Below are positions 1 through 64,000 of a DNA stretch of 64,000 nucleotides, in pieces. The notes below the pieces were generated by a model. The model was given only the letters and a program-made list of their open reading frames with translations. It was not told the DNA's origin and ran no database searches. Every line of letters starts with the position of its first letter. Positions within the stretch are counted from its first letter, which is position 1. A program made the translations under genes and the position numbers. The stretch lies in the NCBI GenBank assembly GCA_938074525.1, contig CALJEX010000040.1, positions 18-64,017 of the forward strand, in the 5' to 3' direction. Origin of the DNA: an uncultured Gammaproteobacteria bacterium. Its GTDB lineage: Bacteria; Pseudomonadota; Gammaproteobacteria; UBA4575.

Positions 1-430
1 CGACATTAGCTGTTAATCCAAATAAATGCACAACAATCACTGCGCGTGTTTTTTCTGAAATTGCATTTTTGATACAAGCAGGATCTATATTTAATGATAT
101 CGGGTCTATATCCGCAAATACCGGCGTTGCTCCGACGTAACGAATAGCTTCGGCCGTTGCTGCAAAAGTATATGAAGGGCAAATGACTTCATCGCCAGGC
201 CCAATGCCCAATGCGCGTAATGCTAAGTGCAAGGCATCAGTGCCGGATGAGCAGCTAACAGAATGTTTAATGTTTAAGTATTGAGAGACTTCATCTTCTA
301 ATGCATGCACATTAGGACCCATGATAAAGGCAGTATTTTCTAGCGTTTCATTTAGTGCGCTTTGGACTTCATCTTTGATTGATTGGTATTGCAGGCGCAA
401 ATCAACCATAGGAATTGCTGTTGAATTCAT
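1..430 (-). CDS. DegT/DnrJ/EryC1/StrS-family PLP-dependent sugar aminotransferase, N-terminal ~143 aa only (C-terminus lies beyond window start)
   Basis: Reverse-complement translation starting at ATG 430..428 reads MNSTAIPMVDLRLQYQ...CSSGTDALHLALRALGIGPGDEVICPSYTFAATAEAIRYVGATPVFADID...KTRAVIVVHLFG, the typical DegT-family N-terminus (ArnB/WbpE/GnnB-like). Not in the supplied ORF track because it runs off the window edge. Lies immediately downstream of the oxidoreductase gene on the same strand. Confidence 0.8.
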   Translation of the reverse strand, partial: MNSTAIPMVDLRLQYQSIKDEVQSALNETLENTAFIMGPNVHALEDEVSQYLNIKHSVSCSSGTDALHLALRALGIGPGDEVICPSYTFAATAEAIRYVGATPVFADIDPISLNIDPACIKNAISEKTRAVIVVHLFGLTANV

Positions 431-435
431 GTTAA

Positions 436-1365
436 TTACTTGGCGTTATGTAGTTGTATTGTGTTGGCGATTTGATTGGCTGTGTGTAGTGCGCGCAAGC
501 CATCAATGCCGGAAACAAGCGGTTGAGTATTGTTAAGAATACAGTCTAGAAAATGAGTGATCTCAGTGAATAGTGCATCTGATTTTTCGAAATTGAAACT
601 TTGCGAATTAATTTCACTATTTTCTCGCGTGTATATTTTTAGATCATGATTTCCAAGGTCAGCAGAAAAATAAGCATTGCCTTGGAACAGCCGCAGTTTG
701 CGTTCACTTTTAGTGCTTACTCGACTGGCGGTGACGTTGGCAACGCAATCATTGGTGAATGTGATTCGGGCGTTGGCGATATCAATATCATCAGAAAGTA
801 CGCTCATTCCTGAGGCTTGAATTGATTCGATGTCAGATTTAACAATACTAAGAATGATGTCGATATCATGAATCATTAAATCAAGGACAACATTGACATC
901 AGTGCCGCGTGCTTTAAAGGGTGATAAGCGTTGAGACTCAATGAACTTGGGTTGCTGCATGTGTTCATCCATTGCAAGCACGGTAGGGTTGAAGCGTTCA
1001 ATATGGCCAATTTGTAGTATGCAATGCTTGTCTTCGGCAATTTTGATTAACTCTTGTGCTTGCTCGGTTGTCGAAGTCATGGGTTTTTCTAGCAGTACAT
1101 GTTTGCCGCGGGATAAAAATTGTTTGGCTATTTCAAAATGTGATGGAGTGGAAGTGACGATGCTAACGGCATCGACATCATCAATTAATGTTTGAAAATC
1201 TGTGCTGGCTTTTGCATCTGGATACAAATTAGCCATTTCCTTAACGGTGGCAGAATCGCTGTCTATCAAGCCCACTAGCTGGCAATTATCCAACGCCGCA
1301 TACTTTTGAGCATGAAATTTACCCAAATAACCCGCACCAATGACCGCTATATTCACAATTCCCAT
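436..1365 (-). CDS. Gfo/Idh/MocA-family NAD(P)-dependent sugar-nucleotide oxidoreductase (GnnA/WbpB-like UDP-sugar 3-dehydrogenase candidate)
   Basis: 309 aa. N-terminal Rossmann motif MGIVNIAVIGAGYLGKFHAQ, with the catalytic EKP motif (VLLEKPM) typical of Gfo/Idh/MocA enzymes. Paired with the DegT aminotransferase downstream. Confidence 0.8.
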   Translation of the reverse strand: MGIVNIAVIGAGYLGKFHAQKYAALDNCQLVGLIDSDSATVKEMANLYPDAKASTDFQTLIDDVDAVSIVTSTPSHFEIAKQFLSRGKHVLLEKPMTSTTEQAQELIKIAEDKHCILQIGHIERFNPTVLAMDEHMQQPKFIESQRLSPFKARGTDVNVVLDLMIHDIDIILSIVKSDIESIQASGMSVLSDDIDIANARITFTNDCVANVTASRVSTKSERKLRLFQGNAYFSADLGNHDLKIYTRENSEINSQSFNFEKSDALFTEITHFLDCILNNTQPLVSGIDGLRALHTANQIANTIQLHNAK

Positions 1366-1510
1366 TCAACTAAAAATCTGTATTATAAAAACCTCGCAGT
1401 ATACGTCCTCTAGCTCAAATGTGGGCCGAAATATGGGCTCAAATATGAGCATCATCGAGTAAAAAAGACTCTTGATTAAAAAGCACTCTAATGTAGTTGA
1501 ATTCGCTGAT

Positions 1511-2086
1511 ATGCAGGTTGATATTAATACCTATGCTGGCATTGATGAAGTAGGGCGTGGACCACTTGCAGGGCCTGTGGTTGCGGCAGCGGTGATACTT
1601 GGAGACGCTCGTGAATGGTTGGGTCTTAAAGATTCAAAGATGTTAACAGCGAAACGACGCGAAGCCTGTGCCATCGAGATTAAGCAAAATGCATCGGCTT
1701 GGGCGATTGGTCGTTGTGAGCCTGAAGAAATTGATCAATACAATATTTTTTATGCGAGTTTGCTGGCCATGAAAAGAGCATTTGAAGGTATATCCCTAGT
1801 GCCAGAATTAGCGCTTGTTGATGGTAAATATAGTCCGGAGCTAGCAGTGCAGTCTTATGCGGTTATAAAAGGTGACCAACATGTGCCTGCCATCAGTGCT
1901 GCTTCTATCTTAGCTAAAGTAACAAGAGATTTAGAAATGTGTGAGTTAGATACATCGTATCCACAATATGGGTTTGCAAAACATAAAGGTTATCCTACTG
2001 CTTTTCATATTGATGCACTCAAACAACATGGTCCATGCATACATCATCGTCGAAGCTTTAAACCAGTTGCCAATGTATTAAAATGA
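1511..2086 (+). CDS. rnhB: Ribonuclease HII
   Basis: Motif [21 protein letters not shown], the RNase HII catalytic DEVGRG. Start chosen at ATG 1511 ([17 protein letters not shown]) because it aligns with the E. coli N-terminus; the track ORF begins at TTG 1472. Stop overlaps the dnaE start (ATGA). Confidence 0.88.
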
Positions 2087-5000
2087 ATCCGCAATTTGTC
2101 CACTTACGTTTGCATAGCGAATTTTCCATTGTTGATGGGCTAGTACGTATTCCTGCTTTGATGCGCAAGGTGTCTGAGCTAGAGATGCCTGCCGTTGCAT
2201 TAACAGATTTCTCAAACTTATTTGCCCTGGTTAAATTTTATCGTGCGGCGATTTCCAATGGTGTGAAGCCGATTATTGGTGCTGATGTATTAATTTCAGA
2301 CCCGCAATTAAAAGAGCGCTATCGAATTGGCTTGCTGTGTATGAATAACTCAGGCTATCGCAATTTAACTGAATTATTGACGCGTGCTTATTTAGAGGGC
2401 CAACATGGTGGTCAACCAACTATCGATCGAAGCTGGATTGATGAGTTTAATCAAGGTTTGATTGTGTTATCGGGTGGGCGTGAAGGTGATTTGGGTAAGC
2501 TGATTTTAAAACAAGACAATACGCGTATCGAGGAATGTATTAACCGGTGGAAGAAGAACTTTTCAGATCGTTTTTATATAGAGTTACAAAGAACAGGTCG
2601 TGAAGGCGAAGACGTTTATAACGAAAGTGCTTTAGACATTGCTGAAAAAAACAATCTTCCCGTCGTTGCGACCAATGATGTTAGATTTTTAACGTCAGCA
2701 GAATATGAAGCACATGAAGTACGTGTTTGTATTAACCAAGGTCGTGTGTTGTCAGATCCTCGACGAGCAAGAACTTATAGCGAACAACAATATTTACGTC
2801 CAGTAGATGAAATGGTGGCGTTATATTCAGATGTGCCGTCGGCAATTTCAAATACGATAGAAATCGCTAAGCGCTGTAATGTGCGATTAGAGTTTGGTAA
2901 AAATGTTTTACCAGAATTCCCTACTGGCGAACTTACAACAGATGAATACTTGCGAGAGCAATCTAAATTGGGATTGCAGAATCGACTGGAAAGAATTAAA
3001 GCGTCACGTGAATCTGTAGATATAGATACCTATGATCAAAGATTAGAAGTGGAGCTTGATGTGATTGAGCGCATGGGTTATCCAGGCTACTTTCTGATTG
3101 TTTCTGATTTTACTAAGTGGGCACGAGAAAATGGTGTGCCAGTGGGTCCGGGTCGTGGTTCTGGTGCAGGTTCGTTAGTTGCCTATGTTTTAGGTATTAC
3201 TGACATTGATCCACTTGAATATGATTTGTTATTTGAGCGTTTCTTAAATCCTGAGCGAGTATCAATGCCCGATTTCGATATCGATTTTTGTATGGCAGGG
3301 CGTGATCGCGTGATTGATTATGTAGCGACACGTTATGGGCGAGAAAAAGTTAGCCAGATCATCACTTACGGCACCATGGCGGCGAAAGCGGTCGTGCGTG
3401 ATGTGGGTCGTGTGCTTGGGCATCCGTATGGGTTTGTCGACCGCATTGCCAAAATGGTGCCTTTTGAAGTTGGCATGACATTGTCTAAAGCGTTAGAGCA
3501 AGAGAAAGACTTCAAGCAAATGGTAGAGGATGAGGAAGAGGTTGGGACTCTCATTGATATGGCGTTACAACTTGAAGGTCTTGCGCGTAATGCTGGCAAG
3601 CATGCAGGGGGTGTGGTGATTGCACCGTCTAAGCTAACCGATTTTACCCCGCTCTATTGTGAAGAAGGCGGCGCTAATGTTGTCACACAGTTAGATAAAG
3701 ATGATGTTGAAGCGATAGGGTTAGTTAAATTCGATTTCTTGGGTTTGCGTACGCTCACAATTATTGATCGCACCCTAGATAAAGTGAATGCGCGTTTAGC
3801 AAAAGATAATAAACCACCGGTGGATTTGAATGCTTTACCACTTGATGATGAAGCTACTTATACCTTGCTGCAAAATCAGCAAACTACTGCGGTATTTCAG
3901 TTGGAGTCTGATGGCCTGAAAGATATTTTAGGTCGCTTGAAACCTGATAAGTTTGAAGACATTGTTGCACTAGTTGCTTTATATCGACCAGGTCCATTGC
4001 AGTCAGGCATGGTAGATGATTTTATTGATCGTAAACACGGTGCATTAGTTGAATACCCTCATCCCGATTTAGAACCGATTCTAAATGAAACCTATGGCGT
4101 TATTTTATATCAAGAACAAGTAATGCAAATTGCCCAAGTTTTGGCAGGTTACTCTTTAGGTGGTGCGGATTTATTACGACGTGCCATGGGTAAAAAGAAA
4201 GCAGAAGAGATGGCAAAACAACGTGCCATTTTTGTTAAAGGCGCGACTGAGCGTAACGTCGAAGATACTAATGCGAACTTCATATTTGATTTAATGGAGA
4301 AGTTTGCAGGCTACGGTTTTAACAAATCACATTCAGTAGCCTACGCCATGCTGTCATACCAAACCGCGTGGTTAAAAGCACATTATCCTGCTGAATTTAT
4401 GGCGTCGGTGCTTTCTGCTGATATGGATAACACTGATAAAGTTGTGCATCTACGCGAAGAATGTAAAACCATGGGTTTAGAAGTTTTGCCTCCTTGCGCT
4501 AATGCTTCTTATTATGGTTTCACCGTGACTGAAGATCAGAAGATTGTTTACGGTTTGGGTGCGATTAAAGGCGTGGGTGAAGCTGCTATTGAATCATTAG
4601 TCAAAGAGCGAGATAAAGAAGGACAGTATAAATCGCTGAATGATTTTTGTATGCGACTAGAAACACAAAAATTTAATCGTCGCAGTATGGAAGCGATGAT
4701 TCGTTCCGGTGGGTTAGATTCATGCGGGCATACGCGTGCAACATTAATGCATCATTTACCAAGAGCGATGCAAACAGCTGAACAACATCATCGTAATGAT
4801 GATATTGGGCAGAACGATATGTTTGGCGGCGGACAAGTCGTTGCGCGTGAAGGGGTGATCGAAGAAAAACCAGAATGGGATGAAGATTCTTTGCTGGCAG
4901 CGGAACGCGAAACACTAGGCTTGTATTTTTCCGGTCATCCTGTGGATCAATATCGAGACGAATTGGTGAGTCTAGCAGGTAAAACACTTAAAGATCATTT

Positions 5001-5553
5001 AGCTCAGCCTATTGCTCCAGTTGATACTAGCTATCGAAACAAAGACGCAAACATGGTCAAAGTAGGAGGGCTGTTAATGGATATGCGTCTTCGGAATAGT
5101 CCTTCAGGACGCATTGCATTTTTAACTTTGGATGATAATACTGCGCGCATGCACGTTGCAGTATTTGCTGATGCTTATAGCGAATTTAAACATCATATTG
5201 TAAAAGATCAAATCTTGATCATTGATGGCGTCATCAGTATTGATGACTATAATGGCAAGCCACGGATTCGCGCGAAAGAAATTACTCGCTTAGATGATGC
5301 GCGCATTGATTACGGTAAAGGTATTGTCGTTAGTATCAATGCGGAGGATAGAAAAGGCTCATTGATCACCGATCTTGAGAATACCTTAAAGCCTTACCGT
5401 GATGGCAATTGTAAAGTACTGATTCAATATCAATCTGCACAGGGTGAGGCAAAATTTCAGCTAGGTGAACAATGGAACGTGATTCCAGAGAGAGATTTAC
5501 TTCGAAGACTGTCGAGTCTTGAGGGTGTGGTTGCCGCTAGAGTCGTTTATTAA
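2083..5553 (+). CDS. dnaE: DNA polymerase III alpha subunit
   Basis: 1156 aa. PHP domain N-terminus ([14 protein letters not shown]), polymerase core motifs and an OB-fold C-terminus. Classic rnhB-dnaE-accA synteny. Confidence 0.97.
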
Positions 5554-5658
5554 ACGTGCTTTATTCGCTTATTTTTTGACACTTTCCTGAAATCGTCGCC
5601 GAGTCCGACTATAATGCAAAAAATTTAATGAAAATGATTTGGTTAATATATAAGGCCT

Positions 5659-6615
5659 ATGGTTTCTGATTATTTAGAATTTGAACAACCGATTGCTGAG
5701 TTAGAAGCAAAAATTAATGAACTGCGCCGAGTTGAGTCAGACAATGAAATGCAGCTGGGAGATGAAATTGCCAAGCTGGAAGCAAAAAGTCGTGCGCTGA
5801 CTGAAACTATTTATAAAGATTTATCTGCGTGGCAGGTCGCTCAGATTGCTCGTCATCCTCGTCGTCCTTATACCTTGGATTACGTAGAAAAGTTATTTAC
5901 TGATTTTGAAGAGTTGCATGGTGATCGTGCCTATTCTGATGACGCGGCGATTATTTGTGGCATTGCAAAATTTGAAGGCCGTTCAATCGCTGTCATTGGT
6001 CATCAAAAAGGTAGGAATACTAAAGAAAACCTGAAGCGGAATTTTGGTATGCCTAGACCAGAAGGATATCGCAAAGCATTGCGCATTATGGAAATGGCAG
6101 AAAAATTTCAAATGCCAATCGTCACCTTCATCGATACACCAGGGGCTTACCCGGGCGTTGGCGCAGAAGAGCGCGGACAAGCGCAAGCAATTGCACGTAA
6201 TTTATATCGTATGGCTGAATTGAAGACGCCTATTATTTGTAATGTCATTGGAGAAGGTGGGTCAGGTGGAGCGTTAGCTATTGGTGTTGGCGATCATTTA
6301 TCAATGCTAAGTTACAGTACTTATTCGGTGATTTCTCCAGAAGGCTGTGCTTCGATACTTTGGAAAAATGCGGACAAAGCAGAAGATGCAGCCGAGACGT
6401 TAGGCATTACATCTGATCGATTGCTAGAACTTAACTTGGTTGATGAAGTGATTAAAGAGCCTATGAGTGGTGCGCACCGAGATTTGGATGTGACAAGTGA
6501 AAATATGCGAGCTTCGCTGAGTGAGAACATTGCTCGTTTAACAAAAATGAACACTAGCGATTTATTAGAAGCGCGATTTGAACGACTCACATCATACGGC
6601 ATATTTAAAGATTAG
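5659..6615 (+). CDS. accA: Acetyl-CoA carboxylase carboxyltransferase alpha subunit
   Basis: 318 aa. N-terminus [17 protein letters not shown] and the [13 protein letters not shown] motif match AccA. Confidence 0.95.
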
Positions 6616-6630
6616 CGCTGCTGACAGTGT

Positions 6631-7902
6631 ATGTCTGTCATCTTAAACAAACTACGAGATAGTCTTTCACACATTGATCTTAATAAATCTGTTTGTATTG
6701 CTTACAGTGGTGGGATAGATTCAACAGTTCTTTTGCATGCGGCTAGTATTGCTTGTCAGCAAAGCGGCCATTCGTTAATGGCAATACATATCAATCATCA
6801 GATTCATGCTGATTCCCAACAATGGGCCGACCATTGTATTGACCAATGTCGCATGCTCGATGTTGAAATAAATACTCTTTGTGTCGATGTGCAGCAATTT
6901 AGCCAACATGGTATAGAAGGTGCGGCGCGCGAGGCACGCTATCAAGCATTCGAAAACACATTAGGTGATAAAGATGTATTGTTCACAGCCCATCATGCAG
7001 ATGATCAGATTGAAACCATCCTGCTACAACTTTTTCGTGGTGCAGGTGCACATGGATTAGCGGGTTGCGCTCAAACTAGAGTAGTTGGCAATGCTTTGCT
7101 TGTTCGACCACTACTAGAAATTTCACGCCAAGAAATAGAACACTATGCCGAGCAAAATCAATTGCAGTGGCGTGATGATCCCTCTAATCATTCTCTGGTT
7201 CATGATAGAAATTATTTGCGTCATGAGGTAATGCCTTTGTTACATTCGAGATGGCAAGGTTTGCGAGAGACAATTGGACGCAGCAGTCAATGGCAAAGTG
7301 AGTCGTCACAAATGCTGGATAACTTGGCTAAGCTGGATGCGATAAATGTTATTGACGAAGATTACAGTTTAAGTGTTAAAAAGTTGGTGACGCTGGATAA
7401 TGTGCGTCTAAAAAACATGTTGCGCTGGTGGATCAGAGAAGCAGATTGTTTAGTACCAAGTGCCGATGTGCTGGATAGGGTCATTAATGATGCAATCCAT
7501 AGCCGAAGCGACTGCGAAGCCTGTATTCGCTGGAAGAATTATGAAATCAGAAAATACCGTGATCAGCTTTATCTGCAAACAGTGGATACGATTCACGATG
7601 CAACATTAAGTTATCAGTGGGATTTGCAGCAATCATTAACTATTCCTTCGCTTGGGTTGACATTAACCCGACAACAATTAGATCACTTTGGCGTGAATTT
7701 GGACAATATTGATCAACTTACCGTAAGTTTTCGTCGTGGTGGCGAAGTCATGCGTCCGCGTGGGCGTGGTTGCCAGAAAGAATTAAAAGCATTATTTCAA
7801 GAGCAGGGTGTTAAACCATGGGAACGCAACAGAATTCCTTTGCTATTCCACGATCAACAGCTAATTTTTGTCTGGGGATATTGGATTGGTGAAGGATATT
7901 GA
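6631..7902 (+). CDS. tilS: tRNA(Ile)-lysidine synthetase
   Basis: 423 aa. PP-loop ATP pyrophosphatase motif SGGIDSTVLL near the N-terminus, and the accA-tilS synteny. Confidence 0.9.
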   Translation: MSVILNKLRDSLSHIDLNKSVCIAYSGGIDSTVLLHAASIACQQSGHSLMAIHINHQIHADSQQWADHCIDQCRMLDVEINTLCVDVQQFSQHGIEGAAREARYQAFENTLGDKDVLFTAHHADDQIETILLQLFRGAGAHGLAGCAQTRVVGNALLVRPLLEISRQEIEHYAEQNQLQWRDDPSNHSLVHDRNYLRHEVMPLLHSRWQGLRETIGRSSQWQSESSQMLDNLAKLDAINVIDEDYSLSVKKLVTLDNVRLKNMLRWWIREADCLVPSADVLDRVINDAIHSRSDCEACIRWKNYEIRKYRDQLYLQTVDTIHDATLSYQWDLQQSLTIPSLGLTLTRQQLDHFGVNLDNIDQLTVSFRRGGEVMRPRGRGCQKELKALFQEQGVKPWERNRIPLLFHDQQLIFVWGYWIGEGY

Positions 7903-7960
7903 TTGAGGCAATCTCCAGGCTTTGGTACTCTAATATCCCATCTTGCATTTCGGAATTTAA

Positions 7961-10485
<2,525 letters not shown>

Positions 10486-10495
10486 AAATTAATAG

Positions 10496-11809
<1,314 letters not shown>

Positions 11810-11846
11810 TGTTTTGATACGCGAAAGGGTGTGCTAGATAAACTCA

Positions 11847-12140
11847 ATGAAGCTGTTTATTTTATTTTTGGTGGCTGTGTTTATTGTTTTGCAATATCAA
11901 TTGTGGGTCGATAAAGACGGTGTTAGAAAACTGGTTCATTTGAGTGATCGCATCGAAGACCAAACAGAAAAGAATCAACAGCTTTATGAGAGAAACGAAG
12001 TGCTTGCCGCTGAGGTGGAAGATCTTAAATCTGGATTCGATGCGATAGAAGAACGTGCAAGAATGGAGCTGGGAATGATTCGTGAAGGTGAAACATTCTT
12101 TCAAGTAATCGAAAGTGATAATGCTCAGAAAAACAAATGA
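11847..12140 (+). CDS. ftsB: Cell division protein FtsB
   Basis: 97 aa. One N-terminal TM helix followed by a coiled coil. eno-ftsB-ispD synteny. Confidence 0.85.
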   Translation: MKLFILFLVAVFIVLQYQLWVDKDGVRKLVHLSDRIEDQTEKNQQLYERNEVLAAEVEDLKSGFDAIEERARMELGMIREGETFFQVIESDNAQKNK

Positions 12141-12847
12141 GCAATATGCCCAAATGCTGGGTTGTTATTCCTGCCGCAGGGATTGGTGAAAGAGTCGGCT
12201 CCTCAATACCTAAGCAATATCTGCAAATAGCAGGTAAAACTGTTCTACAACACGCAATAAGCCCTTTTGTTGGCAATGGCCGTATCGCTGGCATTACTGT
12301 TGCGTTGCATCCTGAAGATACTCATTTTTCAACATTAGAGATGAATGCTACTACCTGCGATAAAATACATTCGGTTATTGGCGGAGAAACACGGGCACAC
12401 TCGGTACTAAATGCCTTAGATAGCATTGAAGCGCAATTAGCTAAAGATGATTTTGTGTTAGTGCACGATGCTGCGCGACCTTGCCTATCTAATAATGATT
12501 TGGATTTATTGATAGATGCATGTTTAACGCATGAGGTTGGTGGCATTATTGGATCGCGCGTGGCAGACACAATTAAGCATGTTGAGAATAATAATATTGT
12601 CAGTACTTTAGATCGTGAAAATATTTGGCGTGCATATACACCGCAGATGTTTAAGTTTGGATTGCTTCAAAGTGCAATCCAGAAGGCATTTAAAGACAAT
12701 ATATATATTACTGATGAAGCCAGCGCGATAGAATATATTGGTTATCAACCATGTATGATTGAAGGTGACGCGCGTAATATTAAAGTGACAACTGCAGAAG
12801 ACATCTCTTTAGCGGAAATATTTTTACAAGAAGAAAAACGTAAATGA
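12137..12847 (+). CDS. ispD: 2-C-methyl-D-erythritol 4-phosphate cytidylyltransferase
   Basis: 236 aa. N-terminus VVIPAAGIGERVG matches IspD. Overlaps the ftsB stop and the ispF start. Confidence 0.92.
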   Translation: MSNMPKCWVVIPAAGIGERVGSSIPKQYLQIAGKTVLQHAISPFVGNGRIAGITVALHPEDTHFSTLEMNATTCDKIHSVIGGETRAHSVLNALDSIEAQLAKDDFVLVHDAARPCLSNNDLDLLIDACLTHEVGGIIGSRVADTIKHVENNNIVSTLDRENIWRAYTPQMFKFGLLQSAIQKAFKDNIYITDEASAIEYIGYQPCMIEGDARNIKVTTAEDISLAEIFLQEEKRK

Positions 12848-13311
12848 GAATTGGTCAGGGATTTGATGCGCATCGTTTCACTGATGGGAGTGAAATTACA
12901 TTGGGTGGGGTGATAATCCCGCATAAATTTGCAATTGAAGCGCATTCTGATGGCGATGTATTGTTGCATGCGATTTGTGATGCAATGTTAGGCGCTGCTG
13001 GATTAGGGGATATTGGTAAACATTATTCTGACCAAGACAGCCAACATAAGAATAGAAATTCTCGTGAGTTTATAGTGGACATCGCAAATAAGATCCAAGC
13101 GCAAAATCTCACTGTAGTGAATATAGATGCTACTGTGATTTTGCAGTCACCTAAAATAGCTTCTTATATTGATGAGATGTGCCAAGTCATAGCCAATGAT
13201 CTGAAAATGGATGTAAGTGCAGTAAATGTGAAAGCAACTACAACTGAGCGAATGGGATTTGTTGGTCGTGAAGAGGGAATCGCAGCAATGGCTGTTGTTC
13301 TGTTGCAATAG
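12844..13311 (+). CDS. ispF: 2-C-methyl-D-erythritol 2,4-cyclodiphosphate synthase
   Basis: 155 aa. MRIGQGFDAHRF and HSDGDVLLHA, the IspF metal-binding motifs. Confidence 0.95.
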   Translation: MRIGQGFDAHRFTDGSEITLGGVIIPHKFAIEAHSDGDVLLHAICDAMLGAAGLGDIGKHYSDQDSQHKNRNSREFIVDIANKIQAQNLTVVNIDATVILQSPKIASYIDEMCQVIANDLKMDVSAVNVKATTTERMGFVGREEGIAAMAVVLLQ

Positions 13312-13326
13312 TGAGCTAGTAATACT

Positions 13327-15255
13327 TTGCCAATCGAAAATTATTTCTCCTCAAAAGGAGAACTCGCTCAAAAAATCAAAGGTTTTAAGTATCGTCCTCA
13401 GCAAGTTACGATGGCGAGTGCTGTGCATCAAGCGATTAACGATTCAAGTACCTTAGTGGTTGAAGCAGGCACTGGTGTTGGTAAAACATTCGCGTATCTA
13501 ATTCCCGCGATGTTGTCTGGTAAGAAGGTTGTGGTGTCGACAGGCACACGACACTTGCAAGATCAGCTATTTTATACAGACTTGCCGCTACTGCAGCATG
13601 CAGCCTCGCTCTCTATTAATGCCTCTATCCTCAAAGGCCGCTCAAACTATTTGTGTAAGTACCGCTTTGAACGATTTGAGCATGATCTTGGCGATAATCC
13701 AAGACTGACAAGTGCTTATAGTGAAGTGAAAGATTGGTCGCTTGTCACTAAAACAGGCGATGTTGCCGAAGTGAATGAATTGTCAGAGCAATCTGAAATT
13801 TGGCAGCATGTAACTTCCACGCGCGATAATTGTTTAGGTGGCGAATGCCCAGATTATAATAAGTGTCACGTGCTGAAAGCACGAAAGCGTGCGCAAGAAT
13901 CTGATCTTGTCGTAATTAACCATCATTTATTGTGTGCAGATCTAGTGCTTAAAGGAGAAGGCTTTGGTGAACTGTTGCCAAGTGCCGATGTTTTTGTTCT
14001 GGATGAGGCGCATCAGCTGACGGATGTGCTGCCAAATTTCTTTGGTAGTAATCTTAGTAGTCGCCAGTTGCAAGATTTGGTTGCAGATATTAGTAAGGAA
14101 TGTTCTAAGCTGACGAGTAATATTACATCAATCAGTAAAAGTTATTATGCGGTGCTAGATGTAGTGGAGAAATTTTATAGTAGCGTTGCTAAGAAGATGA
14201 AAGAACAGCGTGAGCTATGGCGCGATGTTATTAGTGATAAAACTGTTCATGCTGCATATGAGAAATTAACATCGTGTCTGCTTGTGTTGGAAGATCAATT
14301 AGCTGCAATAGGAGGAGAATCTCCTGGTTTGGCCCAGTCGTATAAGAGAGTCAGTGAAATTAATGGTTTGTTAGATGAGTTTAAAAGCGTTGATAGCAAA
14401 TTTGTTCAGTGGATAGAGTTAGGTCGAAGACGTTTTCGCTTGGGCAGTGTTCCATTGAATGTGGCAATCCCTTATCAGAAAGCAATTCAAGAATACAAAT
14501 GTGCTTGGATTTATACTTCAGCTACCCTCACGGCTAAGCAAAGCTTTAGTCATTTTACGGAGCAATTAGGTCTACAAGATTCGGAATGCGTTATGTGTGA
14601 TAGCCCATTTGACTATGCAGGACAATCTCGTTTGTATTTGCCCTCAATTAATCTTCAACCAAATGAACAGGGTTATACTGCAGAAGTTGTAAAAAGATCG
14701 ATGCCATTATTGAAAGCGAGTCGAGGAAATGCATTTATGCTATTTACTAGTCATAAGGCATTAAATCAAGCTGCTGATTTGTTGAAAGATAGTGCGTTTA
14801 ATGTATTGGTTCAAGGTGCTGCAGCCAAGCGAGAGCTTTTGAAGCAATTCCAAGAAGCTAGTAATTGCGTGTTGTTAGGTACGCAAAGTTTTTGGGAAGG
14901 TGTAGATGTTAAGGGTCAAGGTCTACGCTTAGTTATCATCGATAAACTGCCGTTTGTTTCTCCAGCTGATCCGCTAGTACGTGCGCGTTCAAAAGCATTA
15001 GAAGAGGCGGGAGAAAATCCATTTATGGTCTACCAAATTCCCCAAGCGATTTTAAATCTTAAGCAAGGGGTGGGGCGTTTAATTCGTGGCGAGCAAGATT
15101 GTGGTGTGGTCGTGCTGATGGATCCTAGGTTAAAATCTAAAGCCTATGGAAAATCATTCTTAAAAAGTTTGCCACCGATGACAATTAGTGAAGACGAAGC
15201 ACAAATCAAACAATTTCTAGATATTATTCATGACAGTGAAACTGCTGGGTATTGA
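13327..15255 (+). CDS. yoaA: DinG-family (Rad3-like, DEAD_2) ATP-dependent DNA helicase, YoaA-type
   Basis: 642 aa. N-terminus GELAQKIKGFKYRPQQVTMASAVHQAI aligns with E. coli YoaA. Walker A AGTGVGKTFAYLIP, a 4-Cys cluster region and a DEAH box (VLDEAHQL). Adjacent to tsaB (yeaZ) as in E. coli. Confidence 0.88.
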   Translation: MPIENYFSSKGELAQKIKGFKYRPQQVTMASAVHQAINDSSTLVVEAGTGVGKTFAYLIPAMLSGKKVVVSTGTRHLQDQLFYTDLPLLQHAASLSINASILKGRSNYLCKYRFERFEHDLGDNPRLTSAYSEVKDWSLVTKTGDVAEVNELSEQSEIWQHVTSTRDNCLGGECPDYNKCHVLKARKRAQESDLVVINHHLLCADLVLKGEGFGELLPSADVFVLDEAHQLTDVLPNFFGSNLSSRQLQDLVADISKECSKLTSNITSISKSYYAVLDVVEKFYSSVAKKMKEQRELWRDVISDKTVHAAYEKLTSCLLVLEDQLAAIGGESPGLAQSYKRVSEINGLLDEFKSVDSKFVQWIELGRRRFRLGSVPLNVAIPYQKAIQEYKCAWIYTSATLTAKQSFSHFTEQLGLQDSECVMCDSPFDYAGQSRLYLPSINLQPNEQGYTAEVVKRSMPLLKASRGNAFMLFTSHKALNQAADLLKDSAFNVLVQGAAAKRELLKQFQEASNCVLLGTQSFWEGVDVKGQGLRLVIIDKLPFVSPADPLVRARSKALEEAGENPFMVYQIPQAILNLKQGVGRLIRGEQDCGVVVLMDPRLKSKAYGKSFLKSLPPMTISEDEAQIKQFLDIIHDSETAGY

Positions 15256-15910
15256 GACTGCTACCGAGGCTTGTTCTGCCGCCGTGCTTGTGGATGGCGA
15301 GGTGGTTGAACGATTTGAAGTCTCGCCACGTAAACATAACGAACTCATCCTTCCTATGTGTGAGGCCGTATTAGCAGATGCCGGTATTTCTTTAAAGCAA
15401 TTAGACGGTATTGCCTTTGGCTGTGGTCCTGGCGCGTTTACTGGAATCCGTATTGCTGCAAGTGTGACTCAGGGGATTGCGCTAGCCCATGATTTGCCTG
15501 TCGCCAGTATCTCAACATTAGCGAATCTCGCCTATCAGGCTGATGAAGTTGAGGTGGATGAATTGATAATGCCGGCGATAGATGCACGCATGGATGAAAT
15601 ATATTGGGGTTTATATAAGAGAACACGAGATAGTGTCGAGCTTGTTGCTGAGGAACGAGTGCAACTGCCTGGTGAGGTATCTGTCGTTGATAGTATTTCA
15701 TGTGGTCTAGGTACGGGATGGGGTGCTTATAAGCAGGTTCTACAGCAAAGAGTAAACAGTGATAGAGAAAATATTATTGAAGATGCCTTGCCCCATGCAA
15801 AAGTTACTGTGCAACTCGCAAAAAATAAATACCTTAGTCAGCAAATGGTAGATGCAATGCATGCGCTACCAGTGTACTTGCGTAATCAAGTGGTACATCA
15901 GAAAAAATGA
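15230..15910 (+). CDS. tsaB: tRNA threonylcarbamoyladenosine biosynthesis protein TsaB (YeaZ)
   Basis: 226 aa. N-terminus LLGIETATEACSAAVL is typical of TsaB. Overlaps the yoaA 3' end by 26 nt. Confidence 0.85.
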   Translation: MTVKLLGIETATEACSAAVLVDGEVVERFEVSPRKHNELILPMCEAVLADAGISLKQLDGIAFGCGPGAFTGIRIAASVTQGIALAHDLPVASISTLANLAYQADEVEVDELIMPAIDARMDEIYWGLYKRTRDSVELVAEERVQLPGEVSVVDSISCGLGTGWGAYKQVLQQRVNSDRENIIEDALPHAKVTVQLAKNKYLSQQMVDAMHALPVYLRNQVVHQKK

Positions 15911-16329
15911 GTATGGCTCCATTTCATCTGGCATTTCCTGTCACTAATCTTGCTGCTGTTCGTGAGTTTTATTGTTCGGCATTAAGGTGTGACATTGGCA
16001 GAGAGGGCGATCGCTGGATTGATTTCAACTTCTTTGGTCACCAAATCACTGCGCACTTAGATGGAACTGCTGTGCATCAACCAAGTCGAAATCAAGTGGA
16101 TAATAAAGCAGTGCCTGCGAGACATTTTGGTGTGATTTTGGATTGGAATGCATGGGATGAATTGCTTGCACGCATAAAGTCATATGATATTGCATTCTAT
16201 ATTGAACCGTATACTCGGTTTGCAGGAGAAGCAGGCGAACAAAGAACTTTTTTTATTCAGGATCCAAGCGAAAATTTTTTAGAATTTAAATGTTTTCAAG
16301 ATAAATCTTATATATTTAGAAAAGAATGA
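15907..16329 (+). CDS. VOC-family (glyoxalase/bleomycin-resistance/dioxygenase fold) protein
   Basis: 140 aa. The FHLAFPV N-terminal beta-strand motif is typical of VOC proteins. Translationally coupled to tsaB (ATGA). Confidence 0.6.
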   Translation: MSMAPFHLAFPVTNLAAVREFYCSALRCDIGREGDRWIDFNFFGHQITAHLDGTAVHQPSRNQVDNKAVPARHFGVILDWNAWDELLARIKSYDIAFYIEPYTRFAGEAGEQRTFFIQDPSENFLEFKCFQDKSYIFRKE

Positions 16330-16331
16330 TC

Positions 16332-16694
16332 ATGAAGAAATTAATACTACTATCTTTAATGTTGAGTACTTCAGTGTATGCGCAACCACCACAGGTGGTG
16401 AAAGCAGAAGCTAGCCTAAAAACAAATCAATTATTTGATGTTTAGGTAACAATACGTCATCCCGATACAGGTTGGGATCACTACGCGAACGAATGGATTG
16501 TGTTAGACGGCGATGGTAAAGAGATTGCTAAACGGACCTTATATCATCCTCATGTGAATGAGCAGCCATTCACGCGATATGTTAGAGATATAGTGATTCC
16601 AGCAGATGTTAGCAAAGTAACAATAACGGCAAAATGTAATAAAGGGCATGATTCAAAGCCCTATGTTCTTATGGGTAAAGAAAATAAGCAGTAA
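16332..16694 (+). pseudogene. Small secreted superoxide-reductase-like (desulfoferrodoxin Fe-domain-like) protein interrupted by an in-frame TAG at 16443..16445
   Basis: ATG at 16332 gives a signal peptide MKKLILLSLMLSTSVYA, then QPPQVVKAEASLKTNQLFDV, then TAG, then (same frame) VTIRHPDTGWDHYANEWIVLDGDGKE...TAKCNKGHDSKPYVLMGKENKQ. The segment HPDTxxDHYxxEWIxL plus C-terminal CNxGH resembles the SOR centre-II pattern (IPHPNTTEHHIRYIEL ... CNIHGLW). The track shows only the post-stop piece (16500..16694). Confidence 0.45.
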
Positions 16695-16731
16695 AGTTTT
16701 TCAGGCTTTACTGCTATGTCTCTTATTTGCT

Positions 16732-18451
16732 TTAGTGTCTCTTTTTTTTCACAATGAAGACATTTTTTTGCAGTTCATTGCCGACATTGGTATTGCGCTT
16801 AATTATTTTAGCTAAAGTTGTTTTCTTGATTTTTCTTAGCTCCTTACCCCAAAAATTGTTTTCATACCAGAATCGATCGCCATCACGTAGTCTTTCAAAC
16901 TGATCTTTAAGAGTAGTGTAAAAAACTTCGCCAACCAAGGCATCGTCTATATGATCTTCTGCTAAACCACCTACCCATAAATCGACATGATCAACACTGT
17001 CGTAAGCATTCTCTAGTCTTGCTTGAACTTCTGGGTTAGACGATATTTCTGAGAATGATACTACTGGCTCTAAGCCTAACTTTTTGCGGGTGTCATTATA
17101 GCTGAGTAGGCCGTGATCACGACCTCTTTGGATATTTAATGAAGCTAAATCAAAGCCACCTTTGCCGGGTTGTCCAAATAAGAAATTCCTAACATCGTCT
17201 ATCACGAATATGTCCAAGTTTTGGCAGGTTTGTGATGCTAAACCTCTTAGTATTGGTCCGATATTGCCTTGTTCTGTTAACAGGTGTGGTGCAAAAAATG
17301 CTTCACGCAGTGAGATGTGTCCATGGCGTGTTTCTTTGCCATTCCGATTTAATCTCATAATTCTTAGTGATAATAAACTATGACCTAAGCGATATGCGGC
17401 AGTAGAGAATTCATTTGCTATGCGGGCATCAACGTCAGGCTTGTAACCCTCGTACTTAGATAAGGCATGTTTGCCTAAAAGGACCGGGATGAATTCATTG
17501 TAAGTAATGACTTGCATTTGCGCTGCAACAATACGTCTGGCGCGTTGATAAATTTCATCACCTGACAGGTGATGATTTTTTTGTTTAATCTTTTTGGCAA
17601 GGCGATTGTGTTCGCGAACAAACAAGGTATGCATAGTAGTTAAGCCTATTTGTTCATTTGCACGCACATCACCCGCTAAAAATAATTTGTCACTACTGCC
17701 GCCGGCATTGCTTAAGCCAGCAGTATTAAAAGGTAGTAACCCTTTTTTACTCGTTTTAAGTTTGCCTCAGCCATTCATTTTACGCAGTTCTATAGCACGA
17801 TCTTCATCGGATCCATATACGTTTGAAGCATCTATCCAGCCTGTGATTTCATTTAACTGTTGTCTGGGGTTGGAGCCGGGTTCATAAATTGACCTATTAA
17901 AACTCATGACGACACTTCCTGAGCTGTCTGGGTCGAACTGCGGGTCCCCGCTAGGAATTAAAATTGGTGCTAATTCTTCGGGACTAACGCCATCTGTAAT
18001 ATCTATATCGTGATCTAGGAATTGACCCCATTGCCATAGAAAATCGCTAGCGTGTTTTTTTGTTTGTGTTGAGTTTGTTTGTGACATGACAGCATTGCTA
18101 ATGTCTCTTGGGTTAGGTCTATCAATGCCTGCCATCGCGCTAGATTGATCGCTGTACCCCGCTTCTGTTGTACGAATCAATTCTATATCGGCAGCATTCA
18201 TTTCATGGTCACTCAGATTGTTATTGCTACCATCAATGGTTCTATAAAATATTTCTGAATGATTTTTTTTTATATTTATTATGATTTCTTTCAATTCTTC
18301 TAACAGGAGATGAATTAGGGTTAGACATGGTGTGATCAGCTTGATTTAGAAGGTCTTCGGTAGGGGAGATTCCTTCTGAACTGTCTGATAATGCGTGCGT
18401 TGCATATATTGATATGCATAGCGCGGCTACGCTTATAGAAATATATTTCAT
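16732..18451 (-). pseudogene. Bacterial animal-type heme peroxidase (peroxidase-cyclooxygenase superfamily), disrupted by a +1 frameshift in an A9 run and an in-frame TGA
   Basis: Three track ORFs (18242..18451, 17767..18294, 16732..17667) concatenate into one protein of about 570 aa. It has a signal peptide MKYISISVAALCISIYATHALS, then RTIDGSNNNL, then the distal heme pocket FLWQWGQFLDHDIDIT. Further on are VDASNVYGS, LLPFNTAGLSNAGGSSDKLFLAGDVRANEQIGLTTMHTLFVREHNRLA, the proximal His in YRLGHSLL, and DLWVGGLAEDH. All are hallmark animal heme peroxidase motifs. Frame change at T9 18263..18271 (A9 on the coding strand). In-frame TGA at 17767..17769. Confidence 0.78.
18263..18271 (-). repeat. 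A9 homopolymer (T9 on the plus strand) at the peroxidase frameshift site
   Basis: With A8 instead of A9 the reading becomes continuous: ...RRIERNHNKYKKNHSEIFYRTIDGSNNNL. Confidence 0.7.
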
Positions 18452-18632
18452 TTCAGTCCCTCATTTAAAATGATGTGCTTAAAAGAATAATATTCACTAT
18501 GATTGTGAATTTTTATTTAAAAATTTTTAAATTGTTGTTTTATTTTTTGATTCTTTATTTTTGTCAGATGTAAGCATTTAAGAATGTGAACTAGATCACG
18601 CAATTAACTTTAGTATGTATGGATTTTATTGC

Positions 18633-19265
18633 TTATGGTGGGCCCGATAGGGCTAAGTTTATTGCTAGCAATATAAAGATAATCGCAGTAAGCCGATTGA
18701 TAGATTTATAATTTACAGATTTTATAAGTGTTATGTTTTTATATCTCGCAGTAATAATGCTAATGCTGCCAAAGATGATTGCAACCAAGGTGGCGAACAC
18801 CATTCCTAAAAAGATAATACTGATATGTGGTTGCGTTGATGAGGAAGGTATAAATTGAGGCAAAAAAGCTAAGAAGAATAACGCTATTTTAGGATTGAGC
18901 GTGTTGATTAGTAACCCTTTTGTGTAAAACGATGTGTATCTTTGGTTCGTATCGATCGGTTTTTTGTTATTAGTATTGCTCGATGTGAGTATTTTATAGG
19001 CTAGGTATAAAAGATATCCTGCGCCTATATATTTTAAGCCGGTAAATGCAATTTCAGATGTTTGGATGATTAACGAGATGCCTAACGCGGCGGCAGTAGT
19101 ATGAATCAAATTGCCACTTGCTAATCCTAGTGCGGTAAGAAGGCCTGCTTTAGCCCCATGATTTAGTGACTGTGTGATTAAAAATATTATATCAGGGCCG
19201 GGTGCAATAATTAAAAGCAGAGATGTGATAACAAAGTAGCTGAATTCAGGCTGATCTATCATCAT
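18633..19265 (-). CDS. LysE/RhtB-family amino-acid exporter
   Basis: 210 aa, about 6 TM segments. N-terminal APGPDIIFLITQS motif typical of LysE/RhtB translocators. Confidence 0.72.
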   Translation of the reverse strand: MMIDQPEFSYFVITSLLLIIAPGPDIIFLITQSLNHGAKAGLLTALGLASGNLIHTTAAALGISLIIQTSEIAFTGLKYIGAGYLLYLAYKILTSSNTNNKKPIDTNQRYTSFYTKGLLINTLNPKIALFFLAFLPQFIPSSSTQPHISIIFLGMVFATLVAIIFGSISIITARYKNITLIKSVNYKSINRLTAIIFILLAINLALSGPP

Positions 19266-19285
19266 TTTAAAGCAAATCGATCTTG

Positions 19286-22045
19286 CTATAGTTTTTCCAT
19301 TTTATCTTTTTGTTGTTTTAATTCCGCTAGCTTTTGTTCCTGTTCTTTTAATTGGTCTTGTACTTTTTCTACTACGTCAACAGGAGCCTTGTCTTTGAAA
19401 TTTGGGTTGTTTAATTTAGCGCGGGTTTTTTCAATATTAGCTTCTAGCTTAGTGACGTCTTTTGTTAAGCGTTGTAGTTCTTCATCTTTATTGATTAGGC
19501 CTGCCAGGGGTATCAAAATTCTCATTTCGCCTACCAAGGCTAATGCGGCTTCAGGAGCTTCTTCGTTGGTCAAGACAGTGATGCTTTCCAGTTTAGTCAG
19601 TTTGTCCAACGCGTTACGGTGTGTTTCTAGTCTTTCTAGGTCTGTACTTGAACATTGTTGTAGTAAGGCGGGTATGCTTTTACTTGGAGGAATATTCATT
19701 TCCGAGCGAATTTTGCGGATGCCGGCGATAAAGTCTTTTAACCAATCTATTTCAGCAGCACTATTCACATCTACCAAATCATTGTTACTTCTTGGGTAAG
19801 GTTGAAGCATGATGGTTTTTTCGCTGATGCCTAATTTGGGTGCAATTGATTGCCAAATTTCTTCGGTAATAAAAGGAATGATTGGGTGTAGTAACCTTAG
19901 TAAATTTTCTAATACTTCAAGTAATACGCGGCGTGTTTGTTTTTTTGCTTGTTCGTCATCAGAGAACATGACTGGTTTGATTAGCTCTAAATACCAATCG
20001 CAGAATTCATTCCAAGTGAACTCGTACAAGGCTTTAGCGGCCAAGTCAAAACGATAATTTTGTATATCGCGATGAACTAAGTCGGTTAGTTCTTGTTGAC
20101 GACTAAGTATCCATTTGTCTGTGGGTGGCAATGATGCAAAATCAATTTGATCGGCGACTTGCTGATCTTCGCAATTCATTAATACAAAGCGAGATGCATT
20201 CCATAATTTGTTGCAGAAATTTCGGTAACCTTCAATGCGATTTAGGTCGAACTTAACGTCACGACCTGTTGAGGCTAACGCTGCAAAAGTGAAACGTAAT
20301 GCATCTGTGCCGTATGAAGGAATGCCGTCAGGATATTGCTTGCGTGTAGAGGCCTCAATTTTAGCAGCCATTTTAGGTTGCATGAGTCCCTTGGTGCGTT
20401 TCTCTACTAGCGCTTCTAAAGTAATGCCATCAATTAAATCAATGGGGTCTAATACATTACCTTTGGACTTTGACATTTTCTGTCCATCAGAATCACGTAC
20501 CAGTCCATGGATATAGATATCCTTGAAAGGAATGTCATCCATGAATTTCATGCCCATCATGATCATACGTGCGACCCAGAAGAAAATAATATCAAAGCCA
20601 GTGACTAGTACGGAGGTGGGATAAAATTCTTTCAGTACAGGTGTTTTGTCAGGCCAGCCTAATGTTGAGAATGGCCACAGGGCTGATGAGAACCAAGTAT
20701 CGAGCACATCTTCGTCTTGTCTAAGAGAAATACTTTCATCTAAATTATTTTTGCTGCGTGCTTCTACTTCGTCGCGACCCACATAGACATTGCCTTGTTC
20801 ATCGTACCAAGCGGGAATGCGATGCCCCCACCATAATTGACGACTAATGCACCAGTCTTGAATGTTGCGCATCCACTCGAAGTAAGTGTTATTCCAGTTT
20901 TCTGGGATAAAACGAATAGTGCCGTCTTCGACTGCTTTAATCGCGGGTTCGGCAAGCGGTTCAATTTTCACATACCATTGATCTGTTAAGAATGGTTCGA
21001 CAACGGCGCCGGAACGATCACCACGTGGCACCATAAGTTTGTGGTCGACAATTTTTTCTAATAAATCTAATTCGCTAAGATCATTGATGACTTTTTTACG
21101 TGCGTCGTAACGATCTAAATTATGAAATGCAGCAGGTGCGTTTTCATTAATCTTTGCATCAATAGTGAAAATATTAATCTTGGGTAAATCATGACGTTGG
21201 CCAACTTCATAGTCATTAAAGTCATGCGCAGGCGTAATCTTTACGCAACCTGAGCCGAATTCTGGGTCCACATAATCATCTGCAATGATAGGTATTTCTC
21301 TATCGCATAGAGGTAGTGTGATAGATTTTCCGACTAAATGTTTGTAACGTTCATCTTCTGGATGCACTGCCACTGCGCTATCGCCAAGCATGGTTTCGGG
21401 GCGAGTGGTGGCGACGACTAAGTGTCCACTACCGTCAGTTAACTGATAACGCATATGCCAAAGGTGGCCATTTTCTTCTTCTGAGATGACTTCTAAGTCA
21501 GAGACCGCAGTATGTAATACAGGGTCCCAATTGACTAATCGTTTGCCACGGTAAATTAAACCTTCATCATGCAAGCGAACAAATACTTCGCGTACGGCTT
21601 TGGATAAACCTTCATCCATGGTGAATCTTTCACGCGACCAATCGACTGAAGAACCTAACCGTTCTAATTGTTGTGAAATGGTGTTACCGGATTGTTGTTT
21701 CCATTCCCAGACTTTATCTAGAAAAGCTTCACGACCTAATTCTGTACGTGATGTGCCCGCAGCGTTGAGTTGTCGTTCTACTACCATTTGTGTAGCAATA
21801 CCTGCGTGGTCGGTGCCAGGTTGCCATAGAGTGTTGTCACCACACATGCGGTGATAACGAGTTAAGCTGTCCATCACGGTATTATTGAAAGCGTGACCCA
21901 TATGTAAGGTACCAGTGACATTGGGAGGTGGGATCATTATGCAAAATGGCTGAGTGCCTGATTCGCCAGGTTTGAAATATCCTTGAGATTTCCATTCCTG
22001 ATACCAATGTTTTTCAATGTCGTGAGGCTGGTAGACTTTTTCCAC
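19286..22045 (-). CDS. valS: Valine--tRNA ligase
   Basis: 919 aa. [19 protein letters not shown]-terminus, [13 protein letters not shown] (HIGH motif), KMSKS motif and a C-terminal coiled coil. Confidence 0.97.
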
Positions 22046-22173
22046 GGTGGGTAGGTTTCCTGAAGATGATTATTATTGTTGCGTGAGAATTTATGCTCAC
22101 TATTCTATTTGTAAACGGGTGTGCTCACCATTGTTTGTTGCTTAAATAGTATAAAAAAGTGCGTGAGTAACCT

Positions 22174-22596
22174 TTAGCTAACTTGGTGATGAGTGGGTGT
22201 ATCGCCTTTTTCTTTGTAGAAGCGGAAACGCTCACGCGCTTTTTGTTTCATTGTATCGTCAGGACCTACAACTTCTATCACGCGTTCAAATTGATTATAA
22301 AAATCTGGTGCGTCAGGTGTTAGATTCACCAATAGTTCACGTTGGGTGGGTAGTTGCTCGTGATTTAGGGTAACGGCACATAGCTCATTTTCTGAGCAGA
22401 CTTGCTGGTGGGGAATGAAACTTCGGTCGCGAAACACCCAAAGTAGCTCATCCATTTGCATGGTTAAGCTTTCATTGGGCGTATGGATATGAACATGCAT
22501 ACCTAGTGTGTAAGCTTTCTCAACCAGTCTGCACGCGTACCTCAGCCAAGCGTCAGCTGCGCTATCGTCGACAATATAAAAATCGATTTGTGGCAC
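22174..22596 (-). CDS. holC: DNA polymerase III chi subunit
   Basis: 140 aa. N-terminus MPQIDFYIVDD. pepA-holC-valS synteny as in E. coli. Confidence 0.82.
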   Translation of the reverse strand: MPQIDFYIVDDSAADAWLRYACRLVEKAYTLGMHVHIHTPNESLTMQMDELLWVFRDRSFIPHQQVCSENELCAVTLNHEQLPTQRELLVNLTPDAPDFYNQFERVIEVVGPDDTMKQKARERFRFYKEKGDTPTHHQVS

Positions 22597-22597
22597 G

Positions 22598-24091
22598 TTA
22601 TGCGGTACGTGCGCGTCGCATCAGATATTCAGTCAGCATGGGAACTGGTCGACCTGTGGCACCTTTGTTTTTTCCTTGATTCCAGGCGGTTCCGGCAATG
22701 TCTAAGTGAGCCCATTTGTATTCTTTAGTAAAGCGAGCAAGAAAACATGCGGCGGTAATCGTTCCTGCCCAACGTCCACCGATGTTGGCGATATCTGCAA
22801 AGTTGCTATCAAGTAATGGTTGGTACTCCTCCCAGATAGGTAATCGCCATGCTCGATCGCCAGTGGATTGACCTGCTTCTAATAAGTCATCACTTAATTT
22901 GTCGGAGTTGCTCATGAGTCCGCTAGCTTCATGGCCGAGTGCAACTAAACATGCACCAGTTAATGTAGCCATATCAATTACCACATCTGGATCATAGCGT
23001 TTCGCATAGGTGAGAGCATCACATAATACTAAGCGACCTTCGGCATCAGTATTTAATATTTCTATCGTTTGACCAGACATTGAGGTGACGACATCACCAG
23101 GCTTTGTTGCTTTGCCACCTGGCATATTTTCAGCCGCAGCGACTAATCCGACAACATTTAATGGTAGCTGCATGTCGCAGATAGCTTGCATGGTGCCGAG
23201 TACTGTTGCGGCACCACACATATCGAATTTCATTTCATCCATGCCTGCACCAGATTTGAGTGAAATCCCTCCAGTGTCAAAAGTGATGCCTTTGCCTACC
23301 AGTACAACAGGCTTGCTATTTCGAGCAGCGCCTTTGTATTGAAGTGAAATTAACTTGGCAGGTTCAACGCTACCAGCAGATACGGATAATAAAGAACCCA
23401 TGCCAAGCTTTTTCATTTCACGTTCATCTAGTATCGTTAAAGATAATTTGCCTTGGCCTTTTTTGATGCTTTGTGCGGTTTTTGCAAGATAATTAGGTGT
23501 ACACACGTTTGCAGGTAAATTACCCAGTTCTTTGGTCACCATCATGCCATCTGCAATGGCTTTGCCTTGAACGATGCCTTGCTTAATTTGTTTTAGCTGT
23601 GAAGCCAGACTGCAAATAAATTTAATTCGCTTTAGTTTATTTGGTTTTTTCTTTTTAGAAAGTGTTTGATCGTACTGATAATAGATATCTTCAGCTAACA
23701 GAATATGCATGCGTGTGAGTGACTGTACGCTGTGATTTTTTATATCTAGTGTGGTGAGTGTACTAATGGCCTCAGGTGAGCCAGTACTCTTTAAAGCAGT
23801 GATGCAGGAATTGAGGACCTTTCTATACTTTATAATGTCCAATTGCTTAGGATTGCCGCAGCCAACTAGCAATATTCGCTTTAAATTTGAGTTTTTAGGT
23901 GTATGTAGCAACAGGGTTTGACCGAGATCTCCACTGATATCCCCACCTCTTGTTGCGGCGGATAAAATGCCGCCATAGAGCTTGTCTAACTGTTGGGCTT
24001 CATCGCTTAAACGCTTGTTTGCAAATACTGCCACAATAACGCATGCGCTTTTCTCGCTAGTAATTGCACTACGTTTTACGAGATACTCCAT
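22598..24091 (-). CDS. pepA: Leucyl aminopeptidase (cytosol aminopeptidase)
   Basis: 497 aa. M17 peptidase signature NTDAEGRLVLCDAL. N-terminus aligns with E. coli PepA. Confidence 0.95.
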   Translation of the reverse strand: MEYLVKRSAITSEKSACVIVAVFANKRLSDEAQQLDKLYGGILSAATRGGDISGDLGQTLLLHTPKNSNLKRILLVGCGNPKQLDIIKYRKVLNSCITALKSTGSPEAISTLTTLDIKNHSVQSLTRMHILLAEDIYYQYDQTLSKKKKPNKLKRIKFICSLASQLKQIKQGIVQGKAIADGMMVTKELGNLPANVCTPNYLAKTAQSIKKGQGKLSLTILDEREMKKLGMGSLLSVSAGSVEPAKLISLQYKGAARNSKPVVLVGKGITFDTGGISLKSGAGMDEMKFDMCGAATVLGTMQAICDMQLPLNVVGLVAAAENMPGGKATKPGDVVTSMSGQTIEILNTDAEGRLVLCDALTYAKRYDPDVVIDMATLTGACLVALGHEASGLMSNSDKLSDDLLEAGQSTGDRAWRLPIWEEYQPLLDSNFADIANIGGRWAGTITAACFLARFTKEYKWAHLDIAGTAWNQGKNKGATGRPVPMLTEYLMRRARTA

Positions 24092-24204
24092 CTTGTTCTC
24101 CTGAAAGTTTTTAGGTGGTTTAATGAATTCTATTGGGTGGATTCTACATGGATCAAAAAAATTGAATCAACTTTTTCATGGGTTGTACTAAATACTATTA
24201 AATA

Positions 24205-25290
24205 ATGCGAATAATTTCTCGATATATTGCCCGTGATATTGTTGCGGCTATTGCATCTGTCGCATTAATTTTGCTGCTGATTATTTTAGGAAAGCTGTTT
24301 ATTCAGCTGCTGGGTGAAGTGTTGGATGGAGATCTCACTGCCAACATGCTTGGTGTAGTATTGCTGCTCGGAGTGATTAGGTACCTGGTTATTTTACTGC
24401 CATTTTCATTATTTATTGGCATAATTTTGGTATTGAGCCGTATGCATAAAGATAGCGAGATCAATGCGGCGATGGCGAGCGGGGCCAGTAGCAGGGATTT
24501 CATTCAAGCAGTGATGCCTATTGGTATTCCTGTGTTGGTGATTTTATATTTGTTGGTTTCTTATATTTCTCCTTGGGCAAATCGATTCGCCGAAGTGATT
24601 GAGAGCGTTACTGAGCAAAGTATGGTGCTTGGGCAATTATCGCCAGGGAAGTTTTTCGAGCTCGAAAGTACCGGTTGGGTAGTGTACGCAGAGTCTGAAG
24701 ATGCTCAGGATGGCACTTTACAGAATATCTTTTTGCAAAGAAAAGAAGATGGGAAATTAATCGTAGAAGTAGCAGAGCTTGCGCAAATGCAAAAAGATGA
24801 AAGCTTAGCTCAAGTGTTTGTGTTATTTGACGGTAAGACAATAGAAGGTATTCCTGGACAGGCTAATTTTTCTATTTCTACTTATCAAGAGCATCGAGTT
24901 TATCCTCCGCAAACTGATTTTTCTCGTGAAGCCGGGAAAGCTAAATATCAGAATATAATGTCGTTGTTTAGTTTGCGTGATTCAAGCTATGTCGCTGAAA
25001 TTTTTCAACGTGGCTCGATAATTTTTTCTACCCTGGTTCTAATGTTGTTGGCAATTCCTCTAAGTAAAGTAGCGCCTAATTCAGGTAGATTTTCACGCCT
25101 AGCGCTTGCTGTCCTGATTTATGTATTGTACCTAAATCTGGTGATTGTGACCTGTAGCTGGATTAAGCGAGGTGAGGGCTATGGATTGATTTCTTTAATG
25201 AGTATTCATCTGTTGGTTGCTATGGGTACCTATATCGCATATCAGAAAACACTTTTATCACGCTTAAAGCGCGTAGTTACTTTTGGTTGA
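24205..25290 (+). CDS. lptF: LPS export ABC transporter permease LptF
   Basis: 361 aa YjgP/YjgQ-family membrane protein, divergent from pepA as in E. coli. Confidence 0.8.
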   Translation: MRIISRYIARDIVAAIASVALILLLIILGKLFIQLLGEVLDGDLTANMLGVVLLLGVIRYLVILLPFSLFIGIILVLSRMHKDSEINAAMASGASSRDFIQAVMPIGIPVLVILYLLVSYISPWANRFAEVIESVTEQSMVLGQLSPGKFFELESTGWVVYAESEDAQDGTLQNIFLQRKEDGKLIVEVAELAQMQKDESLAQVFVLFDGKTIEGIPGQANFSISTYQEHRVYPPQTDFSREAGKAKYQNIMSLFSLRDSSYVAEIFQRGSIIFSTLVLMLLAIPLSKVAPNSGRFSRLALAVLIYVLYLNLVIVTCSWIKRGEGYGLISLMSIHLLVAMGTYIAYQKTLLSRLKRVVTFG

Positions 25291-25293
25291 TCG

Positions 25294-26355
25294 ATGAAAG
25301 CATTAGATATTTATTTGGCTCGTTCTGTATTGATAGGCGTCATCGTTGCATTGCTAATAATCTGTGCAATTGATTGGTTGGGGGACTTATTTTATCAGGT
25401 GGGAAGAATGGATAGCGGAGATAAATTCTCTGATGTGTTGATATTAACGATATTAGATATTCCTCATAAATTATTCGAATTCTTGCCCAGTAGTATGTTG
25501 ATTGGTACCTTGTTCAGTCTAGGCCAGTTTGCTGCTAGTTCTGAACTAGTAGCGGCAGGTGCAAGCGGCTATAGCCGATTTAGAGTCGGCGTAATGTCTT
25601 GCATTGCGGGGCTATTAATTACCATCGTTCTGAGTGTTGTCGTGGAGGCGTATGCGCCAATCAGCGATAAAATTTCATTAGCTATGAAGCAGCAGAGTGA
25701 GCAAGAAGATATTTTGCTAGCGTCAGATGAGAGTTATTGGGTGCGTGATCAGCATCGATTTATAAGAGTCGGGCGTGCGGTATCTCAAGATCTGTTGAAC
25801 GATTTGGCGATTTATAGTTTTAACCAAAGCGGAGAAGTTGAATCTATCAGCGAGTCGAAATCTGCTATTCGTAAACAAGGCGCTTGGCAATTGAATGATT
25901 ACCGCAGTTCGCAATTTGTAAGTAATAAAGTGATTGCCGAAACTGCCGAAGTTTACCCTGTACAAAAATTATTCCTAAGTAGTTTTTTGCAATCAGTGGC
26001 ATCAGATCCGTTTAAAATGTCAATGCAGCGTTTGTATGAATATATCTACTATCTAGAGGATAATCATTTGGACGCAAGTGAATATGAAGTGGCGTTGTTT
26101 AAAAGAATGGCAGTGCCATTTGTAGGGCTGGCTATGCTATTGCTAGCATTGCCGCTAGTATTTAGACCGCGTCAAATGGGTGGCGCAGGTCAGCGCCTGT
26201 TGATAGGGATTGTCATTGCATTAATAGCACATCTGATCGTAGAAGTGATTGCGAATGGCGCTGTTGTGTACCATTTTCCACCAGTATTGGTGGCATTTTT
26301 GCCGGTAATCATTATTTTAACGTGTTCAATAATGGCGTTTAAATTCACTCGCTGA
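25294..26355 (+). CDS. lptG: LPS export ABC transporter permease LptG
   Basis: 353 aa YjgP/YjgQ-family paralogue directly after lptF. Confidence 0.8.
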   Translation: MKALDIYLARSVLIGVIVALLIICAIDWLGDLFYQVGRMDSGDKFSDVLILTILDIPHKLFEFLPSSMLIGTLFSLGQFAASSELVAAGASGYSRFRVGVMSCIAGLLITIVLSVVVEAYAPISDKISLAMKQQSEQEDILLASDESYWVRDQHRFIRVGRAVSQDLLNDLAIYSFNQSGEVESISESKSAIRKQGAWQLNDYRSSQFVSNKVIAETAEVYPVQKLFLSSFLQSVASDPFKMSMQRLYEYIYYLEDNHLDASEYEVALFKRMAVPFVGLAMLLLALPLVFRPRQMGGAGQRLLIGIVIALIAHLIVEVIANGAVVYHFPPVLVAFLPVIIILTCSIMAFKFTR

Positions 26356-26773
26356 TCATCTTTAAGCGAGTTTTGGAAATTATATCATTCCATGCGAGCC
26401 GTTCTTTATTGGTGTAACACCATAAAAAGCCTACGCCTAAGCTTAGCCAGCAAAGCAGGGAGCCAACATAGCGTAAAAATGCATGCTTCCAGGTGACATT
26501 GTTGCCAGAGTCTGCCACTAGTTTTATCTTCCATGTTTTTGAACCTAACGTTTGTCCGCCTCGAGTCCAGCACCAGCCAAAGAATAAAAACGCAACTAGG
26601 TGTATATAAAGTATGAATAGAGGATAGAAAGGATGTTCCATAGTTATTTCGAATGGGACAGCAACAGGTAATGATGCAAAAAATAATAAAGCTATTAGTA
26701 AGATTGAGTCGTAAAACATAATTGCAATTCTGCGTAGCAAGCTCACTGCGTGGTTAGAATTATTGTCTTTCAT
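26345..26773 (-). CDS. RDD-family small membrane protein
   Basis: 142 aa, 3 TM segments, GQTLGSKTWKIKLV and AWNDII motifs of the RDD family. Its 3' end overlaps the lptG end by 11 nt (convergent). Confidence 0.6.
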   Translation of the reverse strand: MKDNNSNHAVSLLRRIAIMFYDSILLIALLFFASLPVAVPFEITMEHPFYPLFILYIHLVAFLFFGWCWTRGGQTLGSKTWKIKLVADSGNNVTWKHAFLRYVGSLLCWLSLGVGFLWCYTNKERLAWNDIISKTRLKMISE

Positions 26774-27024
26774 TTTAGGTGAAGTGGTTAAGGTTAATGT
26801 TTGTTTATCTTATGCAACTTGATGATGCTGACTGATAAGTAAACAAAAGATGAAAATTATTTAAAAAGCATTTACACTATACAACAGGTTTACCAATTAA
26901 AAGTGTATATGATTCATTGCATCGTTTTTAATTTTGTTAAAACAAGCCAAGTATCTTATCTATCATCCTTTCCTGTTGTGTCGAGCAGCTGCTCTTCATC
27001 ATCTATATATTTTGAGTAATTAAT

Positions 27025-27948
27025 ATGGCGACTAATGCGGCGAATCAATTAATGGATCAAGATAGTAATATTGTCGAAATGTTTTTGGATAATATTTGGA
27101 TGGAACATGGGCTCAGTGAAAATACATTGAGCGCTTATAGAAACGATCTGTTTAATTTGTTGCGCTGGTTGTCGAGTTTCCAGGTTTCAATATCTGATGT
27201 TAAGCATGAACACTTACTAGATTATTTGGCTCATCGGGTTACCCAAGGAATGCAGCCTAGATCAGGTGCGCGATTGCTTTCAAGTATTCGCCGTTTTTAC
27301 CGCTATCAATTACGCCAAGGTAATGTTGTTGCGGATCCTACAGAAAAAATTGAATTTCCTAAATTGGGTCGATACTTGCCTGAAGTATTAACCGAAGATG
27401 ATGTAGAAATGCTGTTGGCTGCCCCAGATATAACAAAATCCCAAGGCATCCGTGATCGAACAATGTTAGAAGTGCTATATGCATGTGGGCTGCGAGTTTC
27501 TGAGTTGATTAATTTGCAATTACACCAAGTTAATATGCGAACAGGTGTATTAAGGGTGGTTGGGAAAGGCAATAAAGAGCGTTTAGTGCCATTTGGCGAA
27601 CAAGCCGGAGAGTGGCTGGAAAAATATTTTAATGACGCAAGACCCGGGTTGTTAAAAGAAGGTCATGATTGCAATGTGTTATTTGTTTCAAACCGCGGTT
27701 TGGGCATGACGCGGCAGGCATTCTGGCATGTGATTAAAAGACATGCACGCGTAGTCGGAATTGAGAAACACCTTAGTCCTCATACGCTTAGGCATGCTTT
27801 TGCGACTCATTTGTTAAATCATGGAGCGGATTTGAGAGTGGTGCAGATGCTATTAGGGCACAGTGATTTGTCCACCACTCAGGTATATACCCATATCGCT
27901 CAGGCGCGATTACAGGAGTTACATCGGGAACACCACCCTCGCGGCTAA
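27025..27948 (+). CDS. xerD: Site-specific tyrosine recombinase XerD
   Basis: 307 aa, near-colinear with E. coli XerD. Catalytic R...HxxR...Y: LRHAFATHLL, LLGHSDLSTTQVYTH. Confidence 0.93.
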   Translation: MATNAANQLMDQDSNIVEMFLDNIWMEHGLSENTLSAYRNDLFNLLRWLSSFQVSISDVKHEHLLDYLAHRVTQGMQPRSGARLLSSIRRFYRYQLRQGNVVADPTEKIEFPKLGRYLPEVLTEDDVEMLLAAPDITKSQGIRDRTMLEVLYACGLRVSELINLQLHQVNMRTGVLRVVGKGNKERLVPFGEQAGEWLEKYFNDARPGLLKEGHDCNVLFVSNRGLGMTRQAFWHVIKRHARVVGIEKHLSPHTLRHAFATHLLNHGADLRVVQMLLGHSDLSTTQVYTHIAQARLQELHREHHPRG

Positions 27949-28038
27949 TGTTTTGGGATAACTTTGATGTTTTCCCGGTCTAATGATTTAATCCACCAAA
28001 TTTCATTTTAAATTCACTATTTTATACAAGGAAACATC

Positions 28039-28767
28039 ATGTTCAGATGCTTGTCTGTACTCATCATATTGGCTGTAATTTCATTTTCATCGCATGCGGA
28101 TTCTGCGAAACAATCCGAAGCGATCAAAGCAAAATTGGTCGAATCATTCCCTACCCATTCTCCAGATAGTGTTTCCAAATCACCTGTCGAAGGTCTTTAT
28201 GAGGCTGTGTATGGCACACAAATTATCTACGTGACTGAAGATGCAAGATATATCATTCAAGGTGTCGTGATGGATCTTGATGATGGAAAACGAGATATCA
28301 CTGAAGTGGCTTCAAGTCGAGCGCGAAAAAAATTTATGAAGCAGGTTAATGACCAAGAAAAGATAGAATTTGGTTCAGAGAAACCTAAACACACGATTAC
28401 CGTGTTTACAGACATTGACTGTGGCTACTGCCGAAAACTGCATAATGAGATGGATCAATATGCAAGCTATGGAATTAAGATTGATTATCTATTGTTTCCA
28501 CGTAATGGCATTACCTCGCCTAGTTACACTAAAGCGGTGTCTGTTTGGTGTAGTGATGATCGTGCTGATGCTTTAACCAAATCTAAGAATGGACAAGAAT
28601 TGCCTGCAGCGAATTGTGAAAATCCAGTGGCGGCTCATTTCGAGCTCGGACAGAAGATTGGTGTGACTGGAACGCCTGCAGTTTTAACAGCGGATGGGCA
28701 ATTAATGCCAGGCTATTTGCCTGCAAAGCAATTAGCTCAACGCTTAGATGATATGGCGAAGAAGTAA
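28039..28767 (+). CDS. dsbC: Thiol:disulfide interchange protein DsbC
   Basis: 242 aa. Signal peptide, dimerisation domain, thioredoxin CGYC active site. xerD-dsbC synteny. Confidence 0.85.
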   Translation: MFRCLSVLIILAVISFSSHADSAKQSEAIKAKLVESFPTHSPDSVSKSPVEGLYEAVYGTQIIYVTEDARYIIQGVVMDLDDGKRDITEVASSRARKKFMKQVNDQEKIEFGSEKPKHTITVFTDIDCGYCRKLHNEMDQYASYGIKIDYLLFPRNGITSPSYTKAVSVWCSDDRADALTKSKNGQELPAANCENPVAAHFELGQKIGVTGTPAVLTADGQLMPGYLPAKQLAQRLDDMAKK

Positions 28768-28773
28768 TAAAAA

Positions 28774-31700
28774 TTAATTGGTTGGTGTACTATTTATTGG
28801 TACATCAACCAATAATGCAATTTTGGTAAAGACAACTGAGCAGCGTATCGGTAATGAAGGGTAAAGAGGTTGTACTGCGTAGGCATAGCGTTCTAGTTGT
28901 GTTTTAAATTTCTCCGCTTGTTTATGCGCATTTGTTTTTGATATATCTGCTTGTGTTTTGAAATCTATAATCCATACATTCTCTTTGCTTACTATCATTT
29001 GATCGATAACGCTGATTTGATGTTTGTTTGATATGTTGGCAACAGTTACTTCGTGATATGTCTGTTGACTCTCTGTGTGTTTAAATATTGGTTCAAGAGT
29101 AACACTGGTTAAGCAATCTATAGCTTCCTTCTTGAGCGGTTTTAGTTGCTCAATAGTGATATTTGCGTTGGTTTCTAAATTGACCCTATTTAATAATGCC
29201 TGATCATTAATGCTTGGCGACTGAGTTAAAATTTCTAATAACTTGTGAATAAGTGTTCCTTCAAGTGCTTCATTGCTTATCTGCTCAGACGCAGTCACAT
29301 TTGTCGTTGAGTTATTGATAGGTGCGAACAAAGCTGTGTAATCATCTAAAGGCTCGTTGACAGGGAGTGCGGGCGATTTAATGTTGTCTGATAAAGGCAT
29401 AACGTGATGTTCGTGTAGCCATATTTCATCGCTATCTTTTTCAATCTCTAAAGCTGAGCGACATTGAGAGTGCCATCCTTCCTGAGAGCTTCTTTTAGCG
29501 TTCACGCCAGTCATAATGAGAATCTGTTTAGCCCGTGTTAATGCTACATAGAGCAAATTAAGACCTTCATTGCTGGATTGATTGGTTTTATCTTTAAGCT
29601 GTTGAGCCGCATTACTCATAGAGCTCTTTTTGCAACCGAGCATGAAAACATCAGGGATTTCTGAACTAGCAGGCCATTGAGTGATAGCACTAAACTGCTC
29701 GGGTGGTTCGGTGCTTGGGCCACTATCTGCGATAAATACGATGGGTGATTCCAATCCTTTCGAGCCATGTACGGTCATGATTTTAACCGCATTAGTATTT
29801 TCGTTATCGTTGACAAATAATGCTTCAGGATTAGTTTCTTTTATTTTGCGGAGAAATCTAGCGATGCTTGAATATCTGCCGCTTTCTATTTCTAAACTTT
29901 GTTGTAAAAATTGATTGAGGCGAGCGCAGATATGTTGAGATTCTGAATTAGGTATCGCTGCGCGATATCGATCAAGGATATTCCAGCTAGAGAAAATGTA
30001 ATTAAGCAAATCATGAACTGGAATTCGATCAGTAAATTGTTTCCACTCGTGAAGTTTAGTGTTAACGACATGTAGTGGATGGTCTGACTTTGATTCGTTA
30101 CTAAGGATATCTAATTTCTGTTTCCACGTGTCGGCAGTGATTTTTTGCAGCTCAATTAAGTGATATTCATCGATATTGAAAATTGGGCTAGATAACAGAT
30201 GTGTGAATGCTAAATCATCATATGGATCTACTAAGCAAGTTAGTAGCGCAAGCATGTCTTTTATTTCGAGATAGTCTAATAGACGAGTTGCATCGTTCGC
30301 GTGTATCGGGATGGATGCGTTAATTAGTCCTGCTTTAAGTTCGTCTAGGTGGGATCGCGTGCGTGTCAAAATCAAAACATCATCAAACCTGGCGGGGCGT
30401 ATTTGTTCTCCGTCATAGATGGGCGTATTGCTGTCTATTAATTGGCTGATTTCTTGCGCGATCAGTACTCCCTCTTGATAGTGAGCAGTTTCTTCGCTGT
30501 TTTCACGAGACGTCTTTAACGGATGACGAAAATCTTGTTGCTCCTGTTTATCTTCAATCTCAATTAAAGGGTGAATTTTGACAAACCCCCAGCGGTCTTG
30601 GTGCTGATAAGTATGGGCTTGAAAAGAGCAAAATTCTTGGCAAATAGAAGAGTGTGAAAATAACTGGTTAACACAATCGATAATGGCTGGAGATGAACGC
30701 CAAGAATGATCATTAGTTAATAGCTTGCTGTTTAATTCTTGCTGGGACCAATCAGAGGCTAATGTCTGTATTTCTGGGTTGGCACCGCGGAATCGATAGA
30801 TTGACTGTTTGATGTCGCCGACTAAAAACAAACTACTTGTTTGTGATTGGTGTTGATCATAAGAAGATTCTATTAATGGTTTAAGTAACTGCCATTGAAT
30901 AGGGTTGGTGTCTTGAAATTCATCGACTAAGAAGTGGCGAATTCGCTGGCCTAACTTGTATTGCACCCATAATGCATGATCTTCCTGTTGAAGCAATCGA
31001 TAGGTTTCCCATTCTAGGTCGTTAAAGTCAATCACACCGTGTTCAAACTTCATATGCTGATACTGTTGTAAGAGTTCTCGGCCAGCATAAAACCAAGCAT
31101 GATTAGCATTTAATAATTGTGCATGAATTTTGTTATCAACTAGTTGTAAGATTTTCTCAGCAAATGCTTGATGGGTCTGAATGAGAAGTTCAGATTGTTG
31201 TTGGTCAATTAATTTCTGCCAAGCTTTACTGATGGTCAGTTTGCGTGGTTTGTTGTCATTGGTTAAAACTACGGACTGCAAAGCTGATAGGTGAGACTCT
31301 GTAAAATGATTGTGTGAGGATAATAGTGGTTCAATTTTATCAGCCCAGTTTTGATATGTTTTAGCTGGGCTTGTGCGTAGAGTTTGATAATATTGTTTAA
31401 GCAAGGCTAAAAAATCATCGCTTCCAAACCATGATTGATAATCATCGTTTTGTGCAGCACCTATTTTTTTCACCAGCTCGTCGTTAGCAAAAGATACTGC
31501 GTCTTTGGCTTGTTTAGTAAACGCACGCCATTCGCTGCGCGCATTTAAGAAACCAAGTAACGCTGCTTTTGTGCCATTCAGGCCAAAGCAAAAATCAAAT
31601 AAAGTATGCATTGCTTCACGTAATTTAGATTTGCCAGCTTGTTCACTGGTAGATAATAAGCGTTGCCATGCCTGGTTAGCATATATATGGGCGTGTTCTG

Positions 31701-32115
31701 TTAGTTCGAAAGTGGTTGGTAATTCGCTTTCTAGGGGAAATGCGCGAATGATCTCTTTGCAAAATGTATGAAATGTACTAATGCGAATAGTTTGATCTGA
31801 AAATAGAAGTTTTTCATATAGACCTCTAGCTTTTTCAATAGTGTCGCCATTAGCAGTTTCCTTGATGGCAGACAATTCGTCACTTAGTTCGGATTCACTC
31901 ATCACTGACCAAGCTTCAAGCTTATCGAATAATCGAGCACGCATTTCAGCCGCGCTTTTGCGCGTAAAAGTGATTGCCAAGATGTGCTGAGGTTCGGCGC
32001 CTGCTAGTAACAACCGACAGATTCGTGTGATTAGTAACCATGTCTTGCCTGAGCCTGCCGATGCAAACACGTTGGCATTGTGCTGGGGGTGAGTTGATGT
32101 GTCTAAACTAGCCAT
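28774..32115 (-). CDS. UvrD/Rep-family SF1 helicase fused to a C-terminal RecB-family PD-(D/E)xK nuclease (AddA/RecB-like)
   Basis: 1113 aa. Walker A AGSGKTWLL, motif Ia ILAITFTRKSAAEM, helicase motifs throughout. The C-terminal nuclease has VIDQM ... IIDFKTQ ... QLERYAYA (the RecB nuclease D...DxK...QxxxY pattern). No AddB/RecC/RecD-like gene on either side. Confidence 0.8.
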   Translation of the reverse strand: MASLDTSTHPQHNANVFASAGSGKTWLLITRICRLLLAGAEPQHILAITFTRKSAAEMRARLFDKLEAWSVMSESELSDELSAIKETANGDTIEKARGLYEKLLFSDQTIRISTFHTFCKEIIRAFPLESELPTTFELTEHAHIYANQAWQRLLSTSEQAGKSKLREAMHTLFDFCFGLNGTKAALLGFLNARSEWRAFTKQAKDAVSFANDELVKKIGAAQNDDYQSWFGSDDFLALLKQYYQTLRTSPAKTYQNWADKIEPLLSSHNHFTESHLSALQSVVLTNDNKPRKLTISKAWQKLIDQQQSELLIQTHQAFAEKILQLVDNKIHAQLLNANHAWFYAGRELLQQYQHMKFEHGVIDFNDLEWETYRLLQQEDHALWVQYKLGQRIRHFLVDEFQDTNPIQWQLLKPLIESSYDQHQSQTSSLFLVGDIKQSIYRFRGANPEIQTLASDWSQQELNSKLLTNDHSWRSSPAIIDCVNQLFSHSSICQEFCSFQAHTYQHQDRWGFVKIHPLIEIEDKQEQQDFRHPLKTSRENSEETAHYQEGVLIAQEISQLIDSNTPIYDGEQIRPARFDDVLILTRTRSHLDELKAGLINASIPIHANDATRLLDYLEIKDMLALLTCLVDPYDDLAFTHLLSSPIFNIDEYHLIELQKITADTWKQKLDILSNESKSDHPLHVVNTKLHEWKQFTDRIPVHDLLNYIFSSWNILDRYRAAIPNSESQHICARLNQFLQQSLEIESGRYSSIARFLRKIKETNPEALFVNDNENTNAVKIMTVHGSKGLESPIVFIADSGPSTEPPEQFSAITQWPASSEIPDVFMLGCKKSSMSNAAQQLKDKTNQSSNEGLNLLYVALTRAKQILIMTGVNAKRSSQEGWHSQCRSALEIEKDSDEIWLHEHHVMPLSDNIKSPALPVNEPLDDYTALFAPINNSTTNVTASEQISNEALEGTLIHKLLEILTQSPSINDQALLNRVNLETNANITIEQLKPLKKEAIDCLTSVTLEPIFKHTESQQTYHEVTVANISNKHQISVIDQMIVSKENVWIIDFKTQADISKTNAHKQAEKFKTQLERYAYAVQPLYPSLPIRCSVVFTKIALLVDVPINSTPTN

Positions 32116-32210
32116 GATTTGATAAGAAATTTTTGCTGCGTGCCGGTTTCATATAGAATGCGTCTTCTCTAAGCGCTATTGCCCTAACGAATATTTCCTT
32201 TTGATTTTAA

Positions 32211-34100
<1,890 letters not shown>

Positions 34101-34124
34101 CATCTAGATAATCTTGGATTAGTT

Positions 34125-36386
34125 ATGAGTGAAAATATTGAATTTGATTACGGCGATATAGAACGCGTACCGCTACATTCTTTCTCAGAGAAAGCCTACC
34201 TCGACTATTCGATGTATGTCATTCTTGATCGCGCTTTACCACAGATTGGTGATGGTTTGAAACCGGTGCAGCGCAGAATAGTTTATGCTATGTCTGAGTT
34301 GGGGCTATCGGCAACTTCAAAGCCTAAGAAGTCAGCGCGTACTGTCGGTGATGTAATTGGTAAATTTCACCCACATGGTGATTCAGCCTGTTATGAAGCG
34401 ATGGTATTAATGGCGCAGCCATTTTCTTATCGTTATCCCTTAGTGCAGGGGCAGGGGAACTGGGGTTCTACGGACGATCCTAAATCTTTTGCAGCAATGA
34501 GATATACTGAATCTCGATTGACGCCTTATGCAAAATCTTTACTTCAAGAATTGGGTCAAGGCACGGTCGACTGGACGCCAAACTTCGATGGTACCTTGCA
34601 AGAGCCAGTTGTATTGCCTGCACGCTTACCTAATATCTTACTCAATGGTGGTATGGGGATCGCCGTGGGTATGTCGACGGATATTCCTCCTCATAATATT
34701 CGAGAGGTTGTGTCTGCCTGTATTCGATTATTGGACGAACCAAAAGCAACAACGAGTGAATTGTGTGAGCATGTACTTGGCCCTGACTATCCTACCGATG
34801 CAGAAATAATTTCTAATCCAGATGAAATTAAAAACATTTATGAGACCGGTAACGGTCAAGTGCGTATGCGTGCTGTGTACGAACAAGAGACTGACGGAAT
34901 TATTGTTACAGCATTGCCATATCAAGTATCGGGTGCGCGCATATTGGAGCAAATAGCGCAACAAATGAATGCCAAGAAATTGCCAATGGTAGATGACTTG
35001 CGAGATGAATCAGATCATGAGAATCCAGTGCGTCTGGTTATTGTGCCAAGAAGTAACCGTATTGATGTAGAGGCTTTAATGCTGCACTTGTTTGCTAGCA
35101 CCGACTTGGAGCGCACATATCGAGTCAATATGAATGTGATTGGCATTAATGGTCGCCCACAGGTTAAAGATTTGCGCACCTTGCTACAAGAGTGGCTAGA
35201 ATTTAGAACGCACACAGTTACGCGTCGTTTACAGTGGCGCTTAGACAGGGTTAACGAGCGTCTACATATTCTCAAAGGTTTGTTGATTGCCCACCTTAAT
35301 ATCGATGAAATTATTGCCATTATTCGTGAGGAAGATGAGCCTAAGCCTGTGATGATAATGCGCTTCAAGCTGAGTGACATTCAGGCCGAATCTATTCTGG
35401 AAATAAAATTAAGACGACTAGCTAAACTTGAAGAAATTAAAATTAAAGCCGAAACAAAAGAGTTAAGTGAAGAACGAGATAAGTTAGAGAAAATATTGGG
35501 TTCAAAGGCGCGACTTAAAAAATTAATTCGTACTGAATTGTTAGAAGATGCGGAAACTTATGGCGATGAAAGAAGATCTGCCATTGTTAGCCGCGCCACT
35601 GCTCAACAGTTAGATGAAACTCAATTAATGCCTACTGAATTAACCACGGTAATTTTGTCGCAACGTGGCTGGGCGAGGGCAGCGAAAGGGCATGAGGTTG
35701 ATCCAATAGAAATGAATTATAAATCGGGTGATCAATATCAAGCACATGCGTTTGGTAAGAGTAACCAGATGGCAGTATTTTTAGATTCGCAAGGTAAAGC
35801 TTATACATTACCTGCTCATAGTTTACCTTCAGCGCGTGGGCAAGGTGAGTCATTGACGGCACGTTTCAATCCAGCAGATGGCGCCAGTTTTGTTGGTGTC
35901 ATGATTGGCGACCCTGGTAACCTATATTTTCTCGCAACAGATTTTGGCTATGGGTTTGTGTGTAAATTGGAAGACTTGTATTCACGTAATAAGGCCGGTA
36001 AACGTATTTTGAATGTGCCAGATGGGGCAAAAGTCTTACCGCCAGTGTTGGTGCGTTCTCATGAAGAAGACTGGATTGTTGCAGTAGGTTCTGAGGGTTA
36101 TATGTTAGTGACTGAGCTTTCTGAATTTCCGTTAATGTCTAAAGGCAAAGGGATTAAATTTATCAATATACCAAGTGCCAAGCTTAAATCAGGTGAAGAG
36201 AAAGTAGATCATGTTTGTCTTGTACAAGATGGTGAGGCACTCACGTTACACTGCGGTAAGAAACATAAAACTATGAAAGGCAATGAAGTGGATGAATATG
36301 CTGGAGAACGCGGTAGACGCGGTCTCAAGTTGCCTAGAGGTTATCGAGTGGTAGATCGCTTAGATGTAGATTTTTTATCTGACTAA
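34125..36386 (+). CDS. parC: DNA topoisomerase IV subunit A
   Basis: 753 aa. GyrA/ParC N-terminal catalytic Tyr region (AAMRYTE). A short C-terminal domain rather than a GyrA-box one. Paired with parE. Confidence 0.93.
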
Positions 36387-36483
36387 TCGTGTGAACTATT
36401 AAAAGTCGATTTGTCATAAATTATCGTTATGTTTATATTTGCTGATGTTGGAATTTTAATTGCCCATTGAATAAGAGGTAATC

Positions 36484-37368
36484 ATGTTTTCACGTATAGG
36501 ATTATTTTTAGCAGCGAACTTTGGCGTATTAGCCGTGCTCAGTGTTTCATCTCGCATACTGGGAGTTGATGCCTGGTTAGCTCAGCAAGGGATGGCTGGC
36601 CAAGTTAATGGTTTATTGATTATGGCGCTGGTAATGGGCTTTGGTGGTTCGTTTATTTCTTTGGCAATCTCCAAATGGATGGCAAAGAGAAGTATGGGGG
36701 TACAGATAATAGAATCTCCACAAAATGATAGTGAACGATGGCTAGTTGAAACAGTTCGTAGGCAAGCGCAACAGGCGGATATCGGGATGCCAGAAGTCGG
36801 CGTATTTGAATCACCGCAACCGAATGCATTTGCCACTGGCATGAATAAAAACGATGCCCTAGTTGCTGTTAGTACAGGTTTACTACAGTCAATGTCTCAG
36901 AATGAAGTGGAAGCGGTGCTAGGTCACGAAGTTAGTCATGTCGCTAATGGTGACATGATAACAATGGGTTTGTTGCAAGGTGTATTGAATACCTTTGTTA
37001 TTTTGTTTTCTCGCATTATTGGGATGATAATCGATCGTGCGGTATTTAAAATTGAACGTGGCATAGGCCCAGGCTATTGGATAGGAAGCATTGTTGCTGA
37101 AGTGGTATTGGGTATCTTGGCTGCCATTATTGCTAAATGGTTTTCGCGCCGAAGAGAATATCGCGCAGACATAGGTGGCGCTGAACTTGCTGGTAAACAA
37201 AATATGATCGCGGCATTACGCAGGTTACAATCAGCTCATGAGCCTGAAAATCTACCTGGTGAACTAGCAGCGTTTGGAATATCGGGTGGAGTGAAAGGGG
37301 GATTGCAGAAATTACTTATGTCGCATCCACCATTAGAGCAGCGTATTGCTGCGCTAGAAAATAGTTAA
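36484..37368 (+). CDS. htpX: Membrane zinc metalloprotease HtpX
   Basis: 294 aa. HEVSHV zinc-binding motif (HExxH) between TM helices. Confidence 0.92.
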   Translation: MFSRIGLFLAANFGVLAVLSVSSRILGVDAWLAQQGMAGQVNGLLIMALVMGFGGSFISLAISKWMAKRSMGVQIIESPQNDSERWLVETVRRQAQQADIGMPEVGVFESPQPNAFATGMNKNDALVAVSTGLLQSMSQNEVEAVLGHEVSHVANGDMITMGLLQGVLNTFVILFSRIIGMIIDRAVFKIERGIGPGYWIGSIVAEVVLGILAAIIAKWFSRRREYRADIGGAELAGKQNMIAALRRLQSAHEPENLPGELAAFGISGGVKGGLQKLLMSHPPLEQRIAALENS

Positions 37369-37372
37369 TAAT

Positions 37373-39448
37373 TTAAGCGGCGCTAGAGAAGTCGTAACCT
37401 AGATTCTCATTAGGTTCGCGGAAAAAGTCACCGCTGACGAAATCAATATTGATTGACCAGATTTGGGATAGTGCTTCTGCAGATTCAACGAATGGTGCAA
37501 TAGTCATAGTGTTTTTCTGTTTCGCTTGTTCGCAGATATGTTTGATATCTTCAATACGTTCTTTATCGCCATTCTTAAGGCTGGCCATAAGCTGGAAGCT
37601 CAGTTTTAAATAGCTAGAAGGAATCATTGATAGAATCTTTTCTGGTTCTTGGCTGATTCCAAACGCATCAATAGCGATCTGACAACCAAGTTGTTTTAAT
37701 CGTGTTGCAAATTCGCGGGCATCTTTTAAGTGACTGACAATGCTTTCTTCGCGCATGTCGAACACTAGCCTAAACGGATCGACATTATTGCTTTGGCATT
37801 GTTTTTCTAACCATGGGGCAAATTGTTGGTCGTTTAAAGCACCGGTAGTTAACTTAATGAAAAACTGGGAGTCAGGGCTTTTGTCTCCATGCTCAGCAAG
37901 TTTCTTGATTGCAGTGGTGACTACCCAGCGATCGAGCATTGCAGACACGCCGGATCTCTCAATACTTGGAAGTAGCTCAGCCACAGAAATTTTTGCACCT
38001 TCTTTGCTGACTAACTGGGTGTAGACTTGGTAACGATCTTCAGTTTTTCCGGTAATGCTAACAACCGGTTGAAATAATAGTAATAATCTATTTTCGCGAA
38101 TCGCATCTTGTAGTTCCTGCGTCCACTTTTGATCAAGCAAAGTGCCCGTTAGGCTGCGTGATTCCTTAGCAAAAATATAAAGCTCTTGTATTTCATTTTC
38201 CCAAGCGTAGTCACATGCTGATTTTGCTGCTGATAGTGCATCTGCAACTTCTTTTAAACTTGGGTCTAGTGGTGTGGCGCCGATGTATAGTTCCGGGGAA
38301 ACCTTTAGATTGTTGATTGTGACAGGGTTGTTGTCAATCGCAGCTCTAAGGCGTGCACCCAATTTAACTAGTTTGTCTTCATCGTTTTTAGGGGTCAGTA
38401 TGCCAAACGATTCATCATTAATTTTTCCAAGTGCTTCCTCGTCGCCACATACTTGTTTAAGTGCGTCTGCAATATGTGAGCCTAGCTTGTCAATTGCACT
38501 GATACCGAATTGATCTTTGATGGTGTCGATATTAGCAATGTCTATCTGAATATAAGTCGATGGAGTTTTTCCACCTTGTGTAGATTCAATCGCTTCTTGA
38601 ATTTTGTCTGTTAGTGACTTCCTGTGGAAGAAGCCAGTTTCATGATCACGTTCGCTGATGTAACTAAGTTGTTCTTGAAGTTCTTTTGACTCGCTTGTTT
38701 GCATATGTAATACAAATTGTACGCAAGTCTCGCCTTCGACTAGTACTGGATTGTATTCAATATCTGTATGGAAATATTCTTCACCAGACTTGAAGTTTAA
38801 ACTAGCAGTTCCAGATGTGCGATTCTTGCTAACATCTTTTAGAATTGATTTTAACGAGGCTTGGTCATCAGGTGAAACTAGTTCGAGAATTGATAGTATG
38901 CTTGCGTCTTCTGCGCCATTGATATCAAATAATTCTAAATACGATGTGTTGGCGTATGTGTGTAAACCTTCATGTATATAACAGATTGCATCACGCGAGG
39001 TATCAAGTATTTTATTGTAACGCTGGTCTAGATCTTTATAGTTGTCGGCTTGGACTTTTAAGTCTTGGATATAGAATTCGGTTTGTGCGAAACGTGAAGT
39101 GGCTTGTTTTAGCTGTTCAGTATCATCGTAAGGCAAAACTATATTGGCGCCGTCGGTGAATAGCTGTGCTTGCTGGCTGGAAACATCTTCACAGAGAGCA
39201 ACAATAGGTGTTTCGTGATTATCAAATTTGAAGCAAGAACGAGCATCTTGAATGCCTAATTCGTCAATATTGTTAGCTTGAATAATAATGTGTGGATTGA
39301 CTTCTAGATTTTTGATCTCTTCAAATTGTTCTTTTGATGAAACAATTGTCTCCCGCACTGCAAAGCCTGACGACTTGATTGTTCTCACAATATTGTCGGC
39401 ATTATTTGCATTTTGGTCTATCACCAAAATTTTTAATATCTGATCCAT
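37373..39448 (-). CDS. FimX-like c-di-GMP receptor: degenerate REC - PAS - degenerate GGDEF (NDESF) - degenerate EAL
   Basis: 691 aa. REC-like N-terminus lacks the phospho-acceptor Asp (HIIIQANNIDE). PAS segment (AICYIHEGLHTYANTSYLELFD). GGDEF fold with RDHETGFFHRKSLT ... IDIANIDTIKDQFG ... NDESFGIL, so GG(D/E)EF is replaced. EAL fold with LLLLFQPVV, but the EAL triad is replaced (YTQL), DDFG becomes IDAFG, and the KxD Asp is lost. Confidence 0.7.
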   Translation of the reverse strand: MDQILKILVIDQNANNADNIVRTIKSSGFAVRETIVSSKEQFEEIKNLEVNPHIIIQANNIDELGIQDARSCFKFDNHETPIVALCEDVSSQQAQLFTDGANIVLPYDDTEQLKQATSRFAQTEFYIQDLKVQADNYKDLDQRYNKILDTSRDAICYIHEGLHTYANTSYLELFDINGAEDASILSILELVSPDDQASLKSILKDVSKNRTSGTASLNFKSGEEYFHTDIEYNPVLVEGETCVQFVLHMQTSESKELQEQLSYISERDHETGFFHRKSLTDKIQEAIESTQGGKTPSTYIQIDIANIDTIKDQFGISAIDKLGSHIADALKQVCGDEEALGKINDESFGILTPKNDEDKLVKLGARLRAAIDNNPVTINNLKVSPELYIGATPLDPSLKEVADALSAAKSACDYAWENEIQELYIFAKESRSLTGTLLDQKWTQELQDAIRENRLLLLFQPVVSITGKTEDRYQVYTQLVSKEGAKISVAELLPSIERSGVSAMLDRWVVTTAIKKLAEHGDKSPDSQFFIKLTTGALNDQQFAPWLEKQCQSNNVDPFRLVFDMREESIVSHLKDAREFATRLKQLGCQIAIDAFGISQEPEKILSMIPSSYLKLSFQLMASLKNGDKERIEDIKHICEQAKQKNTMTIAPFVESAEALSQIWSINIDFVSGDFFREPNENLGYDFSSAA

Positions 39449-39484
39449 GTGCTTAGAGTCTGAGTCCCTTCGGCAAATTTGTTA

Positions 39485-41278
39485 TTATTCTTTGCTGAAT
39501 ATTTTTATCACTTCAATATGTGAGAAACAGCTAGTCTTTTCCAATGTTCTTCCCAGCATCACAGTGCGTTGACTGTTAGAGCCTTTAATGTTTATTTCAC
39601 GCGAATCTAAATTTGAATTAGAAGGTAGTAATAAACTATAGCTTTTACTATTCTCAAAAATTCTTTTAAGTAATAGTCCTTGATATTCTAAGTGAGTATT
39701 ATTTTTGTTATATGCGGTCACGCATGCGCACTCAGCGCCAAAAAGTTCTACTCCCACTTTGTGTTCTTTGTTAGGGAGGCCTTGCATCCATCTAATAATG
39801 CCAACACGCCACTGCAGAGTCTCACGACTTTTATTCTCATCGCGAATAGCAATAATCTCACCAACCCGAGTAGTGCAAATACCGTCTGCTTTGTAGTGTA
39901 GACAGAAGCCTCCAGCATTGAAGTTTTCTACTTGCCATTTGTCTAATGAAGCTACGATGCTAGAATATTTTGCTTGGTCTTGTTGATTGACGTCGGCAGC
40001 ATCTTGCATTCCTTTTTGAACAGCAAATGGATTCCATACATCGCTTAATGTTTCATTAGCTGAAGCTTGGCTTAATGTTTTAGGCGAGCTGGCATTGATG
40101 GTTTCTTCCACTGGTAATAAGGAAAGGCTATTGACCACAAACGAACTCTGATCAGCATAATCGACAGTGTCCTCTGGTTTTGGATTCATTGTTTCTACTA
40201 TGCGCGATAGGCCAATAATCGCACGCACGACTTGGTCGCTTTTGATTCTTTTTTTATGGCGCTGACTTGGGTTGCCAATCATAGTGATTAAACGGCCCGC
40301 TAGTTCAGGATCTAATTCTTCGTTTGACTGTAAATAATAAGAAGTGCTTTGAGCAAACTTCTTGGTTGATTCTGCAAGTTTGCTAACTAATGCCGCGTAA
40401 CCGATAAAGCGATTCTCAGTGGAGATAGGCATTTCTCTGGGAATATAATATGTTGGGTGCTTGCCGGTGGCGAGATTGGCAATATAGATATACTCACCGC
40501 TTAAACTGTCTGTATTAGGTGTGATATCAATTAACTCATGATGCATTTCAAGGAACTTGTTTACTTTGTCGGCCTCACCTTGGCGTAATTGGTTAAATGA
40601 TATTAATGTGAGTGCGCAAAGGTGCTTGAATATATTGATAATCGTGGTTTTTTCTTTTGTTCCGTCTGTGCTGATGAATGCGGTGTGCAATCCATAGTGT
40701 TCTGCTACTCTGTATAGCTGGCAAATGTCATGCCATAGACTTTTAGGTATTTCTTGGTACATTAATAAACTTGCAACATACTGATGTTGCAGATGTGAAA
40801 TAGCATTGTATATGCAATGGAGTAATTTCTTTTGGTCTAGCCTTGCATCGCCTTGTACTACTTCCGATATGATAATCTTGAATGCGATAGCAAGCTCGGA
40901 ATTCATGTTTTGTTGCAGCTGAAATATCTCGGTAGCACTTGGTGACAGCGGGAATGTTTGGCAAGCTAAGTATCTGCGATGATGGTCAAGAAATGTTTTT
41001 GATAATGGTAGTAACAACTCTATTGAAGCAAATCTTTGTTTAACAGGATATGACTGCCGATTACTAGCAGCGATTAACTGGAAGGTTTGTTTGCTCGCGG
41101 TGTCAAGATTGATCATGGGTAACTCTTTGATCCACTTCTTAACTTGGCGCGGGGTAAATGCAATATCCGGCTGTGCCAACGGATCTTGTGTAGGCATATA
41201 GATTTGCATGTCCAATAACATCGAAATAGTTCCCTGCGTGTTTAAATTTTCAACTTTAGATTCTAAAACTTGTACCAA
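39485..41278 (-). CDS. Hypothetical 597-aa soluble protein, no recognisable family; encoded 36 nt upstream of the FimX-like gene
   Basis: Long uninterrupted ORF with typical codon usage and its own AT-rich upstream region (41279..41436). No TM helices, P-loop or metal motifs seen. The C-terminal ~120 aa is beta-rich, with NFNAGG only partly resembling the PilZ (D/N)xSxxG element; no RxxxR. Confidence 0.6.
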   Translation of the reverse strand: MVQVLESKVENLNTQGTISMLLDMQIYMPTQDPLAQPDIAFTPRQVKKWIKELPMINLDTASKQTFQLIAASNRQSYPVKQRFASIELLLPLSKTFLDHHRRYLACQTFPLSPSATEIFQLQQNMNSELAIAFKIIISEVVQGDARLDQKKLLHCIYNAISHLQHQYVASLLMYQEIPKSLWHDICQLYRVAEHYGLHTAFISTDGTKEKTTIINIFKHLCALTLISFNQLRQGEADKVNKFLEMHHELIDITPNTDSLSGEYIYIANLATGKHPTYYIPREMPISTENRFIGYAALVSKLAESTKKFAQSTSYYLQSNEELDPELAGRLITMIGNPSQRHKKRIKSDQVVRAIIGLSRIVETMNPKPEDTVDYADQSSFVVNSLSLLPVEETINASSPKTLSQASANETLSDVWNPFAVQKGMQDAADVNQQDQAKYSSIVASLDKWQVENFNAGGFCLHYKADGICTTRVGEIIAIRDENKSRETLQWRVGIIRWMQGLPNKEHKVGVELFGAECACVTAYNKNNTHLEYQGLLLKRIFENSKSYSLLLPSNSNLDSREINIKGSNSQRTVMLGRTLEKTSCFSHIEVIKIFSKE

Positions 41279-41436
41279 TAAAAAGCGGCTAACTAGTCGC
41301 CTACCTGTCGGCAGTAGCCATCCGTCTATCCTAATTGACGCGAATTAGTGTAATTGTTATCCAATTTGCGGTTTGTGATTGCCTTATCAACCTGAAAATT
41401 TAAATAAAACGACTAACAACTAATAGGTTAGAGATG

Positions 41437-42429
41437 TCAGTAAGATTTGCTGCTTTCACCGGGAATTTCCTGGGCAAGCCTAGGGACTAAATAGCCAGGT
41501 AGGTTATTTTTCATTTGTTGGTGAAGTTTTTTCGCTTGAGTGTCGGAAACCTTGAAATGATGCGTTCCTTTGGCTAGGTCTAGTTTGTGTAAGTAGTAAG
41601 GTAGTATTCCTGCAGCGAATAATTTGTTGGATAAATCAATCAGAATGTCTGCACTGTCATTTACATTTTTTAGTAATACAGATTGATTGAGTGTTGTGGT
41701 ATTTGTTTGTTTTATTTTTTGCACTACATCACAAAATTCTTGGCTGATTTCATCAGCATGATTGATGTGAAACACACATACTTTGTTAAGTGTGCATTCT
41801 GCAAGTGTGGTGATTAAGTTTTCAGTGATGCGTTGTGGAAATATGGATGGAAACTTCGTGTGTAAGCGAATTGTTTTAATGTGTGGAATTTTTTCTATGT
41901 CTTTAAAAAGTTGATTGAGAGATTCATCTTCCAAGCTAAGTGGGTCTCCACCGCTAAGAATGATTTCGTTAATGGATTCGTCCCTTTGACAAAACTCTAG
42001 TGCCTGTTTGAATTGATGAGTATTGGGATTGGATTGTGGATAGGGAAAGTCTTTTCTGAAGCAATAACGGCAATGTATCGGGCAGGTGTTATTGGTGATG
42101 AGTAATACTCGGTGGTTGTATTTTTTGATTACGCCTGGTTGCATAGTTGCCGTGACATCGCCAACTGGGTCGTGGGTGTAGCCTGGGAGATCCGCAAGTT
42201 CTTGCAAACTAGGTAGATATTGCATTAATACTGGACCGTCTAGAGGGTGGTCGTCGAGCAATTGCTGAGATACTTGGATGGGAAATAGCGAATCAATTTT
42301 GTCCAGTTTATCTAGGCTAATTGAATTATCCGGCAGATTATCAGATATTTGTTTAATGCCTACATAGGACTTGGCAAATAATTTTTTCCAATGTAGGGGA
42401 TGTTCTGCTGTTTGCTTGCACGGTATCAT
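41437..42429 (-). CDS. epmB: EF-P beta-lysylation protein EpmB (lysine 2,3-aminomutase-like radical SAM)
   Basis: 330 aa. Radical-SAM cysteine motif CPIHCRYCFRK. Adjacent to efp. Confidence 0.9.
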   Translation of the reverse strand: MIPCKQTAEHPLHWKKLFAKSYVGIKQISDNLPDNSISLDKLDKIDSLFPIQVSQQLLDDHPLDGPVLMQYLPSLQELADLPGYTHDPVGDVTATMQPGVIKKYNHRVLLITNNTCPIHCRYCFRKDFPYPQSNPNTHQFKQALEFCQRDESINEIILSGGDPLSLEDESLNQLFKDIEKIPHIKTIRLHTKFPSIFPQRITENLITTLAECTLNKVCVFHINHADEISQEFCDVVQKIKQTNTTTLNQSVLLKNVNDSADILIDLSNKLFAAGILPYYLHKLDLAKGTHHFKVSDTQAKKLHQQMKNNLPGYLVPRLAQEIPGESSKSY

Positions 42430-42461
42430 GTTGCGTCTTTTAAATTATCTAAATTATCTTT

Positions 42462-43034
42462 ATGGCAAATTACAGCACTAACGAATTCAAGTCAGGTCTT
42501 AAAATCATGCTCGATGGCGATCCTCACACTATCGTAGAGAATGAATTTGTTAAACCTGGAAAAGGCCAGGCCTTTAGTCGAGTTAAGATCCGTAATCTTA
42601 AAACAGGTCGTGTCGTAGACCGTACCTTTAAGTCTGGAGATAGTGTAGAAGGTGCTGATGTCATGGATGTCGATATGCAATATCTATATACCGATGGTGA
42701 ACAATGGCATTTTATGGATCAAAGCACATTTGAACAGCATGCCGCAGATGAAAATGCTGTAGGTGAGACTTATAAGTGGTTGAAAGACCAGGATATCTGC
42801 CAAGTCACACTGTATAACGGTGCGCCTTTGTCAGTGAGTGCGCCTAATTTTGTCGAATTGAAAATCACTCAATCTGATCCTGGTGTAAAAGGTGACACAG
42901 CTCAGGGTGCGACCAAACCAGCAACGCTTGAAACTGGGGCGACCGTAAAAGTCCCTCTGTTTGTCGAAGAGGGTGAAGTGATCAAAATCGATACACGTAC
43001 AGGTGAATACGTGTCTCGGGTAAAAGATAGCTAA
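42462..43034 (+). CDS. efp: Elongation factor P
   Basis: 190 aa. The KPGKGQAF loop carries the modifiable Lys (K34 equivalent). Confidence 0.97.
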
Positions 43035-43048
43035 TTAAGTAAGACTGG

Positions 43049-44008
43049 GTGATGTCTGATTGGCGTCCGACAGCCAGTTTGCACAATCTGGCAAGACGTG
43101 CCGAACTGTTAAATCTGACACGTCGCTTCTTTTCGCAACGTGATGTGCTTGAAGTGGAGACGCCTCTAGCGTGTTCAAATACAGTCACTGAGCCAAATAT
43201 TGAGTCGTTTAGCTTTACTGTCGGTAGCATTAAACGATATCTGCAAACCTCTCCTGAATATGCCATGAAGCGACTACTGGCCGATGGCGCCCCTGATATT
43301 TTCCAAATATGTAAATCGTTTCGCGTGGGTGAGCAAGGCACTGCGCATAATCCAGAATTCACTATGGTTGAATGGTATCGGCGCGGATATAGTTTGAAAC
43401 AAATCATGCAAGAGACTGTTGATCTTATTGTCTCCTTGCTAGCAAAAAGTGATGTGTCAATGAATGTTGAATATATTAGTTATCGTGATTTGACTGAGAA
43501 AGCCTTAGGTGTAGCACTGGACTCACTGACTGAAGATGCGATTAAAAATTTAGCCGCAGACAATGGATTAGTGTTGCAAAGTGATAATTCTTTACAACAA
43601 TGTACCGATTTTTTATTTTCGCATAATGTTGAACCTGCGATGTGCGAACAATCTATCACAGTAGTATTTTACTATCCTGCGACACAGGCAGCGTTGTCTA
43701 AATTAAATGAGGATGACACTTCTGTCGCAGAAAGATTTGAAGTGTTTTATCGGGGAATAGAGTTGGCCAACGGCTATGTTGAGTTGTTAGACTCTGAACA
43801 ACAATTAGATCGTTTTGTGAATGATCAGCAGATTAGAAAGCAGTGTAACTCGATAGAGGTAGGAATAGATCAGCGTTTAATAGACGCGCAACGGCATGGC
43901 CTTCCTGAATGCGCGGGAGTGGCTGTTGGGTTTGATCGTGTAATGATGCTGGCGGTCGGCGCATCTTCGTTAGCAGAAGTAATTAGTTTCGATTGGGATA
44001 ACGCCTAA
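43049..44008 (+). CDS. epmA: EF-P--(R)-beta-lysine ligase EpmA (PoxA/GenX)
   Basis: 319 aa. Class-II LysRS-like core (EFTMVEWYR, ELANGY), colinear with E. coli EpmA. Confidence 0.92.
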   Translation: MMSDWRPTASLHNLARRAELLNLTRRFFSQRDVLEVETPLACSNTVTEPNIESFSFTVGSIKRYLQTSPEYAMKRLLADGAPDIFQICKSFRVGEQGTAHNPEFTMVEWYRRGYSLKQIMQETVDLIVSLLAKSDVSMNVEYISYRDLTEKALGVALDSLTEDAIKNLAADNGLVLQSDNSLQQCTDFLFSHNVEPAMCEQSITVVFYYPATQAALSKLNEDDTSVAERFEVFYRGIELANGYVELLDSEQQLDRFVNDQQIRKQCNSIEVGIDQRLIDAQRHGLPECAGVAVGFDRVMMLAVGASSLAEVISFDWDNA

Positions 44009-44011
44009 CGC

Positions 44012-44884
44012 TTAATTGCTGCGTGAGGCAATAGTCTGTCCCATTTTAATCGGTTGATCGATATGTAGTTGTTGTAGTGCTTGCGCATAATTTTTCGAAA
44101 ACATCATGACCACGGTGGAGCCCATATTAAATATGCCTATCTGCTCACCTTTCTCTAGTGATATCGATTGATCTTCATAATTGTAATGCACCACTGTATT
44201 TAAATGTGGTGGTGTGACTAATCCTTCCCAGGCCATTTCAATCGCTGCAACGTTAACAGCACCAACCATGGTGAGTGCCATGTAGCCACCATCAATTTTG
44301 AAAATAGAAGCGACTCTTTCATTACGTGCATATAGTTTCTCAATTGCCTTGGGTGCGTAAGGCGCCACGCTGAATAATCTGCCCGGCACGTAAATCATTT
44401 CTAATAACTGTCCAGAATAGGCGGTATGCACGCGATGGTAATCACGTGGCGATAAGTAAATTGTATAAAAGCTGCCACCAATAAATTTATCTAAATGTTT
44501 GCAGCTAGGCGTTAAAAATTCATTAAGCGTGAATGTTTTGTTTTTAGCTTGGAGTAACGTGTGTTGATCAATGTCGCCAAACATGCTGATTTTGCCATCG
44601 CAGGGAGACACAATAGATGTAATGCTGTCATCGATTGGACGAGTGCCTGGTTTTAAGGTGCGTGTGAAAAATTCATTAAATGTCGAGTATTGTGAGATAT
44701 CTTCAATCGCGGCATCTTTCATATCGACTTTGAAAGTGCTAACAAAAAGATTAATTAATTTTTCAACAAAGGGAAGGCGTTGACGTGTTAGCCAAAAAGT
44801 TATGCGTGATAGTAAGTGGTGTGGGAAGCAGTGAAAAATTAATCCTTTTAGCTTTTCCCAAGTCGTAGCAAGTGCAGGTTCCAT
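44012..44884 (-). CDS. psd: Phosphatidylserine decarboxylase proenzyme
   Basis: 290 aa. LGST-type self-cleavage site (FNMGSTVV). Confidence 0.92.
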   Translation of the reverse strand: MEPALATTWEKLKGLIFHCFPHHLLSRITFWLTRQRLPFVEKLINLFVSTFKVDMKDAAIEDISQYSTFNEFFTRTLKPGTRPIDDSITSIVSPCDGKISMFGDIDQHTLLQAKNKTFTLNEFLTPSCKHLDKFIGGSFYTIYLSPRDYHRVHTAYSGQLLEMIYVPGRLFSVAPYAPKAIEKLYARNERVASIFKIDGGYMALTMVGAVNVAAIEMAWEGLVTPPHLNTVVHYNYEDQSISLEKGEQIGIFNMGSTVVMMFSKNYAQALQQLHIDQPIKMGQTIASRSN

Positions 44885-45528
44885 TAGCGATAAAATTTAC
44901 GAATAGTTAAAAAGTCCTGAGTGATGTCCTCAGTATTATGCGGTGCGCCAAAAACAGCGCTAATTCCTGTGTCGGGTGCAATTAAGAAAATTGAACTACT
45001 ATGATCGACTAAATAATCTGATGATTCTGCTTTAGGCGGTTGCTTAACAGCAATGATACCCATGTTCTTAAGGAAGGGGGTCAATTGTTCTTGCTCAGCG
45101 GTGACACCCAGTGCGTGTTGGCTAAATGCGCTGGTATAAGTCTTTAGCTTGGCAGCTTCATCTCGTTGCGGGTCAACTGATACGAAAATAATTTTTATTT
45201 CGTCTTCTATATTATATGTCGACTTTAGTTTACTTACTGTGGCGCTTAATGTGCCTAGTGTAATTGGACATATATCTGGGCAGTGGGTGAAGCCAAAAAA
45301 CCAGAATGTCCAGACACCTTTGATGCTGTCTGGTGTGAAAGTGTTATTGTTGTGGTCGATTAGAGTGAAATCAGCGATCGCTTTTTGCTGGTCATACAAG
45401 TAGGTTGCTATGGTTAGTTGCTGATTGATGTCGCCTAAAGCGAACTTTTTACCCGAAGCATAAATGCCTAAGCCAATTGATATGACAATTGCTAGGATAA
45501 TTAAGATTGCTTTGTTGATCGCGTTCAT
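44884..45528 (-). CDS. SCO1/SenC-family copper chaperone / thioredoxin-like protein
   Basis: 214 aa. N-terminal TM anchor, then the CPDICP motif (CxxxCP of SCO1/SenC). TAATG overlap with the psd start. Confidence 0.75.
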   Translation of the reverse strand: MNAINKAILIILAIVISIGLGIYASGKKFALGDINQQLTIATYLYDQQKAIADFTLIDHNNNTFTPDSIKGVWTFWFFGFTHCPDICPITLGTLSATVSKLKSTYNIEDEIKIIFVSVDPQRDEAAKLKTYTSAFSQHALGVTAEQEQLTPFLKNMGIIAVKQPPKAESSDYLVDHSSSIFLIAPDTGISAVFGAPHNTEDITQDFLTIRKFYR

Positions 45529-45595
45529 GGTTAATATCTTTGTAAGGCTTAAGTTTACCGTCTTGAATAAAATTTAAATTAAATCTGACCAATTA

Positions 45596-46522
45596 TTGAA
45601 TATGGAAAATTCTATAGCACTGGCTTGTAGTAGCGTGGCAGAAGCGGTGCATGAAATTGCGGACCTTCTACAAAAGTACCCATTAAATTATGGTCACGGC
45701 ATACAAACCTCAATAGATGAGGCCGCGTATCTTGTCAGTTTTGTAGCGGGATTGCCACCCGATTTTGGTGAACAGGCAGCTGCTCATTTACTTGATCAGG
45801 CAGAGGTTGATCGATTGCAAGCTTTTTTGCATAAGCGCATATTTGCTCGGATACCACTAGCTTATTTGCTAGGAGAAACATTGCTGTCAGGGGTGAAATT
45901 TTTTGTTGATCCGCATGTGCTAATTCCGCGTTCGCCTATAGCAGAAATGATAGAAGATCGATTCTTTCCCTGGTGGTCAGACAAACAGCCAGCTCGAAGG
46001 ATTCTAGATTTATGCACTGGCAGCGGTTGTCTGGGGATACTGGCAGCATTGGAATTTGACCATTCTCAAGTCGATGTTAGTGATATTGATCCCAAAGCAT
46101 TGCGGGTGGCTAATAAGAATATTGTCTTTCACGGCATGGAATCGCGCATAAATGCTGTACTTTCAGATGTCTACGAGCAACTTCCCGGCCATCAATATGA
46201 TATTATTGTTGCTAATCCGCCGTATGTTCCTGTGTCAGAGCAGCCAGACTTACCTAGTGAATTCTCCCATGAGCCAGCGCATGCCTTATTTGCTGGTGAG
46301 GACGGCCTCGATATCGCCAAGCGAATCATCTTGGGCGCGAGTCAGTTCCTCGAGCCAAAAGGTATTTTAGTGCTGGAAGTGGGTCAGTCTGCACAAACGC
46401 TGCAAACACAGTTTCCACATTATGATTTCATGTGGCATGAGTTGGAGCATGGTGGTGAGGGAATATGCGTGCTGACCTGTGAAGAATGTAAGCAAATTGT
46501 TGAAACAAATTCTATTGAGTAA
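45596..46522 (+). CDS. prmB: Ribosomal protein L3 glutamine N5-methyltransferase PrmB
   Basis: 308 aa. NPPYV motif. Colinear with E. coli PrmB (YfcB) and located immediately upstream of aroC as in E. coli. Confidence 0.85.
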   Translation: MNMENSIALACSSVAEAVHEIADLLQKYPLNYGHGIQTSIDEAAYLVSFVAGLPPDFGEQAAAHLLDQAEVDRLQAFLHKRIFARIPLAYLLGETLLSGVKFFVDPHVLIPRSPIAEMIEDRFFPWWSDKQPARRILDLCTGSGCLGILAALEFDHSQVDVSDIDPKALRVANKNIVFHGMESRINAVLSDVYEQLPGHQYDIIVANPPYVPVSEQPDLPSEFSHEPAHALFAGEDGLDIAKRIILGASQFLEPKGILVLEVGQSAQTLQTQFPHYDFMWHELEHGGEGICVLTCEECKQIVETNSIE

Positions 46523-46527
46523 ATTAA

Positions 46528-47625
46528 ATGTCCGGTAATACCTTTGGAACTTTATTTTGTGTGACCTCCTTTGGGGAAAGTCATGGACCTGCGATTGGAG
46601 CCATTGTTGACGGCTGTCCTCCTGGTATTCCTCTAACAGAAGAACACTTACAACCAGATTTAGATCGCCGCAAACCAGGACAGTCTAAATTCACAACTCA
46701 ACGACGTGAATCTGATCGCGTTGAAATATTGTCAGGTGTGTTCGAAGGCGTAACCACTGGCACACCAATTGGATTAATGATTCGTAACGAAGATCAACGT
46801 TCCAAAGATTATTCCAATATTGCACAGAGTTTTAGGCCGGGTCATGCGGATTACACATATTTCAAAAAGTATGGCATTCGTGATTACCGAGGCGGTGGCC
46901 GATCTTCTGCTAGAGAAACAGCGATGCGCGTTGCGGCAGGTGCAATAGCGAAACAATTTTTATTGCGTGATTACAACACTGAGATACATGCTTGTGTGAC
47001 GCAGATCGGCGATATTCGTATACAGAATATGAATTGGGGTGGGGTAGAGAGCAATCCATTCTTCTTCGGTGATGATGCGCAAGTACCTAAATTAGAAGCA
47101 TTGCTAGATCAATTGCGCCGCGATGGTGATTCAATTGGTGCGCGTTTAATGGTGCAAGCCAGTGGAGTGCCGGTCGGTTGGGGTGAACCTATCTTTGATC
47201 GTTTAGATGCTGATGTTGCTAAAGCAATGATGTCTATTAATGCGGTGCAAGGCGTGGAGATTGGCTCAGGCTTTGATTGTGTAACACAACGCGGCAGCGA
47301 ACACCGCGATAATATTCAACCAAGCGGCTTTCTGTCGAATAATTCTGGCGGCACCTTAGGTGGAATTAGTTCAGGCCAAGATGTGATTGCTTCAATTGCA
47401 CTAAAGCCAACGTCTAGTATTCGTGTGCCAGGGGAGTCTGTTGATGAGCAGGGAAAGCAAACAGAAGTCGTGACTACGGGACGCCATGATCCATGTGTAG
47501 GGATACGTGCAGTGCCTATTGCGGAAGCAATGATGGCATTAGTGTTAGCCGATCACGCGATACGTCATCGTGGTCAAAATGCCAAAGTCAGTACTGACTT
47601 TCCAGATATTCCTGCATCTAAATAA
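46528..47625 (+). CDS. aroC: Chorismate synthase
   Basis: 365 aa. [25 protein letters not shown]-terminus, and the [14 protein letters not shown] motif. Confidence 0.96.
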
Positions 47626-47712
47626 ATAGCATCTGAGTAAAATAACAATCGGATTTTTAAAATTCGATGAATATTAATTTAATCGACAAAACGAAATAAG
47701 CAATAAATATCC

Positions 47713-49122
47713 ATGACTGCATTATCTTTATACGACAAGCTTTGGAATTCTCACGTAGTGCATACGCAGGATGACGGCACTAGTCTGATCTATATTGATC
47801 GGCATTTAGTACATGAAGTCACATCTCCTCAAGCGTTTGAGGGTTTGCGTTTAGCAGGCCGAGTGCCATGGCGTAAAGCTTCGATTCTTGCGGTACCAGA
47901 TCATAATGTGCCGACAACGGATCGAGATAAGGAAATTGCTGACCCTGTGTCACGCAAACAATTACAAGCACTAGATCAAAACTGTGATTTCTTTGCGCTG
48001 CAAAAATTTGAAATGAATGATCCGCGTCAGGGCATTGTGCATGTGATCGGACCAGAGCAGGGAGCGAGTTTGCCGGGTATGACAATAGTTTGTGGTGACT
48101 CGCATACGTCTACGCATGGTGCATTAGCTGCGTTGTCTTTTGGTATTGGTACTTCTGAAGTGGAGCATGTGTTAGCAACCCAGTGTTTATTGCTAAGGAA
48201 AACCAAATCAATGCGCGTAAATGTCAGCGGAGCATTACCCAAAGGTGTTTACTCAAAAGATATCGTGCTGGCGTTAATCGCCAAGATTGGCACTGCAGGT
48301 GGTAATGGCCACACTATCGAGTTTTGTGGTGAGACGATTGAAAAACTATCTATAGAAGCGCGCATGACGATTTGTAATATGTCGATCGAAGCAGGTGCGC
48401 GTGCAGGTGTGATTGGCGTAGACGATAAAACTATTGAATATATTGCTGGGCGTCCATTTGCGCCTAAAGACGCAATGTGGGATGCCGCAGTAAAGTCCTG
48501 GCGTCAACTGGTCTCAGATGAGGGTGCTAATTTTGATAGCACAGTCGATTTAGATGCTAGCCAATTAAGCCCCCAAGTGAGTTGGGGAACGTCGCCAGAA
48601 ATGGTAGTGCCGGTTGATGGTGTCGTGCCTGACCCTGATCAAGAGCCTAATGCGACTAAAGCAGAGGGAATGAGGAATGCACTGACTTACATGGGACTAA
48701 CACCTGGGCAAGCAGTTAATCAAATTAATATAGATAAGATTTTCATTGGTTCGTGTACCAATTCTAGAATTGAAGATCTGCGTGTAGCGGCGCAAGTAGT
48801 GAAGGGTAAAACACTCGCCAGTAATATTAAGTTGGCAATAATTGTTCCCGGTTCAGGCTTAGTCAAGCGACAAGCTGAACAAGAAGGGTTAGATCAAATA
48901 TTCAAAGCGGCTGGCTTTGAATGGCGTGATCCTGGCTGTTCTATGTGCTTAGGCATGAATGCAGACCAGCTTGAGTCAGGCGAACGTTGTGCGTCAACTT
49001 CAAATAGAAATTTTGAAGGTCGCCAAGGGCAGGGTGGTCGTACACATCTGGTTAGTCCTGCGATGGCGGCAGCTGCCGGAATTGCGGGTCACTTTGATGA
49101 TGCGCGCAAATATTTTAATTAA
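47713..49122 (+). CDS. leuC: 3-isopropylmalate dehydratase large subunit
   Basis: 469 aa, aconitase family. Cluster-binding cysteines in [12 protein letters not shown] and [11 protein letters not shown]. Confidence 0.96.
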
Positions 49123-49133
49123 AGAGTTTAACT

Positions 49134-49778
49134 ATGGAAGCATTTACTAAACTGACATCAAGTTTGTTGCCATTGGATCGACCTAATGTTGATACTGACG
49201 CAATTATTCCTAAGCAATATTTGAAGTCTGTAAAAAAGAGTGGTTTTGGGATTAACCTGTTTGATGATTGGCGTTACTTGGATCCAGGTGAGCCTGATCA
49301 AGATAATAGTCAGCGCCGTCTTGATAAAGATTTCATTCTCAATAATGATCAATATAAAAATGCACAAATACTGTTAGCGCGAGATAATTATGGCTGTGGA
49401 TCGTCACGAGAACATGCTGTGTGGGCAATGTTGGATTACGGTTTTCGTGCGGTTATTTCAACTAGCTTTGCTGACATATTTTTTAGCAACTGTTTTAAAA
49501 ATGGAATGCTCCCTATCGTTCTTAAAAAAAGTGAAGTCGATAAGTTATTTGAAGCAAGCTTGAATGATCCTGATTATTCAATTTCTATAGATTTGGAGAA
49601 GCAACAGGTAGTCGCTGATGGTATTGGTAGTTGTCAGTTTGATATTGATGAATTTCTTAAACACTGCATGCTTAATGGCTTAGATGAGATCGGTATTACA
49701 CTACAATATGAAGACAAAATTCATGCTTACGAAGAAAGATTAAAACAATCATCACCGTGGTTATTTGCTCATGACTAA
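49134..49778 (+). CDS. leuD: 3-isopropylmalate dehydratase small subunit
   Basis: 214 aa. LeuD swivel-domain sequence (GCGSSREHA). Overlaps the leuB start by 14 nt. Confidence 0.95.
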
Positions 49779-50868
49779 TTCAAATACACCTAAAATACTC
49801 ATATTACCTGGCGATGGTATCGGTCCAGAAATTGTTGATGAAGCGGTTAAGGTGCTTGAGTGCTTGCGTGGAAATGGATTGTTAGTTGAGGTTGAGCATG
49901 GTCTCATTGGAGGTGCTGCATATGATGAAACTCGTTCGCCATTCCCTGAACAAACTATTGCACAGGCGGAAAGCTGTGACGCCATTTTGTTGGGCGCCGT
50001 GGGTGGTCCTCAATACGATGAGGTGGAAAGACATCTGCGTCCTGAGCAAGGCTTGCTAGATATACGTGCGCATTTAAATTTGTTCGCAAATTTGCGTCCA
50101 GCATTATTGTATGCCGAGCTGGCGTCAGCCTCGTCTTTGAAGCCGGAGCTTGTGGCGAATCTAGATTTGCTGATTGTAAGAGAGCTTACTGGGGGAATTT
50201 ATTTTGGTCAGCCGCGTGAGCAACTGATAGAGAATAATGTGCGCCGTGCATATAACACTATGGTGTATGACGAAAATGAAATAAGCCGCATTGCTCATGT
50301 CGCATTTCTAGCCGCACAAAAACGTGATAAGCGCTTATGCTCGGTAGATAAAGCAAATGTGTTAGAAGTGTCTTTGCTCTGGCGCGAGGTAATGGAAGAA
50401 GTGCATCAACAGTATCCTGACGTCGAACTCAGTCATATGTATGTAGATAATGCAGCTATGCAGTTAGTTAGAGCACCTAAACAATTTGATGTCATGGTGA
50501 CTTCAAATTTATTCGGCGACATACTTTCAGATGCAGCAGCGATGTTGACTGGCTCAATTGGTATGCTGCCATCCGCGTCTTTAAATCAAGAAAATAAAGG
50601 CATGTATGAACCAATTCATGGATCAGCGCCGGACATTGCAGGCCAAGGTATCGCGAATCCTTTGGCAACGATTTTATCGCTTGCCATGTTGTTGCGCTAT
50701 TCGTTAAATCAAGAGATGGCAGCACAAAATATTGAGCAAGCTGTGATTGCTACTTTGCAGCAAGGTGCGCGTACACAAGACATTGTTGATGGAAATATTC
50801 AGGCAGTTTCTACCAGTGATATGGGCAATGCCGTGTTAGTAAATCTACAAAAAATTATATCTGTTTAA
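49765..50868 (+). CDS. leuB: 3-isopropylmalate dehydrogenase
   Basis: 367 aa. [15 protein letters not shown]-terminus and NLFGDILSD signature. Confidence 0.96.
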
Positions 50869-50900
50869 GATTCAAATTTAAGAAAGTTTAAGGAAGCGTT

Positions 50901-51923
50901 ATGGCTAAAAAATATGATGTTGCTGTTGTCGGTGCGACAGGTGCTGTCGGCGAGGTAATGCTATCAATTCTCGCGCAGCGTAAATTCCCAGTGGGGAATG
51001 TTTATGCATTAGCTAGTGAGCGTTCAGTAGGTAAACCCGTGCCTTTTGGTGGTCGCTGTTTAGAAGCTCAAGATTTAGCCAAGTTTGATTTTTCTCAAGT
51101 GCAAATCGGGTTATTTTCTCCAGGCGCCTCAGTGTCAGATATTTATGCGCCGATTGCTGCTGAAAAAGGTTGCGTAGTGATCGATAACACTTCCAGATTT
51201 CGATATGAAGATGACATTCCATTGGTTGTCCCCGAGGTTAATCCTCATGCGATTGCGGATTATAAAAATCGCGGGATTATTGCCAACCCAAATTGCTCGA
51301 CCATTCAAATGTTGGTGGCTTTGAAGCCGATTCATGATGCGGTTGGCATTGAGAGAATTAACGTTGCAACCTACCAAGCTGTGTCCGGGACTGGTAAAGA
51401 GGCGATTGATGAATTGGAAGCTCAAACTCAAGCGATTATGGCTAATGAGCCGTTGAATTGTCACGTCTATCCGAAACAAATTGCTTTTAACGCACTGCCA
51501 CATATAGATATATTCCAGGATAACGGATACACCAAGGAAGAGATGAAAATGGTATGGGAAACACACAAGATTATGGGTGATGACAGCATCCGTGTGAATC
51601 CTACCGCCGTCAGAATTCCTGTGAAATTTGGCCACTCCGAAGCCGTACATTTGGAACTTAAAAAGCCAATGACTGCAACACAGGCGAAAGAAGTGTTGGG
51701 CAAAGCGCCAGGGATCGTGGTCATGGACGAGAGACGAGATGGAGGCTATCCCACTGCTGCTACAGATGCAGATGGAACAGATCCAGTGTTTGTTGGCCGC
51801 ATACGAGAAGATATTTCACATCCTAGAGGTCTCAACATGTGGATAGTGAGCGATAACGTGCGAAAAGGGGCCGCTTTAAATAGTATCCAGATCGCAGAAT
51901 TTTTGATCGAAAATCATATATAA
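50901..51923 (+). CDS. asd: Aspartate-semialdehyde dehydrogenase
   Basis: 340 aa. VAVVGATGAVG Rossmann motif and the active-site NPNCSTI. asd-fimV-truA synteny. Confidence 0.95.
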   Translation: MAKKYDVAVVGATGAVGEVMLSILAQRKFPVGNVYALASERSVGKPVPFGGRCLEAQDLAKFDFSQVQIGLFSPGASVSDIYAPIAAEKGCVVIDNTSRFRYEDDIPLVVPEVNPHAIADYKNRGIIANPNCSTIQMLVALKPIHDAVGIERINVATYQAVSGTGKEAIDELEAQTQAIMANEPLNCHVYPKQIAFNALPHIDIFQDNGYTKEEMKMVWETHKIMGDDSIRVNPTAVRIPVKFGHSEAVHLELKKPMTATQAKEVLGKAPGIVVMDERRDGGYPTAATDADGTDPVFVGRIREDISHPRGLNMWIVSDNVRKGAALNSIQIAEFLIENHI

Positions 51924-51984
51924 TTTAAATTAGTATCGTGAGTTACTCATTTAACTTAAAGTAGAATCTTTATATAACTTGATA

Positions 51985-51998
51985 ATTCACTAGTGAAT
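51985..51998. promoter_or_regulatory. Perfect 14-bp palindrome ATTCACTAGTGAAT about 30 nt upstream of the fimV start
   Basis: Self-complementary sequence seen directly in the asd-fimV intergenic region. A GGGGGA Shine-Dalgarno follows at 52015..52020. Confidence 0.3.
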
Positions 51999-52028
51999 AT
52001 ACAAAAAGTAATCATGGGGGATACAAGA

Positions 52029-55000
52029 ATGCATAAGAAGATTGTGGCACTTACCTTATTGGCCACTCTGCTTGTTGGAAGCCCCGGGCTCGTTTTCGCA
52101 TTTGGATTGGGTGAGATCGAAATTAACTCAGCACTCAATCAACCAATGGATGCAGAGATTGATTTGGTAGGTTTCAGCGCAGCCACTATCGATGAAGTTC
52201 AAGTTGAACTGGCAAGCCAACAGATGTTTGAACGAGTTGGTGTACCACGTCCATATATTCTGACTCGCTTGAAGTTCACGCCAATGATCTCCAATGGCAA
52301 ACCAGTTATTAAAGTAACTTCAACTGATGCTGTACGTGAACCCTTCCTTACGTTCCTAGTCGATGTGCGTTGGGCGAAAGGTAAGTTACTTAGAGAATAC
52401 GCAGTAATGCTAGACCCACCAGTATTTGGTGAGAAAGCGAAAGCAACAATCCAAGCGCCAAAGGTAGCAACGCAAGCAGCAAAGCCTGCACCTGTTGCAA
52501 AAAAGCCAGTATCTAAACCACGCACGGTGGTTAATGCTCCAGCACCGAAAGTGCCTGCTCCAAGTGTGCGTCCCAATCAAGCAGCTGTACCCAGTACAGC
52601 ATCTAAACCAGTCCCGCTAAAAAAAACAGATTCCAGGCCAGTTAGACGTGGAGATACTCTTTGGAGTATCGCTGAGCCATATGCGCGTGAGAATGGTGTA
52701 AGCGTTAATCAAATGATGTTGGCTATTCAAGAAGCCAATCCACAAAGTTTCGCGAAAAATAATATTAATAATCTTAAGTCTGGTGTCGTTCTGCGTATTC
52801 CCGCAGATCAAGCGTCAAAATATTCTGCACGTGAAGCACTTGCAGAAGTTCAACGTCAATGGCAAGTATGGAAGCAAGGAACATCAGCTGATTCTGGTGC
52901 CGTGAATGTTGATGCTGGCGATGTGGTTGACAGTGAAGTGATGGAAACTCCTCAACCTGAGCAAGGACAGTCAAAAAGTACCGATTCTTCTTTGTCTATT
53001 TTAGGTGAAGGTGATGCTGCTGATGGTAAAACTGGTGACGATGCTAATGCCACTCTAAAAGAGTTGCGCAGGCAAGTGAGCTTGCTTAAGGAAAACACAG
53101 AATCGAAAGGCCAAGAAAATATTGAGCTTAAAGGCCGTATAGAAACACTCGAATCAATGATTAAAAAGCAGGAAGATATTATTAGCCTGCAGAATGAACA
53201 ATTAGCCCAATTGCAAAATACCCTGGCAACAGATAATTCTGATTCATTGGCACAGCCTGGGGCAGAAGAAAAAGTAATGGATGCTGCTGAACAAGCAGTT
53301 GCAACAGCAGAGAATCAAGTTGAAGAGCTAGCAGCAGAAGTTGATGCTAAATCTGAGCAAGGCATTAAAGCGGCATTGGTTGAGCCGTTGCCTGACTTCT
53401 CTGGTCCAATTCCTGAAGAATTCCTAGCTGCTGAGCAAGAAGCACAAGAAAGTTTGGTTGCACAAGCAGAAGTTGCGCCAAAGGAAATAGCGCCTGTAGA
53501 AACTGTGGCAGAAGTTTCATTTATCGAAAAAATTAAAACAATAATCCAAGATCAAGGTAAGACATTACTATATGCAGGTGGTGCATTGATTGTGCTTCTA
53601 TTGGGTTGGTTAGGCATCAAGCGGCGTAATGCAAATGTAGAAGATAGTAGTCTTGAAGCAAATGGATTGCCGGCTTTTGAAGATGAGCCGTCAATAGATG
53701 AAATGCTTGATGACACTGTTGTTGCTACGACTGATGATAATGTTGATGAAGTGTTAGATGATCTTGAAACTGTCGATGCACAAGGTGAGCCAGAGGAAAG
53801 TGTATTTGTTGGTGAGGATCCGAATGCGCCTGTAGCTAGTGATGATGTATTGGCTGAGGCCGACGTCTACATTTCTTACGGCTTATATCAACAAGCAGAA
53901 GAGCTTCTAAAAGAAGGTCTGGTCAAAGAGCCTGATAATGCAAATTACCAAGTAAAATTAGCCGAAATTTATTACGCTGATAAGAAGTCTGATGAATTTG
54001 TGCAACATGTAGAAGCGATGGAATCCGGTATGGATAAGCAATCGCCTGAGTGGGCTAAAATCGCTTCGTTAGGCGCAGCACTAGTCCCAGCACATGCTTT
54101 ATTTGCAGGGGCAGATGGATCATCGGCTGTCGCCGACGAAACACCTGCGTTTGCTGCAGATTCAACAGAAGACGTTGCAGAAACCGAAACCGATGACATA
54201 AGTGATTTCAGTATGGCTTCCGAAGATATGGAAGACTTTGATAGCGATGATCTTGACGACAACTCGCTTGATTTCACTTTCGATGATGATGGTGAGTTAA
54301 GTGATGGTGTATCTCAAGCTCTTGAAGATTCGTCAGCTGACGAAACACAGGCATTTGCAGCAGATCCAGAAGAAGACATACTAGAAGAGTCTTCTACCGC
54401 AATACTCGAAGCAGGATTGGATTTTGAAGATAATGATGCATCTACTGCCAGTTCTGGTGCTGATGATGAAACGTTAGCATTTGATAGTAATGATGTGGGT
54501 TCATCAAACGAGACAAGTGATGACAATGATGTGTTCTTGGACTTTGATGGGGATGCGTTAGAGAATGAATTGAATTCTTCAGTGGGTCATGATGGTGAGA
54601 CAGAAATGCTAGATGCGTCGTTGCTAACAGGATCAGATGCGGATTTAGATCTTGATGATGCGATTGATCTTGGTGATGATTTGAATACTGAATCTACTAA
54701 TGTGGGTATTAAAATCGATAACGATCTTGATGATATGTTGGATGGTGAGAATTCAGAGACAGCAATGTTTGATAGTTCTTTGTTTGATGTGAATAGCCCT
54801 GAAGCTAAGGCTTTCGCAGGCGGAGACGAAAGTGAGCGTGTTGATGAAGATACGGTAAGTCTAGAACAAGTACAGGAGAATCTAACAGCAGAACTTGAAA
54901 CATTAAGCTTCGATCCTTATGATATTGACCCTGAGAACATGGAAGAAGATTCACTGCCGACATTGCAGACTTCTGAGCTCGGTAAGCCGGATCTAGATAT

Positions 55001-55316
55001 TGATGATCTAAATGAGAGTTTAACTGCTAGCGAAACCGGTACGTTTGAAAAAGATATGCTTACAGATGATGTTACTGAGCAATTTGATGTCGGTAATATT
55101 GATTCAACCATGACTGATCTCGGTGAATTCGGAGATGATTATGAGTTAGAGAATCCATCTGTGATTGAAGAGGTTGGAACAAAGTTAGACTTAGCTAAAG
55201 CTTTCGTTGATATGGGTGATGAGGATGCTGCCAAAGAGACTCTCACTGAAGTGATGGAGCAGGGCGACTCAACTCAAATCCAACAAGCAAAGGATTTGCT
55301 AGATAAGTTAAATTAA
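52029..55316 (+). CDS. fimV: Peptidoglycan-binding (LysM) pilus/polar-organising protein FimV/HubP family
   Basis: Start moved to ATG 52029 (signal peptide MHKKIVALTLLATLLVGSPGLVFA; SD GGGGGA upstream); the track ORF starts at GTG 51993. FimV N-terminal motif FGLGEIEINSALNQP. LysM (RRGDTLWSIAE...LKSGVVLRIP). Coiled coil. One TM (LLYAGGALIVLLLGWLGI). Very acidic repetitive cytoplasmic region. Conserved FimV C-terminal motif LDLAKAFVDMGDEDAAKETLTEVMEQGD. Confidence 0.82.
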   Translation: MHKKIVALTLLATLLVGSPGLVFAFGLGEIEINSALNQPMDAEIDLVGFSAATIDEVQVELASQQMFERVGVPRPYILTRLKFTPMISNGKPVIKVTSTDAVREPFLTFLVDVRWAKGKLLREYAVMLDPPVFGEKAKATIQAPKVATQAAKPAPVAKKPVSKPRTVVNAPAPKVPAPSVRPNQAAVPSTASKPVPLKKTDSRPVRRGDTLWSIAEPYARENGVSVNQMMLAIQEANPQSFAKNNINNLKSGVVLRIPADQASKYSAREALAEVQRQWQVWKQGTSADSGAVNVDAGDVVDSEVMETPQPEQGQSKSTDSSLSILGEGDAADGKTGDDANATLKELRRQVSLLKENTESKGQENIELKGRIETLESMIKKQEDIISLQNEQLAQLQNTLATDNSDSLAQPGAEEKVMDAAEQAVATAENQVEELAAEVDAKSEQGIKAALVEPLPDFSGPIPEEFLAAEQEAQESLVAQAEVAPKEIAPVETVAEVSFIEKIKTIIQDQGKTLLYAGGALIVLLLGWLGIKRRNANVEDSSLEANGLPAFEDEPSIDEMLDDTVVATTDDNVDEVLDDLETVDAQGEPEESVFVGEDPNAPVASDDVLAEADVYISYGLYQQAEELLKEGLVKEPDNANYQVKLAEIYYADKKSDEFVQHVEAMESGMDKQSPEWAKIASLGAALVPAHALFAGADGSSAVADETPAFAADSTEDVAETETDDISDFSMASEDMEDFDSDDLDDNSLDFTFDDDGELSDGVSQALEDSSADETQAFAADPEEDILEESSTAILEAGLDFEDNDASTASSGADDETLAFDSNDVGSSNETSDDNDVFLDFDGDALENELNSSVGHDGETEMLDASLLTGSDADLDLDDAIDLGDDLNTESTNVGIKIDNDLDDMLDGENSETAMFDSSLFDVNSPEAKAFAGGDESERVDEDTVSLEQVQENLTAELETLSFDPYDIDPENMEEDSLPTLQTSELGKPDLDIDDLNESLTASETGTFEKDMLTDDVTEQFDVGNIDSTMTDLGEFGDDYELENPSVIEEVGTKLDLAKAFVDMGDEDAAKETLTEVMEQGDSTQIQQAKDLLDKLN

Positions 55317-55394
55317 ATGTAACTTCTCATAACAAGTTAGTTAAGAAAGCCTCAGTGTGTACACTGGGGCTTTCTTGGTTTTAGCAATAAATAT

Positions 55395-56144
55395 ATGAAA
55401 TTTGCAGGTATTGTTGAATACGATGGCAGTGATTTTTGCGGATGGCAGCGACAATCGCACGTACCATCAGTGCAAGAGGCGGTTGAGCGTGCGATTAGTT
55501 TGGTCGCTAACCATGAAGTGGGTATCGCTTGTGCCGGCAGAACTGATACGGGTGTGCATGCGTTAGGGCAGGTAATGCATTTTGAAACGAATGCTCAGCG
55601 TGAATTGCGTTCTTGGTTGCTGGGGATCAATTCTAATTTGCCACGCAGTGTGGTGCTGAGATCAATCAAGCTAATGCCAGAAGACTTTCATGCGCGTTTT
55701 TCTGCGCTTACGCGTTCATACCGTTATATTATATCCAACGAGAAGGTACGTCCTGCGTTACTAGCTAACAGGGTTGCGTGGGAGCATTCGCTTCTCGATG
55801 TGCAACTAATGCAAGCAGGGGCTGAATATCTCGTTGGCAAACACGATTACACTAGTTTTCGTGCTTTAGGCTGCCAAGCAAAAAGTCCTATACGAGAAAT
55901 TTCTCGGCTAAGCATACAAAGAGAGGGTGCTTTAGTTATTATGGATGTCACTGCCAATGGGTTTCTGCACCATATGGTACGTAATTTGGCGGGTGTGCTT
56001 ATGAGTATCGGAAAGAAAGAGTATCCCCCCGAATGGGCTTTGGAAGTGTTAATGAAAAAAGATCGTGCCGGTGGTGGTGTCACCGCACAAGCACAGGGAT
56101 TATATTTTATGTCTGTACAATATGATCCAAAGTATCAACTGTAA
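55395..56144 (+). CDS. truA: tRNA pseudouridine(38-40) synthase
   Basis: 249 aa. MKFAGIVEYDGSDFCGWQRQ and GRTDTGVHALGQV (catalytic Asp). Confidence 0.93.
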   Translation: MKFAGIVEYDGSDFCGWQRQSHVPSVQEAVERAISLVANHEVGIACAGRTDTGVHALGQVMHFETNAQRELRSWLLGINSNLPRSVVLRSIKLMPEDFHARFSALTRSYRYIISNEKVRPALLANRVAWEHSLLDVQLMQAGAEYLVGKHDYTSFRALGCQAKSPIREISRLSIQREGALVIMDVTANGFLHHMVRNLAGVLMSIGKKEYPPEWALEVLMKKDRAGGGVTAQAQGLYFMSVQYDPKYQL

Positions 56145-56185
56145 AATACTATCAATCACGTTTGTTTGAGAAAAGTAAGTTAATC

Positions 56186-56809
56186 ATGGCACGTACGCGT
56201 ATTAAATTTTGTGGCATCACTCAACTTGAAGACCTGCAGGTGGCAGTAGATCTCGGTGTAGACGCAATTGGATTGGTGTTTTGCCCAACTAGTCCGCGTG
56301 CAATCAATGTACAACAAGCGTGTATGTTAATTGATCGCTGTGGCCCATTTATCACCAGCGTAGGGTTATTCATGAATCAAGATGCGGGTACAATCAGTTC
56401 ACTAATAGACAAGGTTCCTGTTGATATGCTGCAGTTTCATGGCGATGAGTCAGAACAATTCTGTTGCTCCTTCGGGCTGCCCTACTTGAAGAGTGTCGCG
56501 ATGGGCGGAATGGGCCAAGCTGTGTCTGAGTCGGACTACGCCTCTGCCTCTGCTTTATTGCTAGATAGTAATGAATTAGGTCAGCCAGGGGGTTCAGGCA
56601 AGCAATTTAATTGGCAGAATATCCCTGCATTAGAAAGACCAATTATATTGGCTGGTGGTTTAGAACCGAATAATGTCAGTGATGCCATTAAACAAGTACG
56701 ACCTTATGCGGTTGATGTGAGTAGCGGTATTGAGTCAGTTAAAGGAAAAAAAGATATTAATAAAATGAAAAATTTTGTAACAGCAGTGCGAGATACTGAT
56801 GAGTGCTAA
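56186..56809 (+). CDS. trpF: N-(5'-phosphoribosyl)anthranilate isomerase
   Basis: Start taken at [12 protein letters not shown] (PRAI N-terminus); the track ORF begins 24 nt earlier at 56162. TIM-barrel PRAI motifs. Confidence 0.85.
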
Positions 56810-58025
56810 CGTAAAAGAAAATGTTATGAATGCAGCGATAATGCCTGATGAACGTGGTCACTTCGGTGTTTATGGAGGGCGTTTTGTCGCAGAGACTTTA
56901 ATGACGCCTCTGCAAGAGCTGGAAGCTGAATATGCTGCAAGTAAAGTTGACCCATCCTTCCAAAAAGAATTTGATGATGACTTGGCTCATTATGTCGGCC
57001 GTCCAAGTCCTCTTTATTTTGCTCAAAGATTAACAAAATTATGGGGTGGAGCTAAGGTTTATTTGAAACGTGAAGACCTCAATCACACAGGCGCACATAA
57101 AATTAACAATACAATTGGTCAGGCTTTGCTTGCTAAGCGTATGGGTAAAACGCGCATCATTGCTGAAACAGGTGCTGGCCAACATGGTGTGGCAAGTGCC
57201 ACGATTGCAGCACGTTTAGGATTGGAATGCGTCGTTTATATGGGTGCTGATGATATTCAACGTCAAGCGCCAAATGTGTACCGTATGCGTTTGTTGGGCG
57301 CCAAAGTTGTTCCTGTGACATCGGGTTCACGTACACTTAAAGATGCCCTTAATGAAGCTTTAAGAGATTGGGTAACTAATGTTGATAACACTTTTTATAT
57401 TATCGGTACTGTTGCAGGTCCTCATCCTTATCCATTGTTGGTAAGAGATTTTCAAACAGTGATTGGGCGTGAAGCACGTGAGCAGAGTCTTGATCAAACA
57501 GGCAAGTTACCCGATGCATTAGTTGCATGTGTAGGTGGTGGCTCTAATGCGATTGGTTTATTCCACCCTTTCTTGCCAGATGCTGAAGTGAAAAAATACG
57601 GTGTTGAGGCGGGTGGTGATGGTGTTGAAACAGGACGTCATTCCGCGCCATTAAATGCCGGCAGTCCTGGTGTGTTGCATGGTAACCGTACTTATCTAAT
57701 GGAAGATAACAACGGCCAAATTATAGAAACCCATTCTATTTCGGCTGGGCTAGATTATCCTGGTGTTGGCCCCGAGCATTCGTGGTTGAAAGATGAAGGC
57801 AGTGTTGAATATGTCACAGTTACCGATGATGAAGCGCTGGCTGCGTTTCACCAATTGACGCGTATTGAAGGAATTATACCTGCGCTTGAAAGTAGTCACG
57901 CGGTGGCTTATACGCAAAAACTTGCAAAGACAATGGATAAAGAGCAAACCATTATTGTTAATCTGTCAGGTCGTGGTGATAAAGATATTAATACTGTGGC
58001 ACGTATTGAAGGAATAGAACTGTGA
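56799..58025 (+). CDS. trpB: Tryptophan synthase beta subunit
   Basis: 408 aa. PLP lysine region [16 protein letters not shown] and the GGGSNAIG glycine loop. Confidence 0.96.
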
Positions 58026-58846
58026 GTCGTATACAAGCGTGTTTTGAACAGCTAGCGCAAAATAATAAAAAAGCACTTATTAGTTATATTACGGCCGGAG
58101 ATCCGCATCCGTCGAATACGTTAGAAATAATGCATGCGTTAACTGATGCAGGTACCGATATTATTGAGTTGGGCATTCCGTTTTCTGACCCAATGGCAGA
58201 TGGCCCAGTTATCCAGTTAGCCTGTGAGCGTGCACTTAAGCACGGCACCTCGCTGAAAGATGTTATAGGAATTGTTAAACAATTTCGTCAGACTAATACG
58301 ACTACGCCTGTAGTGTTAATGGGCTATCAAAATCCCATCGAAATTTTTGGTGTAGAAAAATTTGCTGAAACAGTCTCTGGATTGGTTGATGGCGTGATCA
58401 CAGTTGATTTGCCGCCGGAAGAAAGTCAGCAAGCTGCATCAGTTTATAAACAGTACGATATCGATACTATTTATCTGTTGGCGCCAACGACAAGTGATCA
58501 GCGAATACAAATGATTACTGATCTGGCTTCTGGCTTTTTATATTACGTCTCGTTCAAAGGGATCACTGGCGCCAGTCAAATTGATGTAAATAGCGTCGAA
58601 GCCAAAATTGATCAGATTAGAAAACATACAGATATGCCTATCGCTGTTGGATTTGGTATTAAAGACGCAAACACTGCGAAATTGGTAGCAGGCTGCTGTA
58701 ATGCGGTGGTTGTGGGTAGTGCAATCGTTTCAATCATCGCTGAACATGGAAAAGATATGCCAGCGACTACCAGTGAGGTGAAATCTTTGTTGCGTGAGAT
58801 CAAGGATGCATTGGATAATGACGAAACTATACAGAATATAGCCTGA
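58022..58846 (+). CDS. trpA: Tryptophan synthase alpha subunit
   Basis: 274 aa. [19 protein letters not shown] motif. ATGA overlap with trpB. Confidence 0.93.
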
Positions 58847-58904
58847 TAAGATTCGAAGATTTAACTTCTTAGTAAAAAATAACTTAGTAAAAAAATAAAA
58901 TAAC

Positions 58905-59762
58905 ATGAGCTGGTTAGAGAAACTAATGCCTTTGAAGATTCGTACTGATAGTACGTCTAAGCGAAAAGTGCCAGAAGGTTTATGGGATAAGTGTCCGAGT
59001 TGTAGCGCGGTATTATACGGTGCTGAACTTGAGCGTAATCTTCAAGTCTGCCCTAAGTGCGGCCATCATTTGCGAATTAGTGCACGTAGTCGAGTTAGAT
59101 ACTTTCTCGATGAAGGTGAACAAATAGAAATTGGCGATGAATTAGAGCCTAAAGATTTTTTGAAATTTAAGGACTCTAAAAAATATAAAGATCGTCTTTC
59201 AGCAGCGGTAAAAAGCACGGGTGAAAAAGATGCATTGATCGTGTCACATGGAAAATTAAAAGGCATGCCGGTGGTGGTGGCTGCTTTTGAATTTGGTTTT
59301 ATGGGTGGATCAATGGGTTCAGTGGTTGGTGAGCGCTTTTTGATGGGAGTCAAAAAGAGTATTGCTGAAAGTATTCCCTTTGTGTGTTTTTCTACAAGTG
59401 GTGGTGCACGCATGCAAGAAGCATTAATGTCCTTAATGCAGATGGCGAAAACAAGTGCGGCGTTAACTCGCTTATCAGAGCAGCGCCTACCATTTATTTC
59501 AGTGTTAACAGATCCAACAATGGGTGGAGTGTCTGCAAGTTTTGCAATGTTGGGTGATGTACATATTGCTGAGCCTAATGCATTGATTGGATTTGCTGGT
59601 CCGCGAGTGATACAGCAAACCGTGCGTGAAACTTTGCCAGAAGGATTTCAGCGCAGTGAATTTCTATTGGATCATGGAGCAATAGATATGATCGTCGAAA
59701 GAAAAGAGTTGCGTGATCGTATCCATAATTTGCTACATATTTTGACTGATCGTGTTGTATAG
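58905..59762 (+). CDS. accD: Acetyl-CoA carboxylase carboxyltransferase beta subunit
   Basis: 285 aa. MSWLEKL N-terminus and a Cys4 zinc finger (CPSCSAVLY...CPKCGHH). Confidence 0.95.
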
Positions 59763-59823
59763 ATAGTTGCTATAGAAATATCAATATGGCGAATCTGGTT
59801 TCTGCACTTAGTTGGTTAGTGTA

Positions 59824-61086
59824 ATGAAGTACAACACTTTAGATGATTGGCTAGCATGGCAGACCACGCTGCATGCGCGTGAAATAGAACTCGGCCTAGA
59901 CAGAATCGAAACTGTCGCTAAAAATTTAAACCTCCTTGATTGTCCTTTCCCTGTCATTACTGTTGCAGGTACCAATGGTAAAGGTTCCGCAGTAGCTATG
60001 TTAAGCACCATTCTGCATCATGCCGGCTATAAGGTGGGAACATATACTTCTCCTCATATCATTCATTACAATGAACGTATCAGGATCGGTTTGCGTTGTG
60101 TACAAGATGAGAGTTTGTGCCAATCGTTTGAGAAAATTAATACTGCACGAGATGGTATAAGCTTGAGCTTTTTTGAGTTTGCCACCTTAACCGCGTTAGA
60201 TATTTTTCATGACAGCCAAGTTGATGTCGCCGTGCTAGAGGTGGGTCTGGGTGGTCGACTGGATGCGACTAATATCATTGATAATGATTTGGCGTTTGTG
60301 ACGAGCATAGGTCTGGATCATACAGAATGGTTGGGTGATAACCGAGAATTGATTGGCTATGAAAAAGCAGGAATTTTTCGTGCCAATACGCCAGCTATTT
60401 GTGGTGATATTGATGCGCCCAATTCGATTGCTGAAACAGCAGAAAAAGTGAATGCGAATTTATTTCAGTTAAATACTGATTTCAGTTATAAAGTGGCAAA
60501 AACATCCTGGTCTTTTTTGACCGATGGGTATGAGCTACATGGGTTACCTCTGCCAAATCTTTCCGGTGCGATACAAATTCGAAATGCGGCAAGTGTGCTA
60601 ATGGGTTTACACTGCTTAAGCGATAAGCTACCTCTCAGTACAGATGCAATAGAAACCGGACTACGCGAAGTAACCTTAGAAGGAAGATTTCAGCGTATCG
60701 TTAAAGATTGTGAAATCATTCTAGATGTTGCGCATAATTTTGACAGTGCAAAAATATTGGCTGAGAATTTAATGGCGTTGCCTAAGCCTCAAAGGACTAT
60801 TGCAGTATTCGCAGTACTGAGCGATAAGGATGTTGACGGTATCGTAGCCTTACTGCATTCCCATATTGATGATTGGTATATCTCGCAAGTGAATTCGCCT
60901 CGATGCATGCAAGTAGATCAAGTGGAACAGTCACTTATGCAACAAAGTTCAGACACAAGTGTGGAAGTGTTTGAGTCTGTTGAGCAGGCATACTCTCAAG
61001 CGCAAATGGATGCTAGCGAAGGTGATCGAATTATCGTCTTTGGCTCAATCTTTACAGTCTCCGAAGTGCTCGCAAGTGAATCATAA
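59824..61086 (+). CDS. folC: Dihydrofolate synthase / folylpolyglutamate synthase
   Basis: Start at ATG 59824 (MKYNTLDDWLAW, aligning with the E. coli FolC N-terminus); the track ORF starts at TTG 59812. P-loop VAGTNGKGS. Confidence 0.9.
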   Translation: MKYNTLDDWLAWQTTLHAREIELGLDRIETVAKNLNLLDCPFPVITVAGTNGKGSAVAMLSTILHHAGYKVGTYTSPHIIHYNERIRIGLRCVQDESLCQSFEKINTARDGISLSFFEFATLTALDIFHDSQVDVAVLEVGLGGRLDATNIIDNDLAFVTSIGLDHTEWLGDNRELIGYEKAGIFRANTPAICGDIDAPNSIAETAEKVNANLFQLNTDFSYKVAKTSWSFLTDGYELHGLPLPNLSGAIQIRNAASVLMGLHCLSDKLPLSTDAIETGLREVTLEGRFQRIVKDCEIILDVAHNFDSAKILAENLMALPKPQRTIAVFAVLSDKDVDGIVALLHSHIDDWYISQVNSPRCMQVDQVEQSLMQQSSDTSVEVFESVEQAYSQAQMDASEGDRIIVFGSIFTVSEVLASES

Positions 61087-61190
61087 ACCCTTTGCTGGGC
61101 GTTAAAAGTTTAGAAATTCAAGCTTCGCATGTGCCACTCGGTTTATGTAGAATGCAGCTATGACTTTTAGCCATCAAACTTACTAAAATA

Positions 61191-61736
61191 GTGGATTCAA
61201 CGCTTAAATATCGAATCGTCGGCGCGACGGTACTGCTGTCTTTGGCGGTGATCTTTATTCCCATGATACTCGATGGTTCTGGGCAGGAATCAGTGACTAA
61301 GATCGATATGAAAATGCCACCTGAGCCAACCCTGGTGTTTTCAGATGAGTTGGATAGCCAAGTGAAAACGCCAGCCCCAGAACATACATCTTCTGGGAAA
61401 GAGACGAAAATAAGTCCACCAGATGCCGATCCAGTTAATAATGTGGTGCCAGAGGTGGTTGTCAGCGCAGATACTAAATCTGAATTACTTGGTTGGGTGG
61501 TTCAAGTGGGTGCATTTGGGGAAAGACAAAAAGCAGTGGCGATGCAGAAGCAACTTGTTGATGCAGGGTTTGATGCGTTAGTTGAAGTGGGTTCAAATAA
61601 AGGTAAAGACTATTTTCGTGTCAAAGTAGGGCCGGTTATTTCGCAAGATGAGGCAACTAAGATTAGGGATAACTTACGTAAGAAAATGAAACTAGAGGCT
61701 GCATTTGTAACGCGACATCCACGTACTGCTGGATAA
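61191..61736 (+). CDS. dedD: SPOR-domain cell-division protein (DedD-like)
   Basis: 181 aa. GTG start, one TM helix, a Pro/Glu-rich linker, then a C-terminal SPOR domain (GWVVQVGAFGERQKAVAMQKQL). accD-folC-dedD-cvpA-purF synteny. Confidence 0.7.
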   Translation: MDSTLKYRIVGATVLLSLAVIFIPMILDGSGQESVTKIDMKMPPEPTLVFSDELDSQVKTPAPEHTSSGKETKISPPDADPVNNVVPEVVVSADTKSELLGWVVQVGAFGERQKAVAMQKQLVDAGFDALVEVGSNKGKDYFRVKVGPVISQDEATKIRDNLRKKMKLEAAFVTRHPRTAG

Positions 61737-61754
61737 TAAAAACTATAAATACAC

Positions 61755-62321
61755 ATGGCTGATATTACTTGGATTGATATAATTATTGTCGTTGTTTTTT
61801 TGATTTCGACGACGATTGCTCTGTTAAGAGGGTTTGTGCGCGAAGCCGTTTCAATAGTGACTTGGGTGGCGGCAATTTGGTTGGCATTGAGTCAATCAGA
61901 GCAGGTTTCTTTCCTGTTGCCTGAGGCCATCGATAGTGCAAGTTTTTCGTTTGGAGAAAATGAGTACGGGACTAATATCCGTGTCGGGATTGCCTTTGTA
62001 TTGATCATGGTTGGTGTACTGGTATTTGGTGCGTTAATTAATTTTGTGCTGAGTCAGATTATGAAAGCGCAAATCCTTAAAGGAGTGGATCGCATGTTGG
62101 GCATGGTGTTTGGTGTGTTACGTGCATCAGTCATTACTACGATTTTGATAATGACTGCATCTGCATTTACTACATTGCCGCAATCATCGACATGGCAATC
62201 ATCTCGGTTAATTAAACCGTTTGAACAGGCAGCGGTGTGGGTGGTCGCCCAATTGCCTGAACGATATGCGCAGCAGTTTAGACTGCCTGCTAAAGTACAC
62301 AACGCTGATATTCAGCTTTAG
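61755..62321 (+). CDS. cvpA: Colicin V production membrane protein CvpA
   Basis: 188 aa, 4 TM helices, position upstream of purF. Confidence 0.8.
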   Translation: MADITWIDIIIVVVFLISTTIALLRGFVREAVSIVTWVAAIWLALSQSEQVSFLLPEAIDSASFSFGENEYGTNIRVGIAFVLIMVGVLVFGALINFVLSQIMKAQILKGVDRMLGMVFGVLRASVITTILIMTASAFTTLPQSSTWQSSRLIKPFEQAAVWVVAQLPERYAQQFRLPAKVHNADIQL

Positions 62322-62330
62322 AGAGCTATT

Positions 62331-63848
62331 ATGTGTGGAATTGTAGGGATTATTGGTAGCCAGCAACTCAACCAAGAGTTGTATGACGGACTAACAGTAC
62401 TGCAGCATCGCGGGCAAGACGCAGCAGGCATTGCCACTTCTGAAGGAAGCCGAGTATATCAGCGCAAAGGAAATGGCCTAGTTCGAGATGTATTTCAAGA
62501 TCGTCATATGCAGCAAATGCAAGGCAGTATGGGAATAGCACATGTAAGATATCCCACTGCGGGAAGTTCTTCTTCAGCTGAAGCTCAACCGTTTTACGTC
62601 AACTCTCCTTATGGCCTAACTTTGGGACATAATGGTAATTTGACCAATGCTGAAGCGCTGAAGCAAGAATTGTATATCGACGATCGTCGTCATATTAATA
62701 CCAATTCCGATTCGGAAATATTATTGAATGTGCTTGCTCACGAATTACTTCATTCGAGTCAGAGAAAATTATCACCAAGGACGATTTTTGATGCGGTGCG
62801 TGGTGTGCATCGCCGTTGCGAAGGTGCATACGCAGTGGTATCCATGATCTGTGGGATGGGAATTTTAGCATTTCGTGATCCACATGGTATTCGTCCATTA
62901 GTTTATGGCGTTAAAGAGACTAGCAGAGGCATGCAATACATGGTGGCTTCCGAGAGTGTTGCCTTAGATGTGTTGGGTTATGAGTTGGTGCGTGATGTTA
63001 AGCCGGGTGAGGCAATACTTATTGATGAGCAAGGCCAATTTCATTCGCAAATCTGTGTAGACGAAGGTGTGTATGCACCATGTATTTTTGAGTATGTCTA
63101 TTTTGCAAGACCTGATTCGATAATGGAAAATGTTTACGTGCAGAAAGCACGTATGCGCATGGGTCAACGATTAGCAGAAAAAATTCTCAAAGCATGGCCA
63201 GAGCAAGATATTGATGTGGTTATTCCTATTCCTGATACCAGTCGAACAGCTGCATTAGAAATGGCGCATGTTCTTGGTTGCAAATATAGAGAAGGATTCA
63301 TTAAGAACCGTTATATTGGTCGAACTTTTATTATGCCTGGTCAGACTCAACGTAAAAAATCAGTACGTCAGAAGTTAAATCCTATTAACTTAGAATACAA
63401 AAATAAGAACGTTTTGTTGGTCGATGATTCTATTGTGCGCGGAACAACATCAAAAGAGATTGTTCAAATGGCCAGAGATGCGGGAGCGAAAAACGTTTAT
63501 TTTGCATCAGCTTCTCCACCAGTTCGCTATCAAAACATATATGGTATTGATATGCCTGCAGCCACTGAATTGATTGCGCATGGTAAAAATGTTGATGAGA
63601 TCTGTGAAGAGATTGGTGCAGACAAATTATTTTACCAAGACATTGATGATCTGATTTGGTCTGTGCGTAAGGGGAATAAAAAACTCAAACAATTTGAGAC
63701 TTCTGTATTTACGGGGAAATACGTCACAGGTATTGGCGATGAATACCTTCGCTCATTAGAGGTGGTTCGTAGCGATGCTAGCAAAGCGATGCTGGAACAA
63801 GAAAAACAGCAAGATCTCACAAGTGTAGATTTGATTAGTAACTTGTAA
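62331..63848 (+). CDS. purF: Amidophosphoribosyltransferase
   Basis: 505 aa. N-terminal nucleophile MCGIVGI, Ntn glutaminase domain and a PRTase domain ([13 protein letters not shown]). Confidence 0.96.
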
Positions 63849-64000
63849 GTCGGCTAGCCTGTTGTCTCAATTGCCAGTTAATTTGGAGAATGCTTGTTTA
63901 GAAGTCGTCGAAAAGTTTTCTAGTAAAATTACCGATCCCTGGTTAATGGTGGATTCAAGCACGCAGCAGTTATATGTGATTGATAGCAAATCACAGTCTC

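Follow-up and report, generated by a model that had tools for sequence, protein, structure and literature searches.

What happened to two neighbouring genes that carry three inactivating lesions inside an otherwise unbroken stretch of bacterial DNA? The stretch analyzed here, 64,000 nt from an uncultured gammaproteobacterium (the window in the following), had been interpreted before in a sequence-only reading, which claimed a TAG, a TGA and a homopolymer shift within about 2.3 kb. All three lesions are present in the sequence. They lie in two convergent genes within positions 16330–18632, flanked by a VOC/glyoxalase-family gene and a lysE-family gene, both intact. The features of this region are:

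15907..16329, plus strand: VOC/glyoxalase-family gene, intact; its stop overlaps the start of the small gene
16326..16694, plus strand: small secreted-protein gene, here a pseudogene; 122 codons, TAA at 16692–16694
16443..16445, plus strand: premature TAG at codon 40 of the small gene (position 16444 is A); the frame is then open to the TAA
16687..16715, no strand assigned: hairpin with a 10–13 bp stem that spans the small-gene stop, in the spacer of the convergent genes
16732..18451, minus strand: animal-haem (peroxidase-cyclooxygenase superfamily) peroxidase gene with a Sec signal peptide, a pseudogene with two lesions
17767..17769, minus strand: premature TGA at codon 228 of the repaired 572-codon peroxidase gene, replacing a Ser codon
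18263..18271, minus strand: A9 run on the coding strand of the peroxidase (T9 on the plus strand), one A in excess
18452..18632, minus strand: AT-rich 5′ intergenic region of the peroxidase, presumed promoter region; 181 nt, GC 0.232
18633..19265, minus strand: LysE-family exporter gene, intact

The convergent orientation with stops 37 nt apart, as described in the sequence-only reading, was confirmed, with the spacer between the two stop codons at 16695–16731; the hairpin at 16687..16715 is probably a terminator shared by both genes. The long AT-rich 5′ region that had been noted at 18452..18632 is likewise there.

The A9 run at 18263–18271 is the longest homopolymer in the window. The signal-peptide ORF of the peroxidase (18451..18242) overlaps at this run with the domain ORF (from 18294), which is read in another frame. 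Shortening the run to A8 by deleting one A brings back ...NKYKKNHSEIFYRTIDG..., in register with the orthologues; these have A5–A7 in the same Lys-rich linker. The second lesion, the TGA at 17767–17769, is located upstream of the distal Arg/Glu and the proximal His of the peroxidase. Orthologues have Ser at this position and more distant homologues Thr. Because the aligned Ser is encoded by TCN (TCT, TCC, TCA or TCG in seven orthologues), a single transversion, TCA to TGA, explains the stop. The TAG of the small gene at 16443–16445 also lies one transversion away from the TCG (Ser) found in L084, a nearly identical contig from a separate read set (see below).

With one A removed and the TGA read as sense, the repaired peroxidase has 572 residues and matches PF03098 with an E-value of 1.5e-163 and 545.7 bits (cut-off 25) over profile positions 1–530 of 530, so the earlier identification as a full-length animal-haem peroxidase holds. 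Intact orthologues of 571–574 aa can be aligned to its entire length (100%), at identities of up to 84%. The active-site motifs WGQFLDHD, GDVRANEQ, AYRLGHS and QRGRDHG are all kept in the window copy. The first three, which hold the distal Q-x-x-D-H, the distal R-x-x-E and the proximal His, are invariant in 16 sequences including that of the window, and the same catalytic motifs align with CyanoPOX (PDB 8S6C). The reading frame is not uninterrupted, owing to the A9 frameshift and the TGA; since it is broken twice, we hence regard the window copy as a pseudogene member of the PF03098 family.

Within the peroxidase-cyclooxygenase superfamily, the window peroxidase falls into the bacterial branch (Family 6 in PMC4420034), as do CyanoPOX and LspPOX of Lyngbya. 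CyanoPOX, known as the 'bacterial lactoperoxidase', comes from Cyanobacterium sp. TDX16; this monomeric haem b enzyme uses H2O2 to oxidise iodide and aromatic compounds (PMC11776367). It is the closest solved relative of the window peroxidase, with a phmmer E-value of 3.7e-169 over the whole domain. By analogy, we infer that intact orthologues would oxidise halides or small aromatic compounds with H2O2 outside the cytoplasm.

The lesions are restricted to this gene pair. The other 50 ORFs make up 92% of the window and none of them is broken, as the sequence-only reading had stated for the surrounding genes. From tilS to dsbC, ORF lengths equal those of the orthologues in three related genomes (L001–L003). 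At the lesion density of the pair about 85 lesions would be expected in the remaining 59 kb of coding sequence, whereas 0 were seen, and three random lesions would land in one adjacent gene pair with a probability of 0.0047. The lesion cluster is non-random. Moreover, TGA is the stop codon in 14 of 50 flanking genes and TAG in 6 of 50; because both together end 20 of these 50 genes, the genetic code is standard. Homopolymers of 8 nt occur twice in flanking genes and once more within the peroxidase, all in frame.

The interval had been taken for an AT-rich insert, i.e., a small horizontally acquired islet for defence against reactive oxygen species that is now decaying. It is AT-rich only in the 181-nt spacer, and the genes match their flanks. 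Relative to the 50 flanking genes, the two genes have GC z-scores of −0.8 and −1.7 and GC3 z-scores of −0.5 and −0.9, and the codon-usage distance of both is inside the range of flanking genes of the same size. The tetranucleotide distance of 16330–18632 is equalled or exceeded by 9 of 124 segments of equal size. Sliding GC and tetranucleotide analysis, looking for foreign composition, places both genes within the range of the flanks. The very AT-rich spacer upstream of the peroxidase would speak for an islet, but several further spacers between genes of the window match its AT content, and the feature is conserved in relatives, where the spacer has 164–199 nt and a GC of 0.21–0.35.

Synteny from tsaB to valS likewise argues against an insert. 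The gene order valS-lysE-peroxidase-small gene-VOC-tsaB-dinG-ispF-ispD-ftsB-eno-kdsA-pyrG-tilS is common to related MAGs and is kept in at least ten related lineages, the valS of which is 82–93% identical to that of the window. We found the same site and order in L001–L006, L009, L014, L085, L087, L088 and L167; in a hand tally, both genes are intact in eight of the syntenic lineages. An intact orthologous pair is carried, for example, by GCA_045106935.1. These relatives are uncultured marine Gammaproteobacteria; one with this synteny, MAG L014, bears the label Thiotrichales. Two of the related MAGs are closed genomes of about 2.7 Mb, and the gene order is kept in one of these (L003/L008). No tRNA was found in the 64 kb and no Rfam RNA family anywhere in the window; the borders of the interval showed neither mobility genes nor flanking repeats beyond chance-length matches. 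On the side of an islet, the valS-lysE junction is variable in one relative, with three extra genes in L167, and the occurrence of similar peroxidases in many phyla implies that the family moves between lineages over long times. Given native GC, GC3, codon usage and tetranucleotides, an identical position in lineages down to 82% valS identity, and borders that lack repeats, tRNA or mobility genes, an acquired islet is highly improbable, and for any recent time scale it is contradicted. Because the gene order is common to close relatives, we conclude that the locus reflects ordinary recent gene decay or a local sequence error and no foreign insert.

When did the damage arise? A separate read set, run ERR9287632, yielded the 3119-bp contig L084, which is 99.87% identical to window positions 14464–17582, with four substitutions (4/3119) and no gaps. 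One of the four is position 16444, which is A in the window (TAG) and C in L084 (TCG, Ser). The 851 nt of the peroxidase covered by L084 are identical to the window, and the contig ends at 17582, short of the TGA and the A9 run. The protein P0121 is identical to the small protein of the window except for Ser at the stop position. Furthermore, the window peroxidase has 0 private substitutions at columns that are invariant in 15 other peroxidases, where intact homologues have 0–14. Judged from these comparisons, the damage is very young, and the TAG is either a strain-level polymorphism or an error in the window. No near-identical sequence over the TGA and the A9 run emerged: searching proteins with the N-terminal 320 residues gave none, an exact 49-nt pattern had no match in JGI metagenomes, and a protein-guided scan of these metagenomes reached an identity of only 82% at best. 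An exact look-up of the VOC protein in public collections returned nothing.

The pair is also damaged in relatives. L088 and L089 come from different JGI metagenomes and agree at every position over 2.2 kb (100% identity). Between the SAMAG and ASDF motifs, the repaired gene of the window has 75 nt and their peroxidase 35, so that the frame is shifted and a block of invariant residues is missing. In their small gene, the ATG and the mature domain are in different frames, just after an A5 run. The lysE, VOC, tsaB and dinG genes around this pair are intact. In L167 a 1-nt insertion splits the peroxidase, in an assembly that may be error-prone; L009 has kept the peroxidase, and the small gene is absent. 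Counted by hand over 12 lineages, both genes are broken in two, only the peroxidase in one and only the small gene in one, and both are intact in the remaining eight; co-decay of the two genes is not significant (one-sided Fisher p ~0.13). Since a second lineage, represented by L088/L089, broke both genes independently, the pair looks dispensable and repeatedly lost. That two lineages lost both genes is a hint of a functional connection between them.

The small gene encodes a protein of 122 aa with a typical Sec signal peptide, MIMKKLILLSLMLSTSVYA, cleaved before QPP as judged by inspection. The protein has no match to a Pfam or NCBIfam family; 344 database homologues were found at E ≤ 0.001. 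Invariant residues of the family are H45, D47, G49, W50, R70, L72, H74, P75, H76, V77, E79, Q80, P81 and R84, including the motif HPHVxEQP. H52 is nearly invariant, many members have Asp in place of Cys104, and conservation does not extend to His108. The AlphaFold model (pLDDT 88.8) shows a seven-stranded Ig-like sandwich. A role in metal binding is a guess. Among 164 loci examined, the small protein adjoins a peroxidase only in the syntenic clade (15 of 164), and at the peroxidase loci outside this clade it was not found. In two more distant genomes, that of Cocleimonas flava and one other, it stands by itself and has no peroxidase close by.

Could the lesions be consensus errors, with both genes intact in the organism? 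Some or all of the three might stem from a local sequencing or assembly artefact, for example a homopolymer miscall together with mis-polished bases in a low-coverage or strain-mixed stretch. Long homopolymers such as A9 are the commonest type of long-read consensus error, and the frameshift sits in the longest homopolymer of the window; here a consensus error is most plausible. Moreover, the independent, 99.87% identical assembly L084 reads TCG in place of TAG, and related long-read-style assemblies show suspicious breaks, i.e., a split valS in L001 and the 1-nt peroxidase insertion in L167. Against this, the 59 kb of neighbouring coding sequence are lesion-free, and no other 8-nt homopolymer disrupts its frame. 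Of the three lesions, two are substitutions, each of which happens to create a stop codon. Genuine breaks in both genes also occur in another lineage, whose sequence was recovered in identical form from two metagenomes. The poor sequence quality that had been offered as an alternative is therefore possible locally, whereas a general problem is excluded by 0 lesions in 59 kb against the ~85 expected. We consider an artefact unlikely on balance, though it is the main rival explanation.

Alternatively, the interruptions could be functional, with recoded stops (selenocysteine, pyrrolysine or read-through) and an A9 tract that serves as a switch for phase variation or transcriptional slippage, so that active protein is made. 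RNA polymerase slips on runs of A9 length, and a tract directly after a signal peptide is a classic site for slipped-strand switching. However, orthologues have only A5–A7 there, which leaves no conserved switch, and we rejected a conserved phase-variation tract. Even with the frame restored, the TGA still truncates the protein before the distal Arg/Glu and the proximal His. This TGA aligns with Ser or Thr and never with Cys. Because crystallised CyanoPOX has a gap there, the site corresponds to a loop residue, an implausible place for selenocysteine. The RNA downstream of the TGA folds no better than shuffled sequences (z −1.65), i.e., it holds no significant hairpin, and TGA and TAG are the normal stops of 20 of 50 flanking genes. 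Selenocysteine or other recoding at the TGA was hence also rejected, and functional interruption as a whole appears extremely improbable.

We therefore propose, as the probable explanation, that two native and dispensable genes for exported proteins have genuinely lost their function, and very recently. Observed directly were the lesions, the conserved order of the genes, their native composition, the recency and the parallel decay of the pair in a sister lineage. Both genes would be vertically inherited and non-essential and would just have been knocked out in the window strain, the peroxidase cut by a Ser-to-TGA change and a +1 slip in the poly-A run, and the small gene by a Ser-to-TAG change. 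When intact, the peroxidase would be a secreted, lactoperoxidase-like haem b enzyme for the H2O2-driven oxidation of halides or small aromatics outside the cytoplasm, and the small gene would yield a secreted β-sandwich protein with an invariant histidine cluster. The lesions would be biological, resulting from relaxed selection or from selection for loss rather than from consensus errors. Relaxed selection on the pair, which the sequence-only reading had put forward, is the best reading; because two nonsense changes exceed the neutral expectation among the few strain-level differences, selection for loss or an artefact also comes into consideration. That both genes were lost together suggests a joint function, or a need for both under one and the same condition only.

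A further step, which we regard as doubtful, would assign the small protein to the lactoperoxidase-like enzyme as its dedicated partner in the periplasm, perhaps a subunit that handles metal or haem or processes H2O2 or superoxide. The two genes would then form a dispensable extracytoplasmic oxidant module, discarded repeatedly and as a unit by marine gammaproteobacteria. If this were true, the two lineages that broke both genes independently would give the first hint of the link.

For annotation, both sets of ORFs should be recorded as pseudogenes (or checked against reads) and not as an acquired island; beyond annotation, little follows from the lesions. The locus does place a lactoperoxidase-like enzyme at a fixed chromosomal site across an uncultured marine gammaproteobacterial clade, from which it was repeatedly lost. 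Because of this repeated loss from a fixed site, the peroxidase seems conditionally useful rather than part of the core. Its conserved neighbour, one of an uncharacterised family of small exported proteins that share an invariant histidine cluster, is a candidate for biochemistry.

How do the two proteins compare with known systems? Like CyanoPOX and LspPOX of Lyngbya, the window peroxidase is a single-domain protein of about 510 residues, and it shares with CyanoPOX the conserved distal Gln/Asp/His, distal Arg/Glu and proximal His motifs. Unlike CyanoPOX, it has an N-terminal Sec signal peptide and a Lys-rich linker; the window copy is broken by a frameshift and a TGA, and its host is a marine gammaproteobacterium.

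The small protein resembles superoxide reductase (SOR)/neelaredoxin (PF01880; 1DO6) in its predicted seven-stranded Ig-like β-sandwich of about 100 residues. Its HP-x5-HY...W resembles the SOR motif HP-x4-HHI..I, and in the close clade a C-N-x-G-H motif near the C-terminus adds to the resemblance. The protein has no Pfam match, only 1 of 73 family members matched PF01880 (E 0.044), and hhalign against the P. furiosus SOR (1DO6, sequence verified) gave a probability of 0.1%. Among fold matches, generic Ig/FN3 domains score as well as SOR or better. The protein is exported, whereas SORs are, to our knowledge, cytoplasmic; of the SOR iron ligands, four His and one Cys, the Cys is replaced by Asp across much of the family, and the second invariant motif, YHPHVNEQPFTR, has no counterpart in SOR. 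We hence treat 'SOR-like' as an unproven lead and not as a classification. Of the two oxidative-stress genes that had been reported, the peroxidase stands (PF03098), whereas the small protein belongs to an uncharacterised family for which the profile comparison with the P. furiosus SOR was null.

As a pair, the window genes resemble ordinary bacterial pseudogenes and poly-A-tract frameshifts. They are non-essential and carry fresh nonsense changes and a homopolymer frameshift, the peroxidase is otherwise perfectly conserved, and relatives have independent lesions. They differ from ordinary pseudogenes in that two adjacent genes were hit together, in two lineages.

The peroxidase gene and the neighboring gene for a small, secreted histidine-rich protein are both damaged in a sister lineage as well, independently of the window. 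This lineage is represented by contigs from two metagenomes, L088 and L089, on which the broken gene pair was located as follows:

845-2950, JGI Ga0181580_10007058 (L088), broken peroxidase and small gene
3670-5775, JGI Ga0181591_10013965 (L089), broken peroxidase and small gene

Here, the peroxidase gene is 40 nt shorter, which results in a frameshift, and the small gene has an out-of-frame start codon. The L088 and L089 sequences did not differ between the two metagenomes. The shortened small-protein call of 96 aa (P0173) was found on 11 contigs.

Broken reading frames and altered gene content were also observed on contigs of other related lineages:

6326-9086, ENA ERZ28496111 contig_22 (L001), split valS
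686-3878 and 5001-6717, ENA ERZ26696264 contig_1 (L167), variant regions
6001-8057, JBCDBX010000001.1 (L009), site without the small gene

In L001, the essential valS was called as two ORFs of 448 and 474 aa. The split is probably a frameshift error, and it is a caution that such errors occur in assemblies of the window's clade. In L167, one inserted T divides the peroxidase into pieces of 337 and 209 aa, and dinG was called with 614 aa compared with 642 aa. Moreover, three additional genes (Exo_endo_phos, cation efflux and PhoD) lie at the L167 valS/lysE junction. L009 retained the order lysE-peroxidase-VOC-tsaB, with the small gene wholly missing; its peroxidase match ends at 7629 and the VOC match lies at 7653, i.e., about 24 nt separate them.

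Apart from the TAG in the small gene, the window and its near-identical contig L084 differ by substitutions at 15883, 16063 and 16710. The first is synonymous and lies in tsaB. At 16063, VOC residue 53, a variable position, is Gly in the window and Arg in L084. At 16710, the window A is paired within the inter-gene hairpin, whereas the L084 T would be unpaired.

Across window positions 1-64000, we found neither tRNA genes nor Rfam families at gathering score. Coding density was about 92% from the ORF list, or 95-96% with both broken genes included.

Peroxidase copies were also found elsewhere. The MAG ERR2762111_concoct_111 (L005, L010) carries two paralogues, which share 78% and 63% identity, respectively, with the window peroxidase; only the first occupies the syntenic site beside the small gene. 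A contig labeled 'uncultured Halobacteria archaeon' (L026, CAVYIJ010000007.1) encodes a peroxidase 58% identical to the bacterial one of the window, which could reflect mis-binning or inter-domain transfer.

Follow-up and report, generated by a model that had tools for sequence, protein, structure and literature searches.

A single-base amber change in the gene for a predicted Sec-exported, Ig/FN3-like protein from a large undescribed family

The window, the 64-kb stretch of DNA analysed here, carries on its plus strand a co-directional string of genes, dinG-tsaB-VOC followed last by a small gene, with overlapping or abutting stops and starts. The operon partner directly upstream is a VOC/glyoxalase-family gene (PF00903, 15907..16329). 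The small gene is read in one frame from ATG 16326 or ATG 16332 to TAA 16692-16694; the first of these ATGs overlaps the VOC stop (TGA 16327-16329) as ATGA, and the second lies 2 nt past it, not 5 nt as had been stated in the original prediction. Counted from ATG 16332, 37 codons precede an in-frame TAG (16443-16445) and 82 more follow it. The frame runs from MIMKKLILLSLMLSTSVYAQPPQVVKAEASLKTNQLFDV through TAG to VTIRHPDTGWDHYANEW...CNKGHDSKPYVLMGKENKQ and the TAA, or, read more fully, from M(IM)KKLILLSLMLSTSVYAQPPQVVKAEASLKTNQLFDV through TAG to VTIRHPDTGWDHYANEWIVLDGDGKEIAKRTLYHPHVNEQPFTRYVRDIVIPADVSKVTITAKCNKGHDSKPYVLMGKENKQ. Apart from the gap, the original description of this gene (frame, coordinates, signal peptide, codon count, position of the TAG and continuation beyond it) is borne out. 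Mechanical ORF calling yields only a 39-aa 5' ORF and a 64-aa GTG-started 3' ORF at 16500..16694. The start codon and a Sec-type signal peptide, MIMKKLILLSLMLSTSVYA, occupy 16326..16382 on the plus strand, with cleavage predicted after Ala19; the TAG is codon 40; and codons 41-122 with the TAA (16446..16694) cover nearly the entire beta-sandwich domain described below. A hairpin (16687..16715, plus strand), in which AGCAGTAAAG pairs with CTTTACTGCT around a 10-bp perfect core and which is terminator-like on a simple scan, lies between the small gene and a convergent animal-haem-peroxidase gene (16732..18451, minus strand). The peroxidase gene is itself disrupted, by a frameshift and a TGA, and PF03098 matches both of its fragments. 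The locus has no marked GC anomaly or horizontal-transfer signature.

A search with the stop-repaired protein returned 692 homologues of about 115-140 aa, each spanning both halves as one protein. The best match (P0001, 122 aa) is identical to the repaired protein except for Ser at the TAG position, and is carried by L001, a 3,119-bp contig from the Logan assembly of run ERR9287632. This contig aligns without gaps to positions 14464..17582 of the window and is 99.87% identical over 3,119 bp, with four mismatches. One, at 15883, is synonymous in tsaB; another, at 16063, gives Gly53 in the VOC gene of the window and Arg53 in L001; the third, at 16444, sets TCG in L001 against TAG in the window. 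The last, at 16710, falls in the stem of the intergenic hairpin, where the A of the window makes the pairing perfect and L001 has T. A second assembly (P0250, ENA) also has an intact gene with Ser40. Codon 40 is GCx (Ala) in relatives at 66-81% identity, no relative keeps a stop there, and the codon states are consistent with a path from GCG to TCG to TAG. As the alleles compare, the TAG is a single-base nonsense change of Ser40, from TCG to TAG, by C to A at 16444; the search among intact homologues that had been suggested for finding the replaced codon has thus given Ser in near-identical DNA and Ala in distant relatives.

Because the 692 homologues span both halves and a near-identical contig encodes an intact 122-aa protein, the two halves are one gene and their continuity is not a matter of chance. 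This contradicts the possibility, allowed for in the original prediction, that the halves are normally separate genes. Beyond the stop the gene does not differ from the intact L001 allele, so the lesion is either very recent or a consensus artefact. For annotation, the locus should be labelled as a disrupted gene and not as a 64-aa 3' fragment.

Two fates had been proposed for this gene, readthrough or death, and the evidence favours the latter. TAG terminates 6 of the 51 long ORFs in the window, including valS (919 aa), ispF (155 aa) and eno (425 aa), whose lengths are exactly those in the syntenic relative L002, as expected of a genuine terminator that has not been reassigned. With TAG used elsewhere in the window as an ordinary stop, the assembled genome most likely carries a dead gene here, unless the base is an assembly variant. 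Programmed amber readthrough, suppression or recoding to a full-length functional protein would agree with the perfectly preserved frame past the TAG and with the G that follows it, but a recent lesion explains the preserved frame equally well. The same-species allele has a plain Ser codon at this position, conserved housekeeping genes end at TAG at their expected lengths, and neither a tRNA gene nor an Rfam match was found within the 64-kb window, all of which makes recoding extremely improbable. A product restarting at GTG 16500 would be without both the signal peptide and the BC-loop motif. In itself the amber codon is unremarkable: it marks a new null allele, or it may be an assembly variant. 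It resembles any ordinary nonsense pseudogene in being a single-base Ser-to-stop change against an otherwise identical allele with no recoding signals, and is unusual only in having a second disrupted gene, the peroxidase, next to it.

The peroxidase gene carries two lesions of its own. First, an in-frame TGA at 17767-17769 stands where eight intact homologues have Ser or Thr (within 'MNGSGKLK'), which points to a change from TCA to TGA. Second, the signal-peptide ORF is cut off from the catalytic domain by a +1 frameshift in an A9 run (18263..18271), which holds one A too many; an A8 run would restore 'NHNKYKKNHSEIFYRTIDG' at homologue length. Intact homologues of this peroxidase are 571-589 aa long and up to 84% identical. 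A conserved phase-variation switch in the peroxidase was considered and judged unlikely, because the poly-A tract is not conserved in either of two other loci (L003 and L087).

These lesions bear on whether the organism in truth carries TCG and makes the full-length protein, the TAG being an error of sequencing, assembly or consensus calling or a variant from a minority strain. The proteins of the window map to one 66,479-bp contig in NCBI and ENA, which probably comes from a metagenome-assembled genome. Two other assemblies from the same species-level population do carry the intact gene, and the frameshift in the A9 run of the neighbouring peroxidase is a homopolymer frameshift, a typical type of sequencing error. 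The C-to-A and C-to-G substitutions, however, are not errors of the homopolymer type. A scan of the 64 kb for successive ORFs that share a frame and have one stop between them turned up no further gene interrupted in this manner. Moreover, the three disabling lesions sit in neighbouring genes and span about 2 kb; random sequencing errors would not be expected to cluster in this way. We consider an artefact unlikely, though it deserves to be kept in mind; the sequence pattern suggests instead real decay of the small gene and the peroxidase in this lineage or strain.

On profile evidence, the gene belongs to a large family that has no description in Pfam, NCBIfam or the literature. The repaired protein, scanned against Pfam and NCBIfam, and 118 homologues, scanned against Pfam, gave no family match, and a literature search for the signature peptides of the family found nothing. 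An exhaustive profile search gathered 1,667 clusters at 50% identity with E<=1e-3, 1,174 of them with E<=1e-10, and all of these, like the 692 homologues, are unnamed. In a genome scan the family was found mostly in marine Proteobacteria, with scattered matches in other groups; members occur in Rhodobacteraceae (Ruegeria, Tateyamaria, Sulfitobacter), in Thiotrichales (Cocleimonas, Leucothrix, Thiomicrorhabdus), and in Sedimenticola and Colwellia. Members are exported proteins with about 100 mature residues. The signal peptide of the window protein is laid out as MKK-LILLSLMLSTSV-YA, with Q following the predicted cleavage point, and shows the positive n-region, hydrophobic core and A-x-A-type cleavage site expected for predicted export by the Sec route. 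A Sec-type signal peptide begins all 118 aligned members, 115 of which have Ala at position -1 (Ala19), and none of these homologues has a twin-arginine motif or a lipobox.

Conservation within the mature protein is strict. Sixteen positions are invariant in the 118 sequences (V41, H45, D47, G49, W50, H52, W57, R70, L72, H74, P75, H76, E79, Q80, P81 and R84, in P0001 numbering), and the same residues are nearly invariant in 147 diverse representatives with pairwise identities below 50%. They are concentrated in two motifs on the plus strand, H45-P-D47-T-G49-W50-D-H52 (16458..16481), assigned by the model described below to the BC loop, and H74-P75-H76-V-N-E79-Q80-P81-F-T-R84 (16545..16577), assigned to the C'E loop and the most conserved stretch of the family. 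A third segment, C104-N-K-G-H108 (16635..16649), belongs to the FG loop. At position 104, 71 of the 118 homologues have Cys and 47 have Asp, and among the 147 representatives Asp (108) outnumbers Cys (27), with a His at 107 or 108 in most members; the mature protein has no Cys at all in 45 of the 118. The typical FG loop reads (H/R)-D-S-V-H-G-(W/Y)-G, and the C-N-K-G-H of the window is a clade-specific variant. One tandem-duplicated member (P0373) has lost H45, H52 and H74 and kept EQPFTR, and these losses suggest that part of the conserved motif may be structural and not ligand-binding.

AlphaFold, run with the family alignment, gave a confident seven-strand Ig/FN3-like sandwich (pLDDT 88.1, pTM 0.77), with strands A 23-31, B 37-44, C 54-61, C' 66-71, E 82-89, F 97-104 and G 113-117. 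In the model H45, D47 and H52 lie in the BC loop, H74, H76 and E79 in the C'E loop, and residue 104 with His107/108 at the end of strand F and in the FG loop. The BC, C'E and FG loops share one pole in the standard topology of Ig/FN3 sandwiches. From this topology, and not from coordinates, we infer that the conserved polar residues converge on one pole. Four His, one Asp, one Glu and an Asp/Cys together at a single pole would most simply make up a metal-binding site, and we put the chances that the His/Asp/Glu cluster is such a site at about even. The genes beside it do not consistently include any known metal regulator or transporter, which counts against a metal site. Generic Ig/FN3-like domains (GH2 Ig-like domains, FN3 modules, ApaG) share 5-13% identity with the protein and no detected sequence-level similarity. 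The domain differs from such modules in that it stands alone, is exported and has a strictly conserved polar cluster. The more useful outcome of following up the amber codon is, as a by-product, this undescribed family, with its confident predicted fold and strikingly invariant His/Asp/Glu cluster; such a family offers a clear subject for studies of structure and metal binding and could merit its own entry as a new domain family.

The model matches Ig/FN3 domains, and superoxide reductase (SOR) chains are among its best single-domain matches. The original prediction had seen in the HP-x-T and CN-x-G-H spacings the iron ligand pattern of one-domain SOR/neelaredoxin, and had suggested a structure prediction of the repaired protein as a check. 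The Ig-like sandwich that this produced is shared with SOR as a generic fold only, and membership of the SOR family did not follow. The PF01880 profile, also proposed as a check, does not match the repaired protein, and its best score among the 118 homologues is E 0.044, below any threshold. A search of PDB sequences with the family profile found no SOR even at E<=10, and hhalign of the family alignment (A1) against an alignment of 42 1Fe-SORs (A2), gathered in a search seeded with the P. furiosus SOR, gave 0.3% probability. Comparison with one-iron SOR/neelaredoxin (PF01880; P. furiosus 1DO6, Giardia 4D7P) thus found no sequence or profile similarity to the family, whose C'E-loop His-x-His-x-x-Glu has no alignment to the SOR profile. 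In SOR the ligands sit in loops equivalent to BC and FG. SORs have an N-terminal EKHVP His and a conserved Cys; as the original prediction had noted, the EKHVP-type His is absent here, and the supposed Cys ligand is mostly Asp. The SOR centre is Fe(His)4(Cys), built from four conserved His and an essential axial Cys (PMC3116461), and this ligand set was not found in the family. The export route differs as well: the family has Sec signal peptides, but signal peptides are lacking in most SORs and are of the Tat type in the TAT-SOR class (PMC3116461). We therefore rejected membership of the SOR family; a loosely SOR-like mode, in which a metal would sit at the corresponding pole of the shared fold, is conceivable.

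A stronger version of the SOR idea is that the intact protein is a very divergent, Sec-exported SOR that would bind Fe through His45, His52, His74/76, Cys104 and His108 and, in the clade of the window, feed H2O2 to the neighbouring secreted haem peroxidase. The shared fold class, the candidate ligands in the BC and FG loops and the C-x3-H in the FG loop of this clade are in keeping with it. Of the 8 close loci with a downstream flank, all in the close gammaproteobacterial clade, 6 have the peroxidase converging on the small gene, and the two genes have been knocked out together here. But the peroxidase is missing from all 153 other family loci, among them two of the close clade with a downstream flank (L002 and L086), and L002 keeps the small gene without it. 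An Fe(His)4(Cys) centre is also difficult to reconcile with Asp at position 104 in 108 of 147 representatives and with the 45 Cys-free mature proteins. Taken with the profile results above, these points make a divergent SOR very doubtful.

A related proposal leaves SOR aside. That the small gene and the peroxidase have decayed jointly hints weakly at a shared function in the clade. The family could be an unrecognised class of Sec-exported mononuclear metalloproteins (four His, Asp, Glu and Asp/Cys), catalytic or metal-handling in the periplasm, that in the gammaproteobacterial clade would work with the secreted haem peroxidase on reactive oxygen species. Such a partnership, if true, would explain why both genes have decayed here; on present evidence we rate it as improbable.

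A sulfur-handling role was also weighed, in which the protein would be a SoxZ-like or other sulfur-handling periplasmic module that binds or carries sulfur species rather than metal. SoxZ (PF08770) is the sulfur-carrier partner of SoxY, and the invariant His/Asp/Glu set does not align to Paracoccus SoxZ. SoxZ homology was rejected on the Pfam scans, with no SoxZ match among the 118 members at E<=1, and on hhalign, which gave 0.8% probability against Paracoccus SoxZ. No SoxY or other sox genes were present among the neighbours scanned, and a rhodanese is adjacent in 1 of 162 loci. We regard a sulfur-carrier role as quite improbable. One further candidate came from the A1 profile, which has a weak match (E 0.0056) to residues 73-117 of the sirohaem decarboxylase AhbB (PDB 4czd_B). 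AhbB shares the pattern H..TGW.H.A..W.V...H.H with the invariant residues of the family; as we take AhbB to have a different fold, we judged the match to be probably due to chance.

The genomic context of the family was surveyed in 162 loci and is heterogeneous. Clustering of neighbours over 80 genome loci, and Pfam scans run on 20 neighbouring genes in the same orientation, turned up DUF599, PgpA, VOC and housekeeping genes among others, and no Sox proteins. Every one of the nine loci in the close gammaproteobacterial clade has a VOC gene immediately upstream, as does a single Thiotrichales locus. PgpA and a retropepsin-like protease flank the small gene in two loci, and a thioesterase, SSB, a dUTPase, cytochrome c' and others each occur once as neighbours. 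Fusions among the representatives are rare and involve a double rhodanese (P0454), an EB_dh haem-binding domain (P0477) and HEAT repeats (P0465). No neighbourhood or fusion context appears frequent enough for a pathway assignment, and the differences in neighbourhood between lineages fit a protein that works on its own.

The reading that we favour, and hold to be probable as a whole, is that the locus carries a recently knocked-out allele of a conserved gene whose intact product is a Sec-exported Ig/FN3-like protein, putatively a small periplasmic metalloprotein acting alone. By this account the C-to-A change at 16444 would turn Ser40 into TAG, translation would stop after the signal peptide and about 20 further residues, and the TAG-bearing genome would produce no functional protein. 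The intact product would be exported by Sec to the periplasm as about 103 mature residues folded into a seven-strand Ig/FN3-like beta-sandwich, one pole of which (His45, Asp47 and His52; His74, His76 and Glu79; Asp/Cys104 and usually His107/108) may bind a metal ion. It could act, alone, as a periplasmic redox or detoxifying enzyme or as a metal carrier.

Among the other lineages, a DUF599 membrane protein is encoded directly upstream on the same strand in about 25 Rhodobacteraceae genomes (L004-L082), and in Rhodobacteraceae only; the pairing joins two families of unknown function. At one locus a secreted rhodanese lies 1 nt upstream (L056:17-946), and at another a TauE exporter overlaps the small gene by 4 nt (L057:4159-4911).

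Follow-up and report, generated by a model that had tools for sequence, protein, structure and literature searches.

The closest structurally characterised relative of the enzyme described here is CyanoPOX, the 'bacterial lactoperoxidase' of Cyanobacterium sp. TDX16 (PDB 8S6C), which was crystallised with a non-covalent heme though both residues able to form heme esters are kept (PMC11776367). LspPOX of Lyngbya sp. is a bacterial short peroxidase which also possesses both ester-forming residues, and it has been described as forming two heme ester bonds autocatalytically (PMC4420034, PMC5787809). Iodide, bromide and thiocyanate are substrates of both enzymes (PMC11776367, PMC5787809). The second-best solved relative, DdPoxA of Dictyostelium (PDB 6ERC), is a secreted family-6 enzyme oxidising iodide and thiocyanate, in which Ile takes the place of the distal Asp (PMC5787809), leaving one ester bond only. 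All these proteins, along with the mammalian LPO, MPO and EPO of family 1, belong to the peroxidase-cyclooxygenase superfamily, for which the motif -X-R-X-X-E-X- has been defined (PMC4420034).

The 64-kb stretch of gammaproteobacterial DNA analysed in this study (hereafter the window) carries the remains of such an enzyme. The former coding sequence runs on the minus strand from an ATG at 18451 to a stop codon ending at 16732 (pseudogene, 16732..18451), and is 83-84% identical to intact 574-residue homologues (P0001-P0003). With both of its lesions mended the sequence amounts to about 572-573 codons, and the repaired translation of 573 residues matches Pfam PF03098 (An_peroxidase) over the entire profile (1-530 of 530) at an E-value of 1.5e-163 and 545.7 bits, the cut-off being 25. 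This is far above chance expectation and indicates that the homology is real; as the best profile match is to An_peroxidase and not to some non-peroxidase family, the superfamily named in the original prediction is borne out. The repaired protein consists of one Pfam domain (residues 70-566 of 573), without fused repeats or other domains, and its homologues are 564-600 residues long. Amongst PDB entries, CyanoPOX ranked first (E-value 5.6e-169, residues 70-568 aligned), followed by DdPoxA (3.9e-100), MPO/LPO/EPO (about 1e-72 to 1e-76) and DUOX (about 1e-58), with alpha-DOX and COX still lower, so that CyanoPOX and the family-6 enzyme DdPoxA come well before entries of families 1, 7 and 4. The Zamocky 'family 6' label is a provisional one, assigned by proxy from these two nearest solved structures and the literature, the structure comparison behind it covering entries of families 1, 4, 6 and 7. 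Taken as one reading, it is very probable that the feature is a young, vertically inherited pseudogene, that its product was a single-domain heme peroxidase, secreted or periplasmic, and that this enzyme belonged with CyanoPOX and LspPOX in the 'short' bacterial branch of the superfamily. This peroxidase is not 'animal-type' in origin, since the bacterial branch is widespread, with close homologues in at least 585 GTDB species representatives of about ten phyla or classes, across which identity is similar (53-60%); the earlier description of the superfamily as sparsely distributed in bacteria is thus dated.

On residue mapping by alignment to 8S6C, 6ERC and MPO (minus strand throughout), the catalytic set was found to be complete, and all of the motifs listed in the original prediction, namely FLWQWGQFLDHDIDIT, RTIDGSNNNL, FLAGDVRANEQ...MHTLFVREHNRLA, YRLGHSLL and DLWVGGLAEDH, are present in the translation. 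The distal heme pocket comprises Gln143, the ester residue Asp146, His147 and the calcium ligand Asp148 (18007..18024), with roles as described for CyanoPOX (PMC11776367). The distal calcium-binding loop contains Thr203, Trp205, Asp207 and Ser209 (17824..17844), which align with Thr140, Trp142, Asp144 and Ser146 of CyanoPOX and, together with Asp148 (Asp82 in CyanoPOX), make up the full calcium site. Arg263-x-x-Glu266-Gln267 (17650..17664) provides the distal Arg and the second ester residue, so that both the Gln-x-x-Asp-His and the Arg-x-x-Glu elements are kept. On the proximal side, His357 (YRLGHSLLS; 17365..17382) and Asn439 with Arg442 (LNIQRGRDHG; 17125..17136) form the His-Asn-Arg triad and align with His294, Asn376 and Arg379 of CyanoPOX. 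Just after the proximal His, Pro362 is changed to Leu in the window only, at a column which is otherwise invariant.

The N-terminus, MKYISISVAALCISIYATHA followed by LS, was judged by eye from the letters to have the shape of a Sec-type signal peptide (residues 1-20; 18392..18451), in keeping with what had been proposed, and hydrophobic N-terminal segments occur in every aligned homologue. Between it and the enzyme lies a conserved pre-domain segment (residues 23-69, ..ADxTMxNPNxSPVRRIERNHNKYKK..; 18244..18385), in which S48, P49, R51, R52, I53, R55 and N58 are invariant in the homologue alignment; it falls outside both the Pfam domain and the part aligned to CyanoPOX, as both matches begin at residue 70.

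The resemblance to CyanoPOX therefore extends to a single domain of about 500 residues and to the same distal, Arg-x-x-Glu, proximal and calcium-loop residues. CyanoPOX, however, has a C-terminal PEP-CTERM tail where the clade described here has a Sec signal peptide and the conserved 45-residue pre-domain segment; moreover, its host is a cyanobacterium and not a gammaproteobacterium, and the window copy is a pseudogene. Unlike DdPoxA, the window peroxidase retains Asp146. The fold and catalytic residues are common to the mammalian LPO, MPO and EPO, and the Glu266-Gln267 pair is like that of LPO and EPO, whereas MPO has Glu-Met, the sulfonium Met being replaced here by Gln267. Nevertheless these enzymes are far more distant, and the bacterial protein is without their propeptide processing, disulfides and glycosylation.

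From 8S6C, LspPOX and DdPoxA, it may be expected that the intact ancestor bound heme b, that it could form the Asp and Glu heme ester links autocatalytically with H2O2, and that it would have used H2O2 on iodide, bromide, thiocyanate and phenolics outside the cytoplasm; LspPOX, likened to it via the literature, serves as the model for this activity. Covalently bound heme in the ancestor is plausible by this analogy. Conservation of the two residues is no proof of linkage, however, as CyanoPOX has both and yet a non-covalent heme in the crystal.

The reading frame is interrupted twice. Three-frame translation and codon alignment revealed a +1 insertion in an A9 homopolymer (18263..18271, minus strand), the longest homopolymer of the window, which shifts the frame after codon 62 (TAT AAA AAA A AAT in the window versus TAT/TAC AAA AAA in relatives) and cuts the signal peptide off from the enzyme part. 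The homologue and codon alignments further showed an in-frame TGA at codon 228 (17767..17769, minus strand), where homologues have Ser or Thr-Gly (NG[S]GKL) in all 12 aligned sequences, and the five syntenic relatives of the codon alignment have a Ser codon (TCT, TCC or TCA). This stop ends translation ahead of both the Arg/Glu motif and the proximal His, so that the C-terminal 60% of the protein is lost. In view of these two interruptions the locus is judged to be a pseudogene of the superfamily and not a functional member. The original prediction had called it a gene; its words 'concatenated' and 'ancestral' hinted at decay, but the lesions were left unstated. The possibility of a split enzyme, as in the light and heavy chains of MPO, was rejected, as neither fragment would keep a signal peptide. 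The sole start available to the C-terminal open reading frame is a GTG at 17667, inside the FLAGDVRANEQ motif.

For the question of descent, the locus was compared in 11 lineages, comprising the window and 10 recovered relatives, from a clade of uncultured marine Gammaproteobacteria. The GTDB order UBA4575 is the classification of one relative, and the sources of the relatives include a red-alga culture and seagrass leaves. As the original prediction had it, and as open reading frames and Pfam matches show, the flanking genes are a TsaD-family tsaB and a Glyoxalase/VOC gene on one side and lysE and valS on the other. The gene order valS-lysE-peroxidase-small gene-VOC-tsaB is conserved, and the peroxidase occupies the identical locus in 10 of the 11 lineages, 8 with an intact copy and 2, including the window, with a pseudogene (the syntenic relatives being L001, L002, L003, L005, L006, L087/L097, L089, L090/L091 and L154), with relatives as distant as about 81% ValS identity included. 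These syntenic peroxidases form a single clade, and their tree agrees with a tree of 10 housekeeping proteins. An intact peroxidase at the matching chromosomal position in relatives implies that it was vertically inherited and not freshly imported. Presence at one locus in all relatives was the finding which the original prediction had itself named as contrary to acquisition, and it is essentially what is seen. Only L085 is without it, with a 79-bp gap at the site; since its sister L001 bears the peroxidase and the empty site is nested inside the peroxidase-bearing clade, this absence represents a loss. In L090/L091 the gene carries a 40-bp frameshifting deletion, identical in two metagenomes. 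The peroxidase has hence been inactivated or lost three times independently among the 11 lineages, by a frameshift plus nonsense change, by the 40-bp deletion and by clean excision.

As for the timing in the window's own lineage, dN in the codon alignment is 0.103 between the window and L001, 0.106 between the window and L002 and 0.103 between L001 and L002, and only 3 singleton changes are seen in the window copy at otherwise invariant columns. This lack of excess non-synonymous divergence points to a recent inactivation, where 'recent' stands on dN and the lesion count only, dS being saturated among the available relatives (pS 0.72-0.92) and dN/dS therefore unusable. The course of events was then very probably as follows. 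The peroxidase was passed down vertically in a marine gammaproteobacterial clade, at a fixed site between lysE and the gene of a small secreted protein beside VOC-tsaB; in the window's lineage, an extra A in an A8 run uncoupled the signal peptide from the enzyme, and a TCN to TGA nonsense change took away the C-terminal part, in which the proximal His and the Arg/Glu motif lie.

The window copy alone matters little, being the dead version of a gene which many marine MAGs carry under the annotation 'peroxidase family protein', and the locus is an unexceptional pseudogene of recent date, from a peroxidase family already known and widespread in bacteria; the recurrent loss is mildly interesting. 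The comparison nevertheless corrects the view of 'animal' heme peroxidases as rare recent imports in bacteria, as here one belongs to the stable accessory genes and is handed down vertically. Additionally, the three independent inactivations or deletions form a small natural experiment on the worth of an extracellular H2O2- and halide-oxidising enzyme, and suggest that this function can be done without in some niches and is in the course of being shed. It is a speculative and rather doubtful joint proposal that the peroxidase is a conditionally dispensable, 'leaky' extracellular function, consuming H2O2, oxidising halides and repeatedly lost in the UBA4575-related clade, and that the product of the co-decayed small gene beside it might be a periplasmic metalloprotein with a related function. 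If true, such repeated loss would be consistent with gene loss of the Black-Queen type or with loss driven by a change of habitat, as when a lineage leaves algal or seagrass surfaces for the plankton.

This small gene, of 119 codons, is convergent to the peroxidase (16332..16694, plus strand) and is likewise a pseudogene, with 74% identity to the intact orthologue in L002 and one internal stop, a TAG at codon 38 (16443..16445, plus strand). At this place relatives show an Ala or Thr codon (GCT, GCA or ACT), from which a TAG can arise by no fewer than two substitutions. The gene is predicted to have encoded a secreted protein of 119 residues with an Ig-like beta-sandwich, on the evidence of an AF2 model with a pLDDT of 91, in an uncharacterised family of at least 545 clusters which gave no sequence match in Pfam, NCBIfam or PDB. 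A superoxide reductase-like fold was also considered, however, no specific SOR match and no conserved Fe(His)4Cys ligand set were found.

It is conceivable that the peroxidase and this secreted protein constitute one functional module, the loss of one having made the other useless. The two genes are adjacent in 9 of the 11 lineages, both are dead in the window while their surroundings are intact, and four invariant His, an Asp and a Glu in the exported small protein suggest a periplasmic metal site. We nonetheless regard such a module as unlikely, as each gene is found to persist without the other: in L006 the peroxidase stands alone, in L085 the small gene does, and in L090/L091 the small gene is intact beside a dead peroxidase. 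Similarly, about 75 non-syntenic peroxidase loci all lack the small gene within 10 kb, in Tateyamaria it lies in an unrelated context, and the convergent orientation implies that the two are not co-transcribed.

An underlying assumption in any such account of decay is that the interruptions are real, and the gene could instead be intact in the organism and broken only by sequencing or assembly errors. The A9 tract with the frameshift is of the kind in which sequencing errors also arise, and in the related long-read-style assembly of L001 valS is split into two open reading frames, so artefacts of this sort do occur in comparable data. No same-species sequence was found in protein or metagenome searches, where the best identities were 84% and 82%. 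Two of the three lesions, however, are base substitutions creating stops, one of which needs the double change noted above, and all three are confined to 2.1 kb covering two accessory genes. No lesions are seen in the 17 flanking genes (17 of 17 give single stop-free HSPs) or in the remainder of the window, which is 94.7% coding and has its largest non-coding gaps flanking the two pseudogenes within 16330-18632. Further A8 runs of the window sit in intact frames, and the independent decay or loss of the peroxidase in relatives makes real decay plausible. We therefore hold an error in the data to be very unlikely.

Low or switchable expression might also persist through polymerase or ribosomal slippage on the A9 tract combined with read-through of the UGA. 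Tracts of this length are prone to slippage, and poly(A)-tract rescue is known from insect endosymbionts; the Shine-Dalgarno sequence, the signal peptide and the catalytic residues are all still intact in the window, and there is no excess dN. Residual expression is highly improbable even so, as two independent rescue events must coincide and this genome uses TGA as an ordinary stop codon (14 of 50 window genes end with it, and 6 with TAG). At the TGA codon relatives have Ser and not Cys or Sec, and the Rfam scan gave no match; selenocysteine insertion or another recoding of this codon was rejected on the same grounds. In addition, the neighbouring gene is dead too, and relatives lose the peroxidase outright.

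The composition of the peroxidase is unremarkable: its GC (0.398) and GC3 (0.326) are within about one standard deviation of the 50 window genes (0.421 +/- 0.023 and 0.353 +/- 0.035), and 9 of these 50 are more atypical in codon-usage distance, though the peroxidase is slightly more atypical than the 13 window genes of like length. No mobile-element genes and no flanking repeats other than short chance ones were found at the locus, the window has no tRNA, and xerD, a conserved gene at a distance of 8.6 kb, is the nearest member of the integrase family and the only one. The least credible reading, with scarcely any probability left to it, is thus the one originally put forward, of an animal-type peroxidase acquired horizontally and 'wedged' among housekeeping genes: the deep occurrence of the family in about ten phyla, with identities much alike, suggests old transfers, L085 carries a divergent copy (P0031, 62%) elsewhere on the same 2.4-Mb contig, non-syntenic gammaproteobacterial copies exist, as in L004, and the codon usage is slightly unusual, but the shared locus, the congruent trees, the nested empty site, the typical GC and GC3 and the missing signature of mobility all favour vertical descent within the range of relatives sampled.

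Some features of the non-coding DNA may be added to the account of the vertically inherited pseudogene. The locus had been described as an AT-richer stretch, which holds weakly for the coding sequence, given its GC relative to the window mean; the truly AT-rich parts are the intergenic spacers. The upstream spacer (18452..18632, minus strand) has a GC of about 0.30 and contains a Shine-Dalgarno-like GAGGGA (18457-18462), 5 nt ahead of the peroxidase ATG; a promoter scan of this spacer gave weak matches only, fewer than in shuffled sequence. At the other end, a spacer of 37 bp separates the convergent pseudogenes, and a hairpin in it with a 13-bp stem (16687..16715) resembles a bidirectional terminator.

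The animal-type heme peroxidase gene at 16732-18451 is a pseudogene, delineated on the minus strand by frame translation and a Pfam match from an ATG at 18451 to a stop ending at 16732; the coordinates and all motifs quoted in the original prediction are correct in the minus-strand translation. A signal-peptide-like start read from the sequence (MKYISISVAALCISIYATHA|LS) opens the frame at the ATG, in keeping with the signal peptide predicted earlier. This frame terminates after 69 codons and homologous reading resumes in the next frame from an A9 run at 18263-18271; the resumed reading meets an in-frame TGA at 17767-17769 and goes on, with no change of frame, to the final stop. With one A removed and the TGA read through, the repaired protein (572-573 aa) matches the whole Pfam profile PF03098 (An_peroxidase; positions 1-530 of 530, E 1.5e-163, 545.7 bits), far beyond chance, which upholds the predicted family. 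When aligned with 12 intact homologues (566-599 aa), the window reads TAT AAA AAA A.. where relatives have TAT/TAC AAA AAA, and in the codon alignment the TGA stands for a Ser codon (TCT, TCC or TCA in five syntenic relatives). Reassignment of stop codons is dismissed, since TGA ends 14 and TAG 6 of the 50 genes of the window. The frameshift uncouples the export signal from the enzyme, and the nonsense codon cuts off residue 228 onward (numbering of the repaired protein), including Arg263, Glu266 and the proximal His357.

Convergent with the peroxidase is a second pseudogene (16332-16694, plus strand), which formerly encoded a 119-aa secreted protein and is also dead, with an in-frame TAG at 16443-16445 (plus strand) where relatives have GCT, GCA or ACT, a change needing at least two substitutions. 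A hairpin with a 13-bp stem (16687-16715), resembling a bidirectional terminator, is found at the 37-bp spacer between the two. The family of the small protein comprises at least 545 clusters of exported proteins of about 120 aa, mostly from marine Gamma- and Alphaproteobacteria such as Tateyamaria, with no sequence match in Pfam, NCBIfam or PDB. Residues H43, D45, G47, W48, H50, W55, R68, H72, P73, H74, E77, Q78, P79, F80 and R82 are invariant, and the AlphaFold model is a confident seven-strand Ig/FN3-like sandwich (pLDDT 91). The invariant residues include four His together with an Asp and a Glu (HPDTGWDHY...HPHVNEQPF), which suggests an uncharacterised periplasmic metal-binding protein. 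Functional coupling with the peroxidase is unlikely, because the genes are found apart within the clade (at the relatives' loci L006, L085 and L090/91), the small gene is absent at about 75 non-syntenic peroxidase loci, and its Tateyamaria member has an unrelated gene context.

The original prediction regarded the peroxidase as a horizontally acquired insert among housekeeping genes. The flanks are as described: a DinG-like helicase, tsaB and VOC/glyoxalase lie beyond one end, lysE and valS beyond the other. The acquisition is contradicted, as relatives have the peroxidase at this very position, the kind of result that the prediction itself gave as refuting it. Amongst the loci recovered through exact-protein look-ups and two collection scans, the order valS-lysE-peroxidase-small gene-VOC-tsaB-helicase-ispF-ispD-ftsB-eno-kdsA-pyrG is shared by L001, L002, L003 and L005, over shorter flanks by L087 (=L097), L089, L090 (=L091) and L154, and without the small gene by L006, with ValS identities of about 93% to about 81% across the syntenic lineages. 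By neighbour joining on 10 concatenated housekeeping proteins, the window falls with L002, L001 pairs with L085, and L005, L003 and L006 lie outside; the peroxidases of syntenic loci form a monophyletic group whose branching order is congruent with this tree, and the window's branch is not longer than its neighbours'. Base composition and codon usage likewise speak against an insert, as GC (0.398) and GC3 (0.326) deviate by about one SD or less from those of the window's genes, and 9 of these 50 genes are more atypical in codon usage than the peroxidase. No tRNA, rRNA or Rfam match was found in window 1-64000, nor did a repeat search detect a flanking repeat around the locus. The peroxidase is therefore a vertically inherited gene of the clade, caught shortly after inactivation. 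The family's presence in many phyla, with similar identity throughout and at least 585 GTDB species representatives, makes old transfers in its deep history likely, but this is not what the window locus shows; the window copy adds a decayed member to a bacterial peroxidase family that is already known and widespread.

Taken alone, the homopolymer frameshift could be a sequencing error. The three lesions, two of them substitutions, all lie inside the 2.1 kb of two accessory genes, which makes random error unlikely, and other A8 runs of the window fall in intact frames. From pyrG to xerD, each of the 17 genes around the pair aligns with its L002 orthologue in one stop-free HSP. The coding fraction of the 64-kb window is 94.7%, and its largest non-coding gaps, within 16330-18632, flank the two pseudogenes. 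Since ORF packing revealed no other obviously split genes in window 1-64000, decay is not general in this genome, at least over the stretch covered. Decay is probably real and specific to the pair. The valS gene of L001 (6326-9086; ENA assembly ERZ28496111) appears as two called ORFs (448 and 474 aa), a split in an essential gene that probably reflects an assembly frameshift and shows that related assemblies contain homopolymer errors.

Synonymous sites are saturated between the available relatives. Non-synonymous distances are equal (window-L001 0.103, window-L002 0.106, L001-L002 0.103) and only three window singletons, within the range of intact homologues, fall at otherwise invariant columns (N329H, P363L, which adjoins the proximal His, and I514T); on these comparisons, inactivation is recent relative to species divergence.

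The main point of this otherwise ordinary pseudogene is repeated independent loss, three times among 11 lineages (the window, L085 and L090/L091). In L085 (5576-7092), the small gene and lysE are separated by just 79 bp at a syntenic site without peroxidase, and since L085 is the sister of peroxidase-bearing L001, the empty site is a deletion. Its source, GCA_033344735.1 (GTDB o__UBA4575; g__UBA1858; 2.40 Mb, 38.95% GC), originates from a red-alga culture (PMC10793256). A divergent second-locus peroxidase (P0031, 62% identity) occurs elsewhere on the 2.4-Mb contig of L085. In L090 (1060-1260) and L091 (3885-4085), identical sequences from two separate JGI metagenome assemblies (Ga0181580, Ga0181591), a deletion of 40 bp causes a frameshift and the loss of the invariant RPxPRxISN segment; here the peroxidase became a pseudogene independently of the window copy. 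L002 originates from a seagrass-leaf MAG set; any tie of the losses to habitat or to public-good dynamics is speculative. In place of lysE, L089 (399-3540) has an ORF of 798 aa upstream of the peroxidase, whose two CxxCH motifs suggest a c-type heme protein; this locus also contains a second, degraded copy of the small beta-sandwich gene.

The closest solved relative of the repaired protein is the 'bacterial lactoperoxidase' CyanoPOX (PDB 8S6C, E 5.6e-169), followed by Dictyostelium DdPoxA (6ERC, E 3.9e-100), mammalian MPO, LPO and EPO (E about 1e-76 to 1e-71) and DUOX (E about 1e-58), with alpha-dioxygenases and cyclooxygenases distant; a putative family-6 label is based on these nearest neighbours among solved structures. 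Residue mapping on the minus-strand product recovers the full active-site set: the distal pocket (Gln143, Asp146, His147), distal Arg263 and Glu266, the proximal triad (His357, Asn439, Arg442) and calcium ligands (Asp148, Thr203, Trp205, Asp207, Ser209). The residue after Glu266 is Gln, matching LPO and EPO and unlike the Met of MPO. Iodide is the best substrate of CyanoPOX (kcat/KM 126 mM-1 s-1), which oxidises phenolics too (PMC11776367). LspPOX, a bacterial 'family 6' enzyme from Lyngbya, acquires two ester bonds by autocatalysis and oxidises bromide (PMC4420034, PMC5787809). The predicted halide- or thiocyanate-oxidising ancestor with covalent heme is thus a reasonable homology inference, although residue conservation alone does not establish it: heme is non-covalent in the CyanoPOX crystal, as the protein was never exposed to peroxide, though both acidic residues are kept (PMC11776367). 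A segment of ~45 residues that follows the signal peptide and precedes the peroxidase domain (18244-18385, minus strand; ..SPVRRIERNHNKY..) may be a propeptide or an anchor; it is strongly conserved across the family yet outside the Pfam domain and without counterpart in the aligned stretch of the CyanoPOX structure.

Follow-up and report, generated by a model that had tools for sequence, protein, structure and literature searches.

A twice-broken secreted haem peroxidase gene, very probably a young pseudogene, in an uncultured marine gammaproteobacterium

The window, that is the whole stretch of 64,000 nucleotides analysed here, is 94% coding. It contains a gene of the secreted animal haem peroxidase family in which the reading frame is broken twice, and no other long open reading frame (ORF) in the window is broken. 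The peroxidase gene converges with a gene for a small secreted protein, and the hairpin between the two is probably a terminator common to both. The features of the locus are given in Table 1.

Table 1. Features of the disrupted peroxidase locus (window positions)
Feature	Position	Strand	Remarks
Whole disrupted gene of the secreted animal haem peroxidase family	16732..18451	-	ATG 18451..18449; TAA 16734..16732
N-terminal fragment ORF, 69 amino acids, signal-peptide-like start	18242..18451	-	Out of the peroxidase frame from the A run onward
A9 homopolymer AAAAAAAAA, first lesion (+1 relative to an in-frame A8)	18263..18271	-	Three-frame translation
Central portion of the peroxidase (body frame)	17770..18267	-	Distal-site motif QFLDHD
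In-frame TGA, second lesion, in place of a Ser codon	17767..17769	-
C-terminal two thirds, in the same frame as the middle part	16732..17766	-	GDVRANEQ, RLGHS (proximal His), NIQRGRDHG
GAGGGA, a putative Shine-Dalgarno-like sequence 5 nt before the ATG	18457..18462	-	Read from the sequence
Small secreted-protein gene, convergent to the peroxidase gene	16326..16694	+	In-frame TAG 16443..16445 (QLFDV-stop-VTIRHPD)
13-bp hairpin between the two convergent genes	16687..16715	.	Consensus scan only

Translation of the minus strand in three frames places the change of frame exactly within the nine-A run (18271..18263). The 69 amino acid ORF terminates with ...NHNKYKKKSFRNIL and a stop (KKKSFRNIL-stop), and is offset by one base from the second ORF, 17767..18294, which reads ...KKNHSEIFYRTIDGSNNN... 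up to the TGA. Past the TGA the same frame runs on (...RKMNG-stop-GKLKTSKKGLLPFNTAG...) to the TAA that ends the gene. The ORFs 17767..18294 and 16732..17667 share one frame (1035 = 3 x 345) with the TGA as their sole separator. Removal of one A gives ...NHNKYKKNHSEIFYRTIDG..., and with a sense codon in place of the TGA the repaired product is 572 amino acids long. The first-pass annotation had described the locus in this way, with an A9 run at 18263..18271 and an in-frame TGA at 17767..17769 breaking the peroxidase ORF, one fewer A restoring the frame and the two downstream ORFs being a single frame split by a stop, and it was correct on each of these points. Nowhere else in the 64-kb window is there a homopolymer as long as the A9 run, and runs of eight occur only three times. 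One of these, an A8 on the coding strand (16742..16749, within the codons for VKKKRH), is found at the 3' end of the peroxidase gene just before the stop.

The repaired translation was used as query against Pfam, with a cut-off of 25 bits, and matched the PF03098 profile over positions 1-530 of 530 (545.7 bits, E value 1.5e-163). No NCBIfam model matches the peroxidase. The homologues in a large protein collection number thousands, and the closest are 77-84% identical, 571-589 amino acids long and cover 100% of the repaired query. Intact orthologues of 571-576 amino acids, up to 84% identical, align colinearly with the repaired 572 amino acids, and in an alignment of 22 sequences the repaired window sequence is gapless at both lesions. 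The homology is thus continuous through both breaks, which excludes chance and confirms the observation of one gene broken twice.

Residues Q143, D146, H147, D148, R263, N265, E266 and H357 are invariant columns in the alignment with the window sequence and also align with the cyanobacterial peroxidase CyanoPOX (PDB 8s6c). All haem-pocket motifs are kept in the window gene, and a signal-peptide-like N-terminus is present. The roles in the haem pocket are presumably those of the distal His in QxxDHD, the distal Arg and Glu in GDxRxNE and the proximal His in RxGHS. An uninterrupted PF03098 frame is not found at the locus, the frame being shifted by +1 at the A9 run and stopped at the TGA; because it is broken twice the locus is classed as a pseudogene of the PF03098 family and not as a working member.

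CyanoPOX, from Cyanobacterium sp. TDX16, is the closest solved structure, and the repaired protein aligns with it over residues 70-568 (E value 5.6e-169). This lactoperoxidase-like enzyme is a monomer, binds haem b non-covalently and oxidises iodide and aromatic compounds (PMC11776367). The active-site motifs QFLDHD, GDVRANEQ and RLGHS are found also in the repaired window protein, whereas the frame in the window is broken twice and would give no enzyme by standard decoding; the window gene also has an additional N-terminal segment resembling a signal peptide. The kept haem-pocket motifs together with this N-terminus suggest that the ancestor of the window gene was probably an exported peroxidase of the CyanoPOX kind.

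A scan of species-representative genomes gave 80 peroxidase loci. Four uncultured gammaproteobacterial genomes (L001, L002, L003 and L005) have the gene as an intact single ORF of 574-575 amino acids in the same position as in the window, and share with it the order pepA, holC, valS, lysE, peroxidase, small ORF, glyoxalase-like, tsaB-like, dinG, ispF and ispD. A comparison with orthologues in related strains had been proposed in the first-pass annotation, and in these four related genomes the gene is intact and in frame. The intact syntenic copies argue that the peroxidase gene is vertically inherited in the clade and is broken, among these genomes, only in the window lineage.

Split copies were also encountered elsewhere in the family. 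A 77% identical peroxidase in a similar neighbourhood (L091:5001-6717, ENA ERZ26696264 contig_1) is split into parts of 337 and 209 amino acids by a single additional A near L091:5985 (AAG AAT > AAG AAA T). Either a separate loss of the gene or a homopolymer error in long reads could account for this. A 199 amino acid query spanning the TGA matched many peroxidase-family proteins of 300-350 amino acids on long contigs (e.g. P0160, P0162, P0167 and P0171), and split or truncated copies of the family may not be rare in other bacteria.

Exact products of the locus were looked up in public assemblies and the hits were aligned to the window; they are assembled contigs from five runs, representing at least three accession series. 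The 69 amino acid product, which requires the frameshift, is called identically on four contigs (ERR9287632, ERR9287633, DRR380379 and DRR380378). The product of 144 amino acids ending at the TGA is called on a DRR671437 contig, and the TGA-ended product of 175 amino acids is likewise found on an independent contig. Five Logan contigs (L081-L085) are 99.6-99.9% identical to the window, without gaps and with 1-6 SNPs each. The A9 run is present in all five, and the TGA in both of those that extend to the site (L082 and L084). At position 18181 the window carries the minority allele, and this together with the SNPs in each contig means that no contig copies the window assembly. A further contig, L092, is identical to the window over 16732..17582 of the peroxidase gene.

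A different tract length is found in L086 (ENA assembly ERZ23498582, 651 nt, about 98% identical), where the run is A7 and out of frame in the opposite direction, giving a 78 amino acid variant (...NHNKYKKIIQKYF...); the A7 allele comes from this single 651-nt contig. Over seven sequences, the window included, the tract is A9 in six, A7 in one and A8 in none. L086 has in addition a 5-nt insertion before window position 18454, between GAGGGA and the peroxidase ATG, so that these are 10 nt apart instead of 5; it could represent an additional lesion. In L084 (ERR9287633) two G>A substitutions on the coding strand, 4 nt apart at 17124 and 17120, turn NIQRGRDHG into NIQRSHDHG (G>S and R>H). The two changes lie in a motif that is invariant in the family, as expected under lifted constraint, and they fit relaxed constraint, with an assembly error as the alternative.

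An intact allele of the same species was found neither in the contigs nor in the protein collection. Among the matches listed in the protein collection there was no full-length or read-through allele above 90% identity, the best full-length match being 84% identical, and the matches of the TGA-spanning query at 99-100% identity were the two flanking fragments only, with no read-through allele. A DNA pattern scan of JGI metagenome contigs, allowing a variable tract length, gave four unrelated chance matches and added no strains. Exact-product look-ups gave no match for the glyoxalase neighbour, for the C-terminal fragments of 311 and 300 amino acids or for the 64 amino acid fragment of the small ORF, and no mention of the run or sample accessions was found in the literature.

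The closest syntenic relative reads TAT AAA AAA CAT at the tract, an A6 in frame, and the repaired window sequence reads TAT AAA AAA AAT; the tract of L001 is A6. The frame is intact in 21 of 21 aligned homologues and in five syntenic relatives, and the frameshift is thus not conserved. The A9 run sits exactly at the junction of the frames, where a slippery sequence would be placed. Runs of nine A or T give efficient transcriptional slippage in bacteria and are able to rescue interrupted genes (PMC5009743), and interrupted genes rescued by transcriptional slippage at poly-A runs have been described (PMC4256274). A fraction of the transcripts could in this way be brought back into frame by RNA polymerase slippage at the A9 run. 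The window gene has the interrupting nine-A run in common with slippage-rescued genes such as Citrobacter rodentium tssM1, Thermus dnaX and endosymbiont genes (PMC4256274, PMC5009743) but differs from them in that the frameshift is unconserved in relatives, occurs in two out-of-frame lengths and is followed by a stop codon downstream.

At the position of the TGA five relatives have TCC, TCA, TCT, TCT and TCG, all encoding Ser, and TCA to TGA is one C>G step. In the 22-sequence alignment the 15 closest homologues have Ser in this column and the remaining 6 have Thr, and one nearly invariant and one invariant Gly flank it. The proposal in the first-pass annotation that the TGA lies in a non-conserved linker does therefore not hold within the bacterial subfamily, yet the residue is deleted in CyanoPOX. 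Of the 51 long ORFs in the window 14 end in TGA, among them dinG, ispD and tsaB, whose stop is likewise followed by G (TGA-G). The ends of these three genes match the ends of the ortholog alignments to within three residues, and dinG has the orthologue length of 642 amino acids. This use of stop codons speaks against a variant genetic code in which TGA would be read as sense, and that option is rejected.

A hairpin with a free energy of -21.3 kcal/mol (z -2.87) is predicted 16-45 nt after the TGA, contrary to the earlier statement that no SECIS-like hairpin is present within about 40 nt downstream. L001, with TCC (Ser) at the position, forms this hairpin too, and in the other relatives it is lost; it follows from the codons of the conserved peptide KKGLLPF. 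An Rfam search gave no relevant match at the locus. The locus resembles bacterial UGA-selenocysteine genes in having an in-frame UGA followed by a hairpin but differs in that the homologues have Ser or Thr and not Cys, that the hairpin is shared by a gene without the UGA and that a frameshift lies upstream. Selenocysteine, which had been considered unlikely for want of a hairpin, is rejected on other grounds, namely the Ser or Thr in place of Cys in the 21 homologues, the gap in CyanoPOX, the unspecific hairpin and the Rfam result.

Synonymous sites between species are saturated (pS 0.75-0.92), and relative rates of dN were used instead of dN/dS. The dN to L003 is 0.204 for the window, compared with 0.209 and 0.193 for intact relatives, and the dN to L020 is 0.280, compared with 0.280 and 0.302. 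At columns where all 21 homologues agree the window has zero unique changes. Among the 12 closest sequences it has two unique amino acid changes (plus the stop), and most intact sequences have no fewer. The A7 and A9 strains differ by 3 nonsynonymous and 5 synonymous substitutions, a ratio that looks like purifying selection. A coding sequence with no extra amino acid changes points to a recent inactivation; the comparison indicates that it would predate the 0.1-0.4% diversification of the A9 strains, yet be very recent relative to the divergence of the species. The absence of decay fits a very young pseudogene and would equally fit a gene that is still expressed through recoding.

Taken together, this locus of an uncultured marine gammaproteobacterium is very probably a true, young and ordinary unitary pseudogene belonging to a known enzyme family. 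The observations are the two lesions and their recurrence in independent assemblies, the syntenic orthologues that are intact in L001, L002, L003 and L005, the ordinary service of TGA as a stop in the window and the lack of extra amino acid changes. The likeness to ordinary bacterial pseudogenes caused by a homopolymer indel and a nonsense mutation lies in a gene that is intact in the same position in relatives and in lesions that are shared in the population. There is no essential difference from these, the window locus being young and undecayed with an apparent ribosome-binding site still in place. A genuine pseudogene was the first of the options listed in the first-pass annotation, which also named confirmation by lesions fixed in multiple isolates; the latter check, run in part, gave five contigs sharing A9, and both contigs that reach the second site sharing the TGA, in support of the pseudogene.

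The same annotation had also considered a homopolymer sequencing error plus a real nonsense mutation. If both lesions were artefacts, the true gene would have A8 and a sense codon and be intact, and a homopolymer miscall as well as a base error would lie in the window. Homopolymers are typical sites of error, the A9 run is the longest in the window and the window is taken from a metagenome-type contig of 66,479 nt. The A9 run is however common to five separately assembled contigs and the TGA to two, all of which differ from the window by SNPs elsewhere, the remaining window is without frameshifted genes and the protein collection has no intact allele among the matches listed. At the level of contigs the lesions shared between independent assemblies lead us to reject a sequencing error, and the probability left for an artefact is minute.

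The remaining option, slippage or modulation of the stop codon, found no support. A functional gene with recoding would combine polymerase slippage at A9 (-1 A or +2) with read-through of the UGA, by a near-cognate tRNA or selenocysteine, to give low amounts of full-length peroxidase. The efficient slippage of nine-A or nine-T runs in bacteria (PMC5009743, PMC4256274), the undecayed coding sequence and the stable hairpin 16-45 nt after the UGA are in agreement with this, but it is very unlikely: the tract of the relatives is an A6 in frame, opposite corrections are needed for the A7 and A9 alleles, TGA-G is the ordinary terminator of dinG, ispD and tsaB, the UGA column has Ser or Thr in the homologues and no residue in CyanoPOX, and the hairpin is a by-product of coding. 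Two independent events of low efficiency would, moreover, multiply to a negligible yield. A phase-variable contingency gene, switched on and off by slipped-strand mispairing in the poly-A run and by chance off in the sampled populations, is just as doubtful. The homopolymer does lie in the 5' part of the coding sequence just after the signal peptide and its length differs between strains (A9 and A7), but the A8 (on) allele is found in 0 of 7 sequences and not among the matches listed in the protein collection, the downstream TGA would cut the on-phase product before the proximal His and the relatives have no long tract. There is likewise only a slim chance that the A run acts as a site of transcriptional slippage or a slow phase switch and, together with a leaky UGA-G, allows small and variable amounts of secreted peroxidase. 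If so, the absence of amino acid decay and the synonymous bias of the A7/A9 differences would reflect continuing selection.

For the pseudogene, we infer in which order and by what mechanism the mutations arose, and that function was lost. The gene, which encoded a secreted haem peroxidase and was inherited vertically, would have been switched off recently in a species-level lineage by two independent mutations. A CAT>AAT substitution (His to Asn) would have lengthened A6 to A8, and replication slippage on A8 would then have added one A in the window lineage (A9) and removed one in L086 (A7). The A9 run would end translation initiated at the signal peptide after 69 codons. The second mutation would be a single C>G change, of the Ser codon TCA to TGA, 166 codons further on in the gene, and even a frame-corrected message would still stop ahead of the parts containing the haem-pocket Arg and Glu and the proximal His. 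No functional peroxidase would be made, and the DNA would simply not yet have decayed further.

The three ORFs of 69, 175 and 311 amino acids should be annotated as one peroxidase pseudogene; annotation as three separate genes, or as a gene for an intact enzyme, would be wrong. Beyond correct annotation the significance is small. The locus illustrates how one substitution that lengthens a homopolymer, here from A6 to A8, may create a mutational weak point. In at least one species of a clade of uncultured marine gammaproteobacteria, a secreted haem peroxidase that the clade conserves would be dispensable. Should transcript data exist, the locus could also offer a natural test, on a small scale, of whether slippage occurs at A9.

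The small convergent gene, on the strand opposite to the peroxidase gene, is interrupted by a TAG. Its relatives have Ala at this position and one intact ORF of about 120 amino acids. In L092, an ERR9287632 contig that is 99.87% identical to the window over 3119 nt, the site is TCG (Ser) and the ORF of 122 amino acids is intact; the TAG is therefore a single-base change at the strain level, younger than the peroxidase lesions. The small-protein family has 345 hits, and no Pfam, NCBIfam or PDB sequence match was found for the protein. The structure model (md893bc938615), which is confident (pLDDT 88.7), is an immunoglobulin-like sandwich of seven strands, and a signal peptide is present. Fold matches are weak and generic Ig-like, with E values of 6e-3 for superoxide reductase (1do6) and 2e-2 for CopC. 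His45, His74 and His76 are invariant and His52 nearly so, and this pattern together with the HPHVNEQPF motif suggests a periplasmic metal site.

The small gene adjoins the peroxidase gene in 5 of the 80 scanned loci and in the separately fetched relative L091, that is in the close clade only. A general two-gene module of peroxidase and small secreted protein was largely rejected on these counts and because a Cocleimonas homologue has no peroxidase neighbour, and a functional link between the two proteins is not supported. The peroxidase gene and the small secreted-protein gene, the only two broken genes noticed in the window, adjoin each other.

Follow-up and report, generated by a model that had tools for sequence, protein, structure and literature searches.

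A gammaproteobacterial AddA-type helicase-nuclease with an AddB partner probably encoded elsewhere in the genome

The DNA analysed here, a stretch of 64,000 nucleotides from an uncultured gammaproteobacterium (the window), carries a long helicase-nuclease gene among housekeeping genes, with no partner gene beside it. Does the product work alone, as the initial annotation proposed in calling it an orphan, or is it one half of a two-subunit enzyme? We consider it probable that the product is AddA, one subunit of a double-strand-break resection enzyme of the AddAB type, with addB unlinked elsewhere in the genome. The gene and its parts are as follows.

28774..32115, minus strand: addA, AddA-type helicase-nuclease, 1113 aa (ORF with ATG start)
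29497..32097, minus strand: SF1A UvrD-like helicase motor with all signature motifs, aa 7-873 (Pfam and alignment)
32041-32058, minus strand: helicase motif I, AGSGKT (verified coordinates, as for the five motifs below)
31942-31971, minus strand: helicase motif Ia
30904-30927, minus strand: helicase motif II, VDEFQDTN
30781-30822, minus strand: helicase motif III
29749-29775, minus strand: helicase motif V
29527-29547, minus strand: helicase motif VI
29275..29373, minus strand: low-confidence linker from motor to nuclease, aa 915-947 (pLDDT below 50 at residues 915-947)
28801..29274, minus strand: C-terminal RecB-family PD-(D/E)xK nuclease domain, aa 948-1105 (conserved residues and TIGR02784 coverage)

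The initial description of the protein as an AddA/RecB-like fusion of 1113 aa, with a UvrD-type SF1 motor and a C-terminal RecB-family nuclease, was confirmed, and the motifs quoted for it were verified at residues 21-25 (GSGKT), 49-58 (TFTRKSAAEM), 1036-1040 (VIDQM), 1049-1055 (IIDFKTQ) and 1073-1080 (QLERYAYA). Pfam assigns UvrD-helicase (9.8e-49) and UvrD_C (3.4e-28), and in an alignment to AddA (3U44_A) and PcrA the motifs I, Ia, II, III, V and VI are all intact.

HMM classification had been proposed as a check of the nuclease, and its outcome was divided: Pfam PDDEXK_1, recorded for many homologs, gave no match to the window protein at E<=0.01, whereas the AddA model was the best match, full-length and extending through the nuclease domain. 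The nuclease is therefore assigned from this full-length match and from the conserved catalytic residues. The catalytic set D, D-x-K and Q-x3-Y is present, and seven residues (H957, E1022, D1038, D1051, K1053, Q1073 and Y1077) do not vary across 52 aligned homologs and reach at least 90% conservation in a set of 115.

The best full-length family was TIGR02784 addA_alphas with 581.5 bits at E 5e-174 (positions 6-1136 of the 1138 in the profile), a score that does not reach the curated equivalog cutoff of 860.75. The Gram-positive AddA model TIGR02785 gave 314.8 bits against a cutoff of 707.65, likewise not reached; PRK13909, the NCBIfam 'RecB-like helicase' model of the H. pylori HP1553 type, gave 274.5 bits, and PRK10876, scored for RecB, gave 100.2 against 1697. 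A stand-alone UvrD, PcrA or Rep helicase (about 650-750 aa, no nuclease) is at odds with the length of 1113 aa, with the nuclease domain and with sub-cutoff scores for pcrA (186.8 against 911), uvrD (168.8 against 1144) and rep (146.1 against 951).

The best match among PDB sequences was AddA of B. subtilis AddAB (2e-46). An AlphaFold model of the window protein (mean pLDDT 83.6) was compared with known structures by Foldseek, where ranks 1-4 were taken by chain A of AddAB structures over the full length (E 1e-42 to 2e-39, TM about 0.55), with 4CEH_A, 4CEJ_A and 3U44_A at the top (E about 1e-42). RecB followed at E 4e-36 or weaker, and then UvrD and PcrA, which matched the motor only. Sequence profile and predicted fold thus both point to AddA as the closest family. 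Fusions of this kind had been called poorly characterised, which does not hold for this family, as AddAB enzymes have solved structures.

A comparison of the window addA with a close relative (L001) gave a dN/dS of about 0.08. The gene is selectively maintained under purifying selection, and is therefore functional whatever its partner status. Its surroundings in the window are the following.

27025-27948, plus strand: xerD (TIGR02225, 385.6 bits, above cutoff)
28039-28767, plus strand: dsbC-type gene (Pfam DsbC_N and Thioredoxin_2; NF008129 183.8 bits, cutoff of 215 not reached)
32116..32213, unstranded: addA/parE divergent spacer of 98 bp, presumed to hold promoters (sequence read; function inferred)
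32214-34100, plus strand: parE (TIGR01055, 984 bits)
32214..36386, plus strand: parE-parC, topoisomerase IV, with parC after parE (TIGR01062, 1056 bits)

As first described, the flanks hold no partner gene: dsbC is convergent (its stop TAA is followed by 6 nt, TAAAAA, and then by the addA stop), and parE is divergent. Among the window ORFs scanned (at least 469 aa, with every ORF of at least 563 aa covered) none encodes an AddB-, RecC- or RecD-like product, and a six-frame tblastn of the 64-kb window with six diverse AddB proteins found no AddB. An operon of adjacent addB and addA is typical of the family, not universal, and is not seen at this locus. The 98-bp spacer contains no LexA box (CTGT-N8-ACAG), promoter-like matches around it are no commoner than in shuffled sequence, and no intrinsic terminator was found around addA.

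This layout recurs in relatives. We denote the window's own clade X1, a related clade with the same synteny X2, and other lineages X3, Y, Z and W. The gene order parC-parE/addA/dsbC-xerD is conserved across two deep clades, as are the housekeeping neighbours parEC, xerD, dsbC, lptFG, pepA and valS. The neighbours of the window addA recur in four loci (L001, L002, L003 and L172), the last of which is the deepest branch of X1 and keeps the layout at 42% identity. In 5 of the 5 X1 and X2 loci examined parE is divergent from addA, and the dsbC side is likewise the same.

The origin of the layout can be read from AddB loci in other genomes. The addA gene is adjacent in 80 of 166 such loci; in 53 others the sequence continues for at least 1.5 kb downstream and shows no addA. 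Directly upstream of addB lies fdxA, in 60 of 70 linked loci as well as in 30 of 45 unlinked ones. Where addB and addA are linked and at least 2.5 kb beyond addA is available, addA is followed by a dsbC-like gene in 24 of 34 loci and by an xerD-like gene in 19 of 34. One locus reads fdxA-addB-addA and then an xerD-like gene (L090), another addB-addA and then dsbC and xerD (L004). The ancestral block is fdxA-addB-addA...dsbC-xerD, and it is still linked in many other gammaproteobacteria.

An old chromosome rearrangement would have broken this block between addB and addA, after which addB would have kept its place behind fdxA and addA its place beside dsbC-xerD. The window would then be the addA-dsbC-xerD half, with parE-parC on the breakpoint side, at the position held by addB in linked relatives, and its genome would also carry an unlinked, fast-diverging addB. 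A motif enriched in the split lineages, RKLxRRLR, was rejected as specific to them, as it is not exclusive to split lineages.

The initial annotation had also placed the gene in the slot of recJ. It does adjoin xerD-dsbC, where E. coli has recJ; the orientation differs, since xerD-dsbC-recJ are co-directional in E. coli K-12 and the window gene is instead convergent with dsbC. The position beside dsbC-xerD is explained by the ancestral block, and no replacement of recJ is needed.

A canonical AddB is encoded on two complete chromosomes of relatives that share this local layout. It lies directly after fdxA in each, at a distance from addA of 729 kb in the first and 803 kb in the second. One is AddB P0399 (963 aa, with PDDEXK_1 and TIGR02786 addB as best family) at about 575.0-577.9 kb of ctg394315 in ENA record ERZ25070167, which also carries the AddA homolog P0086, at about 1306.9-1310.3 kb. 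The other is AddB P0457 at about 1739.5-1742.3 kb of ERZ26167216 ctg495697, with AddA P0072 at about 2545.6-2549.0 kb. These AddB-type partners have the terminal cysteine motif and no helicase motifs. The related AddBs also score below the TIGR02786 cutoff (108-193 against 486.5), and the source names encountered are accordingly generic, 'UvrD-helicase domain-containing protein' for AddA and 'PD-(D/E)XK nuclease family protein' for AddB. Lineages Z, W and X3 all have addB without an adjacent addA, so that an unlinked addB is common.

Compared over one set of three split lineages, the identities are 0.48/0.45/0.47 for AddA and 0.48/0.44/0.44 for AddB, where the pair of the third lineage (AddA P0069 and AddB P0382) was matched from similar distances and not from one contig. 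By these values, AddA and AddB co-diverge in the split lineages checked.

We searched for AddB in X1 itself with several probes, which covered the best 120, 150 or 80 matches, the sequences that passed a prefilter on 5-mers, or the matches to a pair of fixed peptides. Four complete X1 chromosomes are known (2,158,385, 2,402,513, 2,725,066 and 1,476,849 bp), none of which is among the AddB matches listed. The first (ENA ERZ18545485, contig ptg000009l) carries the AddA homolog P0008, the second is a MAG encoding MDW3095176.1, and the third and fourth carry P0023 and P0026. With the AddB of L004 as probe against a set of 5.8 billion proteins, every one of the best 120 matches was closely related to the probe. 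A profile of 16 AddB sequences against representatives at 50% identity gave 1,698 clusters at E<=1e-30, with the X2 AddB only at rank 149 among the best 150 of these. The contigs of low-GC AddB representatives placed P0399 on the P0086 chromosome and included no X1 chromosome. A profile built on the X2 AddB listed 84 matches, including the second X2 chromosome and the divergent third lineage X3, and no X1 among them; the recall of this search was low, as it recovered about 25 of the family members beyond its own clade, which number in the thousands.

A scan of GTDB genomes with a Z-clade alignment and the patterns DLLKSPFF[CS] and [LV]I[DN]CPYxFF, which also miss the confirmed X2 AddBs, found no X1. 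The JGI metagenomes, scanned with an X2 alignment, gave six X2-type loci, the rest being of Y or Z type, and no new low-GC clade. Tetranucleotide signatures were 0.90 for same-genome controls and 0.94 between the window and L001; no AddB locus reached 0.9 to the window, and at 0.80-0.89 X1 and X2 are not separable. The Z and W AddBs are unlikely X1 partners, since their motifs are those of the scan patterns, which yielded no X1 chromosome, and their signatures are more distant. The absence of an X1 AddB among all these matches is weak evidence. AddB and AddA diverge equally fast, so that an X1 AddB would be expected to rank below the matches listed.

These results decide how far the orphan claim can be kept. 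It would mean that X1 lost addB after the split and that its AddA is a single-chain helicase-nuclease which acts by itself, as a homo-oligomer or with some non-homologous protein. An X1 AddB was retrieved in none of the searches (matches listed or fixed patterns), AddA has diverged most in the X1 branch (TIGR02784 gives it 581 bits, and a linked relative 650), and it is still under purifying selection, all of which such a loss would fit. However, both checkable relatives with the same synteny carry an unlinked AddB, and the negative searches recover few proteins at about 30% identity, which makes the loss unlikely. An addB elsewhere, named beforehand as refuting, was found in two relatives and not in X1; as no X1 AddB was retrieved among the matches listed, the orphan claim is not strictly refuted for the window's genome. 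With AddA as closest family, a canonical unlinked AddB in two relatives of the same synteny and a linked ancestral block, it is not supported, and the flank is to be read differently: the lack of a partner beside the gene is no evidence of an orphan enzyme.

We regard it as improbable, then, that the whole of X1 (at least 68 protein clusters, with four complete chromosomes of 1.5-2.7 Mb) is without addB while keeping a constrained AddA in which both activities are predicted intact. If true, the enzyme would by nature resect ends as a single-chain helicase-nuclease or together with a non-homologous partner, and the clade would offer a natural setting in which to test AddA without AddB.

It is very improbable that the protein is RecB and that the genome encodes the rest of a RecBCD enzyme, recC and recD, at other sites. 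The overall architecture is the same, RecB chains come second in the structural comparison, and the recB model TIGR00609 matches at 225.7 bits; this score is far below both its cutoff of 696.05 and the AddA score, the match covers residues 18-879 and ends before the nuclease, every RecB structure ranks below the AddA structures, and the partners in relatives are of AddB type, not RecC.

An anti-phage defence helicase-nuclease, related to GajB of Gabija or another UvrD-like defence protein, can be set aside almost entirely: PADLOC GajB models match the motor region (best 150 bits) and GajB chains occur among weak PDB sequence matches, but these are limited to generic UvrD motifs at about a quarter of the AddA score, the protein is not of GajB size (about 500-600 aa) or beside a GajA endonuclease, and the conserved housekeeping neighbourhood lacks defence genes, GajA included, and shows no island signature in GC content. 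Just as hard to credit is one subunit of an AdnAB-like enzyme of two motor-nuclease subunits. The AlphaFold model does match AdnB and AdnA chains, but distantly (E 1e-21 to 1e-16) and far less well than AddA or RecB; the second UvrD-nuclease gene that AdnAB needs adjacent is absent from the window, and the partners in relatives are AddB-type proteins, with the terminal cysteine motif and no helicase motifs.

An AddA with an unlinked AddB is thus our preferred reading. In this gammaproteobacterial branch both proteins have sub-cutoff scores and generic names, and where their genes are also unlinked the resection system is easily overlooked in genome surveys. The reconstructed broken block with its co-diverging proteins may help the annotation of these mostly uncultured lineages.

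The mechanism would be the one known for AddAB from biochemistry and structures, carried over from the B. subtilis enzyme at about 18% structural-alignment identity. An AddA-AddB heterodimer would bind a duplex DNA end, and the single AddA motor would translocate 3'-to-5' and unwind the duplex. The AddA nuclease would cut the 3'-ended strand and the AddB nuclease the 5'-ended strand. Recognition of Chi by the inactivated helicase-like domain of AddB would attenuate cutting of the 3' strand, and a 3' single-stranded tail would be left for RecA.

Among known systems, B. subtilis AddA (3U44/3U4Q, 4CEH, 4CEI, 4CEJ) has the same build, an SF1A motor of domains 1A/1B/2A/2B, a linker and a C-terminal RecB-family nuclease, with the same catalytic motifs, and is the best full-length structural match; it differs in sequence (about 18% identity) and is longer than the window protein by about 120 residues. 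The two genes adjoin in B. subtilis, unlike in the window. Proteobacterial AddA (TIGR02784) is the closest profile family, matched end to end, and the partners in relatives best fit TIGR02786; the window protein differs from it in its sub-cutoff score, its gammaproteobacterial branch and an addA unlinked from addB. Rhizobium etli AddAB, cited in PMC1193525, is an example of the proteobacterial enzyme. A 2008 paper (PMC2475510) took HP1553 of H. pylori for a RecB-like protein that stands alone and is poorly conserved. This AddA resembles the window protein as a UvrD-nuclease protein with no adjacent partner, and differs in its proteobacterial class, with a similarity below threshold. It reportedly works with an unlinked AddB, as Amundsen et al. 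are said to have found in 2008. E. coli RecB, also a motor with a RecB-family nuclease and the second-best structural match, does the same cellular job as AddA, break resection and end preparation for RecA; its partners are RecC and RecD, a second motor, whereas the relatives of the window protein pair with AddB, a second nuclease.

The gene under study, addA, lies in the window among the following genes:

27025-27948, + strand: xerD, neighbour of addA, before the DsbC-type gene
28039-28767, + strand: DsbC-type gene, after xerD and convergent with addA, 6 nt between the ends
28774-32115, - strand: addA, ATG start, 1113 codons
32214-34100, + strand: parE, divergent from addA, with a 98-bp spacer between
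34125-36386, + strand: parC, after parE

These neighbours are as the initial annotation had described them. The order xerD-dsbC-recJ, which it had given for E. coli, is indeed that of K-12, but the orientation differs: the genes are co-directional there, whereas addA is convergent with dsbC here. The convergent spacer comprises window positions 28768-28773 only, and no intrinsic-terminator-like hairpin was found in 28400-32400 (0 versus 2.5 expected in shuffles).

Profile searches with Pfam gave UvrD-helicase (9.8e-49) and UvrD_C (3.4e-28), and no match to PDDEXK_1 at E<=0.01. Among the NCBIfam models the proteobacterial AddA, TIGR02784, was the best by far (581.5 bits, E 5e-174), followed by Gram-positive AddA (314.8), recB (225.7, a match that stops short of the nuclease) and pcrA/uvrD/rep (146-187). 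The TIGR02784 match spans positions 6-1136 of the 1138 in the model, nuclease domain included, and scores less than the curated cutoff, 860.75. Of the two models proposed for classifying the nuclease, AddA matched, below cutoff, and Pfam PDDEXK_1 did not. All motifs quoted earlier were found and their coordinates verified; the SF1A motifs are all intact (AGSGKT, TFTRKSAAEM, VDEFQDTN, VGDIKQSIYRFRGA, TVHGSKGLE, VALTRAK), and the RecB-family nuclease residues H957, E1022, D1038, D1051, K1053, Q1073 and Y1077 are invariant in an alignment of 52 homologous sequences with members as low as 33% identity. The AlphaFold model has a mean pLDDT of 83.6, and its sole long low-confidence stretch is a linker (residues 915-947). 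Its best PDB matches, extending over the full length, are the four chain-A structures of B. subtilis AddAB (E 1e-42 to 2e-39), ahead of RecB, then UvrD/PcrA/Rep (motor alone) and then AdnAB. Judged by profile and predicted fold, this gammaproteobacterial protein belongs to the proteobacterial AddA family. It falls short in just two features: the cutoff set for the model score, and the adjacency of addB, which is usual and not universal.

A dN/dS of about 0.08 was found between the window addA and its orthologue in the related locus L001 (80% amino-acid identity), a value that is approximate because dS is near saturation; the DsbC-type gene and parE gave 0.10 and 0.02 in the same comparison. 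Given the family and fold match, the intact motifs and this dN/dS, the gene is predicted to encode a functional AddA-type helicase-nuclease. A role in defence was rejected, since the PADLOC matches are to the generic UvrD motor (<=150 bits) and the neighbouring genes are housekeeping genes.

That no partner is encoded on either flank was borne out. The window ORFs scanned for family were chosen among those of at least 469 aa, with every one of at least 563 aa covered, and no AddB-, RecC- or RecD-like protein was among them; they encode DnaE, ValS, FimV, YoaA, a GGDEF-EAL protein, PyrG, PurF, LeuC, PepA and a 597-aa protein without family. Six diverse AddB proteins used in six-frame tblastn gave no match in the window nor in three related loci.

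Some of the window ORFs deserve a remark of their own. The 597-aa ORF (39485-41278, - strand; no Pfam or NCBIfam match) probably encodes a divergent FimW-like protein adjoining the GGDEF-EAL gene, as judged from the PF27104 FimW_N genes at the equivalent position in the related loci L002 and L003. YoaA, a DinG-family repair helicase (13327-15255, + strand), exceeds its cutoff with 800.7 bits. Between pepA and valS, an ORF of 140 aa (22174-22596, - strand) occupies the slot of holC (DNA polymerase III chi) in relatives; E. coli YoaA binds chi. In 16732-18294 (- strand), two ORFs each encode part of an animal-type haem peroxidase (PF03098), 17767-18294 covering profile positions 1-174 and 16732-17667 positions 216-530. 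They lie in a stretch of lower GC (0.36-0.40), with a TsaB-like gene on one side and a LysE exporter on the other, and appear to be a eukaryote-like gene, possibly acquired, that has undergone a disruption or frameshift.

AddA homologs split into three roughly equidistant groups, with about 35% identity between them:

X1: the window's clade, 68 of the top matches listed, 41-100% identity
X2: P0069, P0072, P0086, P0105, P0117
Y: P0084 and many more

X1 and X2 share a long synteny, parC-parE / addA / dsbC-xerD-RDD-lptG-lptF-pepA-holC-valS (L001, L002, L003), which is also found except for lptG-lptF in L172, the deepest X1 branch (42% identity). Adjacent addB is absent from all four loci. A 40-kb contig from a viral collection, L010 (IMGVR_UViG_3300005056_000227), carries a full-length AddA homolog at its very end (positions 1-4504; 35% identity over residues 3-1103); this could reflect host DNA or wrong classification of the contig, and not an AddA of phage origin.

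In the Y clade (loci L004 and L090) the gene directly upstream of that for the AddA homolog encodes a PDDEXK_1 protein some 900-1000 aa long, with TIGR02786 (AddB) as its best family, below cutoff. Using the Y-clade AddB as probe and then a 16-sequence profile, we reached P0399, an AddB-type protein of 963 aa on the 2,409,838-bp contig ERZ25070167 ctg394315, which also carries the X2 AddA P0086 (ENA record; context look-up). A profile of X2 AddBs led to P0457, encoded on the same chromosome as the X2 AddA P0072 (ERZ26167216 ctg495697). The distance between addB (about 575.0-577.9 kb) and addA (about 1306.9-1310.3 kb) is 729 kb on the first contig; on the second it is 803 kb (addB about 1739.5-1742.3 kb, addA about 2545.6-2549.0 kb). 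The headline of an orphan enzyme was therefore over-interpreted, as these two chromosomes have the same synteny and encode AddB at a distance. Both addB genes directly follow fdxA, which encodes a ferredoxin of 107 aa, and have mutS and recA beside them; the proteins retain the family hallmarks (GW-x-L-x-TTS, CPYQ-x-F, GRxDR, DYKTG, GE-x2-QL-x2-Y and the C-terminal C-x2-C-x5-C cysteines). Identities among the same three X2 lineages are 0.48/0.45/0.47 for AddA and 0.48/0.44/0.44 for AddB, where the third pairing (P0069 with AddB P0382) was assigned from matching distances and the others are each on one contig. The unlinked X2 proteins co-diverge, the pattern expected of partners.

GTDB genomes and JGI metagenomes supplied 166 AddB loci, which we scored. 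An adjacent addA was present in 80, and in 53 there was none despite at least 1.5 kb of sequence downstream of addB. Unlinked addB genes are common, in X2, X3 (P0483, L008), Z (P0475 group, L091) and W (L104 group). The order is fdxA-addB-addA followed by an xerD-like gene in L090, and addB-addA followed by dsbC and xerD in L004. The gene directly 5' of addB was fdxA in 60 of 70 loci with linkage and in 30 of 45 without it; beyond addA, the 34 linked loci with at least 2.5 kb visible had dsbC-like (24) and xerD-like (19) genes. The simplest reading of these gene orders is that an ancestral fdxA-addB-addA...dsbC-xerD block broke between addB and addA, upon which addB would have stayed with fdxA and addA with dsbC-xerD, the latter half being that of the window. 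The position beside xerD-dsbC would then be due to the retained half-block, and no replacement of recJ need be assumed.

The 107-aa fdxA product (DUF3470 type, 7Fe-type ferredoxin) is tightly associated with addB in linked and unlinked lineages alike (L007 7670-10892; L008 9639-12751; L009 5655-8871; L090 8612-15691). In B. subtilis AddAB, AddB is the subunit that contains Fe-S. Locus L008 comes from the 2.11-Mb genome that encodes the divergent AddB P0483; there the dnaB call is broken into two ORFs that overlap (187 and 300 aa; 219-1681, - strand), probably by a frameshift or assembly error in this long-read MAG.

For the window we consider it probable that the protein is an AddA with an unlinked AddB encoded elsewhere in the genome. 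A genuine loss of addB in X1 is improbable; it would agree with the fact that none of four complete X1 chromosomes was among the AddB matches listed in any probe, profile, genome or metagenome search, but this absence is weak evidence. The word-indexed searches listed the best 120 matches and have poor recall near 30% identity, and beyond its own clade the X2 AddB profile recovered about 25 of the family's thousands of members. From the search of representatives the best 150 were listed, and the X2 AddB was reached as late as rank 149. Scans of genomes and metagenomes depend on two peptide patterns, with the best 80 matches retained, and the GTDB patterns fail to match the confirmed X2 AddBs. 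Furthermore, AddA of this group evolves fast (94% identity in ParE corresponds to 80% in AddA, and 82% to 45%) and that of X1 is the most divergent AddA branch, so that a correspondingly divergent X1 AddB would sit below every listing cut. No AddB locus had a tetranucleotide signature that linked it to the organism of the window at the same-genus level.

All AddA and AddB proteins of this gammaproteobacterial radiation that were checked against the NCBIfam equivalog cutoffs (P0001, P0084, P0137, P0399, P0457, P0475, P0483) are below them, AddA at 581-650 versus 860.75 and AddB at 108-193 versus 486.5. Together with the generic names in the source entries seen, this is an annotation gap, no biological oddity.

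In the structural paper on AddAB, AddA is a helicase core with a RecB-family nuclease, and AddB an inactivated, Chi-recognising helicase-like domain with a nuclease carrying a 4Fe-4S cluster. By analogy, the heterodimer would bind a duplex DNA end and unwind it by the single motor of AddA, the AddA nuclease degrading the 3'-ended and the AddB nuclease the 5'-ended strand, until recognition of Chi by AddB would spare the 3' strand and leave a tail for RecA. The observation of a lone addA was correct and its headline over-read, the AddA/AddB family being already known; the lesson is that both proteins of this lineage score below curated cutoffs, bear generic names in the sources seen and are often unlinked. 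HP1553 of H. pylori is reportedly an AddA acting with an unlinked AddB. It had been described in 2008 as a sole, poorly conserved RecB-like remnant without RecC or RecD (PMC2475510), a precedent of the same misreading as that of the window's lone AddA.

Follow-up and report, generated by a model that had tools for sequence, protein, structure and literature searches.

The fimX locus and its neighborhood

The window, the 64,000-nucleotide stretch of DNA from an uncultured marine gammaproteobacterium analyzed here, carries on its minus strand an ATG-to-stop ORF at 37373..39448 that encodes 691 aa. Its predicted domains and motifs and two neighboring genes are listed below.

37373..39448, minus strand: predicted fimX orthologue, 691 aa (ORF; Pfam domains; best PDB match PaFimX 4j40, 1.3e-56; BLASTP to PaFimX; dN/dS)
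39089..39448, minus strand: receiver-like (pseudo-REC) domain, residues 1-120 (AF2 topology and family N-terminal profile)
38708..39022, minus strand: PAS domain, residues 143-247 (Pfam PF00989, 8.3e-08, 32.7 bits, cut-off 22.6)
38210..38650, minus strand: degenerate GGDEF domain, residues 267-413, signature NDESF (Pfam PF00990, 6e-14)
37412..38119, minus strand: degenerate EAL domain, residues 444-679 (Pfam PF00563, 3e-44; Foldseek; lowest dN)
38015..38029, minus strand: QVYTQ, residues 474-478, at the site of the EXLXR c-di-GMP/metal motif (alignments)
37382..37396, minus strand: YDFSS at the C terminus, residues 685-689, beyond the canonical EAL core (FimX-family signature)
39485..41221, minus strand: homologue of fimW (PA4958), upstream of fimX with a 36-nt gap (BLASTP)
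51993..55316, plus strand: fimV/hubP polar landmark protein (TIGR03505, 82.6 bits, cut-off 43.45; TIGR03504, 56.8 bits, cut-off 30.65)

The Pfam scores of the PAS, GGDEF, and EAL domains lie far beyond chance, and a soluble protein of ∼690 aa with REC-like, PAS, GGDEF, and EAL domains in this order has the architecture of the FimX family. An initial annotation of this DNA had described a 691-aa REC-PAS-GGDEF-EAL protein here, with no strand given; both the ORF and the architecture were confirmed, on the minus strand. The C-terminal Y-D-F-(S/T) tail was effectively invariant in 78 of 78 aligned family members, PaFimX included, a signature that we derived from these 78 members and not from a published criterion. 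The AF2 model of the protein had a mean pLDDT of 82.9 and a pTM of 0.41, so the arrangement of the domains relative to one another is unreliable.

The fimW ORF extends mechanically to a TTG at 41278, and its homologues begin at Met20 (41221). Its product matched P. aeruginosa FimW from end to end (E 3e-29), and the ORF shares 68% identity with a gene of the related locus L001 that is annotated with Pfam FimW_N/FimW_C. Searches of Pfam and NCBIfam gave no match for this 597-aa ORF; the FimW_N/FimW_C models are apparently newer than the copy searched. The fimW-fimX pair was present in 58 of 74 related loci, and the window has the order psd ... fimW-fimX ... parC ... parE in common with P. aeruginosa and with the relatives L001 and L002. 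A scan for promoters and terminators returned fewer sites than in shuffled sequence and none between fimW and fimX; judging only from the 36-nt gap, the two genes are probably cotranscribed. About 12.5 kb from fimX, fimV/hubP occupies the asd-fimV-truA position. Because no pilB, pilT, pilZ, or pil-chp gene lies within the 64-kb window, the presence of a pilus machine is suggested here by fimV, fimW, and fimX only.

Orthology to FimX

FimX is a textbook example of how an enzyme that has degenerated can be put to new use, here as a receptor of a second messenger in the control of type IV pili. The top PDB sequence matches of the window protein were FimX structures (4j40, 1.3e-56; 3hv8/3hv9, 3e-42), ahead of RbdA, MorA, LapD, and DosP, and the P. 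aeruginosa GGDEF-EAL proteins other than FimX all ranked below FimX. BLASTP against P. aeruginosa FimX (PaFimX, PA4959) gave 27% identity in a collinear alignment over residues 5-690 (E 4e-89), and both proteins are 691 aa long, as had been pointed out in the initial annotation. Like PaFimX, the window protein has the REC-like/PAS/GGDEF/EAL order, no acceptor Asp, a degenerate GGDEF domain, and a noncatalytic EAL domain, together with fimW directly upstream, flanking psd, parC, and parE genes, and the YDFSS tail. The two differ in host, a pseudomonad for PaFimX and an uncultured marine lineage here. Xanthomonas FimX (XAC2398/Xcc FimX; PDB 4f3h, 4foj, and 7lkq) shares the architecture, but its EAL domain is less similar to that of the window protein than the PaFimX EAL domain is (E 1e-27 to 1e-28 versus 1e-42). 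Relatives were confirmed in at least 582 species-representative genomes.

A LapD-like or CsrD-like identity was ruled out, as the window protein has no transmembrane or HAMP region and scores far lower against these proteins. LapD of Pseudomonas fluorescens likewise uses a degenerate GGDEF-EAL pair as a receptor, but it spans the membrane, carries a HAMP domain, and exerts its control over a periplasmic protease; it lacks REC and PAS domains and matches the window protein at only E 1e-15.

The earlier reading of the protein as a FimX-like receptor rather than an enzyme therefore holds and can be raised to that of a FimX orthologue, given the top PDB match, the collinear alignment, the fimW adjacency, and the psd/parC/parE synteny. 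We accordingly assign the protein, by similarity, synteny, and family signature, as a FimX orthologue and refer to it as window FimX.

The receiver-like and GGDEF domains

In the AF2 model, residues 4-120 fold as a receiver with the topology beta1-alpha1...beta5-alpha5 (pLDDT 81-92). Since Foldseek on the whole model gave multidomain and EAL matches only, the REC fold was tested instead by a family-profile search, in which the profile of family N termini matched the genuine receivers MtrA, AdeR, PhoB, and CheY with E values of 3e-9 to 1e-5. The window FimX sequence alone gave no Pfam match to PF00072 (REC). In the profile alignment, the acceptor column of receivers (...PDLILT-D) faces ...PHIIIQ-A, with A59 in place of Asp, in agreement with the loss first noted by eye in the translation. 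None of the members of a 31-sequence N-terminal alignment carries Asp in that column. Of the acidic residues, D11 is retained and the second is Q12, and the position of the conserved receiver Lys aligns to a non-Lys residue. The set that marks a phosphorylatable response regulator, an acceptor Asp with the conserved Thr/Ser and Lys, is thus incomplete in window FimX.

The GGDEF domain was compared with the active cyclases 3ign and 5llw. Their GR(Y/W)GGEEF aligns without gaps to GKINDESF, which bears out the replacement of GG(D/E)EF by NDESF; PaFimX has GDSIF at this site. In the D-x-F-K-x-x-N-D segment of the GTP site, the F-K and N-D residues are replaced in window FimX. Neither the GG(D/E)EF signature nor the GTP-binding residues of an active diguanylate cyclase are therefore in place.

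Catalytic residues of the EAL domain

Positions are numbered as in PaFimX unless stated as window residues. Foldseek placed the EAL part of the model on the EAL structures of FimX at target TM-scores of 0.86-0.91. Alignment to PaFimX placed ENYEVLLRL opposite DRYQVYTQL, giving E475Q, L477Y, and R479Q, so that EVLLR of PaFimX becomes QVYTQ, with neither Glu nor Arg. The DDFG motif reads DAFG, in which the first Asp is kept; PaFimX has SQFG, so one canonical Asp has been regained or retained here. KxD reads KLS (KID in PaFimX), with the Lys kept and the Asp lost, and the QG motif reads SGD (QGY in PaFimX), with Q671S and Y673D. Three losses read from the translation, those of the EAL glutamate motif (YQVYTQLV), of DDFG (IDAFG), and of the KxD Asp (LKLSFQ), were thereby upheld. 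In the alignments to PaFimX, Xanthomonas FimX, and active cyclases, all motif regions are free of gaps, and gapping them differently does not bring the catalytic residues back.

Measured against the residue set of active EAL phosphodiesterases, window FimX has Glu replaced by Gln, Arg by Gln, Asn by Lys, the second Asp of DDFG by Ala, the KxD Asp by Ser, and the QG Gln by Ser. The E475, N533-equivalent, D596, D618, and Q671 positions are all occupied by noncatalytic residues, and E568, D595, K616, and E654 are retained.

The initial annotation had called this combination of changes exactly that of FimX. The match to FimX stands, but not the word exactly: PaFimX keeps E475, R479, K-I-D, and Q-G, all missing from the window protein, and the window protein keeps the first DDFG Asp, which PaFimX does not have. 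Similarly, an EAL domain described as even more degenerate than that of FimX is better called differently degenerate, since E475Q and Y673D are also found in Xanthomonas FimX, which binds c-di-GMP (PMC5567048).

In these alignments, the phospho-acceptor, cyclase, and phosphodiesterase signatures of window FimX all read as lost, and catalysis is very unlikely. Weak phosphodiesterase activity of PaFimX has been reported by some laboratories (PMC11656802, PMC3527489), and the retained E568, D595, K616, and E654 could be taken to favor a residually active phosphodiesterase or cyclase. Yet the absent EAL glutamate is held essential for Mg coordination and catalysis (PMC3527489). Also gone are the Asn, the second DDFG Asp, the KxD Asp, and the QG Gln, and on the cyclase side ND stands in place of GG and the GTP-site residues further upstream have changed. 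We regard residual activity as hardly credible.

Selection on fimX

Comparison with the relative L004 gave a dN/dS of ∼0.03, indicating strong purifying selection on fimX. The EAL domain had a dN of 0.032, as opposed to 0.085-0.088 for the REC and GGDEF domains, and in each valid comparison its dN was below that of any other domain. These figures rest on the L004 ratio and on the dN ranking, as dS is saturated in more distant pairs; the L006 ratio was left out as invalid because the length of its match is not divisible by three, a frame problem. No other part of window FimX is under as much constraint as the "degenerate" EAL domain.

The loss of all catalytic signatures might also be expected of a decaying pseudogene or a misannotated ORF. 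This reading is refuted by the frame, which is intact at 690-693 aa in more than 45 relatives of 54-100% identity, and by the dN/dS of 0.03; the confident model (mean pLDDT 82.9) likewise speaks against it, and we give it practically no credence.

Proposed function

Window FimX is most probably a catalytically dead REC-PAS-GGDEF-EAL adaptor through which an uncultured marine gammaproteobacterium controls the assembly or polarity of its type IV pili, in line with the role of FimX in type IV pili (PMC5595344, PMC11656802). As such it would neither make nor break c-di-GMP. The N-terminal half would serve in dimerization and localization, and the EAL domain would act as a binding module that controls contact with the pilus extension machinery. 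The route to that machinery may run to PilB, directly or via PilZ, or through the Pil-Chp system. Xanthomonas FimX works through PilZ as a bridge to PilB.

The c-di-GMP pocket

To assess the pocket, we took the c-di-GMP contact residues from PMC3527489 and PMC12139848. Of the PaFimX contacts L477, R479, D507, H533, F652, E654, and Y673, window FimX keeps D507, F652, and E654, and its retained base-contacting set comprises Q461, D507, K616, F652, and E654, all shared with PaFimX. The changes L477Y, H533K, and Y673D either stay within the variation of the family or are as in Xanthomonas, whereas R479Q lies outside that variation.

In our view, the retention of Q461, D507, K616, F652, and E654 argues that a guanine nucleotide may still be bound, and we see about an even chance that the pocket does so, the ligand most likely being c-di-GMP with an altered, probably weaker, affinity. 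Xanthomonas FimX, like window FimX, has Gln first in EXLXR (QAFLR), an aromatic residue in third place, and an Asp following the glycine of QG (VQGDF versus SGDFF here), and it has been crystallized with c-di-GMP bound, so these Gln, aromatic, and Asp states are compatible with binding. LapD binds c-di-GMP with KVL in place of the EAL glutamate motif (PMC3032553). Both, however, have the EXLXR Arg that window FimX lacks (R450 in LapD), and Xanthomonas FimX also retains the Asp of K-L-D and the Gln of QG, likewise lost here.

The EXLXR Arg has been described as central to the binding site, where it would support the phosphate ring, and is kept in PaFimX, Xanthomonas FimX, and LapD (PMC12139848, PMC3032553, PMC5567048); indeed, all characterized EAL-type c-di-GMP receptors retain it (PMC3032553, PMC5567048). 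Its loss makes a c-di-GMP-blind adaptor, whose EAL domain is purely a protein-protein interaction surface, almost as likely as binding. The question raised in the initial annotation, whether this EAL domain still binds c-di-GMP, was well placed and narrows to the loss of this one Arg. In the family table, among the 61 FimX members outside the two clades to which the window protein and its closest kin belong, E475 is found in 58, R479 in 59, and Q671 in all, and D618 is kept in nearly all; R479, D618, and Q671 are replaced here by Gln, Ser, and Ser. No compensating gain of K or R was seen among the clade-specific changes.

A precedent exists in Acinetobacter baylyi, whose FimX is c-di-GMP-independent, binds neither c-di-GMP nor GTP, and acts via ChpA (PMC12139848). 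This protein (AbFimX), with L477T, R479G, and other changes, showed no binding by ITC, and it has likewise lost the EXLXR Arg. Its role differs from that of other FimX proteins, and it shows by experiment that a FimX can still function in pilus biology after c-di-GMP and GTP binding are gone. A blind window FimX would act on pilus positioning or Pil-Chp signaling rather than by ligand-gated activation of PilB. Against this, AbFimX, which we compared by its published description, lacks F652, E654, H533, and Y673, and its GGDEF-like fold is truncated; window FimX keeps the base-contacting F652, E654, and D507, as well as K616, and a full GGDEF fold. The EAL domain and these pocket positions are also the most conserved part of window FimX, although a conserved protein interface would look alike.

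Glu and Arg of EXLXR are absent, and their replacements fixed, in FimX of two related clades of uncultured marine gammaproteobacteria with small genomes (about 2.4-2.8 Mb), clade A having QVYTQ and clade B QIYTA. In clade A, to which window FimX belongs, QVYTQL, IDAFG, KLSFQ, and SGDFF are invariant even in relatives with as little as about 54% identity, a pattern that suggests selection for a new state and not drift. This invariance could also favor a re-tuned pocket, in which the QVYTQ/KLS/SGD site binds a nucleotide other than c-di-GMP, such as linear pGpG, GTP/GDP, or a different cyclic dinucleotide, and would supply the fimW-fimX module with a second, distinct input. We know of no EAL-domain receptor for another ligand. 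The PaFimX EAL domain can hold pGpG via K616, Q596, S595, and Q565 (PMC3527489), the last three positions differing here (D, A, and D). Such a pocket is improbable: it has no direct evidence behind it, and sister clade B has A479, C618, Q671, and N673 at the same positions, which speaks against a single, well-defined new specificity.

Tentatively, and with odds that we hold a little short of even, FimX may have been converted a second time, and independently, to a c-di-GMP-blind or re-tuned adaptor, with c-di-GMP sensing left to the coencoded PilZ-type FimW. The Arg losses in window FimX and in AbFimX, the latter known to us by its published description, are probably independent events. Apart from the pocket Arg that nearly all its relatives keep, window FimX is an ordinary new member of the known FimX family, and it extends the fimW-fimX module, with its psd, parC, and parE neighbors, into uncultured marine Gammaproteobacteria. 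What goes beyond routine is a lineage-specific loss of the EXLXR Arg inside the most constrained domain of the protein. This poses the question whether c-di-GMP can be recognized without the Arg or whether a ligand-blind FimX has arisen a second time, as reported for A. baylyi; with either answer, it would be easier to tell from sequence those degenerate EAL domains that serve as receptors. If the pocket is blind or re-tuned, the two clades would provide a natural experiment that separates the two receptors of the fimW-fimX module.

With a blind FimX, c-di-GMP input to the pilus would come via FimW or other receptors. The RxxxR motif of FimW is intact here (RHKKR), which favors this route, but its PilZ motif reads NFNAGG, the PilZ serine being itself changed in the subclade.

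FimX orthology

The initial annotation described the protein as a FimX-like receptor rather than an enzyme, equal in length to Pseudomonas aeruginosa FimX (PaFimX, PA4959). The length holds, and the receptor assignment was strengthened by orthology evidence from similarity and gene context. The gene and its domains (product termed window FimX herein) are as follows.

37373..39448, minus: fimX orthologue, 691 codons, single ORF from ATG to stop
Residues 143-247: PAS domain (Pfam)
Residues 267-413: GGDEF domain (Pfam, E 6e-14)
Residues 444-679: EAL domain (Pfam, E 3e-44)

The top solved-structure match was the GGDEF-EAL module of PaFimX (4j40, E 1.3e-56), followed by isolated FimX EAL domains, with the P. 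aeruginosa GGDEF-EAL proteins RbdA and MorA as well as LapD and DosP ranking lower. Full-length PaFimX (P0095, also 691 aa) aligned collinearly with residues 5 to 690 at 27% identity (E 4e-89), and superposition of the modelled window EAL domain on FimX EAL structures gave target TM-scores of 0.86-0.91. Past the canonical EAL core lies a C-terminal Y-D-F-(S/T) tail, YDFSS in window FimX (37382-37396, minus), which was effectively invariant (78/78 aligned family members, PaFimX included). The FimX literature surveyed describes no function for this tail, which could be a partner-binding or dimerization element. It also serves as a handy FimX-family marker.

Orthology is best supported by gene context, to which two further genes contribute.

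39485..41221, minus: fimW homologue, 36 nt upstream of fimX; 68% identical to a FimW_N/FimW_C gene
51993..55316, plus: fimV/hubP polar landmark gene, 1107 aa, passing both curated NCBIfam cut-offs

The gene 68% identical to window fimW lies in a relative's complete chromosome and carries precomputed Pfam FimW_N and FimW_C matches; P. aeruginosa FimW (PA4958) aligned end to end with the window fimW product (E 3e-29). The mechanically called fimW ORF extends through 41222-41278 (minus) to a TTG at 41278, 19 codons before the Met common to all homologues (MLLDMQIYMP...), and translation probably begins with the ATG at 41221. The order in P. aeruginosa is psd - fimW - fimX - ... - parC - ... - parE and in the window psd - epmA - efp - epmB - fimW - fimX - htpX - parC - parE - addA, and relative orientations agree. 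Relatives at 70% and 39% identity share the window arrangement, and a fimW homologue lies directly upstream of fimX in 58 of the 74 related loci whose upstream sequence extends far enough to show it. Since a promoter and terminator scan was uninformative on co-transcription of fimW and fimX, it is the 36-nt gap that suggests it. The fimV/hubP gene follows leuCDB and is flanked by asd and truA, a position that fimV also occupies in Pseudomonas. No pilus machine genes were found within the 64-kb window, and the remaining genes are housekeeping; the three genes that point to a pilus role are fimV, fimW and fimX.

Window FimX is a member of the known FimX family from an uncultured marine lineage, and this addition to the family is what is new. 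By orthology, it would act as a non-catalytic adaptor in the pilus pathway of PaFimX and Xanthomonas FimX. Replacing EVL with AAA in FimX abolishes binding, interaction with PilB and function (PMC5595344). In Xanthomonas, PilZ bridges FimX and PilB (PMC8389850).

Catalytic motifs

The receiver (REC) domain gave no Pfam match with the window FimX sequence alone. An AlphaFold2 model from a family alignment of 44 sequences (mean pLDDT 82.9) showed a five-fold beta-alpha receiver topology for residues 4-120; its pTM of 0.41 makes inter-domain geometry unreliable. A profile of 31 family N-termini matched the bona fide receivers MtrA, AdeR, PhoB and CheY (E down to 3e-9) and set ...PDLILT-D of receivers opposite ...PHIIIQ-A of window FimX. 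This places Ala59 in the acceptor column, confirming the phospho-acceptor Asp loss noted initially.

The other four motif changes read from the translation were likewise confirmed. NDESF, in place of GG(D/E)EF, aligned without gaps to GGEEF of the active cyclases 3ign and 5llw, and the D-x-F-K-x-x-N-D segment upstream was also changed. Within the EAL domain, DRYQVYTQL, with the glutamate motif replaced, aligned gap-free with PaFimX ENYEVLLRL; IDAFG, for DDFG, lay opposite ISQFG; LKLSFQ, without the KxD Asp, opposite IKIDGS; and VSGDFF opposite IQGYYL. Different gapping, which might have undone the initial reading, brought back no catalytic residue. It is very unlikely that window FimX retains any enzymatic activity.

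Most FimX-family members outside Pseudomonas (loci L020-L082) have a far more canonical EAL catalytic set than PaFimX, keeping E475, R479, E565, E568, D595/D596, K616 and D/E618 (PaFimX numbering); their main departure is Lys for the metal-binding Asn. At the active site, PaFimX is therefore atypical among its relatives, and some of these members might, judging from their residues, retain partial activity.

The EAL pocket

In PaFimX, c-di-GMP is contacted by L477, R479, D507, H533, F652, E654 and Y673, the metal ligand is E475, and pGpG is contacted by K616, Q596, S595 and Q565 (PMC3527489; PMC12139848).

EAL pocket states of window FimX (PaFimX numbering, by alignment)
E475Q, L477Y, R479Q, D507 kept, H533K
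Q565D, S595D, Q596A, K616 kept, D618S
F652 kept, E654 kept, Q671S, Y673D

Across 61 other family members, position 533 is normally Lys and position 477 Phe or Tyr, and the residue at 673 varies. E475 is retained in 58, R479 in 59 and Q671 in all 61, making the window changes at these three positions exceptional. Both E475 and R479 are lost only in two related groups of uncultured marine sequences, clade A, which includes window FimX (Q/Q), and clade B (Q/A), and the family alignment showed no compensating clade-specific gain of Lys or Arg.

The initial annotation considered this EAL domain more degenerate than that of FimX. It is differently, not simply more, degenerate: F652 and E654 are kept, and Xanthomonas FimX, crystallized with c-di-GMP, reads YQAFLRL and VQGDF, so that E475Q and Y673D are demonstrably compatible with binding. 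Receptor variants of the EXLXR signature include QAFLR in Xanthomonas FimX and KVLSR in LapD (PMC5567048; PMC3032553); these keep the arginine, whereas window FimX (QVYTQ) does not. This arginine is described as central to the binding site in LapD (PMC3032553) and, as R479, as a support of the phosphate ring in PaFimX (PMC12139848). The one FimX known without it, from A. baylyi, showed no binding of c-di-GMP or GTP in ITC and is co-opted for pilus positioning through ChpA (PMC12139848); it also lacks F652, E654, H533 and Y673, of which window FimX keeps the first two.

The key point is whether c-di-GMP can still be held when the base contacts are intact but the EXLXR arginine is gone. On these residues, retained, probably weaker, binding and a ligand-blind adaptor appear about equally probable. 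Re-tuning of the altered pocket to another ligand carries a small probability.

FimW, a PilZ-type c-di-GMP effector, is encoded with FimX (PMC11656802; PMC12564702). In its C-terminal region, the (D/N)xSxxG motif is NFNAGG (Ser to Asn) in the window, in the ∼90%-identical relative L004 and in the more distant L001. Other clade-A members read NFSAGG or NYSSGG, and nearly every remaining homologue has N-x-S-x-G-G. All carry RxxxR (RHKKR in the window). Together with the FimX pocket changes, this means that both c-di-GMP-receptor candidates of the module are unusual at the binding site in this subclade.

Selection and distribution

Window fimX is not decaying. Comparison with the 90%-identical relative gives a dN/dS of 0.03, the EAL domain has a lower dN than any other domain whenever the comparison is valid (0.032 versus 0.085-0.088 for REC and GGDEF), and QVYTQL, IDAFG, KLSFQ and SGDFF are invariant throughout clade A. 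A pseudogene was excluded. Interest centres on the missing EXLXR arginine, a loss that is conserved within this lineage and specific to it.

An identical protein is present in a public collection, from a 66-kb MAG contig. Clade A forms a graded series at 92-54% identity to window FimX, its sister clade B stands at about 38%, and the general family (Ectothiorhodospira, Thioalkalivibrio, Thiohalobacter, Pseudomonas and others) at 27-32%. A genome scan confirmed at least 582 relatives among at least 599 pattern matches, the true number being higher. Clades A and B consist entirely of uncultured marine MAGs, recorded as Gammaproteobacteria or Thiotrichales, some with closed chromosomes of 2.4-2.8 Mb. 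One clade-B fimX locus (L015, CAXMUG010000031.1) sits in a MAG labelled 'uncultured Mycobacterium sp.'; it was almost certainly misbinned or mislabelled, because it is as similar to window FimX (38% identity) as gammaproteobacterial clade-B loci.

Elsewhere in the window (16732-18294, minus), adjacent same-strand ORFs of 311 and 175 aa both match Pfam PF03098 ('Animal haem peroxidase'), the first over profile positions 216-530 (E 2e-112) and the second over 1-174 (E 1e-37). A frameshift, stop or assembly error seems to have divided a single peroxidase gene here. The block that contains it has the lowest GC of the window (0.379 versus about 0.42), and the gene may therefore have been horizontally acquired.
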